The notes beneath the pieces are model-generated. The model saw nothing but the letters and a program-made list of their open reading frames with translations, was not told the DNA's origin and made no database searches. From Eledone cirrhosa (taxonomy: Eukaryota): a DNA stretch of 64,000 bases. Both the position numbers and the translations under genes were made by a program. The first letter of the stretch is position 1; each line of letters opens with the position of its first letter. Shown here piece after piece: positions 1-64,000 of this stretch. The stretch covers positions 62,001-126,000 of the forward strand of contig CAXHJY010001158.1 in assembly GCA_964016885.1 (NCBI GenBank). Reading direction: 5' to 3'.

Positions 1-3000
1 AGTAGCAAATATTCGAACGAGACATTCGTATTCGAAAGAACGTTTGTCTGGAAGTTGCGATCCATGCCCGGTGGATAGTTGGTTCCGGGCTTTACTATGA
101 TTGTTGCAAAACAGAAACTTAAAGGGATTGACAGAATTTGCGATTCCGGAGAGGGGGCGATCCGTCTGCTTGATTTCGATAACGAACGAGACATTCGTAT
201 CCGAAAGAACGTTTGTCTGGAAACTGGTGAGTCAGTGAGTCGAAAAAAAAAATATCTCGGTGGTAGTAGCAAATATTCGAACGAGACATTCGTATGCGAA
301 AGAACGTTTGTCGGTGGTAGTAGCAAATATTCGAACGAGACATTCGTATGCGAAAGAACGTTTGTCGGTGGTAGTAGCAAATATTCGAACGAGACATTCG
401 TATGCGAAAGAACGTTTGTCTGGAAGTGGCGATCCATGCCCGGTGGATAGTTGGTTCCGGGTTTTACTATGATTGTTGCAAAACAGAAACTTAAAGGGAT
501 TGACAGAATTTGCGATTCCAGAGAGAGGGCGATCCGTCTGCTTGATTCCGATAACGAACGAGACATTCGTATCCGAAAGAACGTTTGTCTGGAAACTGGT
601 GAGTCAGTGAGTCGAAAAAAAAATATCTCGGTGGTAGTAGCAAATATTCGAACGAGACATTCGTATGCGAAAGAACGTTTGTCGGTGGTAGTAGCAAATA
701 TTCGAACGAGACATTCGTATGCGAAAGAACGTTTGTCTGGAAGTGGCGATCCATGCCCGGTGGATAGTTGGTTCCGGGTTTTACTATGATTGTTGCAAAA
801 CAGAAACTTAAAGGGATTGACAGAATTTGCGATTCCGGAGAGGGGGCGATCCGTCTGCTTGATTCCGATAACGAACGAGACATTCGTATCCGAAAGAACG
901 TTTGTCTGGAAACTGGTGAGTCAGTGAGTCGAAAAAAAAAATATCTCGGTGGTAGTAGCAAATATTCGAACGAGACATTCGTATGCGAAAGAACGTTTGT
1001 CGGTGGTAGTAGCAAATATTCGAACGAGACATTCGTATGCGAAAGAACGTTTGTCTGGAAGTGGCGATCCATGCCCGGTGGATAGTTGGTTGCGGGTTTT
1101 ACTATGATTGTTGCAAAACAGAAACTTAAAGGGATTGACAGAATTTGCGATTCCGGAGAGGGGGCGATCCGTCTGCTTGATTCCGATAACGAACGAGACA
1201 TTCGTATCCGAAAGAACGTTTGTCTGGAAACTGGTGAGTCAGTGAGTCGAAAAAAAAAATATCTCGGTGGTAGTAGCAAATATTCGAACGAGACATTCGT
1301 ATGCGAAAGAACGTTTGTCGGTGGTAGTAGCAAATATTCGAACGAGACATTCGTATGCGAAAGAACGTTTGTCGGTGGTAGTAGCAAATATTCGAACGAG
1401 ACATTCGTATGCGAAAGAACGTTTGTCTGGAAGTGGCGATCCATGCCCGGTGGATAGTTGGTTCCGGGTTTTACTATGATTGTTGCAAAACAGAAACTTA
1501 AAGGGATTGACAGAATTTGCGATTCCGGAGAGAGGGCGATCCGTCTGCTTGATTCCGATAACGAACGAGACATTCGTATCCGAAAGAACGTTTGTCTGGA
1601 AACTGGTGAGTCAGTGAGTCGAAAAAAAAATATCTCGGTGGTAGTAGCAAATATTCGTATGCGAAAGAAAAGATCTCGGTGGTAGTAGCAAATATTCGAA
1701 CGAGACATTCGTAGGCGAAAGAAAAATATCTCGGTGGTAGTAGCAAATATTCGAACGAGACATTCGTATTCGAAAGAACGTTTGTCTGGAAGTTGCGATC
1801 CATGCCCGGTGGATAGTTGGTTCCGGGTTTTACTATGATTGTTGCAAAACAGAAACTTAAAGGGATTGACAGAATTTGCGATTCCGGAGAGGGGGCGATC
1901 CGTCTGCTTGATTCCGATAACGAACGAGACATTCGTATCCGAAAGAACGTTTGTCTGGAAACTGGTGAGTCAGTGAGTCGAAAAAAAAAATATCTCGGTG
2001 GTAGTAGCAAATATTCGAACGAGACATTCGTATGCGAAAGAACGTTTGTCGGTGGTAGTAGCAAATATTCGAACGAGACATTCGTATGCGAAAGAACGTT
2101 TGTCGGTGGTAGTAGCAAATATTCGAACGAGACATTCGTATGCGAAAGAACGTTTGTCTGGAAGTGGCGATCCATGCCCGGTGGATAGTTGGTTCCGGGT
2201 TTTACTATGATTGTTGCAAAACAGAAACTTAAAGGGATTGACAGAATTTGCGATTCCGGAGAGGGGGCGATCCGTCTGCTTGATTCCGATAACGAACGAG
2301 ACATTCGTATCCGAAAGAACGTTTGTCTGGAAACTGGTGAGTCAGTGAGTCGAAAAAAAAAATATCTCGGTGGTAGTAGCAAATATTCGAACGAGACATT
2401 CGTATGCGAAAGAACGTTTGTCGGTGGTAGTAGCAAATATCCGAACGAGACATTCGTATGCGAAAGAACGTTTGTCGGTGGTAGTAGCAAATATTCGAAC
2501 GAGACATTCGTATGCGAAAGAACGTTTGTCTGGAAGTGGCGATCCATGCCCGGTGGATAGTTGGTTCCGGGTTTTACTATGATTGTTGCAAAACAGAAAC
2601 TTAAAGGGATTGACAGAATTTGCGATTCCGGAGAGAGGGCGATCCGTCTGCTTGATTCCGATAACGAACGAGACATTCGTATCCGAGAGAACGTTTGTCT
2701 GGAAACTGGTGAGTCAGTGAGTCGAAAAAAAAATATCTCGGTGGTAGTAGCAAATATTCGTATGCGAAAGAAAAGATCTCGGTGGTAGTAGCAAATATTC
2801 GAACGAGACATTCGTAGGCGAAAGAAAAATATCTCGGTGGTAGTAGCAAATATTCGAACGAGACATTCGTATTCGAAAGAACGTTTGTCTGGAAGTTGCG
2901 ATCCATGCCCGGTGGATAGTTGGTTCCGGGTTTTACTATGATTGTTGCAAAACAGAAACTTAAAGGGATTGACAGAATTTGCCATTCCGGAGAGGGGGCG

Positions 3001-4592
3001 ATCCGTCTGCTTGATTCCGATAACGAACGAGACATTCGTATCCGAAAGAACGTTTGTCTGGAAACTGGTGAGTCAGTGAGTCGAAAAAAAAATATCTCGG
3101 TGGTAGTAGCAAATATTCGAACGAGACATTCGTATGCGAAAGAACGTTTGTCTGGAAGTGGCGATCCATGCTCGGTGGATAGTTGGTTCCGGGTTTTACT
3201 ATGATTGTTGCAAAACAGAAACTTAAAGGGATTGACAGAATTTGCGATTCCGGAGAGGGGGCGATCCGTCTGCTTGATTCCGATAACGAACGAGACATTC
3301 GTATCCGAAAGAACGTTTGTCTGGAAACTGGTGAGTCAGTGAGTCGAAAAAAAAATATCTCGGTGGTAGTAGCAAATATTCGTATGCGAAAGAAAAGATC
3401 TCGGTGGTAGTAGCAAATATTCGAACGAGACATTCGTAGGCGAAAGAAAAATATCTCGGTGGTAGTAGCAAATATTCGAACGAGACATTCGTATTCGAAA
3501 GAACGTTTGTCTGGAAGTTGCGATCCATGCCCGGTGGATAGTTGGTTCCGGGCTTTACTATGATTGTTGCAAAACAGAAACTTAAAGGGATTGACAGAAT
3601 TTGCGATTCCGGAGAGGGGGCGATCCGTCTGCTTGATTTCGATAACGAACGAGACATTCGTATCCGAAAGAACGTTTGTCTGGAAACTGGTGAGTCAGTG
3701 AGTCGAAAAAAAAAATATCTCGGTGGTAGTAGCAAATATTCGAACGAGACATTCGTATGCGAAAGAACGTTTGTCGGTGGTAGTAGCAAATATTCGAACG
3801 AGACATTCGTATGCGAAAGAACGTTTGTCGGTGGTAGTAGCAAATATTCGAACGAGACATTCGTATGCGAAAGAACGTTTGTCTGGAAGTGGCGATCCAT
3901 GCCCGGTGGATAGTTGGTTCCGGGTTTTACTATGATTGTTGCAAAACAGAAACTTAAAGGGATTGACAGAATTTGCGATTCCAGAGAGAGGGCGATCCGT
4001 CTGCTTGATTCCGATAACGAACGAGACATTCGTATCCGAAAGAACGTTTGTCTGGAAACTGGTGAGTCAGTGAGTCGAAAAAAAAATATCTCGGTGGTAG
4101 TAGCAAATATTCGAACGAGACATTCGTATGCGAAAGAACGTTTGTCTGGAAGTGGCGATCCATGCTCGGTGGATAGTTGGTTCCGGGTTTTACTATGATT
4201 GTTGCAAAACAGAAACTTAAAGGGATTGACAGAATTTGCGATTCCGGAGAGGGGGCGATCCGTCTGCTTGATTCCGATAACGAACGAGACATTCGTATCC
4301 GAAAGAACGTTTGTCTGGAAACTGGTGAGTCAGTGAGTCGAAAAAAAAATATCTCGGTGGTAGTAGCAAATATTCGTATGCGAAAGAAAAGATCTCGGTG
4401 GTAGTAGCAAATATTCGAACGAGACATTCGTATGCGAAAGAAAAATATCTCGGTGGTAGTAGCAAATATTCGAACGAGACATTCGTATTCGAAAGAACGT
4501 TTGTCTGGAAGTTGCGATCCATGCCCGGTGGATAGTTGGTTCCGGGCTTTACTATGATTGTTGCAAAACAGAAACTTAAAGGAATTGACAGA
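1..4592 (+). repeat. rRNA-derived chimeric satellite (18S/28S fragments), copy A
   Basis: Monomers of 263, 317/318, 359 and 372 bp (~209-bp core plus n x 54 bp). Motifs: GATTCCGATAACGAACGAGAC (18S), GAAACTTAAAGG.ATTGAC (18S), GGTGGTAGTAGCAAATATTC (28S). Confidence 0.93.
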
Positions 4593-4975
4593 ATTTTCGA
4601 ATCGACATCAACTCGGCTACGGCTATCCCGTCGAGTACGAGAGTATCGCGGGATCAGAGCAACGGTTTGCTAGGCTGCCTCTGAGCGATAACGGCTGAAC
4701 GCCTCCTCTAAGCCGGAACCCTAGCCGGACCCGAGTTGTTTTTCGACAAGCGTCTCGACCTTCTTAAGGCCCATGCCTTAGTTTGGCGATTGCCGTCCGT
4801 TCGCCGACGGCGGCAGCGTCAGCGGAAATGCCATTCTGTGACGACTACGACGATTCGTCGTCGTCGTCGTCCATTCGATTTCCTGAAAGAGATAGAGACT
4901 AAAGTGATCAAATTGTTCGGAGTTACGTGCTTAGTAGAGCAGCTACCACACTGCAATCTATTGAGAGTTTTCTGA
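4593..4975 (+). pseudogene. Degenerate 28S rRNA 3'-terminal fragment
   Basis: Colinear 28S 3' motifs: AGTACGAGAG (sarcin-ricin loop, 4634-4643), GGCTGAACGCCTC..TAAG, GTAGAGCAGCT...GCAATCTATTGAGAG. Confidence 0.85.
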
Positions 4976-5400
4976 CGAACGATACAATCCGCCCACGTGG
5001 CGCCAGAAAGGGAGAAGAAAAGAAAAGTTAGACGCCGCCGATCGATCGGTTCGTTGTTTTACGTGTACACAGCTTGTGTGTGTGTCTGTATGTGATACAA
5101 GCCGCCTATCCGTCTTCCAAGTAAGTTTTGTGTGTAGACTGCGGAAAGAAATCCAATCCGCCGTCTAGGCGGTTCTGCCGCCGACCCATACTTTTGCGAG
5201 TCGCTCCCGGGAAAGACAGGCGGCAAGACGGCGTGTATACACGACGCCTTCCGTCTTCCGCCTCGAACCCGGCAAACGTTCCTTTATTCGTCCACGCCTT
5301 CCCGCTTCGATCGCGAGAAAGTAATCAATCTGTTTTGTGTGTGTGTCTGTGTGTGATACAAATTTGTTTTCTTAATTTGATAACCATGAATTGTTTCAAC
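4976..5400 (+). other. 3'-ETS/IGS-like GC-rich trailer
   Basis: CpG-rich segment directly after the 28S 3' end, with short dyads and a duplicated TGTGTGTGTGTCTGT.TGTGATACAA; assigned by position. Confidence 0.45.
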
Positions 5401-5714
5401 ACCGGCCCTTTTAAGGGCCACTTATATTTTCAATAATCAGTTTAAATGGGTTGCACCGTAGCCACTTGGTAATACACTGCAAATCTCCCGTCAATCTATG
5501 AAGGTTTTGTAGTAGATTAGATCAAAACACAATCAGCAAGACAGTAATGGAATGAATAATATAAACATTTGTTTATAATTAAAGCCTTAAGATGTCCCTC
5601 CCTCCCTCCCTTCCTTCCTTCCTTCCTTCCTTCCTTCCTTCCTTCCTTACGATATACACTTTAATAACATTGAAACTTATTTAATAAGTTTAAATTTTAA
5701 ACACTTTTTATTCA

Positions 5715-5846
5715 GACGTACCGCGATAAGTAACTAGATATGTTCTAACGAATAATCCGCGATGTGGCGAGGATTACCGCGATAGGAAATTAGATACGTT
5801 CCAAAGAAATATCCGCGAAAAGTGAACCGCGATATAGCGGGTTCAC
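5715..5846. mobile_element. Possible Tc1/mariner-pogo MITE end fragment
   Basis: Repeated CCGCGAT motifs ending in the hairpin GTGAACCGCGATATAGCGGGTTCAC; second terminus not found. Confidence 0.3.
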
Positions 5847-5848
5847 CA

Positions 5849-5909
5849 GCCAGTGTATTACTGGTACTTTATTTTATCGACCCCCATAAGGATGAAAGGC
5901 AAAGTTAAC
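5849..5909 (-). mobile_element. tRNA-derived SINE fragment
   Basis: Reverse complement of the SINE core at 17111-17220 (GTTAACTTTGCCTTTCATCCT..GGGGTCGATAAAATAAAG). Confidence 0.75.
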
Positions 5910-6004
5910 TGTGCAATAACAAAGGGAGATAACCTCGTCTTTTTTTTTTTACGGAGTTATTTCCCTTTAAATTTTATCTATTACTTATGATGATACAATT
6001 TAAT

Positions 6005-6135
6005 CAGTTCTTAGCTGTCGAGACACTGCATCCTTTAAAACCTCCATGGAACAAGCTACCTGCAACAGTTGTTAGCTGTCGAGACACTGCATCTTTTAAA
6101 ACCTCCATGGAACAAACTACCTGCATCAGTTGTTA
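6005..6135 (+). repeat. ~61-bp tandem duplication
   Basis: Two copies of TTAGCTGTCGAGACACTGCATC.TTTAAAACCTCCATGGAACAA.CTACCTGCA. Confidence 0.8.
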
Positions 6136-6136
6136 G

Positions 6137-6195
6137 GGTCTGAGTTCAAATCACGCCGAGGAGGTTAACTTTGCCTTTCATCCTTACGGGGTCGG
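6137..6195 (+). mobile_element. tRNA-derived SINE fragment
   Basis: GGTCTGAGTTCAAATC (B-box-like) followed by the SINE core, truncated at GGGGTCG. Confidence 0.75.
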
Positions 6196-6403
6196 TCGGA
6201 AAACGAACCATTCCCGGTTCGCTTTCGAAGCGGGTTTCCGAAAACAGCGCTTCTCTCGACCGGGCCCGTCGTCCGCTCGGCGGTGGTTTTCATCGTCCCA
6301 GGCACGGCTAACAGGCGGAGACGGGACAAACGCGCGTGTTCCTTTTTTTATCAGCCGCAGCGCCGTTCGTATATATGCTTAGGTTGTTTTTTTTTTAAAT
6401 ATC

Positions 6404-6619
6404 CTAAGTTAAGTTGGGGCTAAGTTAAGTTGAGGTTAAGTTGAGTTGGGGTTAAGTTAAGTGGGGGTTAAGTTAAGCTGGGGTTAAGTTAAGTTGAGGT
6501 TAAGTTAAGTTGGGGTTAAGTCAAGTTGGGGTTAAGTTAAGTTGGGGTTAAGTTAGGTTGGGGTTAAGTTAGGTTGGGGTTAAGTTAAGTTGGGGTTAAG
6601 TTAGGTTGCGGTTAAGTTA
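6404..6619 (+). repeat. G-rich ~16-bp minisatellite (TTAAGTTAAGTTGGGG)n
   Basis: Directly visible; copy B at ~43078-43310 has one extra unit. Confidence 0.9.
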
Positions 6620-9600
6620 CATTCGCCGCCGGACTTCAGCTTCCTCATTTAGCATGGGCAGTTTTTCTTGAAAATCACACCACACACAGCAAATGTGTGT
6701 CCGTACATGTACCAGTAATTACAGATCGATTCCGGTGAAAATTCACTGAAAACGGGCCATCCGGCCCTGTGCGTCGATCGTGGGCCGGCCGGATGTTGAC
6801 GGATCGATGTGTAATTAGAAGTACATGTGCGGACACTCATTGGCTGTGCGTGGTATGCATTTCAGCAAGATATCTCCGTAACATCAAGAATTATGGCTGT
6901 GGAGGCACACCTAGTCAAACGTAAACAAGGTCTGGAGCGTTTACGCTTCGCGATTTTGTTTACGTTTGACTAGGTGTGCCTCCACAGCCATAACTCTTGA
7001 TGTTACGGAGATATCTTGCTGAAATGCAGACCGCGCACAGCCAATGAGTGTCCGCACATGTACTTCTAATTACACATCGATCCGTCAACATCCGGCCGGC
7101 CCACGATCGACGCACAGGGCCGGATGGCCCGTTTTCAGTGAATTTTCACCGGAATCGATCTGTAATTACTGGTACATGTGCGGAGACACATTTGCTGTGT
7201 GTGGTGTGATTTTCAAGAAAAACTGCCCATGCTAAATGAGGAAGCTGAAGTCCGCCGGCGAATGGTGTGCTTCGAAGAAAACTAATTCGAAAATGACCGT
7301 TTGCAGGCGGAGTAACCTTTTCGATCGTGGGCCAGCCGCCCGTGGTGGGATCCATCTGTAATTACTGGTACATGTGCGGACATACATTTGCTGTGTGTGG
7401 TGTGATTTTCAAGAAGAACTGCCCATGCTAAATGAGGAAGCTGAAGTCCGCCGGCGAATGGTGTGCTTCGAAGAAAACTAATTCGAAAATGACCGTTTGC
7501 AGGCGGGGTAACCTTTTCGATCGTGGGCCAGCCGCCCGTGGTGGGATCCATCTGTAATTACTGGTACATGTGCGGACACACATTTGCTGTGTGTGGTGTG
7601 ATTTTCGAGAAAGACTGCCCATGCTAAATGAGGAAGCTGAAGTCCGCCGGCGAATGGTGTGCTTCGAAGAAAACTAATTCGAAAATGACTATTTGCCGGC
7701 GGAATCACCTTTTCGGTCCTGGTCCGGCCGGATCTTGCCGGATCGATCGGAAATTTGTGGACCATGTTCGGAAGGCCATTGTGCATGTGTGGTGAAAAAA
7801 ATTTGTGTCGAAATCTTCTCGGAAAATAACGGATCGCCGGCGGAGATTGCCATTTCGATCGTGGGCCGGCCGGATCTTGTCGGATCGATTCGGACATATG
7901 TGCATCGTGTTCGCAAGGCCCTTGTCTATGTGTGGTGTGATTTTCATAAAGAAATTCCGAAAAACCCAGTTTTAAATCTGATTTCGCCAAAGAATTTTGG
8001 CTATCAGATCGGGTTGAAAGGTATGGTTTCAGGTCGATCTGAAAGTCTAAAATGGAATTCACTCGGTTAGCTAACTATTGATATATCGGAGATATCTTTC
8101 TGAAAATCACACCACACACTCCCAATGAGTGTCTGCACATGTACCAGTAATTACAGATGGATCCCACCACGGGCGGCCGGCCCACGATCGAAAAGGTTAC
8201 TCCGAAGCACACCATTCGCCGGCGGAATTCATTTAGCATGGGCAGTTTTTCTCGAAAATCACACCACACACAGCCAATGAGTGTCCGCACATGTACCAGT
8301 AATTACAGATGGATCCCACCACGGGCGGCTGGCCCACGATCGAAAAGGTTACTCCGCCTGCAAACGGTCATTTTCGAATTCGTTTTCTTCGAAGCACACG
8401 ATTCGCCGGCGGACTTCAGCTGCCTCATTTAGCATGGGCAGTTTTTCTCGAAAATCACACCACACACAGCAAATGTGTGTCCGCACATGTACCAGTAATT
8501 ACAGATCGATTCCGGTGAAAATTCACTGAAAACGGGCCATTCGGCCCTGTGCGTCGATCGTGGGCCGGCCGGATGTTGACGGATCGATGTGTAATTAGAA
8601 GTACATGTGCGGACACTCATTGGCTGTGCGTGGTATGCATTTCAGCAAGATATCTCCGTAACATCAAGAGTTATGGCTGTGGAGGCACACCTAGTCAAAC
8701 GTAAACAAGCTCTGGAGCGTATACGCTTCGCGATTTTGTTTACGTTTGACTAGGTGTGCCTCCACAGCCACAACTCTTGATGTTACGGAGATATCTTGCT
8801 GAAATGCATACCACGCACAGCCAATGAGTGTCCGCACATGTACTTCTAATTACACATCGATCCGTCAACATCCGGCCGGCCCACGATCGACGCACAGGGC
8901 CGGATGGCCCGTTTTCAGTGAATTTTCACCGGAATCGATCTGTAATTACTGGTACATGTGCGGACATACATTTGCTGTGTGTGGTGTGATTTTCACGAAA
9001 AACTGCCCATGCTAAATGAGGAAGCTGAAGTCCGCCGGCGAATGGTGTGCTTCGAAGAAAACTAATTCGAAAATGACCGTTTGCAGGCGGGGTAACCTTT
9101 TCGATCGTGGGCCAGCCGCCCGTGGTGGGATCCATCTGTAATTACTGGTACATGTGCGGACACACATTTGCTGTGTGTGGTGTGATTTTCGAGAAAGACT
9201 GCCCATGCTAAATGAGGAAGCTGAAGTCCGCCGGCGAATGGTGTGCTTCGAAGAAAACTAATTCGAAAATGACTATTTGCCGGCGGAATCACCTTTTCGG
9301 TCCTGGTCCGGCCGGATCTTGCCGGATCGATCGGAAATTTGTGGACCATGTTCGGAAGGCCATTGTGCATGTGTGGTGAAAAAAATTTGTGTCGAAATCT
9401 TCTCGGAAAATAACGGATCGCCGGCGGAGATTGCCATTTCGATCGTGGGCCGGCCGGATCTTGTCGGATCGATTCGGACATATGTGCATCGTGTTCGCAA
9501 GGCCCTTGTCTATGTGTGGTGTGATTTTCATAAAGAAATTCCGAAAAACCCAGTTTTAAATCTGATTTCGCCAAAGAATTTTGGGTATCAGATCGGGTTG

Positions 9601-11880
9601 AAAGGTATGGTTTCAGGTCGATCTGAAAGTCTAAAATGGAATTCACTCGGTTAGCTAACTTTTGATATATCGGAGATATCTTTCTGAAAATCACACCACA
9701 CACTCCCAATGAGTGTCTGCACATGTACCAGTAATTACAGATGGATCCCACCACGGGCGGCCGGCCCACGATCGAAAAGGTTACTCCGAAGCACACCATT
9801 CGCCGGCGGAATTCATTTAGCATGGGCAGTTTTTCTCGAAAATCACACCACACACAGCCAATGAGTGTCCGCACATGTACCAGTAATTACAGATGGATCC
9901 CACCACGGGCGGCTGGCCCACGATCGAAAAGGTTACTCCGCCTGCAAACGGTCATTTTCGAATTAGTTTTCTTCGAAGCACACCATTCGCCGGCGGACTT
10001 CAGCTTCCTCATTTAGCATGGGCAGTTTTTCTCGAAAATCACACCACACACAGCAAATGTGTGTCCGCACATGTACCAGTAATTACAGATCGATTCCGGT
10101 GAAAATTCACTGAAAACGGGCCATTCTGCCCTGTGCGTCGATCGTGGGCCGGCCGGATGTTGACGGATCGATGTGTAATTAGAAGTACATGTGCGGACAC
10201 TCATTGGCTGTGCGTGGTATGCATTTCAGCAAGATATCTCCGTAACATCAAGAGTTATGGCTGTGGAGGCACACCTAGTCAAACGTAAACAAGCTCTGGA
10301 GCGTATACGCTTCGCGATTTTGTTTACGTTTGACTAGGTGTGCCTCCACAGCCACAACTCTTGATGTTACGGAGATATCTTGCTGAAATGCATACCACGC
10401 ACAGCCAATGAGTGTCCGCACATGTACTTCTAATTACACATCGATCCGTCAACATCCGGCCGGCCCACGATCGACGCACAGGGCCGGATGGCCCGTTTTC
10501 AGTGAATTTTCACCGGAATCGATCTGTAATTACTGGTACATGTGCGGACACACATTTGCTGTGTGTGGTGTGATTTTCACGAAAAACTGCCCATGCTAAA
10601 TGAGGAAGCTGAAGTCCGCCGGCGAATGGTGTGCTTCGAAGAAAACTAATTCGAAAATGACCGTTTGCAGGCGGAGTAACCTTTTCGATCGTGGGCCAGC
10701 CGCCCGTGGTGGGATACATCTGTAATTACTGGTACATGTGCGGACACACATTTGCTGTGTGTGGTGTGATTTTCGAGAAAGACTGCCCATGCTAAATGAG
10801 GAAGCTGAAGTCCGCCGGCGAATGGTGTGCTTCGAAGAAAACTAATTCGAAAATGACTATTTGCCGGCGGAATCACCTTTTCGGTCCTGGTCCGGCCGGA
10901 TCTTGCCGGATCGATCGGAAATTTGTGGACCATGTTCGGAAGGCCATTGTGCATGTGTGGTGAAAAAAATTTGTGTCGAAATCTTCTCGGAAAATAACGG
11001 ATCGCCGGCGGAGATTGCCATTTCGATCGTGGGCCGGCCGGATCTTGTCGGATCGATTCGGACATATGTGCATCGTGTTCGCAAGGCCCTTGTCTATGTG
11101 TGGTGTGATTTTCATAAAGAAATTCCGAAAAACCCAGTTTTAAATCTGATTTCGCCAAAGAATTTTGGCTATCAGATCGGGTTGAAAGGTATGGTTTCAG
11201 GTCGATCTGAAAGTCTAAAATGGAATTCACTCGGTTAGCTAACTATTGATATATCGGAGATATCTTTCTGAAAATCACACCACACACAGCCAATGAGTGT
11301 CCGCACATGTACCAGTAATTACAGATGGATCCCACCACGGGCGGCTGGCCCACGATCGAAAAGGTTACTCCGCCTGCAAACGGTCATTTTCGAATTAGTT
11401 TTCTTCGAAGCACACCATTCGCCGGCGGACTTCAGCTTCCTCATTTAGCATGGGCAGTTTTTCTTGAAAATCACACCACACACAGCAAATGTGTGTCCGC
11501 ACATGTACCAGTAATTACAGATCGATTCCGGTGAAAATTCACTGAAAACGGGCCATTCGGCCCTGTGCGTCGATCGTGGGCCGGCCGGATGTTGACGGAT
11601 CGATGTGTAATTAGAAGTACATGTGCGGACACTCATTGGCTGTGCGTGGTATGCATTTCACTAAGATATCTCCGTAACATCAAGAGTTATGGCTGTGGAG
11701 GCACACCTAGTCAAACGTAAACAAGGTCTGGAGCGTTTACGCTTCGCGATTTTGTTTACGTTTGACTAGGTGTGCCTCCACAGCGACAACTCTTGATGTT
11801 ACGGAGATATCTTGCTGAAATTCATACCACGCACAGCCAATGAGTGTCCGCACATGTACCTGTAATTACACATCGATCCG
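6620..11880. repeat. Palindromic higher-order satellite, copy A
   Basis: Inverted arms around 27-nt loops at 6929-6955, 8709-8735, 10293-10319 and 11725-11751; periods 1780, 1584 and 1432 bp; 196- and 152-bp subrepeats. Confidence 0.93.
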
Positions 11881-11967
11881 ACGACGGACAGAGTATTCGG
11901 TTTATTTTCTTGACATATTTCTTTACATATTGTCCAGGCATGCACTTTTTCCATGATTAGTTCTGTT

Positions 11968-12023
11968 GACGGCCCGCTTTCCAAAATACCTTATCCTGTG
12001 CAACGCCGGGTACCACTGCTAGT
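11968..12023 (-). mobile_element. Helentron/HINE-like terminus
   Basis: Reverse complement of ACTAGCAGTGGTACCCGGCGTTGCAC.GGATAA, abutting a (TA)n tract; homologous to 15098-15153. Confidence 0.5.
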
Positions 12024-12420
12024 ATATATATGTGTATGTATATATATATATATATATTGGTAAACGGAATAGAAAATTGTGACAAATTGTTCACAGTGAA
12101 AAATAGTTTAATTAGGAATAAGTGATAATTAGTAATAGTATTGGTTAGTATTAAGTTTTGGTTTTAAGTTTTACCGGTTGCGCATTTCTAATGCTTTTCA
12201 AAAATAATTTTGAGATAGAGCGTCCGTGATGTTTGCTCTGATCTGTATATATATATATATATATATAGACAAACAGTAGAAAGGAAAAAGATTTTTTCAG
12301 TAGAAATTGCTGAAGAGATTCTTTCAGTGTAATTTCAAAACATTAATTTATTTATAAAGTGGATATTTCCACATTTAATAATGGCACTGGGTTCAGCATT
12401 ATATACATTGTCAATTGTGG

Positions 12421-12746
12421 ATTCTACTTTTGGCACAAGGGCTGCAATTATCCAGTACATTACTGGTACTTTATTATTTATACAAATAATAATTGTTTCT
12501 ACTTTTGGCACAAGGGCAGCAATTACCCAGTACATTACTGGTACTTTATTATTTATACAAATAATAATTGTTTCTACTTTAGGCACAAGGTCAGCAATTA
12601 CCCAGTACATTACTGGTACTTTATTATTTATACAAATAATAATTGTTTCTACTTTAGGCACAAGGTCAGCAATTACCCCAGTACTTTATTTTATCGACCC
12701 CGTAAGGATGAAAGAAAAGTTAACCTCAACGGGATTTGAACTCAGT
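12421..12746 (-). repeat. 75-bp SINE-tail-derived tandem repeat (about 3.5 units) plus SINE body
   Basis: Units start at 12421, 12496, 12571 and 12646 and run into a reverse SINE core at 12678-12746; copy A only. Confidence 0.8.
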
Positions 12747-12836
12747 CTGTAAAGGGAGGTAACTGCTGGATTAATTTGGTTAATTAAGTTAACAGAAATT
12801 ATGAACCGGTTTCTACAGAGCCTTCTGGACATTTAA

Positions 12837-13057
12837 CCCTTTAGCATTTAAACCAGCCATACCTAGCCAGAATACTCTCACATCTTTCTGTTCAAACCAG
12901 CCATAACTGGCCACTCATACTGACGTTAAGGTATTGTTCTCAATATAAATAATATCAAAATCTCATAGATTCGATATTATATGAGATAATTATGTAAGAT
13001 AAAGCCTTTACCACAAAAATACAATAGTATATATAGAGTAATAAAAATGCTAAAGGG
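12837..13057. mobile_element. piggyBac-like MITE
   Basis: TTAA|CCCTTTAGCATTT ... AAATGCTAAAGGG|TAAA: 13-bp TIRs and a TTAA-like target site. Confidence 0.75.
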
Positions 13058-13349
13058 TAAAAGTAGCTTATTATTTTGTGAGCTCTTGCTACTTATTGCT
13101 CTTGTGCATCAAGAACATACACAGCTTACATTTTGTTGCTAATCTCACTGAGATCCAACTACATCTCTTGTTTATCCATAGTTTGGAATTTCTACCTACT
13201 CCTTTCCTTTAGAATGATCAAGGCCATTTTCTTGTGGGGATCTAGGCCCTGTTTTCCTTTCTATTTTGCCAAGTTATCTTACATCACTTTCATTCTAGAC
13301 CATGCTTCCAGGTTTGGAATTTCTCCTCTAATTTTACCACAGATTAAGT

Positions 13350-15075
13350 GACAAGGGTTCAATCATGTGCATACAGGAGTTCCCATGGACAGCCAGTAAT
13401 ATGTAATAGCCTGCAGGATGATAATAAACAGAAGAGGGTTAATTACAGAGCCCTGATAGAGGGTTAATAACAGAGCCCTGATAGACTTGTTCACTCAACT
13501 CCTCACTATAGCCATCATTACTTTTAACCTTACTGACTGCTCCTCCATACATGGCTTTTACTGCTCTCACAAGCCACTCATATACCCCTAGTTTTCTAAG
13601 TTATACACCAGATTAGGGAAGGGGGAAGTCTCACAGAAGCTCTCTCTGGGTCAACAAATGCCAAGTAGAGGGGCTTATTTTAGCTAGGTACTACTCTTGC
13701 AGTTGCCACACAAGGAAGAGGACATCAGTGGTACTTTTACCTGGCACAAATCCAAACTTCATCTCATCTAGGTTAACTTGGTCCCTAATCAGCTGTGTTA
13801 TAAATCTAACACCTTCATGAAGTGGTCCATCTAATATCTCTATAGTTTTCTAGCTCTAGTACATCTCCTTTGCCCTTGTAGCAGTTGATGATGATGATAC
13901 TACACCATTTATTTGGTATGACACCATTTTGTATTACATGCTGTACGATACCAGTGGTTAAGATGTGACCCACCATCCCAGATACTTTCAGTATCTCAGC
14001 AACTATCACCAATGGACAAGATACTTTCTCTGTCTTCATATCCTTAATTACCTTACTTCATATCCTTAATTACCTTACTGCTTACTTGTATGGCTGGACC
14101 CTCTGTTGGGCCCACTTTCCGTAGACTATCTTCCTCCCATGCATTCTCCTCATTCAGTAATCTTTCATAAAGGCATTTCCATGTTACAAAGGTTGGCTGA
14201 AAAGTTCATAGACTATCAATGATAGCATGATGCTAGAGCTGTGAAATCTTGCCTGCATTAATTTCAACTCTTCTTATTAATAACTGCATTGTTTCCTTCC
14301 AGGGACTATGTTGAAAAATAAACCTCATTTGGTCATTCCATGAGTGTATCTTGGTATGCCTATGAACTTTTCAGCTGACCCTATTCAGCATCAGTGAGCC
14401 CAAATGCCCCATTATCATCCTGGACACACTTTACCCCAACATCACAATTTGCCCTCACACACTGCCTCACAATCCTGAACATCTCATGTATTTCATCCTC
14501 ACATCATAAAACCAACTGAAATTATATATTCTCTGCTTCCCTCCTTGCAAAGAATACTTCTTGCCTAGCTTCCTGTAGTGTACCCTCCAGCTGCCTCCAT
14601 TCTGCCATTATTCCATGCCTGTCTCTTGGCCTTAACTGTCTCATCTACCCTAGTGTTTCACCACCAAGATACTCTCCTCTCTGAAGCCCTGCTCCAGCCA
14701 CAGATCTAGTTTGACACCTTCAGCAAAGGTTCTTTAAGGAACTCCCACTGTTCCCCTATATTGTATGTTTCTATTTGTTCTTCCTTACTGTTGTAAAGAT
14801 CAAACAAAATATCTCTAAATTTGGAACTGGCTGAGGGGTCCTTTAACTTCCATATCCTTCTCCTCCAAGTTGCCCTCAGTCTTCAAGTTCATCTAAGTCT
14901 ATGAAATCACTAACTACTGGGTTATGTTGGGAGGTGCATTCTTCCCCAGGGGGTGGGGATTGTGTGTTTACAAATGTCAATATCTCATCTTCTGGTGAGG
15001 ATAAAAATCTGACTGGCATGCTCCTCTGACCAATAGGTGTTGAAGTGGTTGTCGGGTAAACGTTAAGACCCTCTG
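13350..15075 (-). mobile_element. Decayed RTE-clade LINE (RT region)
   Basis: Fragmented ORFs such as VIPNKWCSIIIINCYKGKGDVLELENYRDI; many stops and frameshifts. Confidence 0.8.
14187..14384. mobile_element. Mariner-like MITE nested in the RTE
   Basis: Imperfect ~25-bp TIRs: AAGGTTGGCTGAAAAGTTCATAGAC and GCCTATGAACTTTTCAGCTGACCCT, with TA on the left. Confidence 0.7.
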
Positions 15076-15097
15076 ATATACATATATATATATATAT

Positions 15098-15153
15098 ACT
15101 AGCAGTGGTACCCGGCGTTGCACGGGATAACGTATTTCGGAACGCGGGCCGCC
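15098..15153 (+). mobile_element. Helentron/HINE-like terminus
   Basis: (TA)n-ACTAGCAGTGGTACCCGGCGTTGCACGGGATAA; copy B equivalent starts at 51488. Confidence 0.5.
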
Positions 15154-15429
15154 ATCTTCCACTTCAGCCGGTCGCCCTAAAGTGTTGGCTATTCAGTCTA
15201 CTTGAGGCCAGTTGGTGAGGGGGGGTAAAGCTTTCAGTGTGCTACTACCCTCACGGTCAAATAGAAAGGGAGAGGAAGAAAAGTCAGCGTTAATATCGTG
15301 CTACACGTTTGAAAGGTTGGATGACCTTAGAGTTCACCAGGGTGGGGGGTTCTAAAAGTATCTATCTTGGTATTTTATCTTAGAAGTAATCATTACAGAG
15401 TGTACTGGGTGTATTTTAGTGGGCAGTAA

Positions 15430-16260
15430 TTCCATAAAGAACACAGTATAATCTGTGGACACAAGCCTTGCAGTGTGATTACAGGCAGGTTAATGGGAAA
15501 GATAGATTATATATGTGACATGATGTACATGAGAAGTGAGGACACAGACCACACATGAAATAGATTCCTACAACTGTCAGGGAGGCTCCCTAGAATTACA
15601 GATGACATATTTCAATATCTCGGTGATCAAGTTAGCAGTGGAGGAAGAATCTCTAAAAGTGTAATACCCAGGATAAGGACAGGCTGGAAGAAGTTTAGAG
15701 TACTGTTCCATCTGTTGACAACAAAGGGCTTCTCTCTCAGAATGGAGGCTAGACTGCTTGATACTTATGTGTGGTCTGCAATCTACACCCCAGCCATGCC
15801 CCTTCCACTACCACTCCTTAGCTATTTCTCTCCATTAATACTCCTCACATTTCAAGCAGTTTTCTCATCTCAATGAAAGAAAAATATTGGGCTCAAGAGA
15901 AGTCTTCAGTTATGCCATGGTGTGGCAACCTCCCTAGGGTTGGGCAGAGTGTAAATGAGAGTGAAATTAGGTATGAGAGGGATCATATGCAGTATACAAG
16001 AGAGTAGATTACATTGGTATGGTCATGTGATGGGTATAAAGGATGACAGCTGTATAAAAATGTGCTGGGCAATCAAAGTTGATGGAAGTTATGAAGGCGG
16101 AAGACCCAGGATGACCTGGGATGAGGTGATAAAAGATGACTTTGCACAATTGCAACTCTCAAAGACAATGACACAGGATAGAGATCTTGAGATGTATGCA
16201 GCAATACAGAAGGCCTGCTTTCCAATGTGCACGGACTCAAACATACATCTAGTAGGCCCC
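15430..16260 (+). mobile_element. Decayed RTE-clade LINE 3' part
   Basis: RLHWYGHVM...GGRPRMTW motif typical of the RTE ORF2 C-terminus (ORF 15955-16266). Confidence 0.8.
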
Positions 16261-16322
16261 TCCTAACCACTATACTCCTTTCCAAACTCCCACACTCCCA
16301 CTTCTGTACACACCACCTTTAG

Positions 16323-17030
16323 ACTGTAAAGTGGTAGTGTACAAGTCACAACAAAAGCACCCAGTCCACTCTGTAAAGTTGATGTGTTGGTGTCATAACA
16401 AAAGGCACTCAGTCCACTCTGTAAAGAGGTTGTGTAAGTGTCACAACAAAGACATCTAGTCCACACTGTAAAGTGGTCATGTAGGTGTCACAACAAAAAG
16501 TACCAGTCATTATTGTAAAGTGGTTGTATAGGTGTCATAACAAAAAGCACCCAGTCGACACTGTAAAGTGGTTGTGTAGGTGTCAGAACCAAAAGCACCC
16601 AGTCCACACTGTAAAGTGGTTGTGTAGGTGTCATGACAAAAAGCACCTAGTCCACACTGTAAAGTGGTCATGCAGGTGTCATGACAAAAAGCACCCAGTC
16701 CTCACTGTAAAGTGGTCATGTAGGTGTCATGTCAAAAAGCACCCAGTCCACCCTGTAAAGTGGTTGTGTAGGTGTCATGATAAAAAGCACCCAGTCCACA
16801 CAGTAAAGTGGTCATGTAGGTGTCACTAAAAAAGCACCCAGTCTACTCTGTAAAGTGGTCATGTAGGTGTCATGACAAATAGCACCCAGTCCACCCTGTA
16901 AAGTGTTCATGTAGGTGTCATGACGGAGAGTAACCAGTCCACAATGTAAAGTAGCCATGTAGCTGTCACAACAAAGCACCCAGTCCACACTGTAAAGTGG
17001 TCATGTAGGTGTCATTTCAAAAAGCACCCA
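16323..17030 (+). repeat. 48-bp minisatellite
   Basis: Unit CTGTAAAGTGGTCATGTAGGTGTCATGACAAAAAGCACCCAGTCCACA; copy B (~52713-53468) has one extra unit. Confidence 0.9.
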
Positions 17031-17110
17031 GGTCCATGGCTTGGCCTGCTAACCGACGCTATACCCAAGTCGGTCGCCATGCTTTCCAGCATAGAGTTAC
17101 GTCTCTTTAT

Positions 17111-17220
17111 GGTCTGAGTTCAAATCACGCCGAGGTTAACTTTGCCTTTCATCCTTACGGGGTCGATAAAATAAAGCACCAGTAATGTACTGGGGTCGAT
17201 TTAATCGACTTTCCCCTCCT
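17111..17220 (+). mobile_element. tRNA-derived SINE (resembles octopus SINE families)
   Basis: GAGTTCAAATC B-box plus core GTTAACTTTGCCTTTCATCCTTACGGGGTCGATAAAATAAAG..CTGGGGTCGATTTAATCGACT; several copies in the window. Confidence 0.8.
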
Positions 17221-17261
17221 CTGCCAAATGACACACACATGCATGGTTCGGGGGAACCTAC

Positions 17262-17315
<54 letters not shown>

Positions 17316-18194
17316 GTAGGTCACTGGTTGAGTCGGTATTAACCACAGTAACTAAGGTACTCAATACATATTAGATATAGGTGTCTTTCTAATTGCTGGC
17401 CTTGTTCATAAGGTATACACAAGTATGATGTGTGTCTGTTTAACTGTACGTGTGAAAACATCGCGAAATTGCGCCTTTTAATATTTGAATATAAACAGTT
17501 AAAAAATAATTATTTTAGTAATTTTTAAATATCGATAATGTGTATATAAATATTAGAAATCAATTTAATTAGTTCAGTAACATTACTCGGAGTTAAGATA
17601 AACCTTCATTTGAAGAAATTCGAGATTTGACCAAATAAATAGATTATGTGATCAATAAAAAAAATATGTATACGCGCTGTGACGACGGGTTGCAGACAGT
17701 CAGGCATACAGACACATATTTTAAAGCGTGCGACTTTAAAAGTGTTACTCTCTCTCTTTTTAGATAGATAGACTTAATTAAAGCAGTTTCACTCTCTCTA
17801 TATTTCATCAGCTCCCTCTCTCTTAAATTGAAAGATTCATTAAGGCTGAAATAATCTAAACAGTAACATCATTTTTCGCCAGCTCTAGCTTGCGTCCAGA
17901 GATATACACACACATATATATATATATTTTTTGTTATCGAGTTGAGCTTTGCCAAGCATAGAATTCCAAATTTGACCATCTCCACTGAAAATGTTCGTGA
18001 AATAGTCTTTAAGAAGCAATTTAATTTTTTCCAACTGAAACTGTAAGTATTTTAAAATTTATTTCAACATGGTCTTAAAAGATTGTTGGCTTTTTTTAAA
18101 TTCATAACTATTTACTATGAAATATAAATTATTAAATCCAATTTATTTGATAACCATGATTTGATTTTATAATTACCTGAATCACGTTAACATG

Positions 18195-18239
<45 letters not shown>

Positions 18240-18499
18240 GTGTGTGTATATATATATATATATAATAATTGTTTCTACGTTACGCAGTGTATTACTGGTA
18301 CTGTATTTTACGATATTAAATATTAAATATTAACTATTAGATATTAAATATTAAATATTAGATATTAGATATTAAATATTAAATATTAAATATGATATCC
18401 CTGAAATATATATAATGAAATAAATATGGTTTTATAAATGTAATTTCCATTTGTTTAATATCAAATATATATATATATATATATATGTATTTATGTATA

Positions 18500-18551
<52 letters not shown>

Positions 18552-18777
18552 GCAGACACAGACACAGAATATCGTATATATCACACACACACAATTAAGA
18601 CTTGACGTGTTGCAGACAGCCAGACATACAGAGAGATATTTTAAAGCGTGCGACCTTACATGCCTTACTCTTTCTCTTATCAAAAGAGAAAGAGTAATGC
18701 TAACACTTACGTCTACTTCACGCTCTCTTGAACCGTTACAGAAATTGCATCACATCTAATTATAACTTTGTACGTTT

Positions 18778-19171
<394 letters not shown>

Positions 19172-19444
19172 ATAATAATAATAATGAAATGATTGTGTAC
19201 AGTGCTCAGGTGCACTACAACTCATCAAAGGTGCATGTATAGTACATAGAATAATGTACAAATGTCAGGAAAATAAACAGTGTATGAGTCATGATATAAT
19301 AACAATAACAATAATGAAATATTGTGCACTGCCCAGGTGCACCACAACCCATCAAAAAAGTGCATGTACAGTACATAGGGCAATGCACAAACATCAGTAA
19401 AATGAACAGTGCACACATGTGTGCATGTGTATGGAAGGGGCACA

Positions 19445-22210
19445 TCAGGTGTAGTTTTGGCGTATTTCGGGAAGCATGAGTGTCTTAAAGGATGCAGTGT
19501 CTCGGCAGCTAACAATTGACGCAGGCAGTTTGTTCCATGTTTCAGCAACTCTGAGCGTGAAAAAATGTCTGCGAAAGTCATGGGAGCTGTGCTGTTTTCT
19601 TATCTTGTAGGCATGTCCACGTGTGTTAGACACATGGAGATCAAAGAGGCGCTCAGGGTTGCAGTTGGCGAGATGGTTAAAAACTTTGTGGGTATTCACC
19701 AAGTCCACTGCCAGATGTCGGAGCTTCAATGAATCCATGCCCAGGGAAGCAAGGCGTTCAGAGTATGGTAGGTGTCTGATGGAGGGTATGCGCTTGGTTG
19801 CACGTCTCTGAACAGCTTCCAGGAGGTCAATGTTCCGAGCAAGATAGGGGTTCCAGACTGATGATGCGAATTCCAAGTGTGGTCGCACCATAGCTGTATA
19901 CAGTTTTAAATAGATGGCTGGAGAGCGGCTAACAAAGGTCTTGCTGAGTGATGCCAAGACACCCTCGGCCTTCTTGACAATCTTAGAGACATGCTTTGTC
20001 CAACGCAAATCGTTGCCGACAGTAATGCCCAGGTCACGTTCACAAGAGGACTTTTTGATGTCAGTGTTGTGGAGGGAGTATGTGGACGCTGGATTTTTCC
20101 TTCCAAAATGCATGGTGGTACACTTGTCCACAGCCAGCTTCAGTTGCCAGTCTGTGATCCATTGCTGCATTGTGTCCAGGTCTGATTTTAGGAAAGAGTT
20201 GTAAATTTCAGGATCAGTCCTTTTGATTTCAAGGTACAGCTTGATGTCATCTGCATATTTTAGTACCGTGGCATTCTGTAAGTTGGCATCTATGTCATTA
20301 ATATATGCCACAAACAAAAGAGGACCAAGAACAGATCCCTGTGGTACACCAGATGACATCTCATATGGTGAAGAATGCTGTCCTAGAACCGTGACTACTT
20401 TCCTTCGGCTGAGAATGAAGGATTTCAGCCAGTCGAAAAGATCATCCCTCACACCCATTGCAGAGAGTTTTGCCATAAGTCTTTTGTGTGGCACAGAATT
20501 AAAAGCCTTAGCAAAGTCAAGGTAAACAACATCCACCCATGAGCCGCTGTCAGTGATCCGGGTGATGTCCTCAAGGAACTCGATAAGCTGATCACAGCAG
20601 CTGGAGTTAGGGATAAATCCAAACTGTGAGGGCCGGATGAGGCTGTGAGAGCTCCAGAAGTTCCAAAGTGTTTCTCTGACACAGGATTCCATCAGTTTGG
20701 CCATACAGCTAGTAAGACTGACTGGACGATAGTTGACAGGTGACATGCGGTTGCCCTTTTTGAACAGGGGAATGACACTGGCAGTTTTCCACTGCTCCGG
20801 AGTAGCACCATTGCTGAGACAGTATTGAAAGAAAAAAGAAAGCTGGCGCAAAAGGAAATCCCCGCCACGTTTGAGAAGCAGGTATGTCACACCATCAAGA
20901 CCAGGGGAGGCATAGTTGCGCTTATTCTTAAGGTGACGTCGCAACATTGCAGGTGTAAATTCCATAGTTGTTATGGAATTTGATGTTAGAGATGGTGGAG
21001 ATGGTACATTCTGGTTTTCAACAGTAAAAATACTTGCATAGCACTCAGCAATGAGTTCTGCGCATTCCTTGGGATCGTCAGTGATCTGGCTTGTGTGGGG
21101 ATTGCGAAGAGGACCAACTGGAGAGTGAGGTCTCTGCTTTGAATGAACATATTTCCAGAACACCTTACTGTCAGGATTGGTTGCGATGCACTGTTCAAAT
21201 TCAAGCACTGCCTTCTTTGTCACTTGCTTGAGATGGTTAGAAGATTTATTCCGCTTTTTTCTGTTGGCATCTGATCTATGCAGTTTATATTCCCGTTCAG
21301 CGTTCCGACGTTCTTTCCTGGCAAGTCGGACTGCTGAAGTTTCCCAGATTGCACTTTTGGGGTGGTTATTTTTCCGCTTCCGTGGCACTGATGCTGCACA
21401 CGCTATCCATATTGAGTCCAGGATGCTCTGGAGTATAGAGTTCACATCTCCAGAGTTATACATCTCATGCCAGTTTGGGCGCTGTAGCTCAGTGCAGTAC
21501 AAGTTCCAATCCGCCCTCTTCCAATCAAAGCAAGCAGATTGGAGATGGCTCTGGTTTTTGTTGCTGCCCTCAAGTGCCAGATTGGCAATGATCATAGCAT
21601 GATCAGAGTCGCCTAGAGGTTCCTCAGTAGTACAACTGATAACCACTTCAGGAGTAGTGGTGAAGATCAGGTCCAAAGTGTTGTCACCTCTTGTTGGAGA
21701 GGTGACTACTTGTGACCAGTTTGAGTCCAGCACTAGTTCAAGGAAATCGTTTGCACCCTGTGGCCAACGAAAGGTTTCCCAATCGATCTCAGGATGATTG
21801 AAGTCACCTGCAATAAACACATAAGTGGCTGTTTTCTTGGCAGCAACTCTGAGGATATCGCAAAGCTGTGTGTCCTGATGGTAGTTTGGGGGGCGATAAA
21901 CAACACCAAGCAGAAGTGTTGACATGGTCATACGTATGTCACAGAAAAAAACTTCTTCCTGTGATTCGTTCAAATCAACGCAAGGAATTACCGAAAAGTT
22001 TGAACGAACGTAGACCATCACACCACCACCACGGCGGTTAATGCGGTCCTTGCGGAAAAGGTTGTACCCAGTAATGGTGAAAACCCCATCACAGAGTAAG
22101 GAATGTGCCCATGTTTCCGTGACTGTGATGAAGTCAGGGTCGATGCTTCTGACGTAGGATTCGAACAGATGTATCTTGTTGCATAAACTGCGAGCATTTA
22201 AGGACAACAA
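19445..22210 (-). CDS. LINE ORF2: AP endonuclease plus reverse transcriptase (921 aa; frame open further upstream to 22318)
   Basis: APE motifs LNARS, VTETW, GDFN, TLDL, SDH. RT motifs QFGF, LDFAKAF, GVPQGSVLGPLLF, YADD. CR1-type C-terminus VRPHLEF..SVWNP, TRGH, RHFF..RV...WN.LP. Confidence 0.93.
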   Translation of the reverse strand: MLSLNARSLCNKIHLFESYVRSIDPDFITVTETWAHSLLCDGVFTITGYNLFRKDRINRRGGGVMVYVRSNFSVIPCVDLNESQEEVFFCDIRMTMSTLLLGVVYRPPNYHQDTQLCDILRVAAKKTATYVFIAGDFNHPEIDWETFRWPQGANDFLELVLDSNWSQVVTSPTRGDNTLDLIFTTTPEVVISCTTEEPLGDSDHAMIIANLALEGSNKNQSHLQSACFDWKRADWNLYCTELQRPNWHEMYNSGDVNSILQSILDSIWIACAASVPRKRKNNHPKSAIWETSAVRLARKERRNAEREYKLHRSDANRKKRNKSSNHLKQVTKKAVLEFEQCIATNPDSKVFWKYVHSKQRPHSPVGPLRNPHTSQITDDPKECAELIAECYASIFTVENQNVPSPPSLTSNSITTMEFTPAMLRRHLKNKRNYASPGLDGVTYLLLKRGGDFLLRQLSFFFQYCLSNGATPEQWKTASVIPLFKKGNRMSPVNYRPVSLTSCMAKLMESCVRETLWNFWSSHSLIRPSQFGFIPNSSCCDQLIEFLEDITRITDSGSWVDVVYLDFAKAFNSVPHKRLMAKLSAMGVRDDLFDWLKSFILSRRKVVTVLGQHSSPYEMSSGVPQGSVLGPLLFVAYINDIDANLQNATVLKYADDIKLYLEIKRTDPEIYNSFLKSDLDTMQQWITDWQLKLAVDKCTTMHFGRKNPASTYSLHNTDIKKSSCERDLGITVGNDLRWTKHVSKIVKKAEGVLASLSKTFVSRSPAIYLKLYTAMVRPHLEFASSVWNPYLARNIDLLEAVQRRATKRIPSIRHLPYSERLASLGMDSLKLRHLAVDLVNTHKVFNHLANCNPERLFDLHVSNTRGHAYKIRKQHSSHDFRRHFFTLRVAETWNKLPASIVSCRDTASFKTLMLPEIRQNYT

Positions 22211-22266
22211 TTTGTACCCTGCTCGCAGTCTATGATGGTGTGTAGAGGGTGGCAGGTTGTTCTGGT

Positions 22267-22419
22267 TTAGTTTCCCAGAGTTGTAGCAGTTTTTACATTG
22301 CCAGTTATTGTGGGTAGATCACACTCAGACCAGCTGGTATCTCTCTTCCACGTTTCACCCGCCTTGACAAACCTCCAGATCTGCCCATCATCACGCAGAC
22401 TGAAACTTTCATCTTGTGC
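22267..22419 (-). pseudogene. Remnant C-terminus of LINE ORF1 (...TATTLGN*)
   Basis: Non-microsatellite part of ORF 22267-22596; overlaps the ORF2 frame by ~50 nt and is truncated at the insertion boundary. Confidence 0.6.
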
Positions 22420-22484
22420 TGTATATATATATATATACACACGTGTGTGTGTATTTATGTATATATATATATATACACACACAC

Positions 22485-22526
<42 letters not shown>

Positions 22527-22641
22527 GTGTGTGTGTGTATATATATTTATATATATATACACACATGTGTGTGTATATATATATATATATATACACGTGT
22601 GTGTGTATTTATATATATATATATATACACACACACGTGTG

Positions 22642-22672
<31 letters not shown>

Positions 22673-22769
22673 GTGTGTGTATATATATATATCTGTCTCT
22701 CTCCCTGTCTCTCACTCTCCCTCTATTCCCCCTCTCTCTCTCTGTCTCTCTCTCCCCCCCCCTCTCTCT

Positions 22770-23050
22770 CTCTAGTAGTAGAGAGAGACAAAGAGAGAGA
22801 GATATAAACGTATAACCCTAACCAAACCCTAACCCAACCCTAACCCCAACCCTAACCCTAACCTAACCCTAACCCATCTCTCTCTCTCTCTCACCCCCTC
22901 TCTCTCTCTCTAGTAGTAGAGAGAGAGACAAAGAGAGAGAGAGATATAAACGTATAACCCTAACCCAACCCTAACCTCTCTCTCTCTCTCTCTCCCCTCT
23001 CTCTCTCTATTCCCCCCTCTCTATTTCCCCCCCCCTCTCTCTCTAGTAGT

Positions 23051-23081
<31 letters not shown>

Positions 23082-23165
23082 TATAAACGTATAACCCTAA
23101 CCCAACCCTAACCCTAACCCAACCCCAACCCTAACCCATCTCTCTCTCTCTCTCTCTCTCTCTCT
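22770..23165 (+). repeat. Compound repeat of (CT)n-AGTAGTAG-(GA)n-TATAAACGTATAA-(CCCTAA)n
   Basis: Three units here and about five in copy B (~55565-56180); contains interstitial telomere-type hexamers. Confidence 0.85.
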
Positions 23166-23309
23166 TTGTTTTTAACATTGTTTTGTTTTTCTTTTCTTTT
23201 CTTATTCAGATGACAAACGGCAGAGGATACAACAGAAGAAAAGAACAAAGATAATTATTATTATTATTACTATTATTATTTGTTTTATTATAATCAAAAT
23301 ATGCTGTTA

Positions 23310-23950
23310 GTTAGATCTGCATTGCGTACATTTTATATAATTTATGCCAGTTCCTTTTCTGCATATCGAACATGGCCATTTCCCTGACGGAATAGAGTTT
23401 TGTCCTCTTTCGTGACACAAAGTACAGCCAGCGGCATCATTGCGGACAGACTTAATCCCGAATTGCACTGACACACTGCCTCGCAATACGGAACACCGCA
23501 CGTCTTTGATCTTCTTCCCGTCGATCAGCCTCCTTGCCATGCTAAGTACACCTGACGTCTAGCTTCTCTCTTAGCGGCGGCTTTATATTCTTCTCTACTC
23601 CCACTAATTTTCCAAGCATTCCATGCTAGCCTTTAGTCTCCAATGGCCCGATCTACCGTGCTGTCCCACCACCATGTCACTCTCTGTCTGGTTGGAACTC
23701 TGATCCAGCCACAAGTTTAATCAGTAGCCTGCAATAAGTTGTCACATAAGAAAATCGAGTTCTCATGTATGTCATACGACTGTGAATCGTCTTCTTTTTC
23801 GTCATACACATATTGAAGGGCTTTCCTAAATTTCTATTTTAGTGAAATCTCTTTTAGCTTCCAGACCTTTCTTTTTTCCACATCTTCCTGTATGTCTCAA
23901 TCATACCTGGAGCTGTCCAACATGACCATTGAAATCCCCTGCTAGCATAA
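23310..23950 (-). mobile_element. Rearranged RTE LINE fragments
   Basis: GKWPCSICRKG..CTQCRS motif and similarity to the RTE pieces at 48620-49220; 23180-23650 is an older duplicate of ~24630-25585. Confidence 0.7.
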
Positions 23951-24739
23951 CGATGTCTCCGTCCTGTCATTGTGGCTGTTTGTAAAAATTGCTTGTAAAT
24001 GAAGTCTTTCTTTTCTTTACCTAGCAGAAGCAATTAACACTAACCCAACTGTAACACTAACCCTAACACTAACTTATGCAGGCCTAGGTAAAGACAAGAA
24101 AGATAAAACAAGGAGTGATGCTTCTTGAATTTTGTGATGCAAGTGTTTTAACCATTTGCAAAACCAACTTCCACAAACCTGCCTCACTGCCGCCTAATAA
24201 CCTACAAATCAGGCAAGCACAGAAGCCGGATTTCTCGGTAGTTAGGCAGCGAGACAGACAGATGGGGTGTGAAGTACCAGGGTGTGCCCCGGGGAGGAAT
24301 GTTTCCCACAGCGTGGGTTGGTTGTTGGTGATGTCTCGGTTATCTTGAGACGGAGTGAGACGTGCAGGAATACTCTCACGGAATCGCCAAATGAGGTTTA
24401 TTTTTCAACATAGTCCCTGGAATGAAACAATGTGGTTATTAAGAAGAATTGAAATTAATGTAAGATTTCACAGATCTATGATCAATCCTTCACAGTCAGC
24501 TTACAAAGTTTTCAGCCAAACCTTGTGTATTTCCAACATTTCAAACCCTATCTAGGACTACATTATCTAATGTACAGTACAGTAGTTAGTATTAGTGGCT
24601 ATCAGACATAGTGTATCTAAATGCAACATTTTTAACATTGTTTTTTTTTTCTTTTCTTTTCTTTTCTTATTCAGATGACAGACGGCAGAGGATACAATAG
24701 AAGAAAAGAACAATGATAATTATTATTATTATTATTGTT

Positions 24740-25139
24740 GTTATTCCTTGAATCTCAGTCATTGATGTTGGTTAACTGGAAAGTCCGTTGGAATGAATAT
24801 CAAGCCACTACCTGCAGCCTCAGATATTCAGGACGTATCGGAGGGTTCTTGCTGTTCCAAGCAAGCATGCCTTTTGAAGCGTTCCAAAAAGCGTGAAGGG
24901 GCCGATTTTCTTTAACCATCCCTGGAAACTTTTGGAGATGGACAAAAAACTGGAACACAATAGACCTGACCTGGTGGTTGTGGACAAAGAAAAAAGATCG
25001 TGTCTGATTGTGGATGTGGCCTGCCCGTTCAACACGAGAGTGCAAGAGAAGGAGAGGGAGAAAATTAACCGATACCAGGACCTAAAGTGGGAGGTGAAAA
25101 GGATTTGGAACTGCCATGAAGTCAAAGTGATCCCGATTG

Positions 25140-25140
<1 letters not shown>
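24740..25140 (+). mobile_element. Restriction-like endonuclease (R2-superclade) non-LTR fragment in an (ATT)n tract
   Basis: HNRPDLVVVDK...LIVDVACP......EKINRYQDL..E...W motif (PD..D RLE); copy B at ~57754-58152. Confidence 0.75.
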
Positions 25141-25180
<40 letters not shown>

Positions 25181-25781
25181 TATTATTTGTTTTATTATAA
25201 TCAAAATATGCTGTTAGTTAGATCTGCATTGTGTACATTTTATATAATTTATGCCAGTTCCTTTTCTACATATCGAACATGGCCATTTCCCTGACGGAAT
25301 AGAGTTTTGTCCTCTTTTCTACTCATCAACACTCATTCGTGACACAAAGTACAGCCAGCGGCATCATTGCGGACAGACTTAATCCTGATTTGCACTGACA
25401 CACTGCCTCGCAATACGGAACACCGCACGTCTTTGATCTTCTTCCCGTCGATCAGCCTCCTTGCCATGCAAAGTACACCTGACGTCTAGCTTCTCTCTTA
25501 GCGGCGGCGGCTGTATATTCTTCTCTACTCCCACTAATTTTCCAAGCATTCCATGCTAGTCTTTAGTCTCCAATGGCCCGATCTACAGTTTCTGTCTCAA
25601 CTCGTCTATGCTTGGTCGTTCCCGCACATTGACATTGCACATCCAACGGAGCATGCTTGCTTCATTTCTCTCCAGCCGTCGCATGTCCTCTGCAGTTGCT
25701 GCCCGTGTCTCACTACCATGCAGCATCGCGCATCTAAACCTGGCCCTTACCCTAACCCCAACCTCTTTGGTTTTCGTTTTC

Positions 25782-26606
25782 TCGACGGCTAGCCGCATTT
25801 CGTGATCCGCCTTTCGATTGCGCTTCCGTCGCGGCAAAAGAATTGCCTTTCCAGACCGGACCGGACCCATGATAGAAGACGTTCGTTACCGTTGGAGCAA
25901 CGCAAAATTACTCCTCGGTTGACGCCATAAACGAACGCCTTCCCGCCTCGCGCCGCCTTCTCCTCGCCGACCCTCGGCCTCGACGATTAGCCACTTTCCG
26001 TCACAGCAGTAGATACGCGTCCGTCGTAATAGCCGTCATTTTAACGCAGGAGAAACGCCTAATTGCCCTGCACCGCGTTTGACGGCGATCTACGACGGCG
26101 ACGATGCGCGCACTCTTCCTTGCTGCGACGAAGGTTTCGGCTTTTCGTCGTGGACCCGGTCAGGTCATGCCGCTGACCTCGCGTTACGGCGACGCGAGAA
26201 GACGTTCGTTACCGCTGGAGCAACGCAAATTACTCCTCGGTTGACGCCAAAAACGAACGCCTCGCGCCGCCGCTTCCTCCTCGGCCTCGACGATTAGCCG
26301 CTTTCCGTCACAGCAGTAGATACGCGTCCGTCGTAATAGCCGTCATTTTAACGCAGGAGAAACGCCTTGACGACGATATACGACGGGTCGACGACGCGCG
26401 CACTCTTTCTGCTGCGACGAAGGTTTTGGCTTTTCGTTGTGGACCCGGTCGGGTCATGCCTCTGACCTCGCGTTGCGTCGCCACCGCCGCGGCGGGCTTG
26501 GGTTTAGCCGTAGCTACCCTCGTTTTGCCAACGGCGACGCGAGAAGACGTTCGTTACCGCTGGAGCAACGCAAATTACTCCTCGGATGAGGCCAAAAACG
26601 AACGCT
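25782..26606 (+). repeat. Orphan IGS/ETS-like block
   Basis: Homologous to the 172-bp subrepeat and leader at 32950-34411, with three copies of GAAGACGTTCGTTACCG.TGGAGCAACGCAAATTACTCCTCGG; no 18S follows. Copy B at ~58799-59631. Confidence 0.8.
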
Positions 26607-26684
26607 GAAGAGATATTGTCCATGGATATCGGGAATTTTACCCGCCCTAGATAGATAGATAGATAGGGATGTATGTATGTATGT

Positions 26685-26734
<50 letters not shown>

Positions 26735-27113
26735 GTATGTATCTTTCTCATTCTCTCTGTATGTATGTATGTATGTATATATATATAATTATATATTTAT
26801 AGACATCCTGAAAGCTTTTTAAATGTCTGAGAGATTGGCTAAATATGTTTTGCAGGTATGACCAGTAAGAGAGAGGTAAGTTATTTCAAAACAATTCTTT
26901 GACCATTATTTTAAGGTACTATCTCAGTGTATTTTTAAATTGACCTCTTGATAGGATGAAATGACCTGTATAATTTTTTTCATATTTAGATGGAATAGAA
27001 GAAAAACAAGAAAAATGAAATGAATTCAAACAGAAAATATACACCAATGCCAATGGAGGTATGATTTCAGTTTAATCTTAACCTAATGACCACTTTACAG
27101 AGTGTACTGGATA

Positions 27114-27196
<83 letters not shown>

Positions 27197-27639
27197 AGGA
27201 AGCTCCAACCGTTAAGGTTGTCTTTCCATTTATTAATATATTGTGTATTTACTCCACTAAACTGTTGAGTGCTTTATATCAGTTATAAAAAAATTTCAGC
27301 TTGTTGAATCCCAAAATAGTTGTTGAAACAGCCACAGCTCAGCCGTCGGGGTCCTGAATATTTATCATATATATATACGTATGAGTGTGTGTGTTTTGAG
27401 AATTAATAATTATATAAACAAGTTTGTAATGAACAATTTATTTCTTATCAAAACTGTATAAACATGATATTATTTACAGTAAGAATAACAATAATAATGA
27501 TGGTTTCTAGTAAAGGTGGAAGGCCAGTAATTTGGGGGAGGGGAAAGTTGATTAAATCGAAGAGAGAAAGAAAGAAGAAACAGAACGGGAAGGAGAGGGG
27601 ATGGCAAGAGGTCCGGTGTCGCAGGAGAGAGGGGAGGGT

Positions 27640-28140
27640 GGTTGAGCTTTGAGTCTAGGGCAAGAGGGCAGAAATGCTGCGCCCCACGGATAAGACGGCA
27701 AAAATATTCTCGCGGACGATGGCCAGAGATACCCAATGCAACAACCACCCAACCTCGCGGTGTTCCCTCCTCAGATGGGCTGCTGACTCTCCGATCTTTT
27801 GGAGGAGCTCGGCAGTACAAGGTCCAAGTACTCCTGGGGTCTCGACGTTGACTGGTGCAGAGAGGAAGTGGCCGGACAATCCTCGGTATTTGTTTATTTT
27901 ACGTTCTTCTGCGAGGTGGGCTGCGATGCCGGGGTTTGTGACCGAAACGACTTGGAAACGAAGTTGTAGGCGGAGATTGTGTCGTAGCTGGTGGTGTCCC
28001 AGATGAGGGACCTACGTCCTTCGAATGGGAAGAGAGTGATTCCGTCGGGGCGCTTGCCATCTCCGGGACCTGTTGGCCCCAGTTGTGATGGGAAGCCAGC
28101 TGCGTCCAGGCTTCTTCTCAATATGTCGTTGACAACGACG
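27640..28140 (-). mobile_element. CRE-like non-LTR retrotransposon 3' fragment (RLE domain)
   Basis: DGKRPDGITLFP...SLIWDTT..DT, then frameshifted VETPGVLG...IGE......E.REVGWL...SLAIVREN; copy B at ~60661-61161. Confidence 0.75.
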
Positions 28141-28439
28141 TGTATCTATTCAATAATTATTTGAATATTGAAATTTTAGGTTTAACTACCTTTTAAACCA
28201 AATACATTAAGAAAGGCATGACCAACACCACATCATTTTTATTTCTATTTTGAAAGTAGGTTTATAAGTATTAAATTTCAGTAGATTCTTATATCCTTCA
28301 TGGTGGTCTGGTGGGAGATACGAGAGATGGTGGAGGTTCTGGTCTGGGGTTCAATCCTGCTCAGGAGATACTCTAAGGGGGTTCATACTAAACTTCTTCA
28401 GTGTTTCTTATCTCTAGAGACAAATATATATACATAAGG

Positions 28440-28575
28440 TAATCTGGTAAAGTTGTTAGAACATCACATAGAATTCTTTGTAGTATTTTTTCCAGTTCTT
28501 CAATCTGAGTTCAACTTTACTTTTCTTCCATTCGGGGTTGATAATAACGTACCAGTCAAATACTAGGGGTTAATT
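28440..28575 (+). mobile_element. Degenerate SINE
   Basis: CTGAGTTCAACTTTACTTTTC..CCATTCGGGGTTGATAA...GTACCAGT resembles the SINE core. Confidence 0.55.
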
Positions 28576-28687
28576 CTTCCTCTATATCTCTTTCTCACTC
28601 TCTGTCTGTTTTATTAAGACCTGGAGAGGTGATGTACTCTACCAGGTTTTATAATGAGTGATGGGGTCATACCTGCCTGCTACACCT

Positions 28688-29222
28688 CTGTGTACTAAGT
28701 GTAGCATATTATATCCTTGTTCAGGGCCTTCCTGACATTACTGTGTACTAAGGGTAGCATTTTATATCCTTGTTCAGGGCCATCTTAACATTGCTGTGTA
28801 CTAAGTGTAGCATATTATATCCTTGTTCGGGGCCTTCCTGACATTAGTGTGTACTGAGTGTAGATTTTAACATCCTTGTTCTGGGCCTTCCTAACATTAC
28901 TGTGTACTGAGTGTAGATTTTAACATCTTTGTTCAGGGCCTTCCTAACATTGCTGTGTACTAGGTGTAGCATATTATATCCTTGTTCAGGGCCCTCCTGA
29001 CATTACTGTGTACTAAGTGTAGATTTTGATATCCTTGTTCAGGGCCATCCTAACATTACTGTGTACTAAGAGTAGCATTATATATCCTTGTTCAGGGCCT
29101 TCCTAACATTACTGTGTACTAAATGTAGATTTGGATATCCTTGTTCAGAGCCTTCCTTACATTACTGTGTACTAAGTGTAGCATTTCATATACTTGTTCT
29201 GGGCCTTCCTAACGTTACTGTG
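28688..29222 (+). repeat. 53-bp minisatellite (about 10 units)
   Basis: Unit CTGTGTACTAAGTGTAGCATATTATATCCTTGTTCAGGGCCTTCCTAACATTA; copy B (~61709-62031) is 212 bp (4 units) shorter. Confidence 0.9.
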
Positions 29223-30000
29223 GAAATAGTAGTTTATATCCAATATGTAATATAGATATGGATTCTACAGGACTAAAACTCATTAATATGAGGGGTATTA
29301 GTAGATTATATGCCATATTTAATAGAGAAATGGCTTCTACAAGACTAAAACTCATTAATATGAGGGGTATTACAGTTTATATGCCATATTTAATACAGAA
29401 ATGGCTTCTAAAGGACTAGAACTCTTTAAATTGAATAAAATAGTAGTATATATCCTATGTTTAATACAGAAATGCCTTCTAAAGGACTCATTAATATGAG
29501 GGTATTAGTAGATTATATAACATATTTAATACAGAAATGGCTTTTAAATTCAGGGACTCGTTAATTTGATGGAAATAGTAGTGTCTATGCAATATTTAAT
29601 ACAGAAATAGCTTCTACAGGACTAAAACTAATTAATATGAGGGGTATTAGTAGTATATGTGCCATATTTAATACAGAGATGGCTTCTAAATGGAGGTATC
29701 TCATTAATTCGATTGAAATGGTAGTGTATATGCAATATTTAATACAGAAATAGCTTCTACAAGAATAAAACTCATTAATATGAAGGTTATTATTACATTA
29801 TATGCCATATTTAATACAGAAATCGGTTCTAAAGGACTAGAACTCTTTAATTCAAATCAAATAGTAGTATAAAGCAATATTTACTACAGAAATGGCTTCT
29901 ACAAGACTAAAAATCCTTAATATGAGGGGTATTGTTAGATTATATACCATATTTAATACAGAAATGGCTTCTAAATGAAGAAATCTCTTTAATTCGATAG
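29223..30000 (+). repeat. Diverged AT-rich ~70-bp tandem repeat
   Basis: Recurrent ATTTAATACAGAAATGGCTTCTA; copy B at ~62032-62810. Confidence 0.85.
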
Positions 30001-30653
30001 TAATAGTAATAATAATAATAGTAATAGTAATAATACAGCCAATTTTCCACGCAATACTTTTAGTTAGCACCCCGAACGCATAATTGGGAATATAATCACT
30101 TATTTCCTAATGTTTGTTGAGTGAGTTGGGAAAAAAAACTTGGGAAATATATTTTCAGGGTCTCAAAATCTTAAAGAGAAAAAAAAGTCCTGTGGAAGGT
30201 AGCAAAACAATTAGGAAGAAAATGGTTTGAAGTTGGTTGGTGAGTATAAGATTACAGTATCTTGTTGATTTCTATAAAGTTTACTTTTAACTGAATTGGT
30301 AAAAATGGATAAATTAGAAGACACAATATAATAACTAATATTGTCTTCTAAAACAGGGAATAAAAATATGTTGGTGTATTGGGGGGGGGGGGGGTAAACA
30401 TGTGAGTTAATGGGAATGTTTTTGTTTGTTTTTATTGAAACATATTCAATCTACAGATAGGTTGTTATAGTTATTTAGTCTCGGGTCTGCCATTATCTGC
30501 AGATTTATAATTGAGGGGTGTTCCAGGTGTGACCACCCTACATTATTCCTAGAGATTGTTACTCCTTCATTCTTCAGTCATCTTGGTCTTCTTATGAGAT
30601 GGTGGTGTAGTCTTATTTATTGTTAAGGTTATGGTCTTCCTTTGTCCACACTC

Positions 30654-30691
<38 letters not shown>

Positions 30692-30879
30692 AAAGGCTTC
30701 CTTCTCTGGAAAAAGATGATTTAATATTCACAACCATCTGTCTAATTGTTTTCTGATGAGAATAAAGTTAATCTTGCTTGTATGTCTACCTGATCAAATG
30801 ACTGGCTGATATCTTGAAGTCATTTACACCACAGAACTGTAGGAGTCTTGATCCCTCAAGCCATACCTCTAGCCATCAT

Positions 30880-31730
30880 GTACTCCAAAAGAGTCTCACC
30901 TTGGTGCTACTCAACATGTCCATTAAATTTAGCAGCAAGGATGCCCTCTTCTTAGTGAGAGACAACTACAAGAGAGGTTCTTAGAGAAGAATAAGCCACT
31001 ATAGTTAACTTTTGTTGACATAGAGAACCCCGATCTGTCATTCTGGTGGTCCTTAAGGAAACTAGGTGTAGGGGAATGGCTTGTGAGGACAGTGCAAGCT
31101 ATGTACAAGGGTGCTGTCAGTAAAGTGAGAGGAGGAATTCCAGAAACAAAGTAGGTGTACATCAGGGTTCGGTCCTCAGTCCGCTCTTGTTCATTATAGT
31201 CCTCCCTCCCTCCCTCCCTCCCTCCCTCCCTCCCTCCAAGCCATAACAGAGGAGGAGTAGTTTAAGACTGGATGCCCATGGGAACTTCTCTATGCTGACG
31301 ATCTGGTTCTTATAGCAGAATCAGTAGAGGAGCTAGCTAGAGAATAAATTCTGGCTATGGAAACAGCAGTAGTTGGAATCAAGAAGACTGAGAGTGAACC
31401 TAGCTAAGACAAAAGTGTTTATAAGTAGAAGAGAGGACAAAACTCTGATTCTGTCAGGGAAATGGCCATGTTCGATATGTAGGAAAGGAGTTGGCATAAA
31501 TTCTATGAAATGTAGTACGCAATGCAGATCTTGGCTACACAAGAGATGTAGTGGGATAGCAGGAAAACTGACTGACAGGTAGGGAGAAATACGTATGCAG
31601 TAGATGTACAGGGAAATTTGACAGAGATTGCAGTGATAGACACATTTTTCAAATGCAGGTGGGATCTATAGAGGGAGTTGATAGCTTCTGATACCTAGGT
31701 GATCAGATTAGTAAGGGAGGAGGGTGATAT
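30880..31730 (+). mobile_element. Decayed RTE-clade LINE (RT core plus Cys motif)
   Basis: GVHQGSVLSPLLF and YADDL motifs, then VNLAKTK..GKWPCSICRKGVG.NS..C..C..W.HKRC; copy B at ~63695-64000. Confidence 0.85.
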
Positions 31731-32059
31731 AAAATATATTGTTATCATGACTGTCTTTATTATTTAAATTACCTCTGTCTATTTACAGATTTTACAGAGT
31801 GTACTGGGTGCTTTTATGATGGGAGCAGCAACTCTATACGATTTTACAGAGTGTACTTGGTGCTTTTATCATGGCACATGGCAGCAGCAGCAGCAGCAGC
31901 AACTACGATTTTACAGAGTGTACTTGGTGCTTTTTACTCTGACATCAGCACTGAGGAAGTTGTCATATTTTCAGCTAAATTAATGAGTAGAAAAACCAAG
32001 TTTCTGCTACAAAAAATTCTCAGATTCAAGGGAGACATTCAGTTTAAGTATGGTATACT

Positions 32060-32240
32060 GTCACTAAGGCAGCAAATTGGCAGAGTCGCTAGAATATCAG
32101 ATAGCATTCTTTACATTATTTGTTTCAGCTCTCTGTTCTCTCAATTCAAATCCTGCTCAGGTCAACTTTGCCTTTCATCCATACAAAATAGATTAATAAA
32201 AGTACCAGTGTATTACTGGGGTCAATTCTTCTTCTAACTC
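32060..32240 (+). mobile_element. Degenerate SINE
   Basis: TTCAAATCC..GGTCAACTTTGCCTTTCATCC..AAGTACCAGTG..TACTGGGGTCAAT. Confidence 0.65.
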
Positions 32241-32258
32241 TTCTGCACTTCCATTCTC

Positions 32259-32299
<41 letters not shown>

Positions 32300-32858
32300 G
32301 CTTCTTTAGAACACATCTGCTGTATTCAGACCTGGAGCGGAGATGGGCTCCACCAAGTTTTAAAAATTGCCCTTTAAGCGCTGTATGTCAATATGGTGCC
32401 CCTATGATTCCCTCCCTCAGGAGTTATGGGACCATAGATACTGTCAATTGTAAAGAATAACAGAGATATTCAGTGCTAGTGTGGTGTTCTGTCAGTTGTG
32501 GAGATTGATGAATCTAAACAGAAATATCAACAGCACTTTTCATTTCTGAGTAACACATTTGTTACCAAGTGCTGCATGGCTGGAATGAAAATCAGTGCTG
32601 TGAAAACCAAGACATTCATCCTCTCAAGGAAGCTTGTGCAGTGCACTCTACATGTAAATGGAGTCCCACTGAAGCAGGTAGAAAAGTTCATGTATCTCGA
32701 AGCTGTGTTCACGAGTGATGACAGAGACGGCAAAGGCACAACACACAACAGAAGAAAAGAACAATGACAATTATTATTATTATTATTATTATTATTTGTT
32801 TTATTAGTTTTATTATAATAAAAATTGTGCTGTTAGTTTGCTTGCTATACCATCATGT

Positions 32859-32952
32859 ACCCTAACCCTAAACCTAACCCCAACTCCAACTCTGACCCTA
32901 AACCTAACCCCAACCCTAACCCCAACCCTAACCCTAACCCTAACCCTAACCC
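32859..32952 (+). repeat. Interstitial telomeric repeat (CCCTAA)n with variants
   Basis: Degenerate, then perfect, CCCTAA hexamers fused directly to the first 172-bp subrepeat. Confidence 0.85.
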
Positions 32953-34053
32953 ACGATAGAAGACGTTCGTTACCGCTGGAGCAACGCAAATTACTCCTCG
33001 GTTGACGCCAAAAACGAACGCCTTCTCGACGGCTAGCCGCATTTCGTGATCCGCCTTTCGATTGCGCTTCCGTCGCGGAAAAAGAATTGCCTTTATAGGC
33101 CGCCGCCGCCGCCCGACCGGACCCACGATAGAAGACGTTCGTTACCGCTGGAGCAACGCAAATTACTCCTCGGTTGACGCCAAAAACGAACGCCTTCTCG
33201 ACGGCTAGCCGCATTTCGTGATCCGCCTTTCGATTGCGCTTCCGTCGCGGAAAAAGAATTGCCTTTATAGGCCGCCGCCGCCCGACCGGACCCACGATAG
33301 AAGACGTTCGTTACCGCTGGAGCAACGCAAATTACTCCTCGGTTGACGCCAAAAACGAACGCCTTCTCGACGGCTAGCCGCATTTCGTGATCCGCCTTTC
33401 GATTGCGCTTCCGTCGCGGAAAAAGAATTGCCTTTATAGGCCGCCGCCGCCGCCCGACCGGACCCACGATAGAAGACGTTCGTTACCGCTGGAGCAACGC
33501 AAATTACTCCTCGGTTGACGCCAAAAACGAACGCCTTCTCGACGGCTAGCCGCATTTCGTGATCCGCCTTTCGATTGCGCTTCCGTCGCGGAAAAAGAAT
33601 TGCCTTTATAGGCCGCCGCCGCCGCCCGACCGGACCCACGATAGAAGACGTTCGTTACCGCTGGAGCAACGCAAATTACTCCTCGGTTGACGCCAAAAAC
33701 GAACGCCTTCTCGACGGCTAGCCGCATTTCGTGATCCGCCTTTCGATTGCGCTTCCGTCGCGGAAAAAGAATTGCCTTTATAGGCCGCCGCCGCCGCCCG
33801 ACCGGACCCACGATAGAAGACGTTCGTTACCGCTGGAGCAACGCAAATTACTCCTCGGTTGACGCCAAAAACGAACGCCTTCTCGACGGCTAGCCGCATT
33901 TCGTGATCCGCCTTTCGATTGCGCTTCCGTCGCGGAAAAAGAATTGCCTTTATAGGCCGCCGCCGCCGCCCGACCGGACCCACGATAGAAGACGTTCGTT
34001 ACCGCTGGAGCAACGCAAATTACTCCTCGGTTGACGCCAAAAACGAACGCCTT
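32950..34053 (+). promoter_or_regulatory. 172-bp IGS-like subrepeat array (6 full units plus 1 partial); candidate Pol I spacer promoters/enhancers
   Basis: Units start at about 32950, 33122, 33291, 33463, 33635, 33807 and 33979. Each full unit has TTTATAGGCCG; the array ends ~360 bp before the 18S start. The repeat is seen directly; the promoter role is inferred. Confidence 0.55.
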
Positions 34054-34411
34054 CCGGTTCGGGCGACGTAAAAGTCTGTAGCCTTTTCGCCGATCCTCGA
34101 CGATTATCCGCCTTCCGAACAACCGCCTTTCCGCCGTCACAGCAGTAGGTACTCGTCCGTCGTAATAGCCGTCATTTTAATGCAGGAGAAACGCCTAAAT
34201 GCACTGCGATTAACGACGATCTACGACGCGCTTACTCTTCCTTGCTGCGACGAAGGTTTCGTTCGGCTTTTCGTCGTGGACCCGGTCAGGTCATGCCGCT
34301 GATCTCGCGTTGCGTCGTTACCGCTGGAGCAACGCAAATTACTCCTCGTTTAACGCCAACATCGAACGCGCTTCGGTTCTCGGTCGTCGTTGTTTTGTTT
34401 CGTGCGGAAGA
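34054..34411 (+). other. 5'-ETS-like leader
   Basis: CpG-rich segment between the subrepeats and the 18S 5' end; carries another copy of the subrepeat core at ~34316-34350. Confidence 0.55.
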
Positions 34412-34597
34412 TACCTGGGTGATCCTGCCAGTAGTCATATGCTTGTCTCAAAGCTTAAGCCATGCAAGTGGAAGTTCATGCCGTAAACGAAAATGGTGAA
34501 ACCGCGAATGGCTCAGGAACCGGATCTAATCCTCGGGACCGTATTCCTCACCGCGAGGAGAGGATAACTGTGGCAATTCTAGAGCTAATACATGCAA
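34412..34597 (+). pseudogene. 18S rRNA 5' fragment (about nt 1-185)
   Basis: TACCTGGGTGATCCTGCCAGTAGTCATATGCTTGTCTCAAAG.TTAAGCCATGCA ... GTGAAACCGCGAATGGCTCA ... GGATAACTGTGGCAATTCTAGAGCTAATACATGC matches the canonical eukaryotic SSU start. Confidence 0.93.
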
Positions 34598-37500
34598 TTG
34601 AGATCGGAGAGGGAGCGATCCGTCTGCTTGATTCCGATAACGAACGAGACATTCGTATCCGAAAGAACGTTTGTCTGGAAACTGGTGCAGTCAGTGAGTC
34701 GAAAAAAAAATATCTCGGTGGTAGTAGCAAATATTCGAACGAGACATTCGTATGCGAAAGAACGTTTGTCGGTGGTAGTAGCAAATATTCGAACGAGACA
34801 TTCGTATGCGAAAGAACGTTTGTCTGGAAGTGGCGATCCATGCCCGGTGGATAGTTGGTTCCGGGTTTTACTATGATTGTTGCAAAACAAAAACTTAAAG
34901 GGATTGACAGAATTTGCGATTCCGGAGAGAGGGCGATCCGTCTGCTTGATTCCGATAACGAACGAGACATTCGTATCCGAAAGAACGTTTGTCTGGAAAC
35001 TGGTGAGTCAGTGAGTCGAAAAAAAAATATCTCGGTGGTAGTAGCAAATATTCGAACGAGACATTCGTATGCGAAAGAACGTTTGTCGGTGGTAGTAGCA
35101 AATATTCGAACGAGACATTCGTATGCGAAAGAACGTTTGTCTGGAAGTGGCGATCCATGCCCGGTGGATAGTTGGTTCCGGGTTTTACTATGATTGTTGC
35201 AAAACAGAAACTTAAAGGGATTGACAGAATTTGCGATTACGGAGAGGGGGCGATCCGTCTGCTTGATTCCGATAACGAACGAGACATTCGTATCCGAAAG
35301 AACGTTTGTCTGGAAACTGGTGAGTCAGTGAGTCGAAAAAAAAATATCTCGGTGGTAGTGGCAAATATTCGAACGAGACATTCGTATGCGAAAGAACGTT
35401 TGTCGGTGGTAGTAGCAAATATTCGAACGAGACATTCGTATGCGAAAGAACGTTTGTCTGGAAGTGGCGATCCATGCCCGGTGGATAGTTGGTTCCGGGT
35501 TTTACTATGATTGTTGCAAAACAGAAACTTAAAGGGATTGACAGAATTTGCGATTCCGGAGAGGGGGCGATCCGTCTGCTTGATTCCGATAACGAACGAG
35601 ACATTCGTATCCGAAAGAACGTTTGTCTGGAAACTGGTGAGTCAGTGAGTCGAAAAAAAAAATATCTCGGTGGTAGTAGCAAATATTCGAACGAGACATT
35701 CGTATGCGAAAGAACGTTTGTCGGTGGTAGTAGCAAATATTCGAACGAGACATTCGTATGCGAAAGAACGTTTGTCGGTGGTAGTAGCAAATATTCGAAC
35801 GAGACATTCGTATGCGAAAGAACGTTTGTCGGTGGTAGTAGCAAATATTCGAACGAGACATTCGTATGCGAAAGAACGTTTGTCTGGAAGTGGCGATCCA
35901 TGCTCGGTGGATAGTTGGTTCCGGGTTTTACTATGATTGTTGCAAAACAGAAACTTAAAGGGATTGACAGAATTTGCGATTCCGGAGAGGGGGCGATCCG
36001 TCTGCTTGATTCCGATAACGAACGAGACATTCGTATCCGAAAGAACGTTTGTCTGGAAACTGGTGAGTCAGTGAGTCGAAAAAAAAATATCTCGGTGGTA
36101 GTAGCAAATATTCGAACGAGACATTCGTATGCGAAAGAACGTTTGTCGGTGGTAGTAGCAAATATTCGAACGAGACATTCGTATGCGAAAGAACGTTTGT
36201 CTGGAAGTGGCGATCCATGCCCGGTGGATAGTTGGTTCCGGGTTTTACTATGATTGTTGCAAAACAAAAACTTAAAGGGATTGACAGAATTTGCGATTCC
36301 GGAGAGAGGGCGATCCGTCTGCTTGATTCCGATAACGAACGAGACATTCGTATCCGAAAGAACGTTTGTCTGGAAACTGGTGAGTCAGTGAGTCGAAAAA
36401 AAAAATATCTCGGTGGTAGTAGCAAATATTCGAACGAGACATTCGTATGCGAAAGAACGTTTGTCGGTGGTAGTAGCAAATATTCGAACGAGACATTCGT
36501 ATGCGAAAGAACGTTTGTCTGGAAGTGGCGATCCATGCTCGGTGGATAGTTGGTTCCGGGTTTTACTATGATTGTTGCAATACAGAAACTTAAAGGGATT
36601 GACAGAATTTGCGATTCCGGAGAGGGGGCGATCCGTCTGCTTGATTCCGATAACGAACGAGACATTCGTATCCGAAAGAACGTTTGTCTGGAAACTGGTG
36701 AGTCAGTGAGTCGAAAAAAAAATATCTCGGTGGTAGTAGCAAATATTCGAACGAGACATTCGTATGCGAAAGAACGTTTGTCGGTGGTAGTAGCAAATAT
36801 TCGAACGAGACATTCGTATGCGAAAGAACGTTTGTCTGGAAGTGGCGATCCATGCCCGGTGGATGGTTGGTTCCGGGTTTTACTATGATTGTTGCAAAAC
36901 AGAAACTTAAAGGGATTGACAGAATTTGCGATTCCGGAGAGGGGGCGATCCGTCTGCTTGATTCCGATAACGAACGAGACATTCGTATCCGAAAGAACGT
37001 TTGTCTGGAAACTGGTGAGTCGAAAAAAAAATATCTCGGTGGTAGTAGCAAATATTCGTATGCGAAAGAAAAGATCTCGGTGGTAGTAGCAAATATTCGA
37101 ACGAGACATTCGTAGGCGAAAGAAAAATATCTCGGTGGTAGTAGCAAATATTCGAACGAGACATTCGTATGCGAAAGAACGTTTGTCGGTGGTAGTAGCA
37201 AATATTCGAACGAGACATTCGTATGCGAAAGAACGTTTGTCGGTGGTAGTAGCAAATATTCGAACGAGACATTCGTATGCGAAAGAACGTTTGTCTGGAA
37301 GTGGCGATCCATGCCCGGTGGATAGTTGGTTCCGGGTTTTACTATGATTGTTGCAAAACAGAAACTTAAAGGGATTGACAGAATTTGCGATTCCGGAGAG
37401 AGGGCGATCCGTCTGCTTGATTCCGATAACGAACGAGACATTCGTATCCGAAAGAACGTTTGTCTGGAAACTGGTGCAGTCAGTGAGTCGAAAAAAAAAT

Positions 37501-40500
37501 ATCTCGGTGGTAGTAGCAAATATTCGAACGAGACATTCGTATGCGAAAGAACGTTTGTCGGTGGTAGTAGCAAATATTCGAACGAGACATTCGTATGCGA
37601 AAGAACGTTTGTCTGGAAGTGGCGATCCATGCTCGGTGGATAGTTGGTTCCGGGTTTTACTATGATTGTTGCAAAACAGAAACTTAAAGGGATTGACAGA
37701 ATTTGCGATTCCGGAGAGGGGGCGATCCGTCTGCTTGATTCCGATAACGAACGAGACATTCGTATCCGAAAGAACGTTTGTCTGGAAACTGGTGAGTCAG
37801 TGAGTCGAAAAAAAAATATCTCGGTGGTAGTAGCAAATATTCGAACGAGACATTCGTATGCGAAAGAACGTTTGTCGGTGGTAGTAGCAAATATTCGAAC
37901 GAGACATTCGTATGCGAAAGAACGTTTGTCTGGAAGTGGCGATCCATGCCCGGTGGATAGTTGGTTCCGGGTTTTACTATGATTGTTGCAAAACAGAAAC
38001 TTAAAGGGATTGACAGAATTTGCGATTCCGGAGAGGGGGCGATCCGTCTGCTTGATTCCGATAACGAACGAGACATTCGTATCCGAAAGAACGTTTGTCT
38101 GGAAACTGGTGAGTCAGTGAGTCGAAAAAAAAATATCTCGGTGGTAGTAGCAAATATTCGAACGAGACATTCGTATGCGAAAGAACGTTTGTCGGTGGTA
38201 GTAGCAAATATTCGAACGAGACATTCGTATGCGAAAGAACGTTTGTCTGGAAGTGGCGATCCATGCCCGGTGGATAGTTGGTTCCGGGTTTTACTATGAT
38301 TGTTGCAAAACAAAAACTTAAAGGGATTGACAGAATTTGCGATTCCGGAGAGAGGGCGATCCGTCTGCTTGATTCCGATAACGAACGAGACATTCGTATC
38401 CGAAAGAACGTTTGTCTGGAAACTGGTGAGTCAGTGAGTCGAAAAAAAAAATATCTCGGTGGTAGTAGCAAATATTCGAACGAGACATTCGTATGCGAAA
38501 GAACGTTTGTCGGTGGTAGTAGCAAATATTCGAACGAGACATTCGTATGCGAAAGAACGTTTGTCTGGAAGTGGCGATCCATGCTCGGTGGATAGTTGGT
38601 TCCGGGTTTTACTATGATTGTTGCAAAACAGAAACTTAAAGGGATTGACAGAATTTGCGATTCCGGAGAGGGGGCGATCCGTCTGCTTGATTCCGATAAC
38701 GAACGAGACATTCGTATCCGAAAGAACGTTTGTCTGGAAACTGGTGAGTCAGTGAGTCGAAAAAAAAATATCTCGGTGGTAGTAGCAAATATTCGAACGA
38801 GACATTCGTATGCGAAAGAACGTTTGTCGGTGGTAGTAGCAAATATTCGAACGAGACATTCGTATGCGAAAGAACGTTTGTCTGGAAGTGGCGATCCATG
38901 CCCGGTGGATAGTTGGTTCCGGGTTTTACTATGATTGTTGCAAAACAAAAACTTAAAGGGATTGACAGAATTTGCGATTCCGGAGAGAGGGCGATCCGTC
39001 TGCTTGATTCCGATAACGAACGAGACATTCGTATCCGAAAGAACGTTTGTCTGGAAACTGGTGAGTCAGTGAGTCGAAAAAAAAAATATCTCGGTGGTAG
39101 TAGCAAATATTCGAACGAGACATTCGTATGCGAAAGAACGTTTGTCGGTGGTAGTAGCAAATATTCGAACGAGACATTCGTATGCGAAAGAACGTTTGTC
39201 TGGAAGTGGCGATCCATGCTCGGTGGATAGTTGGTTCCGGGTTTTACTATGATTGTTGCAAAACAGAAACTTAAAGGGATTGACAGAATTTGCGATTCCG
39301 GAGAGGGGGCGATCCGTCTGCTTGATTCCGATAACGAACGAGACATTCGTATCCGAAAGAACGTTTGTCTGGAAACTGGTGAGTCAGTGAGTCGAAAAAA
39401 AAATATCTCGGTGGTAGTAGCAAATATTCGAACGAGACATTCGTATGCGAAAGAACGTTTGTCGGTGGTAGTAGCAAATATTCGAACGAGACATTCGTAT
39501 GCGAAAGAACGTTTGTCTGGAAGTGGCGATCCATGCCCGGTGGATAGTTGGTTCCGGGTTTTACTATGATTGTTGCAAAACAGAAACTTAAAGGGATTGA
39601 CAGAATTTGCGATTCCGGAGAGGGGGCGATCCGTCTGCTTGATTCCGATAACGAACGAGACATTCGTATCCGAAAGAACGTTTGTCTGGAAACTGGTGAG
39701 TCGAAAAAAAAATATCTCGGTGGTAGTAGCAAATATTCGTATGCGAAAGAAAAGATCTCGGTGGTAGTAGCAAATATTCGAACGAGACATTCGTAGGCGA
39801 AAGAAAAATATCTCGGTGGTAGTAGCAAATATTCGAACGAGACATTCGTATGCGAAAGAACGTTTGTCGGTGGTAGTAGCAAATATTCGAACGAGACATT
39901 CGTATGCGAAAGAACGTTTGTCTGGAAGTGGCGATCCATGCCCGGTGGATAGTTGGTTCCGGGTTTTACTATGATTGTTGCAAAACAGAAACTTAAAGGG
40001 ATTGACAGAATTTGCGATTCCGGAGAGGGGGCGATCCGTCTGCTTGATTCCGATAACGAACGAGACATTCGTATCCGAAAGAACGTTTGTCTGGAAACTG
40101 GTGAGTCAGTGAGTCGAAAAAAAAATATCTCGGTGGTAGTAGCAAATATTCGAACGAGACATTCGTATTCGAAAGAACGTTTGTCTGGAAGTTGCGATCC
40201 ATGCCCGGTGGATAGTTGGTTCCGGGCTTTACTATGATTGTTGCAAAACAGAAACTTAAAGGGATTGACAGAATTTGCGATTCCGGAGAGGGGGCGATCC
40301 GTCTGCTTGATTTCGATAACGAACGAGACATTCGTATCCGAAAGAACGTTTGTCTGGAAACTGGTGAGTCAGTGAGTCGAAAAAAAAAATATCTCGGTGG
40401 TAGTAGCAAATATTCGAACGAGACATTCGTATGCGAAAGAACGTTTGTCGGTGGTAGTAGCAAATATTCGAACGAGACATTCGTATGCGAAAGAACGTTT

Positions 40501-41266
40501 GTCGGTGGTAGTAGCAAATATTCGAACGAGACATTCGTATGCGAAAGAACGTTTGTCTGGAAGTGGCGATCCATGCCCGGTGGATAGTTGGTTCCGGGTT
40601 TTACTATGATTGTTGCAAAACAGAAACTTAAAGGGATTGACAGAATTTGCGATTCCAGAGAGAGGGCGATCCGTCTGCTTGATTCCGATAACGAACGAGA
40701 CATTCGTATCCGAAAGAACGTTTGTCTGGAAACTGGTGAGTCAGTGAGTCGAAAAAAAAATATCTCGGTGGTAGTAGCAAATATTCGAACGAGACATTCG
40801 TATGCGAAAGAACGTTTGTCTGGAAGTGGCGATCCATGCTCGGTGGATAGTTGGTTCCGGGTTTTACTATGATTGTTGCAAAACAGAAACTTAAAGGGAT
40901 TGACAGAATTTGCGATTCCGGAGAGAGGGCGATCCGTCTGCTTGATTCCGATAACGAACGAGACATTCGTATCCGAAAGAACGTTTGTCTGGAAACTGGT
41001 GAGTCAGTGAGTCGAAAAAAAAATATCTCGGTGGTAGTAGCAAATATTCGTATGCGAAAGAAAAGATCTCGGTGGTAGTAGCAAATATTCGAACGAGACA
41101 TTCGTATGCGAAAGAAAAATATCTCGGTGGTAGTAGCAAATATTCGAACGAGACATTCGTATTCGAAAGAACGTTTGTCTGGAAGTTGCGATCCATGCCC
41201 GGTGGATAGTTGGTTCCGGGCTTTACTATGATTGTTGCAAAACAGAAACTTAAAGGAATTGACAGA
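34598..41266 (+). repeat. rRNA-derived chimeric satellite, copy B (complete, ~20 monomers)
   Basis: Monomers of 263-459 bp; about 47 copies of the 28S motif GGTGGTAGTAGCAAATATTC by manual count; bounded by the 18S 5' and 28S 3' fragments. Confidence 0.93.
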
Positions 41267-41649
41267 ATTTTCGAATCGACATCAACTCGGCTACGGCTAT
41301 CCCGTCGAGTACGAGAGTATCGCGGGATCAGAGCAACGGTTTGCTAGGCTGCCTCTGAGCGATAACGGCTGAACGCCTCCTCTAAGCCGGAACCCTAGCC
41401 GGACCCGAGTTGTTTTTCGACAAGCGTCTCGACCTTCTTAAGGCCCATGCCTTAGTTTGGCGATTGCCGTCCGTTCGCCGACGGCGGCAGCGTCAGCGGA
41501 AATGCCATTCTGTGACGACTACGACGATTCGTCGTCGTCGTCGTCCATTCGATTTCCTGAAAGAGATAGAGACTAAAGTGATCAAATTGTTCGGAGTTAC
41601 GTGCTTAGTAGAGCAGCTACCACACTGCAATCTATTGAGAGTTTTCTGA
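41267..41649 (+). pseudogene. Degenerate 28S rRNA 3'-terminal fragment, copy B
   Basis: Same sequence as 4593-4975 at offset 36674. Confidence 0.85.
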
Positions 41650-43310
41650 CGAACGATACAATCCGCCCACGTGGCGCCAGAAAGGGAGAAGAAAAGAAAA
41701 GTTAGACGCCGCCGATCGATCGGTTCGTTGTTTTACGTGTACACAGCTTGTGTGTGTGTCTGTATGTGATACAAGCCGCCTATCCGTCTTCCAAGTAAGT
41801 TTTGTGTGTAGACTGCGGAAAGAAATCCAATCCGCCGTCTAGGCGGTTCTGCCGCCGACCCATACTTTTGCGAGTCGCTCCCGGGAAAGACAGGCGGCAA
41901 GACGGCGTGTATACACGACGCCTTCCGTCTTCCGCCTCGAACCCGGGCAAACGTTCCTTTATTCGTCCACGCCTTCCCGCTTCGATCGCGAGAAAGTAAT
42001 CAATCTGTTTTGTGTGTGTGTCTGTGTGTGATACAAATTTGTTTTCTTAATTTGATAACCATGAATTGTTTCAACACCGGCCCTTTTAAGGGCCACTTAT
42101 ATTTTCAATAATCAGTTTAAATGGGTTGCACCGTAGCCACTTGGTAATACACTGCAAATCTCCCGTCAATCTATGAAGGTTTTGTAGTAGATTAGATCAA
42201 AACACAATCAGCAAGACAGTAATGGAATGAATAATATAAACATTTGTTTATAATTAAAGCCTTAAGATGTCCCTCCCTCCCTCCCTCCCTTCCTCCCTTC
42301 CTTCCTTCCTTCCTTCCTTCCTTACGATATACACTTTAATAACATTGAAACTTATTTAATAAGTTTAAATTTTAAACACTTTTTATTCAGACGTACCGCG
42401 ATAAGTAACTAGATATGTTCTAACGAATAATCCGCGATGTGGCGAGGATTACCGCGATAGGAAATTAGATACGTTCCAAAGAAATATCCGCGAAAAGTGA
42501 ACCGCGATATAGCGGGTTCACCAGCCAGTGTATTACTGGTACTTTATTTTATCGACCCCCATAAGGATGAAAGGCAAAGTTAACTGTGCAATAACAAAGG
42601 GAGATAACCTCGTCTTTTTTTTTTTACGGAGTTATTTCCCTTTAAATTTTATCTATTACTTATGATGATACAATTTAATCAGTTCTTAGCTGTCGAGACA
42701 CTGCATCCTTTAAAACCTCCATGGAACAAGCTACCTGCAACAGTTGTTAGCTGTCGAGACACTGCATCTTTTAAAACCTCCATGGAACAAACTACCTGCA
42801 TCAGTTGTTAGGGTCTGAGTTCAAATCACGCCGAGGAGGTTAACTTTGCCTTTCATCCTTACGGGGTCGGTCGGAAAACGAACCATTCCCGGTTCGCTTT
42901 CGAAGCGGGTTTCCGAAAACAGCGCTTCTCTCGACCGGGCCCGTCGTCCGCTCGGCGGTGGTTTTCATCGTCCCAGGCACGGCTAACAGGCGGAGACGGG
43001 ACAAACGCGCGTGTTCCTTTTTTTATCAGCCGCAGCGCCGTTCGTATATATGCTTAGGTTGTTTTTTTTTTAAATATCCTAAGTTAAGTTGGGGCTAAGT
43101 TAAGTTGGGGCTAAGTTAAGTTGAGGTTAAGTTGAGTTGGGGTTAAGTTAAGTGGGGGTTAAGTTAAGCTGGGGTTAAGTTAAGTTGAGGTTAAGTCAAG
43201 TTGGGGTTAAGTCAAGTTGGGGTTAAGTTAAGTTGGGGTTAAGTTAGGTTGGGGTTAAGTTAGGTTGGGGTTAAGTTAAGTTGGGGTTAAGTTAGGTTGC
43301 GGTTAAGTTA

Positions 43311-46300
43311 CATTCGCCGCCGGACTTCAGCTTCCTCATTTAGCATGGGCAGTTTTTCTTGAAAATCACACCACACACAGCAAATGTGTGTCCGCACATG
43401 TACCAGTAATTACAGATCGATTCCGGTGAAAATTCACTGAAAACGGGCCATCCGGCCCTGTGCGTCGATCGTGGGCCGGCCGGATGTTGACGGATCGATG
43501 TGTAATTAGAAGTACATGTGCGGACACTCATTGGCTGTGCGTGGTATGCATTTCAGCAAGATATCTCCGTAACATCAAGAGTTATGGCTGTGGAGGCACA
43601 CCTAGTCAAACGTAAACAAGGTCTGGAGCGTTTACGCTTCGCGATTTTGTTTACGTTTGACTAGGTGTGCCTCCACAGCCACAACTCTTGATGTTACGGA
43701 GATATCTTGCTGAAATGCATACCGCGCACAGCCAATGAGTGTCCGCACATGTACTTCTAATTACACATCGATCCGTCAACATCCGGCCGGCCCACGATCG
43801 ACGCACAGGGCCGGATGGCCCGTTTTCAGTGAATTTTCACCGGAATCGATCTGTAATTACTGGTACATGTGCGGAGACACATTTGCTGTGTGTGGTGTGA
43901 TTTTCAAGAAAAACTGCCCATGCTAAATGAGGAAGCTGAAGTCCGCCGGCGAATGGTGTGCTTCGAAGAAAACTAATTCGAAAATGACCGTTTGCAGGCG
44001 GAGTAACCTTTTCGATCGTGGGCCAGCCGCCCGTGGTGGGATCCATCTGTAATTACTGGTACATGTGCGGACATACATTTGCTGTGTGTGGTGTGATTTT
44101 CAAGAAGAACTGCCCATGCTAAATGAGGAAGCTGAAGTCCGCCGGCGAATGGTGTGCTTCGAAGAAAACTAATTCGAAAATGACCGTTTGCAGGCGGGGT
44201 AACCTTTTCGATCGTGGGCCAGCCGCCCGTGGTGGGATCCATCTGTAATTACTGGTACATGTGCGGACACACATTTGCTGTGTGTGGTGTGATTTTCGAG
44301 AAAGACTGCCCATGCTAAATGAGGAAGCTGAAGTCCGCCGGCGAATGGTGTGCTTCGAAGAAAACTAATTCGAAAATGACTATTTGCCGGCGGAATCACC
44401 TTTTCGGTCCTGGTCCGGCCGGATCTTGCCGGATCGATCGGAAATTTGTGGACCATGTTCGGAAGGCCATTGTGCATGTGTGGTGAAAAAAATTTGTGTC
44501 GAAATCTTCTCGGAAAATAACGGATCGCCGGCGGAGATTGCCATTTCGATCGTGGGCCGGCCGGATCTTGTCGGATCGATTCGGACATATGTGCATCGTG
44601 TTCGCAAGGCCCTTGTCTATGTGTGGTGTGATTTTCATAAAGAAATTCCGAAAAACCCAGTTTTAAATCTGATTTCGCCAAAGAATTTTGGCTATCAGAT
44701 CGGGTTGAAAGGTATGGTTTCAGGTCGATCTGAAAGTCTAAAATGGAATTCACTCGGTTAGCTAACTATTGATATTTCGGAGATATCTTTCTGAAAATCA
44801 CACCACACACTCCCAATGAGTGTCTGCACATGTACCAGTAATTACAGATGGATCCCACCACGGGCGGCCGGCCCACGATCGAAAAGGTTACTCCGAAGCA
44901 CACCATTCGCCGGCGGAATTCATTTAGCATGGGCAGTTTTTCTCGAAAATCACACCACACACAGCCAATGAGTGTCCGCACATGTACCAGTAATTACAGA
45001 TGGATCCCACCACGGGCGGCTGGCCCACGATCGAAAAGGTTACTCCGCCTGCAAACGGTCATTTTCGAATTCGTTTTCTTCGAAGCACACGATTCGCCGG
45101 CGGACTTCAGCTGCCTCATTTAGCATGGGCAGTTTTTCTCGAAAATCACACCACACACAGCAAATGTGTGTCCGCACATGTACCAGTAATTACAGATCGA
45201 TTCCGGTGAAAATTCACTGAAAACGGGCCATTCGGCCCTGTGCGTCGATCGTGGGCCGGCCGGATGTTGACGGATCGATGTGTAATTAGAAGTACATGTG
45301 CGGACACTCATTGGCTGTGCGTGGTATGCATTTCACCAAGATATCTCCGTAACATCAAGAGTTATGGCTGTGGAGGCACACCTAGTCAAACGTAAACAAG
45401 CTCTGGAGCGTATACGCTTCGCGATTTTGTTTACGTTTGACTAGGTGTGCCTCCACAGCCACAACTCTTGATGTTACGGAGATATCTTGCTGAAATGCAT
45501 ACCACGCACAGCCAATGAGTGTCCGCACATGTACTTCTAATTACACATCGATCCGTCAACATCCGGCCGGCCCACGATCGACGCACAGGGCCGGATGGCC
45601 CGTTTGCAGTGAATTTTCACCGGAATCGATCTGTAATTACTGGTACATGTGCGGACACACATTTGCTGTGTGTGGTGTGATTTTCACGAAAAACTGCCCA
45701 TGCTAAATGAGGAAGCTGAAGTCCGCCGGCGAATGGTGTGCTTCGAAGAAAACTAATTCGAAAATGACCGTTTGCAGGCGGAGTAACCTTTTCGATCGTG
45801 GGCCAGCCGCCCGTGGTGGGATACATCTGTAATTACTGGTACATGTGCGGACACACATTTGCTGTGTGTGGTGTGATTTTCGAGAAAGACTGCCCATGCT
45901 AAATGAGGAAGCTGAAGTCCGCCGGCGAATGGTGTGCTTCGAAGAAAACTAATTCGAAAATGACTATTTGCCGGCGGAATCACCTTTTCGGTCCTGGTCC
46001 GGCCGGATCTTGCCGGATCGATCGGAAATTTGTGGACCATGTTCGGAAGGCCATTGTGCATGTGTGGTGAAAAAAATTTGTGTCGAAATCTTCTCGGAAA
46101 ATAACGGATCGCCGGCGGAGATTGCCATTTCGATCGTGGGCCGGCCGGATCTTGTCGGATCGATTCGGACATATGTGCATCGTGTTCGCAAGGCCCTTGT
46201 CTATGTGTGGTGTGATTTTCATAAAGAAATTCCGAAAAACCCAGTTTTAAATCTGATTTCGCCAAAGAATTTTGGCTATCAGATCGGGTTGAAAGGTATG

Positions 46301-47920
46301 GTTTCAGGTCGATCTGAAAGTCTAAAATGGGATTCACTCGGTTAGCTAACTTTTGATATATCGGAGATATCTTTCTGAAAATCACACCACACACTCCCAA
46401 TGAGTGTCTGCACATGTACCAGTAATTACAGATGGATCCCACCACGGGCGGCCGGCCCACGATCGAAAAGGTTACTCCGAAGCACACCATTCGCCGGCGG
46501 AATTCATTTAGCATGGGCAGTTTTTCTCGAAAATCACACCACACACAGCCAATGAGTGTCCGCACATGTACCAGTAATTACAGATGGATCCCACCACGGG
46601 CGGCTGGCCCACGATCGAAAAGGTTACTCCGCCTGCAAACGGTCATTTTCGAATTCGTTTTCTTCGAAGCACACGATTCGCCGGCGGACTTCAGCTGCCT
46701 CATTTAGCATGGGCAGTTTTTCTCGAAACTCACACCACACACAGCAAATGTGTGTCCGCACATGTACCAGTAATTACAGATCGATTCCGGTGAAAATTCA
46801 CTGAAAACGGGCCATTCGGCCCTGTGCGTCGATCGTGGGCCGGCCGGATGTTGACGGATCGATGTGTAATTAGAAGTACATGTGCGGACACTCATTGGCT
46901 GTGCGTGGTATGCATTTCAGCAAGATATCTCCGTAACATCAAGAGTTATGGCTGTGGAGGCACACCTAGTCAAACGTAAACAAGCTCTGGAGCGTATACG
47001 CTTCGCGATTTTGTTTACGTTTGACTAGGTGTGCCTCCACAGCCACAACTCTTGATGTTACGGAGATATCTTGCTGAAATGCATACCACGCACAGCCAAT
47101 GAGTGTCCGCACATGTACTTCTAATTACACATCGATCCGTCAACATCCGGCCGGCCCACGATCGACGCACAGGGCCGGATGGCCCGTTTGCAGTGAATTT
47201 TCACCGGAATCGATCTGTAATTACTGGTACATGTGCGGACACACATTTGCTGTGTGTGGTGTGATTTTCACGAAAAACTGCCCATGCTAAATGAGGAAGC
47301 TGAAGTCCGCCGGCGAATGGTGTGCTTCGAAGAAAACTAATTCGAAAATGACCGTTTGCAGGCGGAGTAACCTTTTCGATCGTGGGCCAGCCGCCCGTGG
47401 TGGGATACATCTGTAATTACTGGTACATGTGCGGACACACATTTGCTGTGTGTGGTGTGATTTTCGAGAAAGACTGCCCATGCTAAATGAGGAAGCTGAA
47501 GTCCGCCGGCGAATGGTGTGCTTCGAAGAAAACTAATTCGAAAATGACTATTTGCCGGCGGAATCACCTTTTCGGTCCTGGTCCGGCCGGATCTTGCCGG
47601 ATCGATCGGAAATTTGTGGACCATGTTCGGAAGACCATTGTGCATGTGTGGTGAAAAAAATTTGTGTCGAAATCTTCTCGGAAAATAACGGATCGCCGGC
47701 GGAGATTGCCATTTCGATCGTGGGCCGGCCGGATCTTGTCGGATCGATTCGGACATATGTGCATCGTGTTCGCAAGGCCCTTGTCTATGTGTGGTGTGAT
47801 TTTCATAAAGAAATTCCGAAAAACCCAGTTTTAAATCTGATTTCGCCAAAGAATTTTGGCTATCAGATCGGGTTGAAAGGTATGGTTTCAGGTCGATCTG
47901 AAAGTCTAAAATGGAATTCA
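43311..47920. repeat. Palindromic higher-order satellite, copy B (truncated on the right)
   Basis: Loops at 43620-43646, 45400-45426 and 46984-47010; ends abruptly at ATGGAATTCAC. Confidence 0.92.
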
Positions 47921-48599
47921 CACATTTTTAGTTATACTTTGAAGCACATTTTTTTTGTTACTATTATATTAAAAGTTATCTGGTTACGTTATTTGACTGG
48001 TATTTCTAGCATTTTACAAGGACCACGTGTGTGTTTTATTTAAGGAAGATCTAGTTGTTATTTCTGATATTTTCTTCATCAAGTTAGTTGCTATTTCCTG
48101 CATCCTCTTGAAGACAAGAAATAATAATGAATTAGCTGCTGTTTCTAGTAGGTTCTATGGTAGTGATGAGCGTGGGAGGGAGGTTTGACTGCTATTTTTA
48201 GCAGGTTCTAAGGCATTGAGGTTTATGTTTTACGAGAGATTTGGCTGTTATTTCTAACATGTTATAATGGAGAGAGAGAGAGAGTATAAGATATACAGAG
48301 AGAGGGAGTATAAGATATAGAGAGAGGGGAAACGGCCGATGTTTACGTTGAGAAAACCTAATAAAATGTTATAAATGGGTTTATAAAGAATAGAATGAGA
48401 TAAACAAGACAAAGTTAGATAAAATAAATCAGCTGTAAGGATATTATACGATATATTTATAATATTTTAATATATTTTTCCTGGTCGTCTGCTGCCATTG
48501 ATAGAGAGAGGAGTGGTGGGAGGTAGCCATAACAACCGTGGTAGCAGCACTGAGGTTTGTTTTTAAAGAAGTGAATACAAGAAAAACAAGCAACTAAGA

Positions 48600-49222
48600 A
48601 TATTAATCTCTTAAACCCTTCAAGATGTGTATGACAAGAAAGAAGACGTTTTAGAGTCGTATGACATAGATGATAACTGGAAATTCTTACGTGACAACTT
48701 ACTGCAGGCTACTGAAGAAACTTGTGGCTGGAGCAGAGCTCCGACCAGACAGAGAGTGACCTGGTGGTGGGACAACACGGTAGATAAGGCCATTAGAGAC
48801 AAAAGACTAGCATGGAACACTTGAAAAAATGGTGGGAGTAGAGACCGATACACAGCTGCTAAGAGAGAAGCTAGACGTCAGATGTACTTAGCACGCACGG
48901 AGGCTGAGAGTAGGAGGTTTGCCAATGTTCTGTGATGGGAAGATCAGAGGCGTGCGGTGTTCCACATTGCAAGGCATGGTGTCAGTGTAAATCAGGATGT
49001 TGTTGGAGATAAGTGTATCCGGAATGATGCCAGTGTACTTGGTGTCACGAATGATCAAAAAAAGGAGGCCTGGAAATATCATTATGAGAGGCTGATGAAT
49101 TGTGGAGAATGAATGGGAGAGAGGGAAACTATCCCCAGTAGACTCAACAGAGGGACCAGCTATTGAGATTGGGGAATATAGGGTACAAGAGGCAATTAAG
49201 GAAATGAAGAATGGCAAGGCTA
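48600..49222 (+). mobile_element. RTE LINE fragment, copy B only
   Basis: NWKFLRDNLLQATEETCGW...TWWWD and EGPAIEI...VQEAIKEMKNGKA, the linker between APE and RT. Confidence 0.8.
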
Positions 49223-49229
49223 CATTTAA

Positions 49230-49450
49230 CCCTTTAGCATTTAAACCAGCCATACCTAGCCAGAATACTCTCACATCTTTCTGTTCAAACCAGCCATAAC
49301 TGGCCACTCATACTGACGTTAAGGTATTGTTCTCAATATAAATAATATCAAAATCTCATAGATTCGATATTATATGAGATAATTATGTAAGATAAAGCCT
49401 TTACCACAAAAATACAATAGTATATATAGAGTAATAAAAATGCTAAAGGG
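49230..49450. mobile_element. piggyBac-like MITE, copy B
   Basis: Matches 12837-13057. Confidence 0.75.
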
Positions 49451-49742
49451 TAAAAGTAGCTTATTATTTTGTGAGCTCTTGCTACTTATTGCTCTTGTGC
49501 ATCAAGAACATACACAGCTTACATTTTGTTGCTAATCTCACTGAGATCCAACTACATCTCTTGTTTATCCATAGTTTGGAATTTCTACCTACTCCTTTCC
49601 TTTAGAATGATCAAGGCCATTTTCTTGTGGGGATCTAGGCCCTGTTTTCCTTTCTATTTTGCCAAGTTATCTTACATCACTTTCATTCTAGACCATGCTT
49701 CCAGGTTTGGAATTTCTCCTCTAATTTTACCACAGATTAAGT

Positions 49743-52650
49743 GACAAGGGTTCAATCATGTGCATACAGGAGTTCCCATGGACAGCCAGTAATATGTAAT
49801 AGCCTGCAGGATGATAATAAACAGAAGAGGGTTAATTACAGAGCCCTGATAGAGGGTTAATAACAGAGCCCTGATAGACTTGTTCACTCAACTCCTCACT
49901 ATAGCCATCATTACTTTTAACCTTACTGACTGCTCCTCCATACATGGCTTTTACTGCTCTCACAAGCCACTCATATACCCCTAGTTTTCTAAGTTATACA
50001 CCAGATTAGGGAAGGGGGAAGTCTCACAGAAGCTCTCTCTGGGTCAACAAATGCCAAGTAGAGGGGCTTATTTTAGCTAGGTACTACTCTTGCAGTTGCC
50101 ACACAAGGAAGAGGACATCAGTGGTACTTTTACCTGGCACAAATCCAAACTTCATCTCATCTAGGTTAACTTGGTCCCTAATCAGCTGTGTTATAAATCT
50201 AACACCTTCATGAAGTGGTCCATCTAATATCTCTATAGTTTTCTAGCTCTAGTACATCTCCTTTGCCCTTGTAGCAGTTGATGATGATGATACTACACCA
50301 TTTATTTGGTATGACACCATTTTGTATTACATGCTGTACGATACCAGTGGTTAAGATGTGACCCACCATCCCAGATACTTTCAGTATCTCAGCAACTATC
50401 ACCAATGGACAAGATACTTTCTCTGTCTTCATATCCTTAATTACCTTACTTCATATCCTTAATTACCTTACTGCTTACTTGTATGGCTGGACCCTCTGTT
50501 GGGCCCACTTTCCGTAGACTATCTTCCTCCCATGCATTCTCCTCATTCAGTAATCTTTCATAAAGGCATTTCCATGTTACAAAGGTTGGCTGAAAAGTTC
50601 ATAGACTATCAATGATAGCATGATGCTAGGCTGTGAAATCTTGCCTGCATTAATTTCAACTCTTCTTATTAATAACTGCATTGTTTCCTTCCAGGGACTA
50701 TGTTGAAAAATAAACCTCATTTGGTCATTCCATGAGTGTATCTTGGTCTGCCTATGAACTTTTCAGCTGACCCTATTCAGCATCAGTGAGCCCAAATGCC
50801 CCATTATCATCCTGGACACACTTTACCCCAACATCACAATTTGCCCTCACACACTGCCTCACAATCCTGAACATCTCATGTATTTCATCCTCACATCATA
50901 AAACCAACTGAAATTATATATTCTCTGCTTCCCTCCTTGCAAAGAATACTTCTTGCCTAGCTTCCTGTAGTGTACCCTCCAGCTGCCTCCATTCTGCCAT
51001 TATTCCATGCCTGTCTCTTGGCCTTAACTGTCTCATCTACCCTAGTGTTTCACCACCAAGATACTCTCCTCTCTGAAGCCCTGCTCCAGCCACAGATCTA
51101 GTTTGACACCTTCAGCAAAGGTTCTTTAAGGAACTCCCACTGTTCCCCTATATTGTATGTTTCTATTTGTTCTTCCTTACTGTTGTAAAGATCAAACAAA
51201 ATATCTCTAAATTTGGAACTGGCTGAGGGGTCCTTTAACTTCCATATCCTTCTCCTCCAAGTTGCCCTCAGTCTTCAAGTTCATCTAAGTCTATGAAATC
51301 ACTAACTACTGGGTTATGTTGGGAGGTGCATTCTTCCCCAGGGGGTGGGGATTGTGTGTTTACAAATGTCAATATCTCATCTTCTGGTGAGGATAAAAAT
51401 CTGACTGGCATGCTCCTCTGACCAATAGGTGTTGAAGTGGTTGTCGGGTAAACGTTAAGACCCTCTGATATACATATATATATATATACTAGCAGTGGTA
51501 CCCGGCGTTGCACGGGATAACGTATTTCGGAACGCGGGCCGCCATCTTCCACTTCAGCCGGTCGCCCTAAAGTGTTGGCTATTCAGTCTACTTGAGGCCA
51601 GTTGGTGAGGGGGGGTAAAGCTTTCAGTGTGCTACTACCCTCACGGTCAAATAGAAAGGGAGAGGAAGAAAAGTCAGCGTTAATATCGTGCTACACGTTT
51701 GAAAGGTTGGATGACCTTAGAGTTCACCAGGGTGGGGGGTTCTAAAAGTATCTATCTTGGTATTTTATCTTAGAAGTAATCATTACAGAGTGTACTGGGT
51801 GTATTTTAGTGGGCAGTAATTCCATAAAGAACACAGTATAATCTGTGGACACAAGCCTTGCAGTGTGATTACAGGCAGGTTAATGGGAAAGATAGATTAT
51901 ATATGTGACATGATGTACATGAGAAGTGAGGACACAGACCACACATGAAATAGATTCCTACAACTGTCAGGGAGGCTCCCTAGAATTACAGATGACATAT
52001 TTCAATATCTCGGTGATCAAGTTAGCAGTGGAGGAAGAATCTCTAAAAGTGTAATACCCAGGATAAGGACAGGCTGGAAGAAGTTTAGAGTACTGTTCCA
52101 TCTGTTGACAACAAAGGGCTTCTCTCTCAGAATGGAGGCTAGACTGCTTGATACTTATGTGTGGTCTGCAATCTACACCCCAGCCATGCCCCTTCCACTA
52201 CCACTCCTTAGCTATTTCTCTCCATTAATACTCCTCACATTTCAAGCAGTTTTCTCATCTCAATGAAAGAAAAATATTGGGCTCAAGAGAAGTCTTCAGT
52301 TATGCCATGGTGTGGCAACCTCCCTAGGGTTGGGCAGAGTGTAAATGAGAGTGAAATTAGGTATGAGAGGGATCATATGCAGTATACAAGAGAGTAGATT
52401 ACATTGGTATGGTCATGTGATGGGTATAAAGGATGACAGCTGTATAAAAATGTGCTGGGCAATCAAAGTTGATGGAAGTTATGAAGGCGGAAGACCCAGG
52501 ATGACCTGGGATGAGGTGATAAAAGATGACTTTGCACAATTGCAACTCTCAAAGACAATGACACAGGATAGAGATCTTGAGATGTATGCAGCAATACAGA
52601 AGGCCTGCTTTCCAATGTGCACGGACTCAAACATACATCTAGTAGGCCCC
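49743..52650. mobile_element. Decayed RTE fragments, mariner-like MITE (~50580-50776) and HINE-like end (51488), copy B
   Basis: Duplicate of 13350-16260. Confidence 0.8.
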
Positions 52651-53699
52651 TCCTAACCACTATACTCCTTTCCAAACTCCCACACTCCCACTTCTGTACA
52701 CACCACCTTTAGACTGTAAAGTGGTAGTGTACAAGTCACAACAAAAGCACCCAGTCCACTCTGTAAAGTTGATGTGTTGGTGTCATAACAAAAGGCACTC
52801 AGTCCACTCTGTAAAGAGGTTGTGTAAGTGTCACAACAAAGACATCTAGTCCACACTGTAAAGTGGTCATGTAGGTGTCACAACAAAAAGTACCAGTCAT
52901 TATTGTAAAGTGGTTGTATAGGTGTCATAACAAAAAGCACCCAGTCGACACTGTAAAGTGGTTGTGTAGGTGTCATAACAAAAAGCACCCAGTCGACACT
53001 GTAAAGTGGTTGTGTAGGTGTCAGAACCAAAAGCACCCAGTCCACACTGTAAAGTGGTTGTGTAGGTGTCATGACAAAAAGCACCTAGTCCACACTGTAA
53101 AGTGGTCATGCAGGTGTCATGACAAAAAGCACCCAGTCCTCACTGTAAAGTGGTCATGTAGGTGTCATGTCAAAAAGCACCCAGTCCACCCTGTAAAGTG
53201 GTTGTGTAGGTGTCATGATAAAAAGCACCCAGTCCACACAGTAAAGTGGTCATGTAGGTGTCACTAAAAAAGCACCCAGTCTACTCTGTAAAGTGGTCAT
53301 GTAGGTGTCATGACAAATAGCACCCAGTCCACCCTGTAAAGTGTTCATGTAGGTGTCATGATGGAGAGTAACCAGTCCACAATGTAAAGTAGCCATGTAG
53401 CTGTCACAACAAAGCACCCAGTCCACACTGTAAAGTGGTCATGTAGGTGTCATTTCAAAAAGCACCCAGGTCCATGGCTTGGCCTGCTAACCGACGCTAT
53501 ACCCAAGTCGGTCGCCATGCTTTCCAGCATAGAGTTACGTCTCTTTATGGTCTGAGTTCAAATCACGCCGAGGTTAACTTTGCCTTTCATCCTTACGGGG
53601 TCGATAAAATAAAGCACCAGTAATGTACTGGGGTCGATTTAATCGACTTTCCCCTCCTCTGCCAAATGACACACACATGCATGGTTCGGGGGAACCTAC

Positions 53700-53747
<48 letters not shown>

Positions 53748-54626
53748 GTAGGTCACTGGTTGAGTCGGTATTAACCACAGTAACTAAGGTACTCAATACA
53801 TATTAGATATAGGTGTCTTTCTAATTGCTGGCCTTGTTCATAAGGTATACACAAGTATGATGTGTGTCTGTTTAACTGTACGTGTGAAAACATCGCGAAA
53901 TTGCGCCTTTTAATATTTGAATATAAACAGTTAAAAAATAATTATTTTAGTAATTTTTAAATATCGATAATGTGTATATAAATATTAGAAATCAATTTAA
54001 TTAGTTCAGTAACATTACTCGGAGTTAAGATAAACCTTCATTTGAAGAAATTCGAGATTTGACCAAATAAATAGATTATGTGATCAATAAAAAAAATATG
54101 TATACGCGCTTGAACGACGGGTTGCAGACAGTCAGGCATACAGACACATATTTTAAAGCGTGCGACGTTAAAAGTGTTACTCTCTCTCTTTTTAGATAGA
54201 TAGACTTAATTAAAGCAGTTTCACTCTCTCTATATTTCATCAGCTCTCTCTCTCTTAAATTGAAAGATTCATTAAGGCTGAAATAATCTAAACAGTAACA
54301 TCATTTTTCGCCAGCTCTAGCTTGCGTCCAGAGATATACACACACATATATATATATTTTTTTTGTTATCGAGTTGAGCTTTGCCAAGCATAGAATTCCA
54401 AATTTGACCATCTCCACTGAAAATGTTCGTGAAATAGTCTTTAAGAAGCAATTTAATTTTTTCCAACTGAAACTGTAAGTATTTTAAAATTTATTTCAAC
54501 ATGGTCTTAAAAGATTGTTGGCTTTTTTTAAATTCATAACTATTTACTATGAAATATAAATTATTAAATCCAATTTATTTGATAACCATGATTTGATTTT
54601 ATAATTACCTGAATCACGTTAACATG

Positions 54627-54667
<41 letters not shown>

Positions 54668-54925
54668 GTGTGTGTATATATATATATATATAATAATTGT
54701 TTCTACGTTACGCAGTGTATTACTGGTACTGTATTTTACGATATTAAATATTAAATATTAACTATTAGATATTAAATATTAAATATTAGATATTAGATAT
54801 TAAATATTAAATATTAAATATGATATCCCTGAAATATATATAATGAAATAAATATGGTTTTATAAATGTAATTTCCATTTGTTTAATATCAAATATATAT
54901 ATATATATATATGTATTTATGTATA

Positions 54926-54963
<38 letters not shown>

Positions 54964-55188
54964 GCAGACACAGACACAGAATATCGTATATATCACACAC
55001 ACACAATTAAGACTTGACGTGTTGCAGACAGCCAGACATACAGAGAGATATTTTAAAGCGTGCGACCTTAAATGCCTTACTCTTTCTCTTATCAAAAGAG
55101 AAAGAGTAATGCTAACACTTACGTCTACTTCACGCTCTCTTGAACCGTTACAGAAATTGCATCACATCTAATTATAACTTTGTACGTT

Positions 55189-55269
<81 letters not shown>

Positions 55270-55275
55270 GCACAC

Positions 55276-55306
<31 letters not shown>

Positions 55307-55309
55307 CAC

Positions 55310-55369
<60 letters not shown>

Positions 55370-55436
55370 GTGTGTGTGTGTATATATATACACACACACG
55401 TGTATATATATATATATATATACACACACACGTGTG

Positions 55437-55469
<33 letters not shown>

Positions 55470-55830
55470 GTGTGTGTATATATATATATATCTGTCTCTC
55501 TCCCTGTCTCTCACTCTGCCTCTATCCCCCCTCTCTCTCTCTGTCTCTCCCCCCCCCTCTCTCTCTCTCTAGTAGTAGAGAGAGAGAGAGATATAAACGT
55601 ATAACCCTAAACCTAACCCATCTCTCTCACTCTCTCTCTCCCCCTCTCTCTCTCTTCTCTCTCTCACTCTCCCTCTACCCCTCCCTCTCTCTATTTCTCT
55701 CTCTCTCCAGTAGTAGAGAGAGACAAAGAGAGAGAGAGATATAAACGTATAACCCTAACCAAACCCTAACCCAACTCTAACCCAACCCTAACCCTAACCC
55801 CAACCCTAACTCTAACCTAACCCTAACCCA

Positions 55831-55861
<31 letters not shown>

Positions 55862-58153
55862 ACCCCCTCTCTCTCTCTCTAGTAGTAGAGAGAGAGACAA
55901 AGAGAGAGAGAGAGATATAAACGTATAACCCTAACCCATCTCTCTCTCTCTATTTCTCCCCCCCTCTCTCTCTCTCTAGTAGTAGAGAGAGAGAGAGATA
56001 TAAACGTATAACCCTAACCCAACCCTAACCTCTCTCTCTCCCCCCTCTCTCTCTCTATTCCCCCCCTCTCTCTCTCTCTCTAGTAGTAGAGAGAGAGACA
56101 GAGAGAGAGAGAGAGATAGATATAAACGTATAACCCTAACCCAACCCTAACCCATCTCTCTCTCTCTCTCTCTCTCTCTTTGTTTTTAACATTGTTTTGT
56201 TTTTCTTTTCTTTTCTTATTCAGATGACAAACGGCAGAGGATACAACAGAAGAAAAGAACAAAGATAATTATTATTATTATTACTATTATTATTTGTTTT
56301 ATTATAATCAAAATATGCTGTTAGTTAGATCTGCATTGCGTACATTTTATATAATTTATGCCAGTTCCTTTTCTGCATATCGAACATGGCCATTTCCCTG
56401 ACGGAATAGAGTTTTGTCCTCTTTCGTGACACAAAGTACAGCCAGCGGCATCATTGCGGACAGACTTAATCCCGAATTGCACTGACACACTGCCTCGCAA
56501 TACGGAACACCGCACGTCTTTGATCTTCTTCCCGTCGATCAGCCTCCTTGCCATGCTAAGTACACCTGACGTCTAGCTTCTCTCTTAGCGGCGGCTTTAT
56601 ATTCTTCTCTACTCCCACTAATTTTCCAAGCATTCCATGCTAGCCTTTAGTCTCCAATGGCCCGATCTACCGTGCTGTCCCACCACCATGTCACTCTCTG
56701 TCTGGTTGGAACTCTGATCCAGCCACAAGTTTAATCAGTAGCCTGCAATAAGTTGTCACATAAGAAAATCGAGTTCTCATGTATGTCATACGACTGTGAA
56801 TCGTCTTCTTTTTCGTCATACACATATTGAAGGGCTTTCCTAAATTTCTATTTTAGTGAAATCTCTTTTAGCTTCCAGACCTTTCTTTTTTCCACATCTT
56901 CCTGTATGTCTCAATCATACCTGGAGCTGTCCAACATGACCATTGAAATCCCCTGCTAGCATAACGATGTCTCCGTCCTGTCATTGTGGCTGTTTGTAAA
57001 AATTGCTTGTAAATGAAGTCTTTCTTTTCTTTACCTAGCAGAAGCAATTAACACTAACCCAACTGTAACACTAACCCTAACACTAACTTATGCAGGCCTA
57101 GGTAAAGACAAGAAAGATAAAACAAGGAGTGATGCTTCTTGAATTTTGTGATGCAAGTGTTTTAACCATTTGCAAAACCAACTTCCACAAACCTGCCTCA
57201 CTGCCGCCTAATAACCTACAAATCAGGCAAGCACAGAAGCCGGATTTCTCGGTAGTTAGGCAGCGAGACAGACAGATGGGGTGTGAAGTACCAGGGTGTG
57301 CCCCGGGGAGGAATGTTTCCCACAGCGTGGGTTGGTTGTTGGTGATGTCTCGGTTATCTTGAGACGGAGTGAGACGTGCAGGAATACTCTCACGGAATCG
57401 CCAAATGAGGTTTATTTTTCAACATAGTCCCTGGAATGAAACAATGTGGTTATTAAGAAGAATTGAAATTAATGTAAGATTTCACAGATCTATGATCAAT
57501 CCTTCACAGTCAGCTTACAAAGTTTTCAGCCAAACCTTGTGTATTTCCAACATTTCAAACCCTATCTAGGACTACATTATCTAATGTACAGTACAGTAGT
57601 TAGTATTAGTGGCTATCAGACATAGTGTATCTAAATGCAACATTTTTAACATTGTTTTTTTTTTCTTTTCTTTTCTTTTCTTATTCAGATGACAGACGGC
57701 AGAGGATACAATAGAAGAAAAGAACAATGATAATTATTATTATTATTATTGTTGTTATTCCTTGAATCTCAGTCATTGATGTTGGTTAACTGGAAAGTCC
57801 GTTGGAATGAATATCAAGCCACTACCTGCAGCCTCAGATATTCAGGACGTATCGGAGGGTTCTTGCTGTTCCAAGCAAGCATGCCTTTTGAAGCGTTCCA
57901 AAAAGCGTGAAGGGGCCGATTTTCTTTAACCATCCCTGGAAACTTTTGGAGATGGACAAAAAACTGGAACACAATAGACCTGACCTGGTGGTTGTGGACA
58001 AAGAAAAAAGATCGTGTCTGATTGTGGATGTGGCCTGCCCGTTCAACACGAGAGTGCAAGAGAAGGAGAGGGAGAAAATTAACCGATACCAGGACCTAAA
58101 GTGGGAGGTGAAAAGGATTTGGAACTTCCATGAAGTCAAAGTGATCCCGATTG

Positions 58154-58197
<44 letters not shown>

Positions 58198-59709
58198 TAT
58201 TATTTGTTTTATTATAATCAAAATATGCTGTTAGTTAGATCTGCATTGTGTACATTTTATATAATTTATGCCAGTTCCTTTTCTACATATCGAACATGGC
58301 CATTTCCCTGACGGAATAGAGTTTTGTCCTCTTTTCTACTCATCAACACTCATTCGTGACACAAAGTACAGCCAGCGGCATCATTGCGGACAGACTTAAT
58401 CCTGATTTGCACTGACACACTGCCTCGCAATACGGAACACCGCACGTCTTTGATCTTCTTCCCGTCGATCAGCCTCCTTGCCATGCAAAGTACACCTGAC
58501 GTCTAGCTTCTCTCTTAGCGGCGGCGGCTGTATATTCTTCTCTACTCCCACTAATTTTCCAAGCATTCCATGCTAGTCTTTAGTCTCCAATGGCCCGATC
58601 TACAGTTTCTGTCTCAACTCGTCTATGCTTGGTCGTTCCCGCACATTGACATTGCACATCCAACGGAGCATGCTTGCTTCATTTCTCTCCAGCCGTCGCA
58701 TGTCCTCTGCAGTTGCTGCCCGTGTCTCACTACCATGCAGCATCGCGCATCTAAACCTGGCCCTTACCCTAACCCCAACCTCTTTGGTTTTCGTTTTCTC
58801 GACGGCTAGCCGCATTTCGTGATCCGCCTTTCGATTGCGCTTCCGTCGCGGCAAAAGAATTGCCTTTCCAGACCGCCGTCGCCCGACCGGACCCATGATA
58901 GAAGACGTTCGTTACCGTTGGAGCAACGCAAATTACTCCTCGGTTGACGCCAAAAACGAACGCCTTCCCGCCTCGCGCCGCCTTCTCCTCGCCGACCCTC
59001 GGCCTCGACGATTAGCCACTTTCCGTCACAGCAGTAGATACGCGTCCGTCGTAATAGCCGTCATTTTAACGCAGGAGAAACGCCTAATTGCCCTGCACCG
59101 CGTTTGACGGCGATCTACGACGGCGACGATGCGCGCACTCTTCCTTGCTGCGACGAAGGTTTCGGCTTTTCGTCGTGGACCCGGTCAGGTCATGCCGCTG
59201 ACCTCGCGTTACGGCGACGCGAGAAGACGTTCGTTACCGCTGGAGCAACGCAAATTACTCCTCGGTTGACGCCAAAAACGAACGCCTCGCGCCGCCGCTT
59301 CCTCCTCGGCCTCGACGATTAGCCGCTTTCCGTCACAGCAGTAGATACGCGTCCATCGTAATAGCCGTCATTTTAACGCAGGAGAAACGCCTTGACGACG
59401 ATATACGACGGGTCGACGACGCGCGCACTCTTTCTGCTGCGACGAAGGTTTTGGCTTTTCGTTGTGGACCCGGTCGGGTCATGCCTCTGACCTCGCGTTG
59501 CGTCGCCACCGCCGCGGCGGGCTTGGGTTTAGCCGTAGCTACCCTCGTTTTGCCAACGGCGACGCGAGAAGACGTTCGTTACCGCTGGAGCAACGCAAAT
59601 TACTCCTCGGATGAGGCCAAAAACGAACGCTGAAGAGATATTGTCCATGGATATCGGGAATTTTACCCGCCCTAGATAGATAGATAGATAGGGATGTATG
59701 TATGTATGT

Positions 59710-59753
<44 letters not shown>

Positions 59754-60132
59754 GTATGTATCTTTCTCATTCTCTCTGTATGTATGTATGTATGTATATA
59801 TATATAATTATATATTTATAGACATCCTGAAAGCTTTTTAAATGTCTGAGAGATTGGCTAAATATGTTTTGCAGGTATGACCAGTAAGAGAGAGGTAAGT
59901 TATTTCAAAACAATTCTTTGACCATTATTTTAAGGTACTATCTCAGTGTATTTTTAAATTGACCTCTTGATAGGATGAAATGACCTGTATAATTTTTTTC
60001 ATATTTAGATGGAATAGAAGAAAAACAAGAAAAATGAAATGAATTCAAACAGAAAATATACACCAATGCCAATGGAGGTATGATTTCAGTTTAATCTTAA
60101 CCTAATGACCACTTTACAGAGTGTACTGGATA

Positions 60133-60217
<85 letters not shown>

Positions 60218-63200
60218 AGGAAGCTCCAACCGTTAAGGTTGTCTTTCCATTTATTAATATATTGTGTATTTACTCCACTAAACTGTTGAGTGCTTTATAT
60301 CAGTTATAAAAAAATTTCAGCTTGTTGAATCCCAAAATAGTTGTTGAAACAGCCACAGCTCAGCCGTCGGGGTCCTGAATATTTATCATATATATATACG
60401 TATGAGTGTGTGTGTTTTGAGAATTAATAATTATATAAACAAGTTTGTAATGAACAATTTATTTCTTATCAAAACTGTATAAACATGATATTATTTACAG
60501 TAAGAATAACAATAATAATGATGGTTTCTAGTAAAGGTGGAAGGCCAGTAATTTGGGGGAGGGGAAAGTTGATTAAATCGAAGAGAGAAAGAAAGAAAAA
60601 ACAGAACGGGAAGGAGAGGGGATGGCAAGAGGTCCGGTGTCGCAGGAGAGAGGGGAGGGTGGTTGAGCTTTGAGTCTAGGGCAAGAGGGCAGAAATGCTG
60701 CGCCCCACGGATAAGACGGCAAAAATATTCTCGCGGACGATGGCCAGAGATACCCAATGCAACAACCACCCAACCTCGCGGTGTTCCCTCCTCAGATGGG
60801 CTGCTGACTCTCCGATCTTTTGGAGGAGCTCGGCAGTACAAGGTCCAAGTACTCCTGGGGTCTCGACGTTGACTGGTGCAGAGAGGAAGTGGCCGGACAA
60901 TCCTCGGTATTTGTTTATTTTACGTTCTTCTGCGAGGTGGGCTGCGATGCCGGGGTTTGTGACCGAAACGACTTGGAAACGAAGTTGTAGGCGGAGATTG
61001 TGTCGTAGCTGGTGGTGTCCCAGATGAGGGACCTACGTCCTTCGAATGGGAAGAGAGTGATTCCGTCGGGGCGCTTGCCATCTCCGGGACCTGTTGGCCC
61101 CAGTTGTGATGGGAAGCCAGCTGCGTCCAGGCTTCTTCTCAATATGTCGTTGACAACGACGTGTATCTATTCAATAATTATTTGAATATTGAAATTTTAG
61201 GTTTAACTACCTTTTAAACCAAATACATTAAGAAAGGCATGACCAACACCACATCATTTTTATTTCTATTTTGAAAGTAGGTTTATAAGTATTAAATTTC
61301 AGTAGATTCTTATATCCTTCATGGTGGTCTGGTGGGAGATACGAGAGATGGTGGAGGTTCTGGTCTGGGGTTCAATCCTGCTCAGGAGATACTCTAAGGG
61401 GGTTCATACTAAACTTCTTCAGTGTTTCTTATCTCTAGAGACAAATATATATACATAAGGTAATCTGGTAAAGTTGTTAGAACATCACATAGAATTCTTT
61501 GTAGTATTTTTTCCAGTTCTTCAATCTGAGTTCAACTTTACTTTTCTTCCATTCGGGGTTGATAATAACGTACCAGTCAAATACTAGGGGTTAATTCTTC
61601 CTCTATATCTCTTTCTCACTCTCTGTCTGTTTTATTAAGACCTGGAGAGGTGATGTACTCTACCAGGTTTTATAATGAGTGATGGGGTCATACCTGCCTG
61701 CTACACCTCTGTGTACTAAGTGTAGCATATTATATCCTTGTTCAGGGCCTTCCTGACATTACTGTGTACTAAGGGTAGCATTTTATATCCTTGTTCAGGG
61801 CCATCTTAACATTGCTGTGTACTAAGTGTAGCATATTATATCCTTGTTCGGGGCCTTCCTGACATTAGTGTGTACTGAGTGTAGATTTTAACATCCTTGT
61901 TCTGGGCCTTCCTAACATTACTGTGTACTGAGTGTAGATTTTAACATCTTTGTTCAGAGCCTTCCTTACATTACTGTGTACTAAGTGTAGCATTTCATAT
62001 ACTTGTTCTGGGCCTTCCTAACGTTACTGTGGAAATAGTAGTTTATATCCAATATGTAATATAGATATGGATTCTACAGGACTAAAACTCATTAATATGA
62101 GGGGTATTAGTAGATTATATGCCATATTTAATAGAGAAATGGCTTCTACAAGACTAAAACTCATTAATATGAGGGGTATTACAGTTTATATGCCATATTT
62201 AATACAGAAATGGCTTCTAAAGGACTAGAACTCTTTAAATTGAATAAAATAGTAGTATATATCCTATGTTTAATACAGAAATGCCTTCTAAAGGACTCAT
62301 TAATATGAGGGTATTAGTAGATTATATAACATATTTAATACAGAAATGGCTTTTAAATTCAGGGACTCGTTAATTTGATGGAAATAGTAGTGTCTATGCA
62401 ATATTTAATACAGAAATAGCTTCTACAGGACTAAAACTAATTAATATGAGGGGTATTAGTAGTATATGTGCCATATTTAATACAGAGATGGCTTCTAAAT
62501 GGAGGTATCTCATTAATTCGATTGAAATGGTAGTGTATATGCAATATTTAATACAGAAATAGCTTCTACAAGAATAAAACTCATTAATATGAAGGTTATT
62601 ATTACATTATATGCCATATTTAATACAGAAATCGGTTCTAAAGGACTAGAACTCTTTAATTCAAATCAAATAGTAGTATAAAGCAATATTTACTACAGAA
62701 ATGGCTTCTACAAGACTAAAAATCCTTAATATGAGGGGTATTGTTAGATTATATACCATATTTAATACAGAAATGGCTTCTAAATGAAGAAATCTCTTTA
62801 ATTCGATAGTAATAGTAATAATAATAATAGTAATAGTAATAATACAGCCAATTTTCCACGCAATACTTTTAGTTAGCACCCCGAACGCATAATTGGGAAT
62901 ATAATCACTTATTTCCTAATGTTTGTTGAGTGAGTTGGGAAAAAAAACTTGGGAAATATATTTTCAGGGTCTCAAAATCTTAAAGAGAAAAAAAAGTCCT
63001 GTGGAAGGTAGCAAAACAATTAGGAAGAAAATGGTTTGAAGTTGGTTGGTGAGTATAAGATTACAGTATCTTGTTGATTTCTATAAAGTTTACTTTTAAC
63101 TGAATTGGTAAAAATGGATAAATTAGAAGACACAATATAATAACTAATATTGTCTTCTAAAACAGGGAATAAAAATATGTTGGTGTATTGGGGGGGGGGG

Positions 63201-63465
63201 GGGGGGTAAACATGTGAGTTAATGGGAATGTTTTTGTTTGTTTTTATTGAAACATATTCAATCTACAGATAGGTTGTTATAGTTATTTAGTCTCGGGTCT
63301 GCCATTATCTGCAGATTTATAATTGAGGGGTGTTCCAGGTGTGACCACCCTACATTATTCCTAGAGATTGTTACTCCTTCATTCTTCAGTCATCTTGGTC
63401 TTCTTATGAGATGGTGGTGTAGTCTTATTTATTGTTAAGGTTATGGTCTTCCTTTGTCCACACTC

Positions 63466-63507
<42 letters not shown>

Positions 63508-64000
63508 AAAGGCTTCCTTCTCTGGAAAAAAATGATTTAATATTCACAACCATCTGTCTAATTGTTTTCTGATGAGAATAAAGTTAATCTTGCTTGTATG
63601 TCTACCTGATCAAATGACTGGCTGATATCTTGAAGTCATTTACACCACAGAACTGTAGGAGTCTTGATCCCTCAAGCCATACCTCTAGCCATCATGTACT
63701 CCAAAAGAGTCTCACCTTGGTGCTACTCAACATGTCCATTAAATTTAGCAGCAAGGATGCCCTCTTCTTAGTGAGAGACAACTACAAGAGAGGTTCTTAG
63801 AGAAGAATAAGCCACTATAGTTAACTTTTGTTGACATAGAGAACCCCGATCTGTCATCTGGTGGTCCTTAAGGAAACTAGGTGTAGGGGAATGGCTTGTG
63901 AGGACAGTGCAAGCTATGTACAAGGGTGCTGTCAGTAAAGTGAGAGGAGGAATTCCAGAAACAAAGTAGGTGTACATCAGGGTTCGGTCCTCAGTCCGCT

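What the first reader, a model, noticed from the sequence alone, without database searches (positions are those of the whole stretch)
6620..11880. Satellite built from large near-perfect palindromes (cruciform or hairpin-RNA array)
Arms of at least 300 bp (e.g. 6621-6928 vs 6956-7263) flank a constant 27-nt loop that itself contains AGCGT(TT/AT)ACGCT. There are four centres in copy A and three in copy B. Periods differ by exact subrepeat units (1780-196=1584; 1584-152=1432), and the spacer is a diverged version of the same monomer. Long palindromes are normally unstable, so their retention ~1.6 kb downstream of the 28S end is notable. Possible roles: read-through dsRNA/endo-siRNA source, A-to-I editing substrate, fork barrier or amplification driver, non-B-DNA centromere element, or foldback element.
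Basis: partly seen in the sequence, partly recalled or inferred. Interest (0 to 1): 0.72.

Follow-up and report, generated by a model that had tools for sequence, protein, structure and literature searches.

The report
Fold-back variant of a major satellite
The mirror-image repeats are real: they are a rearranged form of one of this animal's big satellite DNAs, likely made when copying doubled back at a small hairpin that the ordinary satellite still carries and then multiplied as a passenger, and nothing here shows they have a job.

Summary
The palindromes are real. Seven 27-nt loops lie in the window, with arms of 309-480 nt at 97-99% (the fourth has only 129 nt). The assembly holds 357 exact loops, on C28, C18 and unplaced contigs. 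The 1.4-2.0 kb unit is a higher-order repeat of a 196/227-bp satellite that elsewhere runs head-to-tail in arrays of up to 1.4 Mb (C1, C2, C4). The loop aligns to a junction variant of that satellite with an imperfect 18-bp inverted repeat, so fold-back copying is the likely origin. The unit's other inversion junction recurs at the telomere-repeat-bordered edge of the C2 array. The neighbouring "28S" belongs to a scrambled rDNA pseudo-unit in a 33-40 kb macro-repeat; 4 of 4 rDNA spacers read elsewhere lack the array. Left arms track left arms and right track right (2.0 and 3.4 differences per 222 nt, against 4.5 between partner arms). Mismatches show no clear wobble bias and 2 of 170 loops are flipped, so I see no sign of selection for pairing. 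Closest known: Tribolium satellites with inverted subunits. A centromere or fusion-scar role stays open.

The parts
6620..11880 (.). Palindromic higher-order satellite array, macro-unit A (4 loops)
43311..47921 (.). Same array in macro-unit B (loops at 43620, 45400, 46984), ending inside the spacer
6620..6928 (+). Left arm of first palindrome, cut by the 16-mer array
6929..6955 (+). 27-nt loop 1
6956..7264 (+). Right arm of first palindrome
8229..9215 (.). Second palindrome: 480-nt arms, loop 8709-8735. The loop aligns to the parent's 17-nt spacer plus an 11-nt insertion
9813..10799 (.). Third palindrome: 480-nt arms, loop 10293-10319
11596..11880 (.). Fourth, truncated palindrome (129-nt ungapped arms, loop 11725-11751)
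8732..8890 (-). Arm tip: inverted piece of the 227-bp monomer type, 82% to parent
8891..8933 (+). 43-nt linker where the arm returns to the forward monomer; its end aligns loosely with the parent sequence after the seed hairpin (not significant alone)
8934..9376 (+). Forward 196-bp monomers; the window's 196-mer is 87-93% identical to 196-type monomers of C1, C2, C4
9394..9518 (+). Diverged monomer piece, 98.4% and 96.8% to two copies at the telomere-repeat-bordered edge of the C2 array
9549..9656 (.). Segment at the outer inversion junction with no match in the pieces held; missing at the C2 edge
9657..10094 (-). Reverse 196-bp monomers leading into the next left arm
6405..6619 (+). 16-bp satellite abutting the left end; a much longer block of it lies at C28:124.64-124.69 Mb
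4607..4989 (+). Degenerate 28S 3' end of the rDNA pseudo-unit (76% to intact 28S)
32949..41277 (+). Start of the next pseudo-unit: 172-bp repeats from the region upstream of 18S, 193 nt of 18S, then a tandem mosaic of 18S and 28S scraps

Best explanation
The array is a higher-order repeat of the genome's 196/227-bp satellite that likely arose by fold-back (template-switch) copying at a small inverted repeat near an array end and was then amplified as a direct repeat, likely without a function of its own. Shown: every part except a ~110-nt segment and a 43-nt linker is a monomer piece, and orientation switches four times per unit. Shown: the loop sits on a parent junction carrying an imperfect 18-bp inverted repeat. 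Shown: the outer inversion junction also exists at the C2 array edge beside telomeric repeats. Inferred: a local template switch copied about 155 nt backwards and returned to the forward template; a later break and fold-back at that hairpin mirrored the right side into the left arm. Inferred: the unit was caught with rDNA scraps, a 16-mer satellite and LINE debris in a 33-40 kb block and expanded by unequal exchange on C28 (about 1.8 Mb) and, as a nearly pure array of about 105 kb, on C18. Inferred: the 27-nt spacer and slowly accumulating mismatches make it stable enough to persist as ordinary satellite heterochromatin.
For: A monomer motif has 20,466 hits against 357 exact loops. Head-to-tail arrays lie at C1:279.70-280.11, C2:243.64-245.06, C2:169.46-169.47 and C4:211.70-212.26 Mb, with further hits at C4:247.5 Mb; 0 of 31 ten-kb parent pieces had the scored motif on both strands and 0 of 4 had an inverted repeat of 30 nt or more. 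The seed junction occurs 78 times in 15 of 39 parent pieces; arm tip, loop and the first 8 nt of the right arm align to it collinearly apart from an 11-nt insertion. In 57 of those 78, 14 of 18 positions pair; 2 of 8,800 shuffled sites reach 12 of 15. The spacer motif occurs on C1-C27 only at C18 and twice at the C2 edge. In 143 palindromes, partner arms differ by 4.48 per 222 nt, non-partner left-right pairs by 4.54, left-left by 2.02, right-right by 3.42. Of 88 distinct mismatch types 48 cannot wobble, 24 would be G-U on the plus strand and 16 on the minus. Arms differ by 4.35% on C18 and 1.81% elsewhere. Fold-back priming at short inverted repeats is an established route to large palindromes (PMC7999016, passages).
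Against: The direction is not proven: the parent's seed junction could be the collapsed remnant of an older palindrome. The linker's match to the parent continuation is not significant alone (300 of 2,000 shuffles reach it), and loop similarity is modest and not strand-specific (50 of 2,000 forward, 1 of 2,000 reverse). Ordinary 227-mers also hold a few sites with 12-13 of 15 pairs (4 of 454 positions). Partner arms are slightly closer than chance (permutation P = 0.009, effect 1.4%), majority differences are erased in some copies (8 of 137 at position 36, 26 of 137 at 168), and the inner 155 nt differ less (1.5%) than the outer part (3.4%), so some arm-to-arm exchange or protection near the loop exists. 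About 450 copies (inferred) persist, and no symmetric deletion of a centre appeared in the 7 long units inspected. Lack of function is argued from sequence only.
Confidence: 0.68

Rival explanations
1. The palindromic unit is the working centromeric or pericentromeric DNA of C18 and C28, and its hairpins or cruciforms help place CENP-A, as proposed for Tribolium dyad satellites.
For: It derives from an abundant satellite of roughly nucleosomal length whose big arrays lie at 56-63% of C1, C2 and C4 among other satellites and gaps. C18 has about 105 kb of nearly pure unit, 99% matches in sampled pieces. The C28 block is flanked by assembly gaps and simple satellites. Dyad HORs occupy putative (peri)centromeres in Tribolium (PMC13081366, passages and Discussion part 1).
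Against: Rare-variant samples put the family only on C1, C2, C4, C28 and unplaced contigs (11, 2, 25 and 33 hits fully listed; 123 of 127 placed in the fifth sample), plus C18; C2 and C4 have two loci each. On C28 the unit is only about a fifth of a macro-repeat full of LINE debris. Arms drift apart most on C18. Small or unassembled arrays would be missed by this sampling.
Confidence: 0.12
2. The palindrome is an active fragile site that drives amplification of the macro-repeat and took part in chromosome breakage and fusion.
For: Several distinct junctions end inside the array: three right ends, joins to the 172-bp repeats and to flank 15660, an inversion, a flipped terminal copy next to unrelated sequence. 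At C2 the shared inversion junction is cut 125 nt in and abuts TTAGGG repeats whose G-strand points into the satellite, seen in pieces spread over 340 kb. C1, C2 and C4 are 379-443 Mb against 103 Mb for C6.
Against: In the contiguous 400 kb read without choosing for arrays I count by eye 3 junction types in the array against 5 outside, of 8, about P = 0.18 by my own binomial estimate. One right end looks like a deletion derivative of another. Only 2 of 170 loops are flipped. The C2 junction is one event. A 12-to-20 bp spacer increase cuts Alu inverted-repeat recombination about 40-fold in yeast (PMC10164571).
Confidence: 0.1
3. Read-through from the pseudo-rDNA promoter makes long hairpin RNA that is diced or edited and silences the satellite family or rDNA.
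For: Each macro-unit starts with tandem copies of sequence from upstream of 18S, about 94-95% to intact units, on the strand leading into the array. A transcript would fold into a stem of about 480 bp.
Against: Both strands fold equally (-975 and -971 kcal/mol). More than half of the mismatch types cannot wobble, the strand split is 24 to 16, and only 2 positions change on both arms together. Whether the 172-bp repeat holds a start site was not tested.
Confidence: 0.06
4. It is a foldback-type non-autonomous transposon with modular terminal inverted repeats that piled up in tandem.
For: Read from loop to loop, the unit has 480-nt inverted ends made of subrepeats around a middle piece, the outline of FB-like elements (recalled).
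Against: No dispersed copies: exact loop hits on C1-C27 are confined to C18 and spacer hits to C18 and the C2 edge. Array ends differ between copies and cut through arms. Three open frames in the array hit no Pfam family. The parts trace to a head-to-tail satellite.
Confidence: 0.04

Closest known systems
Tribolium madens TmSat2 (704-bp HOR, ~300-bp inverted segments) and T. brevicornis 1061-bp satellite (~470-bp inverted segments), as described in PMC13081366 (passages and Discussion part 1 read)
   Same: A tandem higher-order unit containing long inverted subunits; in T. madens it is built from the same basic element as the major satellite; inversion sites are conserved across copies; function unshown.
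   Different: No common sequence was tested or is claimed. Here the unit is 1.4-2.0 kb with four orientation switches, is a minor variant (about 450 copies) found on two chromosomes plus unplaced contigs, rides in an rDNA-derived macro-repeat, and its likely seed hairpin survives in the parent arrays. The parent pieces sampled show none of the Tribolium macro-dyads.
Palindromes formed by fold-back priming at short inverted repeats (Butler/Yao, Tanaka, Rattray; reviewed in PMC7999016, passages read)
   Same: A large palindrome centred on a short pre-existing inverted repeat with an unpaired spacer, near signs of breakage and telomere repeats.
   Different: Those are somatic or engineered single events. 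This one lies in a reference assembly and is amplified as a direct repeat. The seeds cited there are 42-229 bp; this one is an imperfect 18 bp, later 155 bp.
Cichlid centromeres with inverted 'centroids' (PMC13652916, abstract and outline only)
   Same: Satellite blocks in alternating orientation.
   Different: There the inversions span about 200 kb around 15-kb elements on most chromosomes; here they are sub-kilobase and inside each repeat unit.
Foldback transposons (FB, TU, Tetris; recalled, not read)
   Same: Long inverted ends made of tandem subrepeats.
   Different: No dispersed copies, defined termini or transposase found.

Membership tests
Satellite HOR with intra-monomer dyad (Tribolium type) | Head-to-tail tandem of a higher-order unit | tested here: met
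   Periods 1388-1976; 168 of 170 loops in the same orientation as their neighbours
Satellite HOR with intra-monomer dyad (Tribolium type) | Long inverted subunits inside each unit | tested here: met
   309-480 nt arms at 97-99%
Satellite HOR with intra-monomer dyad (Tribolium type) | Built from the basic monomer of a major satellite | tested here: met
   196- and 227-bp parent monomers at 82-93%
Centromeric satellite | One large array on most or all chromosomes | tested here: inconclusive
   Family seen on 5 of the chromosome-size contigs (numbered to at least C28), two loci each on C2 and C4, and on unplaced contigs; sampling misses small arrays
Centromeric satellite | CENP-A occupancy | not testable with these tools
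   No chromatin data
rDNA intergenic spacer element (fork barrier, spacer repeat) | Present in the spacer of intact rDNA units | tested here: not met
   0 hits for arm, loop, monomer, spacer or 16-mer at 4 of 4 loci (C12, C25, C4, C6); C12 unit complete by Rfam
Hairpin RNA / endo-siRNA locus | Pairing kept by compensatory or one-strand G-U changes | tested here: not met
   48 non-wobble, 24 plus-strand and 16 minus-strand wobble types; 2 positions changed on both arms
Hairpin RNA / endo-siRNA locus | Transcribed and processed or edited | not testable with these tools
   No RNA run was available to lay
Foldback transposon | Dispersed copies with fixed termini and target-site duplications | tested here: not met
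   Hits confined to arrays on C1-C27; variable ends; later contigs only partly listed
Foldback transposon | Transposase or internal coding region | tested here: not met
   0 of 3 array frames hit Pfam
Fold-back palindrome | Centre coincides with a short inverted repeat in a non-palindromic parent | tested here: met
   78 seed junctions, 14 of 18 pairs in 57 of them; direction of change not established

The most novel reading that the evidence does not exclude
The fold-back unit is a breakage-prone derivative of this octopod-like animal's (peri)centromeric satellite that records a breakage-fusion episode: its outer junction was joined to a telomere inside giant chromosome C2, and its amplified form became the centromere-associated DNA of C18 and C28. 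That would tie a hairpin-forming satellite to both chromosome fusion and centromere identity in a group for which my searches found no described centromeric DNA.
Probability: 0.15. Interest if true: 0.78.

Novelty: new variant of a known kind. Interest (0 to 1): 0.42.

Why it matters
Satellite units with long inverted subunits are described as uncommon and are known mainly from Tribolium and one wasp (PMC13081366). Here the parent arrays, the probable seed hairpin, a sister junction at a telomere tract and some 450 amplified copies sit in one genome, so the birth of such a unit can be traced. It also gives a natural control for the non-B-DNA centromere idea: the same satellite exists with and without palindromes on different chromosomes, so one CENP-A or S1/END-seq experiment can ask whether the structure matters. 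My searches found no paper on this satellite or on octopus satellites of this kind; the library lacks most subscription journals, and I opened no supplements.

Tried and rejected
Working-rDNA spacer element: rejected. Conservation across species: the run search listed 20 holders from 17 studies, under 17 coded organisms and one wastewater metagenome. I laid 8 of them. X1 held the macro-unit flank at depth about 5,700. The other seven held far less (listed long pieces at depth 2-120), many pieces near-identical, including the LINE-debris flank in X3, X4 and X10. I read this as trace cross-contamination, not conservation, so these runs are not independent animals. No RNA holder listed. Rfam found no family in the array. 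Earlier-findings look-ups returned nothing. Breakpoint enrichment at the array: inconclusive. A homopolymer-variant sampler gave only 2 hits. A chromosome-by-chromosome survey was not possible because listings stop at 100 rows; the rare-variant samples are a partial substitute. One Rfam call failed internally and was rerun on 3 of its 15 sources. Rows dropped before the arm statistics: 27 of 170 centres and 33 of 170 (flipped, truncated, gapped or at a piece edge).
Full report
Observation. The window (G000:C1185:62001-126000) holds two copies of a macro-repeat about 36.7 kb apart. Each carries an array of palindromes. Loops start at 6929, 8709, 10293, 11725 and at 43620, 45400, 46984; ungapped arms are 309, 480, 480, 129, 309, 480 and 480 nt with 4-13 mismatches. 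The exact loop pattern occurs 357 times in the 3.0-Gb assembly, 348 forward and 9 reverse, and 0 times for the reversed control. That pattern excludes a variant seen in 36 of 170 sampled loops, so about 450 copies is my estimate. In run X1, which may be the source sample, one loop variant has depth 12,902 against 5,560-6,075 for flank contigs. That variant is 89 of 170 loops, which implies about four loops per macro-unit, as assembled.

Surroundings. The macro-unit is a scrambled rDNA pseudo-unit: 172-bp repeats from upstream of 18S, 193 nt of 18S, a tandem mosaic of 18S and 28S scraps, a 28S end at 76% identity, 3' spacer, another 28S scrap, a 16-mer satellite, the palindromes, then about 21 kb of LINE and SINE debris. 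It repeats every 33-40 kb at 98-99% over C28:124.69-126.47 Mb and on unplaced contigs; C18:6.73-6.85 Mb has a rearranged copy with about 105 kb of nearly pure array. Four other rDNA loci (C12, C25, C4, C6) gave no hit to arm, loop, monomer, spacer or 16-mer; the C12 unit has complete 18S, 5.8S and 28S. The SINEs look octopod (recalled, no call), and the 2,876-nt 18S fits a cephalopod (recalled).

Parent satellite. A monomer motif has 20,466 hits, far more than the palindromes explain. A loose end led to head-to-tail arrays of 196- and 227-bp monomers: C1:279.70-280.11 Mb, C2:243.64-245.06 Mb, C2:169.46-169.47 Mb, C4:211.70-212.26 Mb (bounds from sampled pieces), hits at C4:247.5 Mb, and unplaced contigs. 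None of 31 ten-kb pieces had the scored motif on both strands and none of 4 had an inverted repeat of 30 nt or more. The window's 196-mer is 87-93% identical to 196-type parent monomers and the arm tip is 82% identical to the 227-mer. One unit reads: loop, reverse 227 piece (155 nt), 43-nt linker, forward 196-mers, diverged forward pieces, about 110 nt without a match, reverse 196-mers, linker, forward 227 piece.

Origin of the inner centre. Parent arrays contain a junction variant, 78 copies in 15 of 39 pieces, where the 227 piece is followed by a 17-nt spacer and an imperfect inverted copy of the preceding bases. In 57 of the 78, 14 of 18 positions pair; 2 of 8,800 shuffled sites reach 12 of 15, though ordinary 227-mers have 4 such positions in 454. 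The left arm tip, the loop and the first 8 nt of the right arm align collinearly to this junction, with an 11-nt insertion that completes the small hairpin in the loop; after the linker the right arm resumes the parent's downstream sequence. The linker match alone is not significant (300 of 2,000 shuffles), and the loop matches the spacer modestly in both orientations (50 and 1 of 2,000). I infer a template switch that copied about 155 nt backwards and returned, then a break and fold-back that mirrored the right side, the mechanism reviewed in PMC7999016 (passages). The reverse history, with the junction as a collapsed remnant, is not excluded.

Outer junction. The diverged spacer piece 9394-9518 is 98.4% and 96.8% identical to two copies at C2:243.63-243.64 Mb, where it joins TTAGGG repeats on one side and, after a T run replacing roughly 150-170 nt of the unit's spacer, the first reverse monomer of the 1.4-Mb array. 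On C1-C27 the spacer motif occurs only there and on C18. The unit and the C2 edge therefore share a recent ancestor at an array end. The telomere strand points into the satellite (0 CCCTAA against 872-1,036 TTAGGG in each of five pieces), as expected if a chromosome end was joined to broken satellite; that reading is inference from one site.

How the arms evolve. In 143 of 170 centres with ungapped 222-nt arms, partner arms differ by 4.48, left-right pairs from different palindromes by 4.54, left-left by 2.02 and right-right by 3.42. Homogenisation is thus mainly between units in direct register. The small excess likeness of partners is significant (P = 0.009); two loops are flipped, one with an apparent exchange point inside the arms; and majority differences are erased in a minority of copies. 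Arm-to-arm exchange therefore occurs but seems rare. Of 88 mismatch types 48 cannot wobble, 24 would be G-U on the plus strand and 16 on the minus. Arms differ more on C18 (4.35%, 35 centres) than elsewhere (1.81%, 102 centres), and less near the loop (1.5%) than further out (3.4%). This fits tolerated drift more than selection for pairing. In yeast, widening an Alu inverted-repeat spacer from 12 to 20 bp lowers recombination about 40-fold and mismatches lower it further (PMC10164571, passages), which may explain persistence.

Function. No chromatin or RNA data could be tested. For a centromere role: monomer length, mid-chromosome megabase arrays of the parent, and a homogeneous C18 array. Against: rare-variant samples placed the family only on C1, C2, C4, C28 and unplaced contigs (4 of 127 hits unplaced by me), with two loci on C2 and on C4. 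For fragility: many junctions end in the array, but in 400 kb read contiguously I count 3 of 8 junction types there, which is not significant. Foldback transposon and rDNA-spacer roles failed their tests.

Comparison and verdict. It is built like Tribolium madens TmSat2 and the T. brevicornis satellite, tandem units with 300-470 bp inverted segments that the authors call uncommon (PMC13081366, passages and Discussion part 1), and meets the three structural features I could test. It is a new variant: larger, four inversions per unit, a minor derivative with parent and seed still present, carried in an rDNA-derived macro-repeat. Searches found no description of it (listings only). Real, well explained in origin, function unshown. 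Interest 0.42.

Noticed in passing
window 1-4603 and 34605-41277: Tandem satellite (54-372 bp units) stitched from short 18S and 28S scraps that share a few bases at the joins; rDNA turned into a satellite, present in the macro-units sampled.
   Followed up: partly
G000:C2:243.30-243.64 Mb (L092, L081, L161-L163, L115): Interstitial TTAGGG tract seen in five pieces over 340 kb, all one strand, joined to the 1.4-Mb satellite array; a 1.5-kb satellite island with the same junction lies 9 kb inside the tract. Possible fusion scar.
   Followed up: partly
G000 C1, C2, C4 and unplaced C469, C625, C1280, C1458, C1745, C1785: Head-to-tail 196/227-bp satellite family of several Mb, a candidate (peri)centromeric repeat worth its own study.
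   Followed up: partly
G000:C28:124.64-124.69 Mb (L079, L048): Long block of the 16-bp satellite with its own repeated orientation switches, ending at an assembly gap just before the macro-repeat array.
   Followed up: no
window 5399-5443 and 42074-42118: Histone 3' stem-loop match (36.6 bits, cut-off 34) inside the pseudo-rDNA unit; no histone frame was looked for nearby.
   Followed up: no
window 19445-22318, minus strand: Open 957-aa endonuclease plus reverse transcriptase frame of a LINE between (TA)n tracts; absent from macro-unit B and some C28 units.
   Followed up: partly
G000:C28 (136.5 Mb): Out of size order after C25 (29 Mb), as sex chromosomes are often listed last (recalled); untested.
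   Followed up: no
L015:3074-5949: Intact 18S is 2,876 nt and 28S about 6.3 kb, both strongly expanded; 5.8S copies occur on many chromosomes.
   Followed up: no
public runs X3-X20: This animal's repeats appear at low depth in runs filed under many other organisms and a wastewater metagenome, likely cross-contamination; a trap for horizontal-transfer claims.
   Followed up: yes
L117:6296-8740 (G000:C18:6.606 Mb): A 2.5-kb stretch 91% identical to window 12771-15307 lies about 120 kb from the C18 array; possible source of the macro-unit flank, or another copy of a mobile element.
   Followed up: no

Follow-up and report, generated by a model that had tools for sequence, protein, structure and literature searches.

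What does a locus become when it keeps the 18S 5′ end and the 28S 3′ end of an rDNA unit but carries a satellite between them? This question is raised by a window of 64,000 nt from Eledone cirrhosa (GCA_964016885.1, contig CAXHJY010001158.1, positions 62,001–126,000 of the forward strand). The initial annotation of this DNA described a Pol I transcription unit whose outer frame is retained around a payload of rRNA motifs. Here, the parts of the cassette are compared with the same genome's own 45S unit, and the possible origins and roles of the locus are weighed.

Layout of the cassette

Alignment to the true 45S unit supports the order of parts and the shared sense orientation that were first described: a telomere-type tract, 172-bp repeats and a leader from the 5′ ETS, 18S nt 1–191, the satellite, a deleted 28S 3′ end, and a spacer remnant, all on the plus strand. 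The degenerate (CCCTAA)n tract (32859..32952) lies upstream of all six junctions scanned and meets ETS-derived DNA at a shared ACCC. It is followed by 6.4 copies of the 172-bp repeat (32949..34054; 4.5% substitutions), which numbers 4–7 copies per unit elsewhere and 12 in one unit. These repeats had been called IGS-like. They match the ETS subrepeats of the true unit at 90–97%, and those subrepeats lie 170–920 nt 3′ of its last TATTATATAGGG motif. Judging by this motif and its spacer copies, TATTATATAGGG is the probable Pol I start motif; because the repeats derive from DNA 3′ of it, they are ETS, not IGS. The 172-bp unit carries TTTATAGG at the position where the true ETS has TTTTCAGA.

The condensed leader (34055..34411) joins an ETS segment, a further ETS repeat core, and the last 44 nt before 18S, skipping ~830 nt of ETS. 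Contiguous with these 44 nt is 18S nt 1 to ~191 (34412..34604). Its start at 34412 agrees with the first placement, but the end is not exact, as it carries T8G, T60G, C112T, C187T, and two 2-nt indels. The satellite (34605..41270) comprises 20 monomers of 263–480 bp, typically 317. The 28S 3′ end (41279..~41666) extends slightly past the 41649 assigned to it earlier; it shows 8% substitutions and has lost 26, 33, and ~18 nt in three deletions, and raw reads of the true 28S hold letters that are absent from it. A 3′ spacer remnant of the true unit (41729..42036) ends before the first spacer promoter, so that the rDNA-derived region of the cassette extends to about 42036. Next come 73 nt (42035..42107, plus strand) from a dispersed palindromic element whose source is a histone H4 3′ end. 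This piece keeps the stem-loop and lacks the sequence downstream of it; a functional histone-type terminator was considered here and rejected, since the piece belongs to the dispersed element. Two further rDNA fragments lie apart from the cassette, in its orientation on the plus strand: a 28S 5′-region fragment (~nt 690–890; 42874..43080) and a second 5′ ETS fragment (58780..59630). The latter is in the same macro-unit and has differences from the modern unit in common with the cassette leader.

The cassette begins ~200 nt into the ETS, immediately 3′ of the (CCCTAA)n tract. Its coverage of the true unit is bounded by the gene promoter on one side and the first spacer promoter on the other. 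When 406 kb of array DNA was searched by blastn (word 7, E≤1), neither probable promoter region gave a match, and TATATAGGG was not found in the window or the other array stretches examined. A 29-nt promoter pattern has 18 copies in the genome and none on the cassette-bearing contigs. Thus, the frame probably does not amount to a Pol I unit, and the initial annotation is not supported on this point. No 5.8S gene occurs in the window, nor on C28 or C1185 among the 29 matches listed (40 candidates scored), and intact 18S, 5.8S, and 28S in order are absent from the cassette. An HMG_box_5 search aimed at UBF gave zero matches in the genome and likewise zero in controls. In the true rDNA, the R2 target site is interrupted by a 1.16–1.24-kb insertion in three of three sampled full-length units. 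A single uninserted R2 site was detected, which indicates that the working rDNA array is probably collapsed in the assembly or missing from it. A copy-number comparison of 59 cassettes with 18 promoters was dropped for this reason.

A monomer assembled from rRNA segments

In rDNA-derived satellites as usually described, the monomer corresponds to a single continuous stretch of spacer or gene. The Eledone monomer departs from this pattern, having at least six separate donor segments of 18S, 28S, and ITS1 in non-gene order. In order, it consists of 18S 575–592, 18S 2042–2080, ITS1 289–307, and ~30 unassigned nt. These are followed by one to five copies of a 54-bp subrepeat (28S 2082–2115 plus an ITS1 variant), 28S 1395–1412, and 18S 1843–1900. 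Sense-strand pre-rRNA accounts for 249–260 of the 317 nt (~80%) and antisense for none. Exact rRNA matches of at least 12 nt number seven in sense and zero in antisense, whereas 60 resampled sequences average 0.35 and never exceed 2. These values confirm the payload as a polymer of rRNA motifs, and they uphold the derivation from rDNA as a mosaic of several 18S and 28S fragments. That all assignable pieces are sense is also what an RNA-templated origin predicts. The 19-nt exact ITS1 piece, together with its one-base variants, occurs about three times per monomer. Therefore, the earlier statement that 5.8S, ITS, and intact genes are missing stands for 5.8S and intact genes but fails for ITS. 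As that annotation had also supposed, no description of a mosaic like this one was found in the literature.

The monomers are arranged head to tail, and one monomer joint is present in 813 exact copies. In seven of seven arrays examined, the first monomer retains the true 18S GGGAGC and the last retains AAAGGAATTGAC, with derived letters in the inner monomers. Of the six testable internal joints, one overlaps exactly by 5 nt (null frequency 0.007) and another by 10 nt (0.0001); the other four have no exact overlap and show gaps of 1–18 letters. The monomer folds no better than its shuffles (z −1.0). A bias toward the conserved rRNA core does not reach significance when the core is profiled on those metagenome rDNA loci, 34 of 80, that are at least 3 kb long (five of eight pieces, P ~0.10; four of six on a stricter list, P 0.11), and the satellite joint has no match in metagenome contigs. 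Two further assignments, 18S 431–449 as the source of the ~30 nt and a separate 18S 1976 piece, were dropped, being at chance level or accounted for by two substitutions. The long minus-strand open frames of the satellite were likewise rejected as coding; they are by-products of the repeat, and their frame shifts with the A-run.

Array, copies, and raw reads

The junction between 18S and the satellite has 59 exact copies in the genome, on seven contigs, far beyond the two seen at first. On C28, 43 of them lie in tandem on the same strand at a median spacing of 37.8 kb (~38-kb units), forming an array of at least 1.78 Mb whose placement and size are uncertain owing to the 200-N gaps on both sides. 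The upstream copy noted before is corroborated (1..5025, plus strand): it is the end of the previous satellite, which has 24 monomers across the full contig, with its 28S 3′ piece, and it lies 36,674 bp away. One macro-unit of this length (4596..41269, plus strand) contains the cassette, a 196-bp palindromic satellite, microsatellites, and repeat debris. About one quarter of each macro-unit is rDNA-derived and ~28 kb is unrelated; such multi-kilobase tandem units of high identity constitute a macrosatellite.

Arrays differ in monomer number (4–24), and their monomer patterns are specific to each unit. Mismatches among copies amount to 7 in 6,862 bases of the frame and 65 in 72,139 bases of non-rDNA, both ~1 per kb. 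The frame thus appears to be conserved no better than the neighboring repeat debris, in a comparison that has little power at ~0.1% divergence. Among ten copies read through, two are broken: in one C28 unit, a deletion at an A run removed the leader, the 18S 5′ end, and most of the satellite, and in the C18 copy the 28S end is truncated. These losses show that the process continues at the DNA level and that the frame can be lost. CpG columns hold 18 substitutions in 363, compared with 105 in 1,544 overall, and the rDNA-derived parts show no excess. Octopus repeats are generally poorly methylated (PMC9476566), so this absence of CpG decay is not specific to array activity.

Absence from raw long reads had been named as the sign of an assembly artefact. 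Raw 2026 DNA reads from another study with the same species label (X23) cover the satellite at a depth of ~100 and carry its common alleles. An artefact is therefore very unlikely. The gaps around the C28 array, which leave its placement and size uncertain, are the one point in favor of an artefact or a chimera of rRNA-derived reads, but 59 exact junctions on seven contigs, with unit-specific monomer patterns and read coverage, leave it scarcely credible.

Five runs labeled as organisms B–F contain 24–55% of the sequence words, and three of them (X4, X5, and X6) were compared more closely, with word shares under 0.2 left out. The runs listed as containing the sequence included no RNA run, which counts neither for nor against expression. 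The sequence occurs almost unchanged in X4, at a depth of 2, and the 28S of X4 itself is different, as is that of X5; the signal in both is read as probable carry-over DNA. X6 has identical pieces at a higher depth than X4. Four of its unlike flanks were checked, and all start at or beside GATC, as in a Hi-C library, so these flanks are not biological variants. X6 may represent either a close relative or carry-over.

Origin and status of the cassette

On balance, the cassette probably derives from an rDNA locus that decayed and lost its promoter, and it is now carried along in a ~38-kb macrosatellite as a passenger. Most likely, it gives rise to no functional rRNA-like product and is maintained through turnover of the array. 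Such an origin may have begun when a stray rDNA unit lost its promoter by a break ~200 nt into the ETS, where the telomere-type tract would have been added or fused. As the joints suggest, repeated short-range template switches or end-joinings in tandem rDNA could then have exchanged the 18S-to-28S core for one mosaic of ~350 nt, all sense, with 18S 573–592 at both ends. The edge monomers and the length variation show that this mosaic, with its 54-bp inner repeat, amplified in place to 4–24 monomers by slippage or unequal exchange. Finally, the whole unit, with its unrelated debris, was recently amplified or homogenized to at least 59 copies that are ~99.9% alike. The two extra rDNA fragments in the macro-unit, in the same orientation, are expected of a decayed tandem locus. 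Two observations sit less easily with inertness: both frame ends are kept in most units, and a homogenized array of 1.8 Mb could be retained for a reason.

The mosaic may instead have been made at the RNA level and still be inert, if a non-LTR reverse transcriptase such as that of R2 jumped between pre-rRNA fragments and the cDNA was inserted and amplified. This route would suit the uniformly sense pieces, the confinement to the stretch bounded by the gene promoter and the first spacer promoter, the R2-site insertions in all sampled units, and the several joints without homology; moreover, R2 template jumps onto other RNAs are reported (PMC3414825). However, deletion and duplication in a head-to-tail array preserve orientation too, and a DNA-level deletion of the same style is present in the array. 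The cassette also includes DNA 2 kb past the 28S end, inspection reveals no poly(A) or simple-repeat tail at its 3′ end, which is fused to another element, and its copies are tandem with shared flanks. An RNA-level origin is thus unlikely. Other readings grant the locus an activity. Read-through or a cryptic start in the amplified ETS repeats might yield a 3–10-kb RNA whose rRNA motifs bind ribosome-assembly factors or small RNAs. The retained sense orientation and 5′-to-3′ order of the frame, the ETS core element amplified 4–12 times ahead of the cassette, the slight drift of TTTATAGG relative to TTTTCAGA toward the start motif, and the histone-type stem-loop 400 nt beyond the 28S end are consistent with such a transcript. 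It is nevertheless quite improbable, given the lack of promoter homology, the ordinary fold of the monomer, the non-significant core enrichment, and a stem-loop that belongs to a dispersed repeat and lacks its downstream sequence.

The array could also act untranscribed, by binding the chromatin proteins of rDNA and serving as a natural pseudo-NOR or as a heterochromatic or pairing block. Synthetic pseudo-NORs, megabase UBF-binding arrays without promoters or rRNA coding sequence, recruit the Pol I machinery (PMC4973289). The Eledone array is similarly promoterless, related to rDNA, and of megabase size (at least 1.78 Mb), with no CpG decay in its rDNA-derived parts. Protein recruitment is reported for the synthetic arrays and would be conjectural for the Eledone array. 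The latter has almost none of the true spacer-promoter repeats, which are the usual enhancer-type elements, rDNA makes up only about one quarter of each unit, and the CpG evidence is weakened by the poor methylation of octopus repeats in general. A role as DNA is accordingly doubtful. In a broader form, the locus might be an evolved rDNA decoy, perhaps with a copy number near that of true rDNA, which recruits nucleolar factors as DNA or is read through into a long RNA of repeated 18S, 28S, and ITS1 motifs that titrates ribosome-assembly or Pol I factors; this, too, is an unlikely proposal.

A passenger derived from a decayed rDNA locus has partial parallels elsewhere. In the tomato satellite (PMC2679016), a degenerate rDNA array was likewise polymerized by recombination, with one sub-element becoming the satellite. 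There, an IGS subrepeat was amplified and coding sequence eliminated, whereas the Eledone monomer is a non-colinear 18S/28S/ITS1 mosaic between 18S 5′ and 28S 3′ ends. Displaced human rDNA pseudogenes similarly decay into junk outside the functional array (PMC5381670). They are near-full-length or scattered strings; the Eledone units are rearranged, internally amplified, and re-homogenized in at least 59 copies. SINE28-type rDNA-bearing SINEs and R2 SIDEs (PMC10946416 and PMC3414825) likewise consist of short rRNA fragments or of units whose ends are preserved around an internal deletion. Those elements are retro-copies, dispersed or inserted at specific sites, that carry a 3′ tail or ribozyme, in contrast to the Eledone cassette, which is tandem, tailless, and travels with 28 kb of unrelated DNA.

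In this species, the ~800–1,000 monomer copies of conserved 18S/28S motifs are a possible source of error for rDNA FISH, copy-number estimates, and amplicon work. If inert, the locus would still provide an unusually clear record of satellite birth: by comparison with the host's own rDNA, the donor segments, the joints, the ancestral monomers at the edges, and both levels of amplification can be read. Should it prove to be transcribed or located in the nucleolus, the synthetic pseudo-NOR would have a natural equivalent.

The cassette and its parental rDNA

Full-length 45S units are present in this 3.0-Gb animal genome, whose 18S gene spans 2.87 kb. The parent used for comparison comprised three units with an R2-site insertion (C12, C4, and C25; C-numbers denote contigs or chromosomes of the assembly) and one uninserted unit (C12:25.166 Mb). 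Set against this parent, the cassette contains 5′ ETS-derived DNA (32949-34411) with 4.5-7% substitutions and deletions, 18S nucleotides 1-191 (34412-34604), the 28S 3′ end (41279 to ~41666) with 8% substitutions and deletions of 26, 33, and ~18 nt, and 3′ spacer (41729-42036). These positions bear out the placement of the parts in the initial annotation. At the upstream joint, ACCC is common to the ETS-derived DNA and a (CCCTAA)n tract. The cassette begins ~200 nt into the ETS, counted from the inferred start site, and stops just before the first spacer promoter.

In the true C12 unit, a TATTATATAGGG element recurs 11 times in the spacer and once more at the gene, this last copy ~2,160 nt upstream of 18S, and we infer that it marks the Pol I start site. 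In stick insects, a spacer-repeated TATATAGGGGGT motif has been proposed as a spacer promoter, and the ETS also contains internal repeats (PMC2590618). The 172-bp repeats, described as IGS-like in the initial annotation, instead match parental ETS downstream of the putative start. The same annotation had proposed that the outer frame of a Pol I transcription unit is kept. However, promoter regions of the true unit have no blastn match across 406 kb of array DNA, and a 29-nt gene-promoter pattern with 18 genome copies has none on cassette-bearing contigs. With the start site placed by motif, a Pol I frame is thus not supported.

An insertion of 1.16-1.24 kb occupies the 28S R2 target site in all three of the dispersed full-length units sampled first (positions 7970-9210 of L024, a C12 stretch, and matching sites in the C4 and C25 units). 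It is possibly a non-autonomous R2 derivative; Rfam detected no ribozyme in it. A single exact uninserted R2 site was found in the assembly. Full-length or nearly full-length units, either alone or a few together, are dispersed across many chromosomes (C1, C2, C3, C4, C12, and C25), and the main rDNA array seems to be collapsed in the assembly or absent. The genome also has a SINE-like motif of a kind found in octopus, which, together with the 2.87-kb 18S gene, suggests an octopod.

Composition and origin of the satellite

The satellite is a real rRNA mosaic, ITS1 included, as demonstrated by sense-strand matches and donor assignments. Seven exact matches of at least 12 nt link the first monomer to the pre-rRNA sense strand, with none antisense and 0.35 in resampled controls, upholding the initial description of an 18S/28S fragment satellite. 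Mapping by 18-nt windows with a threshold of 15 or 16 matches places 260 or 249 of 317 bases, respectively, on the sense strand; no base maps antisense. The donors are, in order, 18S 575-592, 18S 2042-2080, ITS1 289-307, 28S 2082-2115, 28S 1395-1412, and 18S 1843-1900, a non-colinear series that leaves ~30 nt without an assigned donor; the ITS1 piece contradicts the earlier statement that no ITS is visible.

In all seven arrays examined, GGGAGC of true 18S persists in the first monomer and AAAGGAATTGAC in the last, whereas inner monomers carry derived letters; in one array, the ancestral letter is also in the first monomer. Because edge monomers are ancestral and inner ones derived, this pattern shows that the satellite grew in place from one mosaic.

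As to how that mosaic arose, exact overlaps of 5 and 10 nt (null frequencies 0.007 and 0.0001) lie at two of six testable internal joints; four have none, and two more joints could not be anchored. Two of the ten copies readable from the 172-bp repeats through the 28S piece are broken: on C28, a deletion at an A run has removed one unit's leader and 18S end along with most of its satellite, and on C18, the 28S end of the copy is cut short. We favor an origin in which DNA-level short-patch rearrangement at a decaying tandem locus would have generated the mosaic. Alternatively, a reverse transcriptase may have made it, since every piece is sense and R2 is capable of template jumps (PMC3414825).

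Arrays and neighboring repeats

The exact 18S/satellite junction has 59 genome copies: 43 on C28 (all on the same strand within 124.72-126.45 Mb and spaced by a median of 37.8 kb), seven on C178, five on C1185, the contig from which the window (62001-126000) is taken, and one each on C18, C398, C760, and C1204. One monomer joint has 813 copies, and among the matches listed (the first 100) all adjoin junctions. The C28 array size is a minimum because 200-N gaps bound it at both ends. Immediately inward of the array-ending gap are long tracts of telomere repeat (C28 ~126,472,200-126,473,600), so this array may be subtelomeric or misjoined. The arrays read contain 4-24 monomers and 4-12 ETS repeats. 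The satellite is present at a depth of ~100, common alleles included, in raw RAD reads of a separate study with the same species label (run X23); the first study's runs, which may be the assembly source, were left out of this support count.

Two further rDNA fragments in the same orientation share the remainder of the ~38-kb macro-unit with a 196-bp palindromic satellite, microsatellites, and repeat debris. The 196-bp satellite (window 43310-47930 and 6620-11880; C18 6.746-6.760 Mb, where its array is longer) has long inverted blocks, a higher-order period of ~1.6 kb, and CCAAT and ATGCTAAAT motifs. Adjoining it on C18 is a longer form of the 28S 5′-region fragment (~6,746,300-6,746,750; 460 nt, 91%), which may represent an older state of the macro-unit. 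A 16-bp G-rich telomere-like repeat (43080-43310) directly follows the isolated 28S fragment and runs opposite in sense to the C-rich tract ahead of the cassette, and a short degenerate CCCTAA-like run (58750-58790) precedes the second ETS fragment. A dispersed palindromic element, in which two histone H4 3′ ends with intact stem-loops stand back to back, occurs at window 42035-42107 (as a piece), in the stretches L072, L073, L075, and L077, at C18 4.9-12.6 Mb, and at C28 126.58-126.91 Mb; it is concentrated near the C18 cassette and immediately past the C28 array.

Novelty and possible roles

Satellites derived from rDNA and decayed rDNA are already known (PMC2679016, PMC5381670, and PMC10946416), and an octopus ribosome preprint deals with a different feature (PMC13321053). 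In mainly open literature, covered by titles and abstract openings, no multi-donor 18S/ITS1/28S monomer between rDNA ends was found, nor a comparable array in any cephalopod. The cassette is real, and its build is unusual and apparently new among rDNA-derived satellites; an earlier description may exist.

No functional role is suggested by the divergence, fold, core-enrichment, and stem-loop tests. Between-copy mismatches number 7 in 6,862 for the frame and 65 in 72,139 for the debris, both ~1 per kb in a comparison of low power that used matches of at least 95% identity and 80% length. The fold of the monomer is unremarkable, and enrichment for rRNA core among its pieces is not significant. 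The histone stem-loop was rejected as a functional feature, belonging to a piece of the H4-derived palindrome. It is unlikely that the array acts as a decoy, recruiting nucleolar factors as DNA, or as a source of factor-titrating long RNA. By analogy, the array may still have a structural, pseudo-NOR-like role, because pseudo-NORs work without a promoter (PMC4973289).
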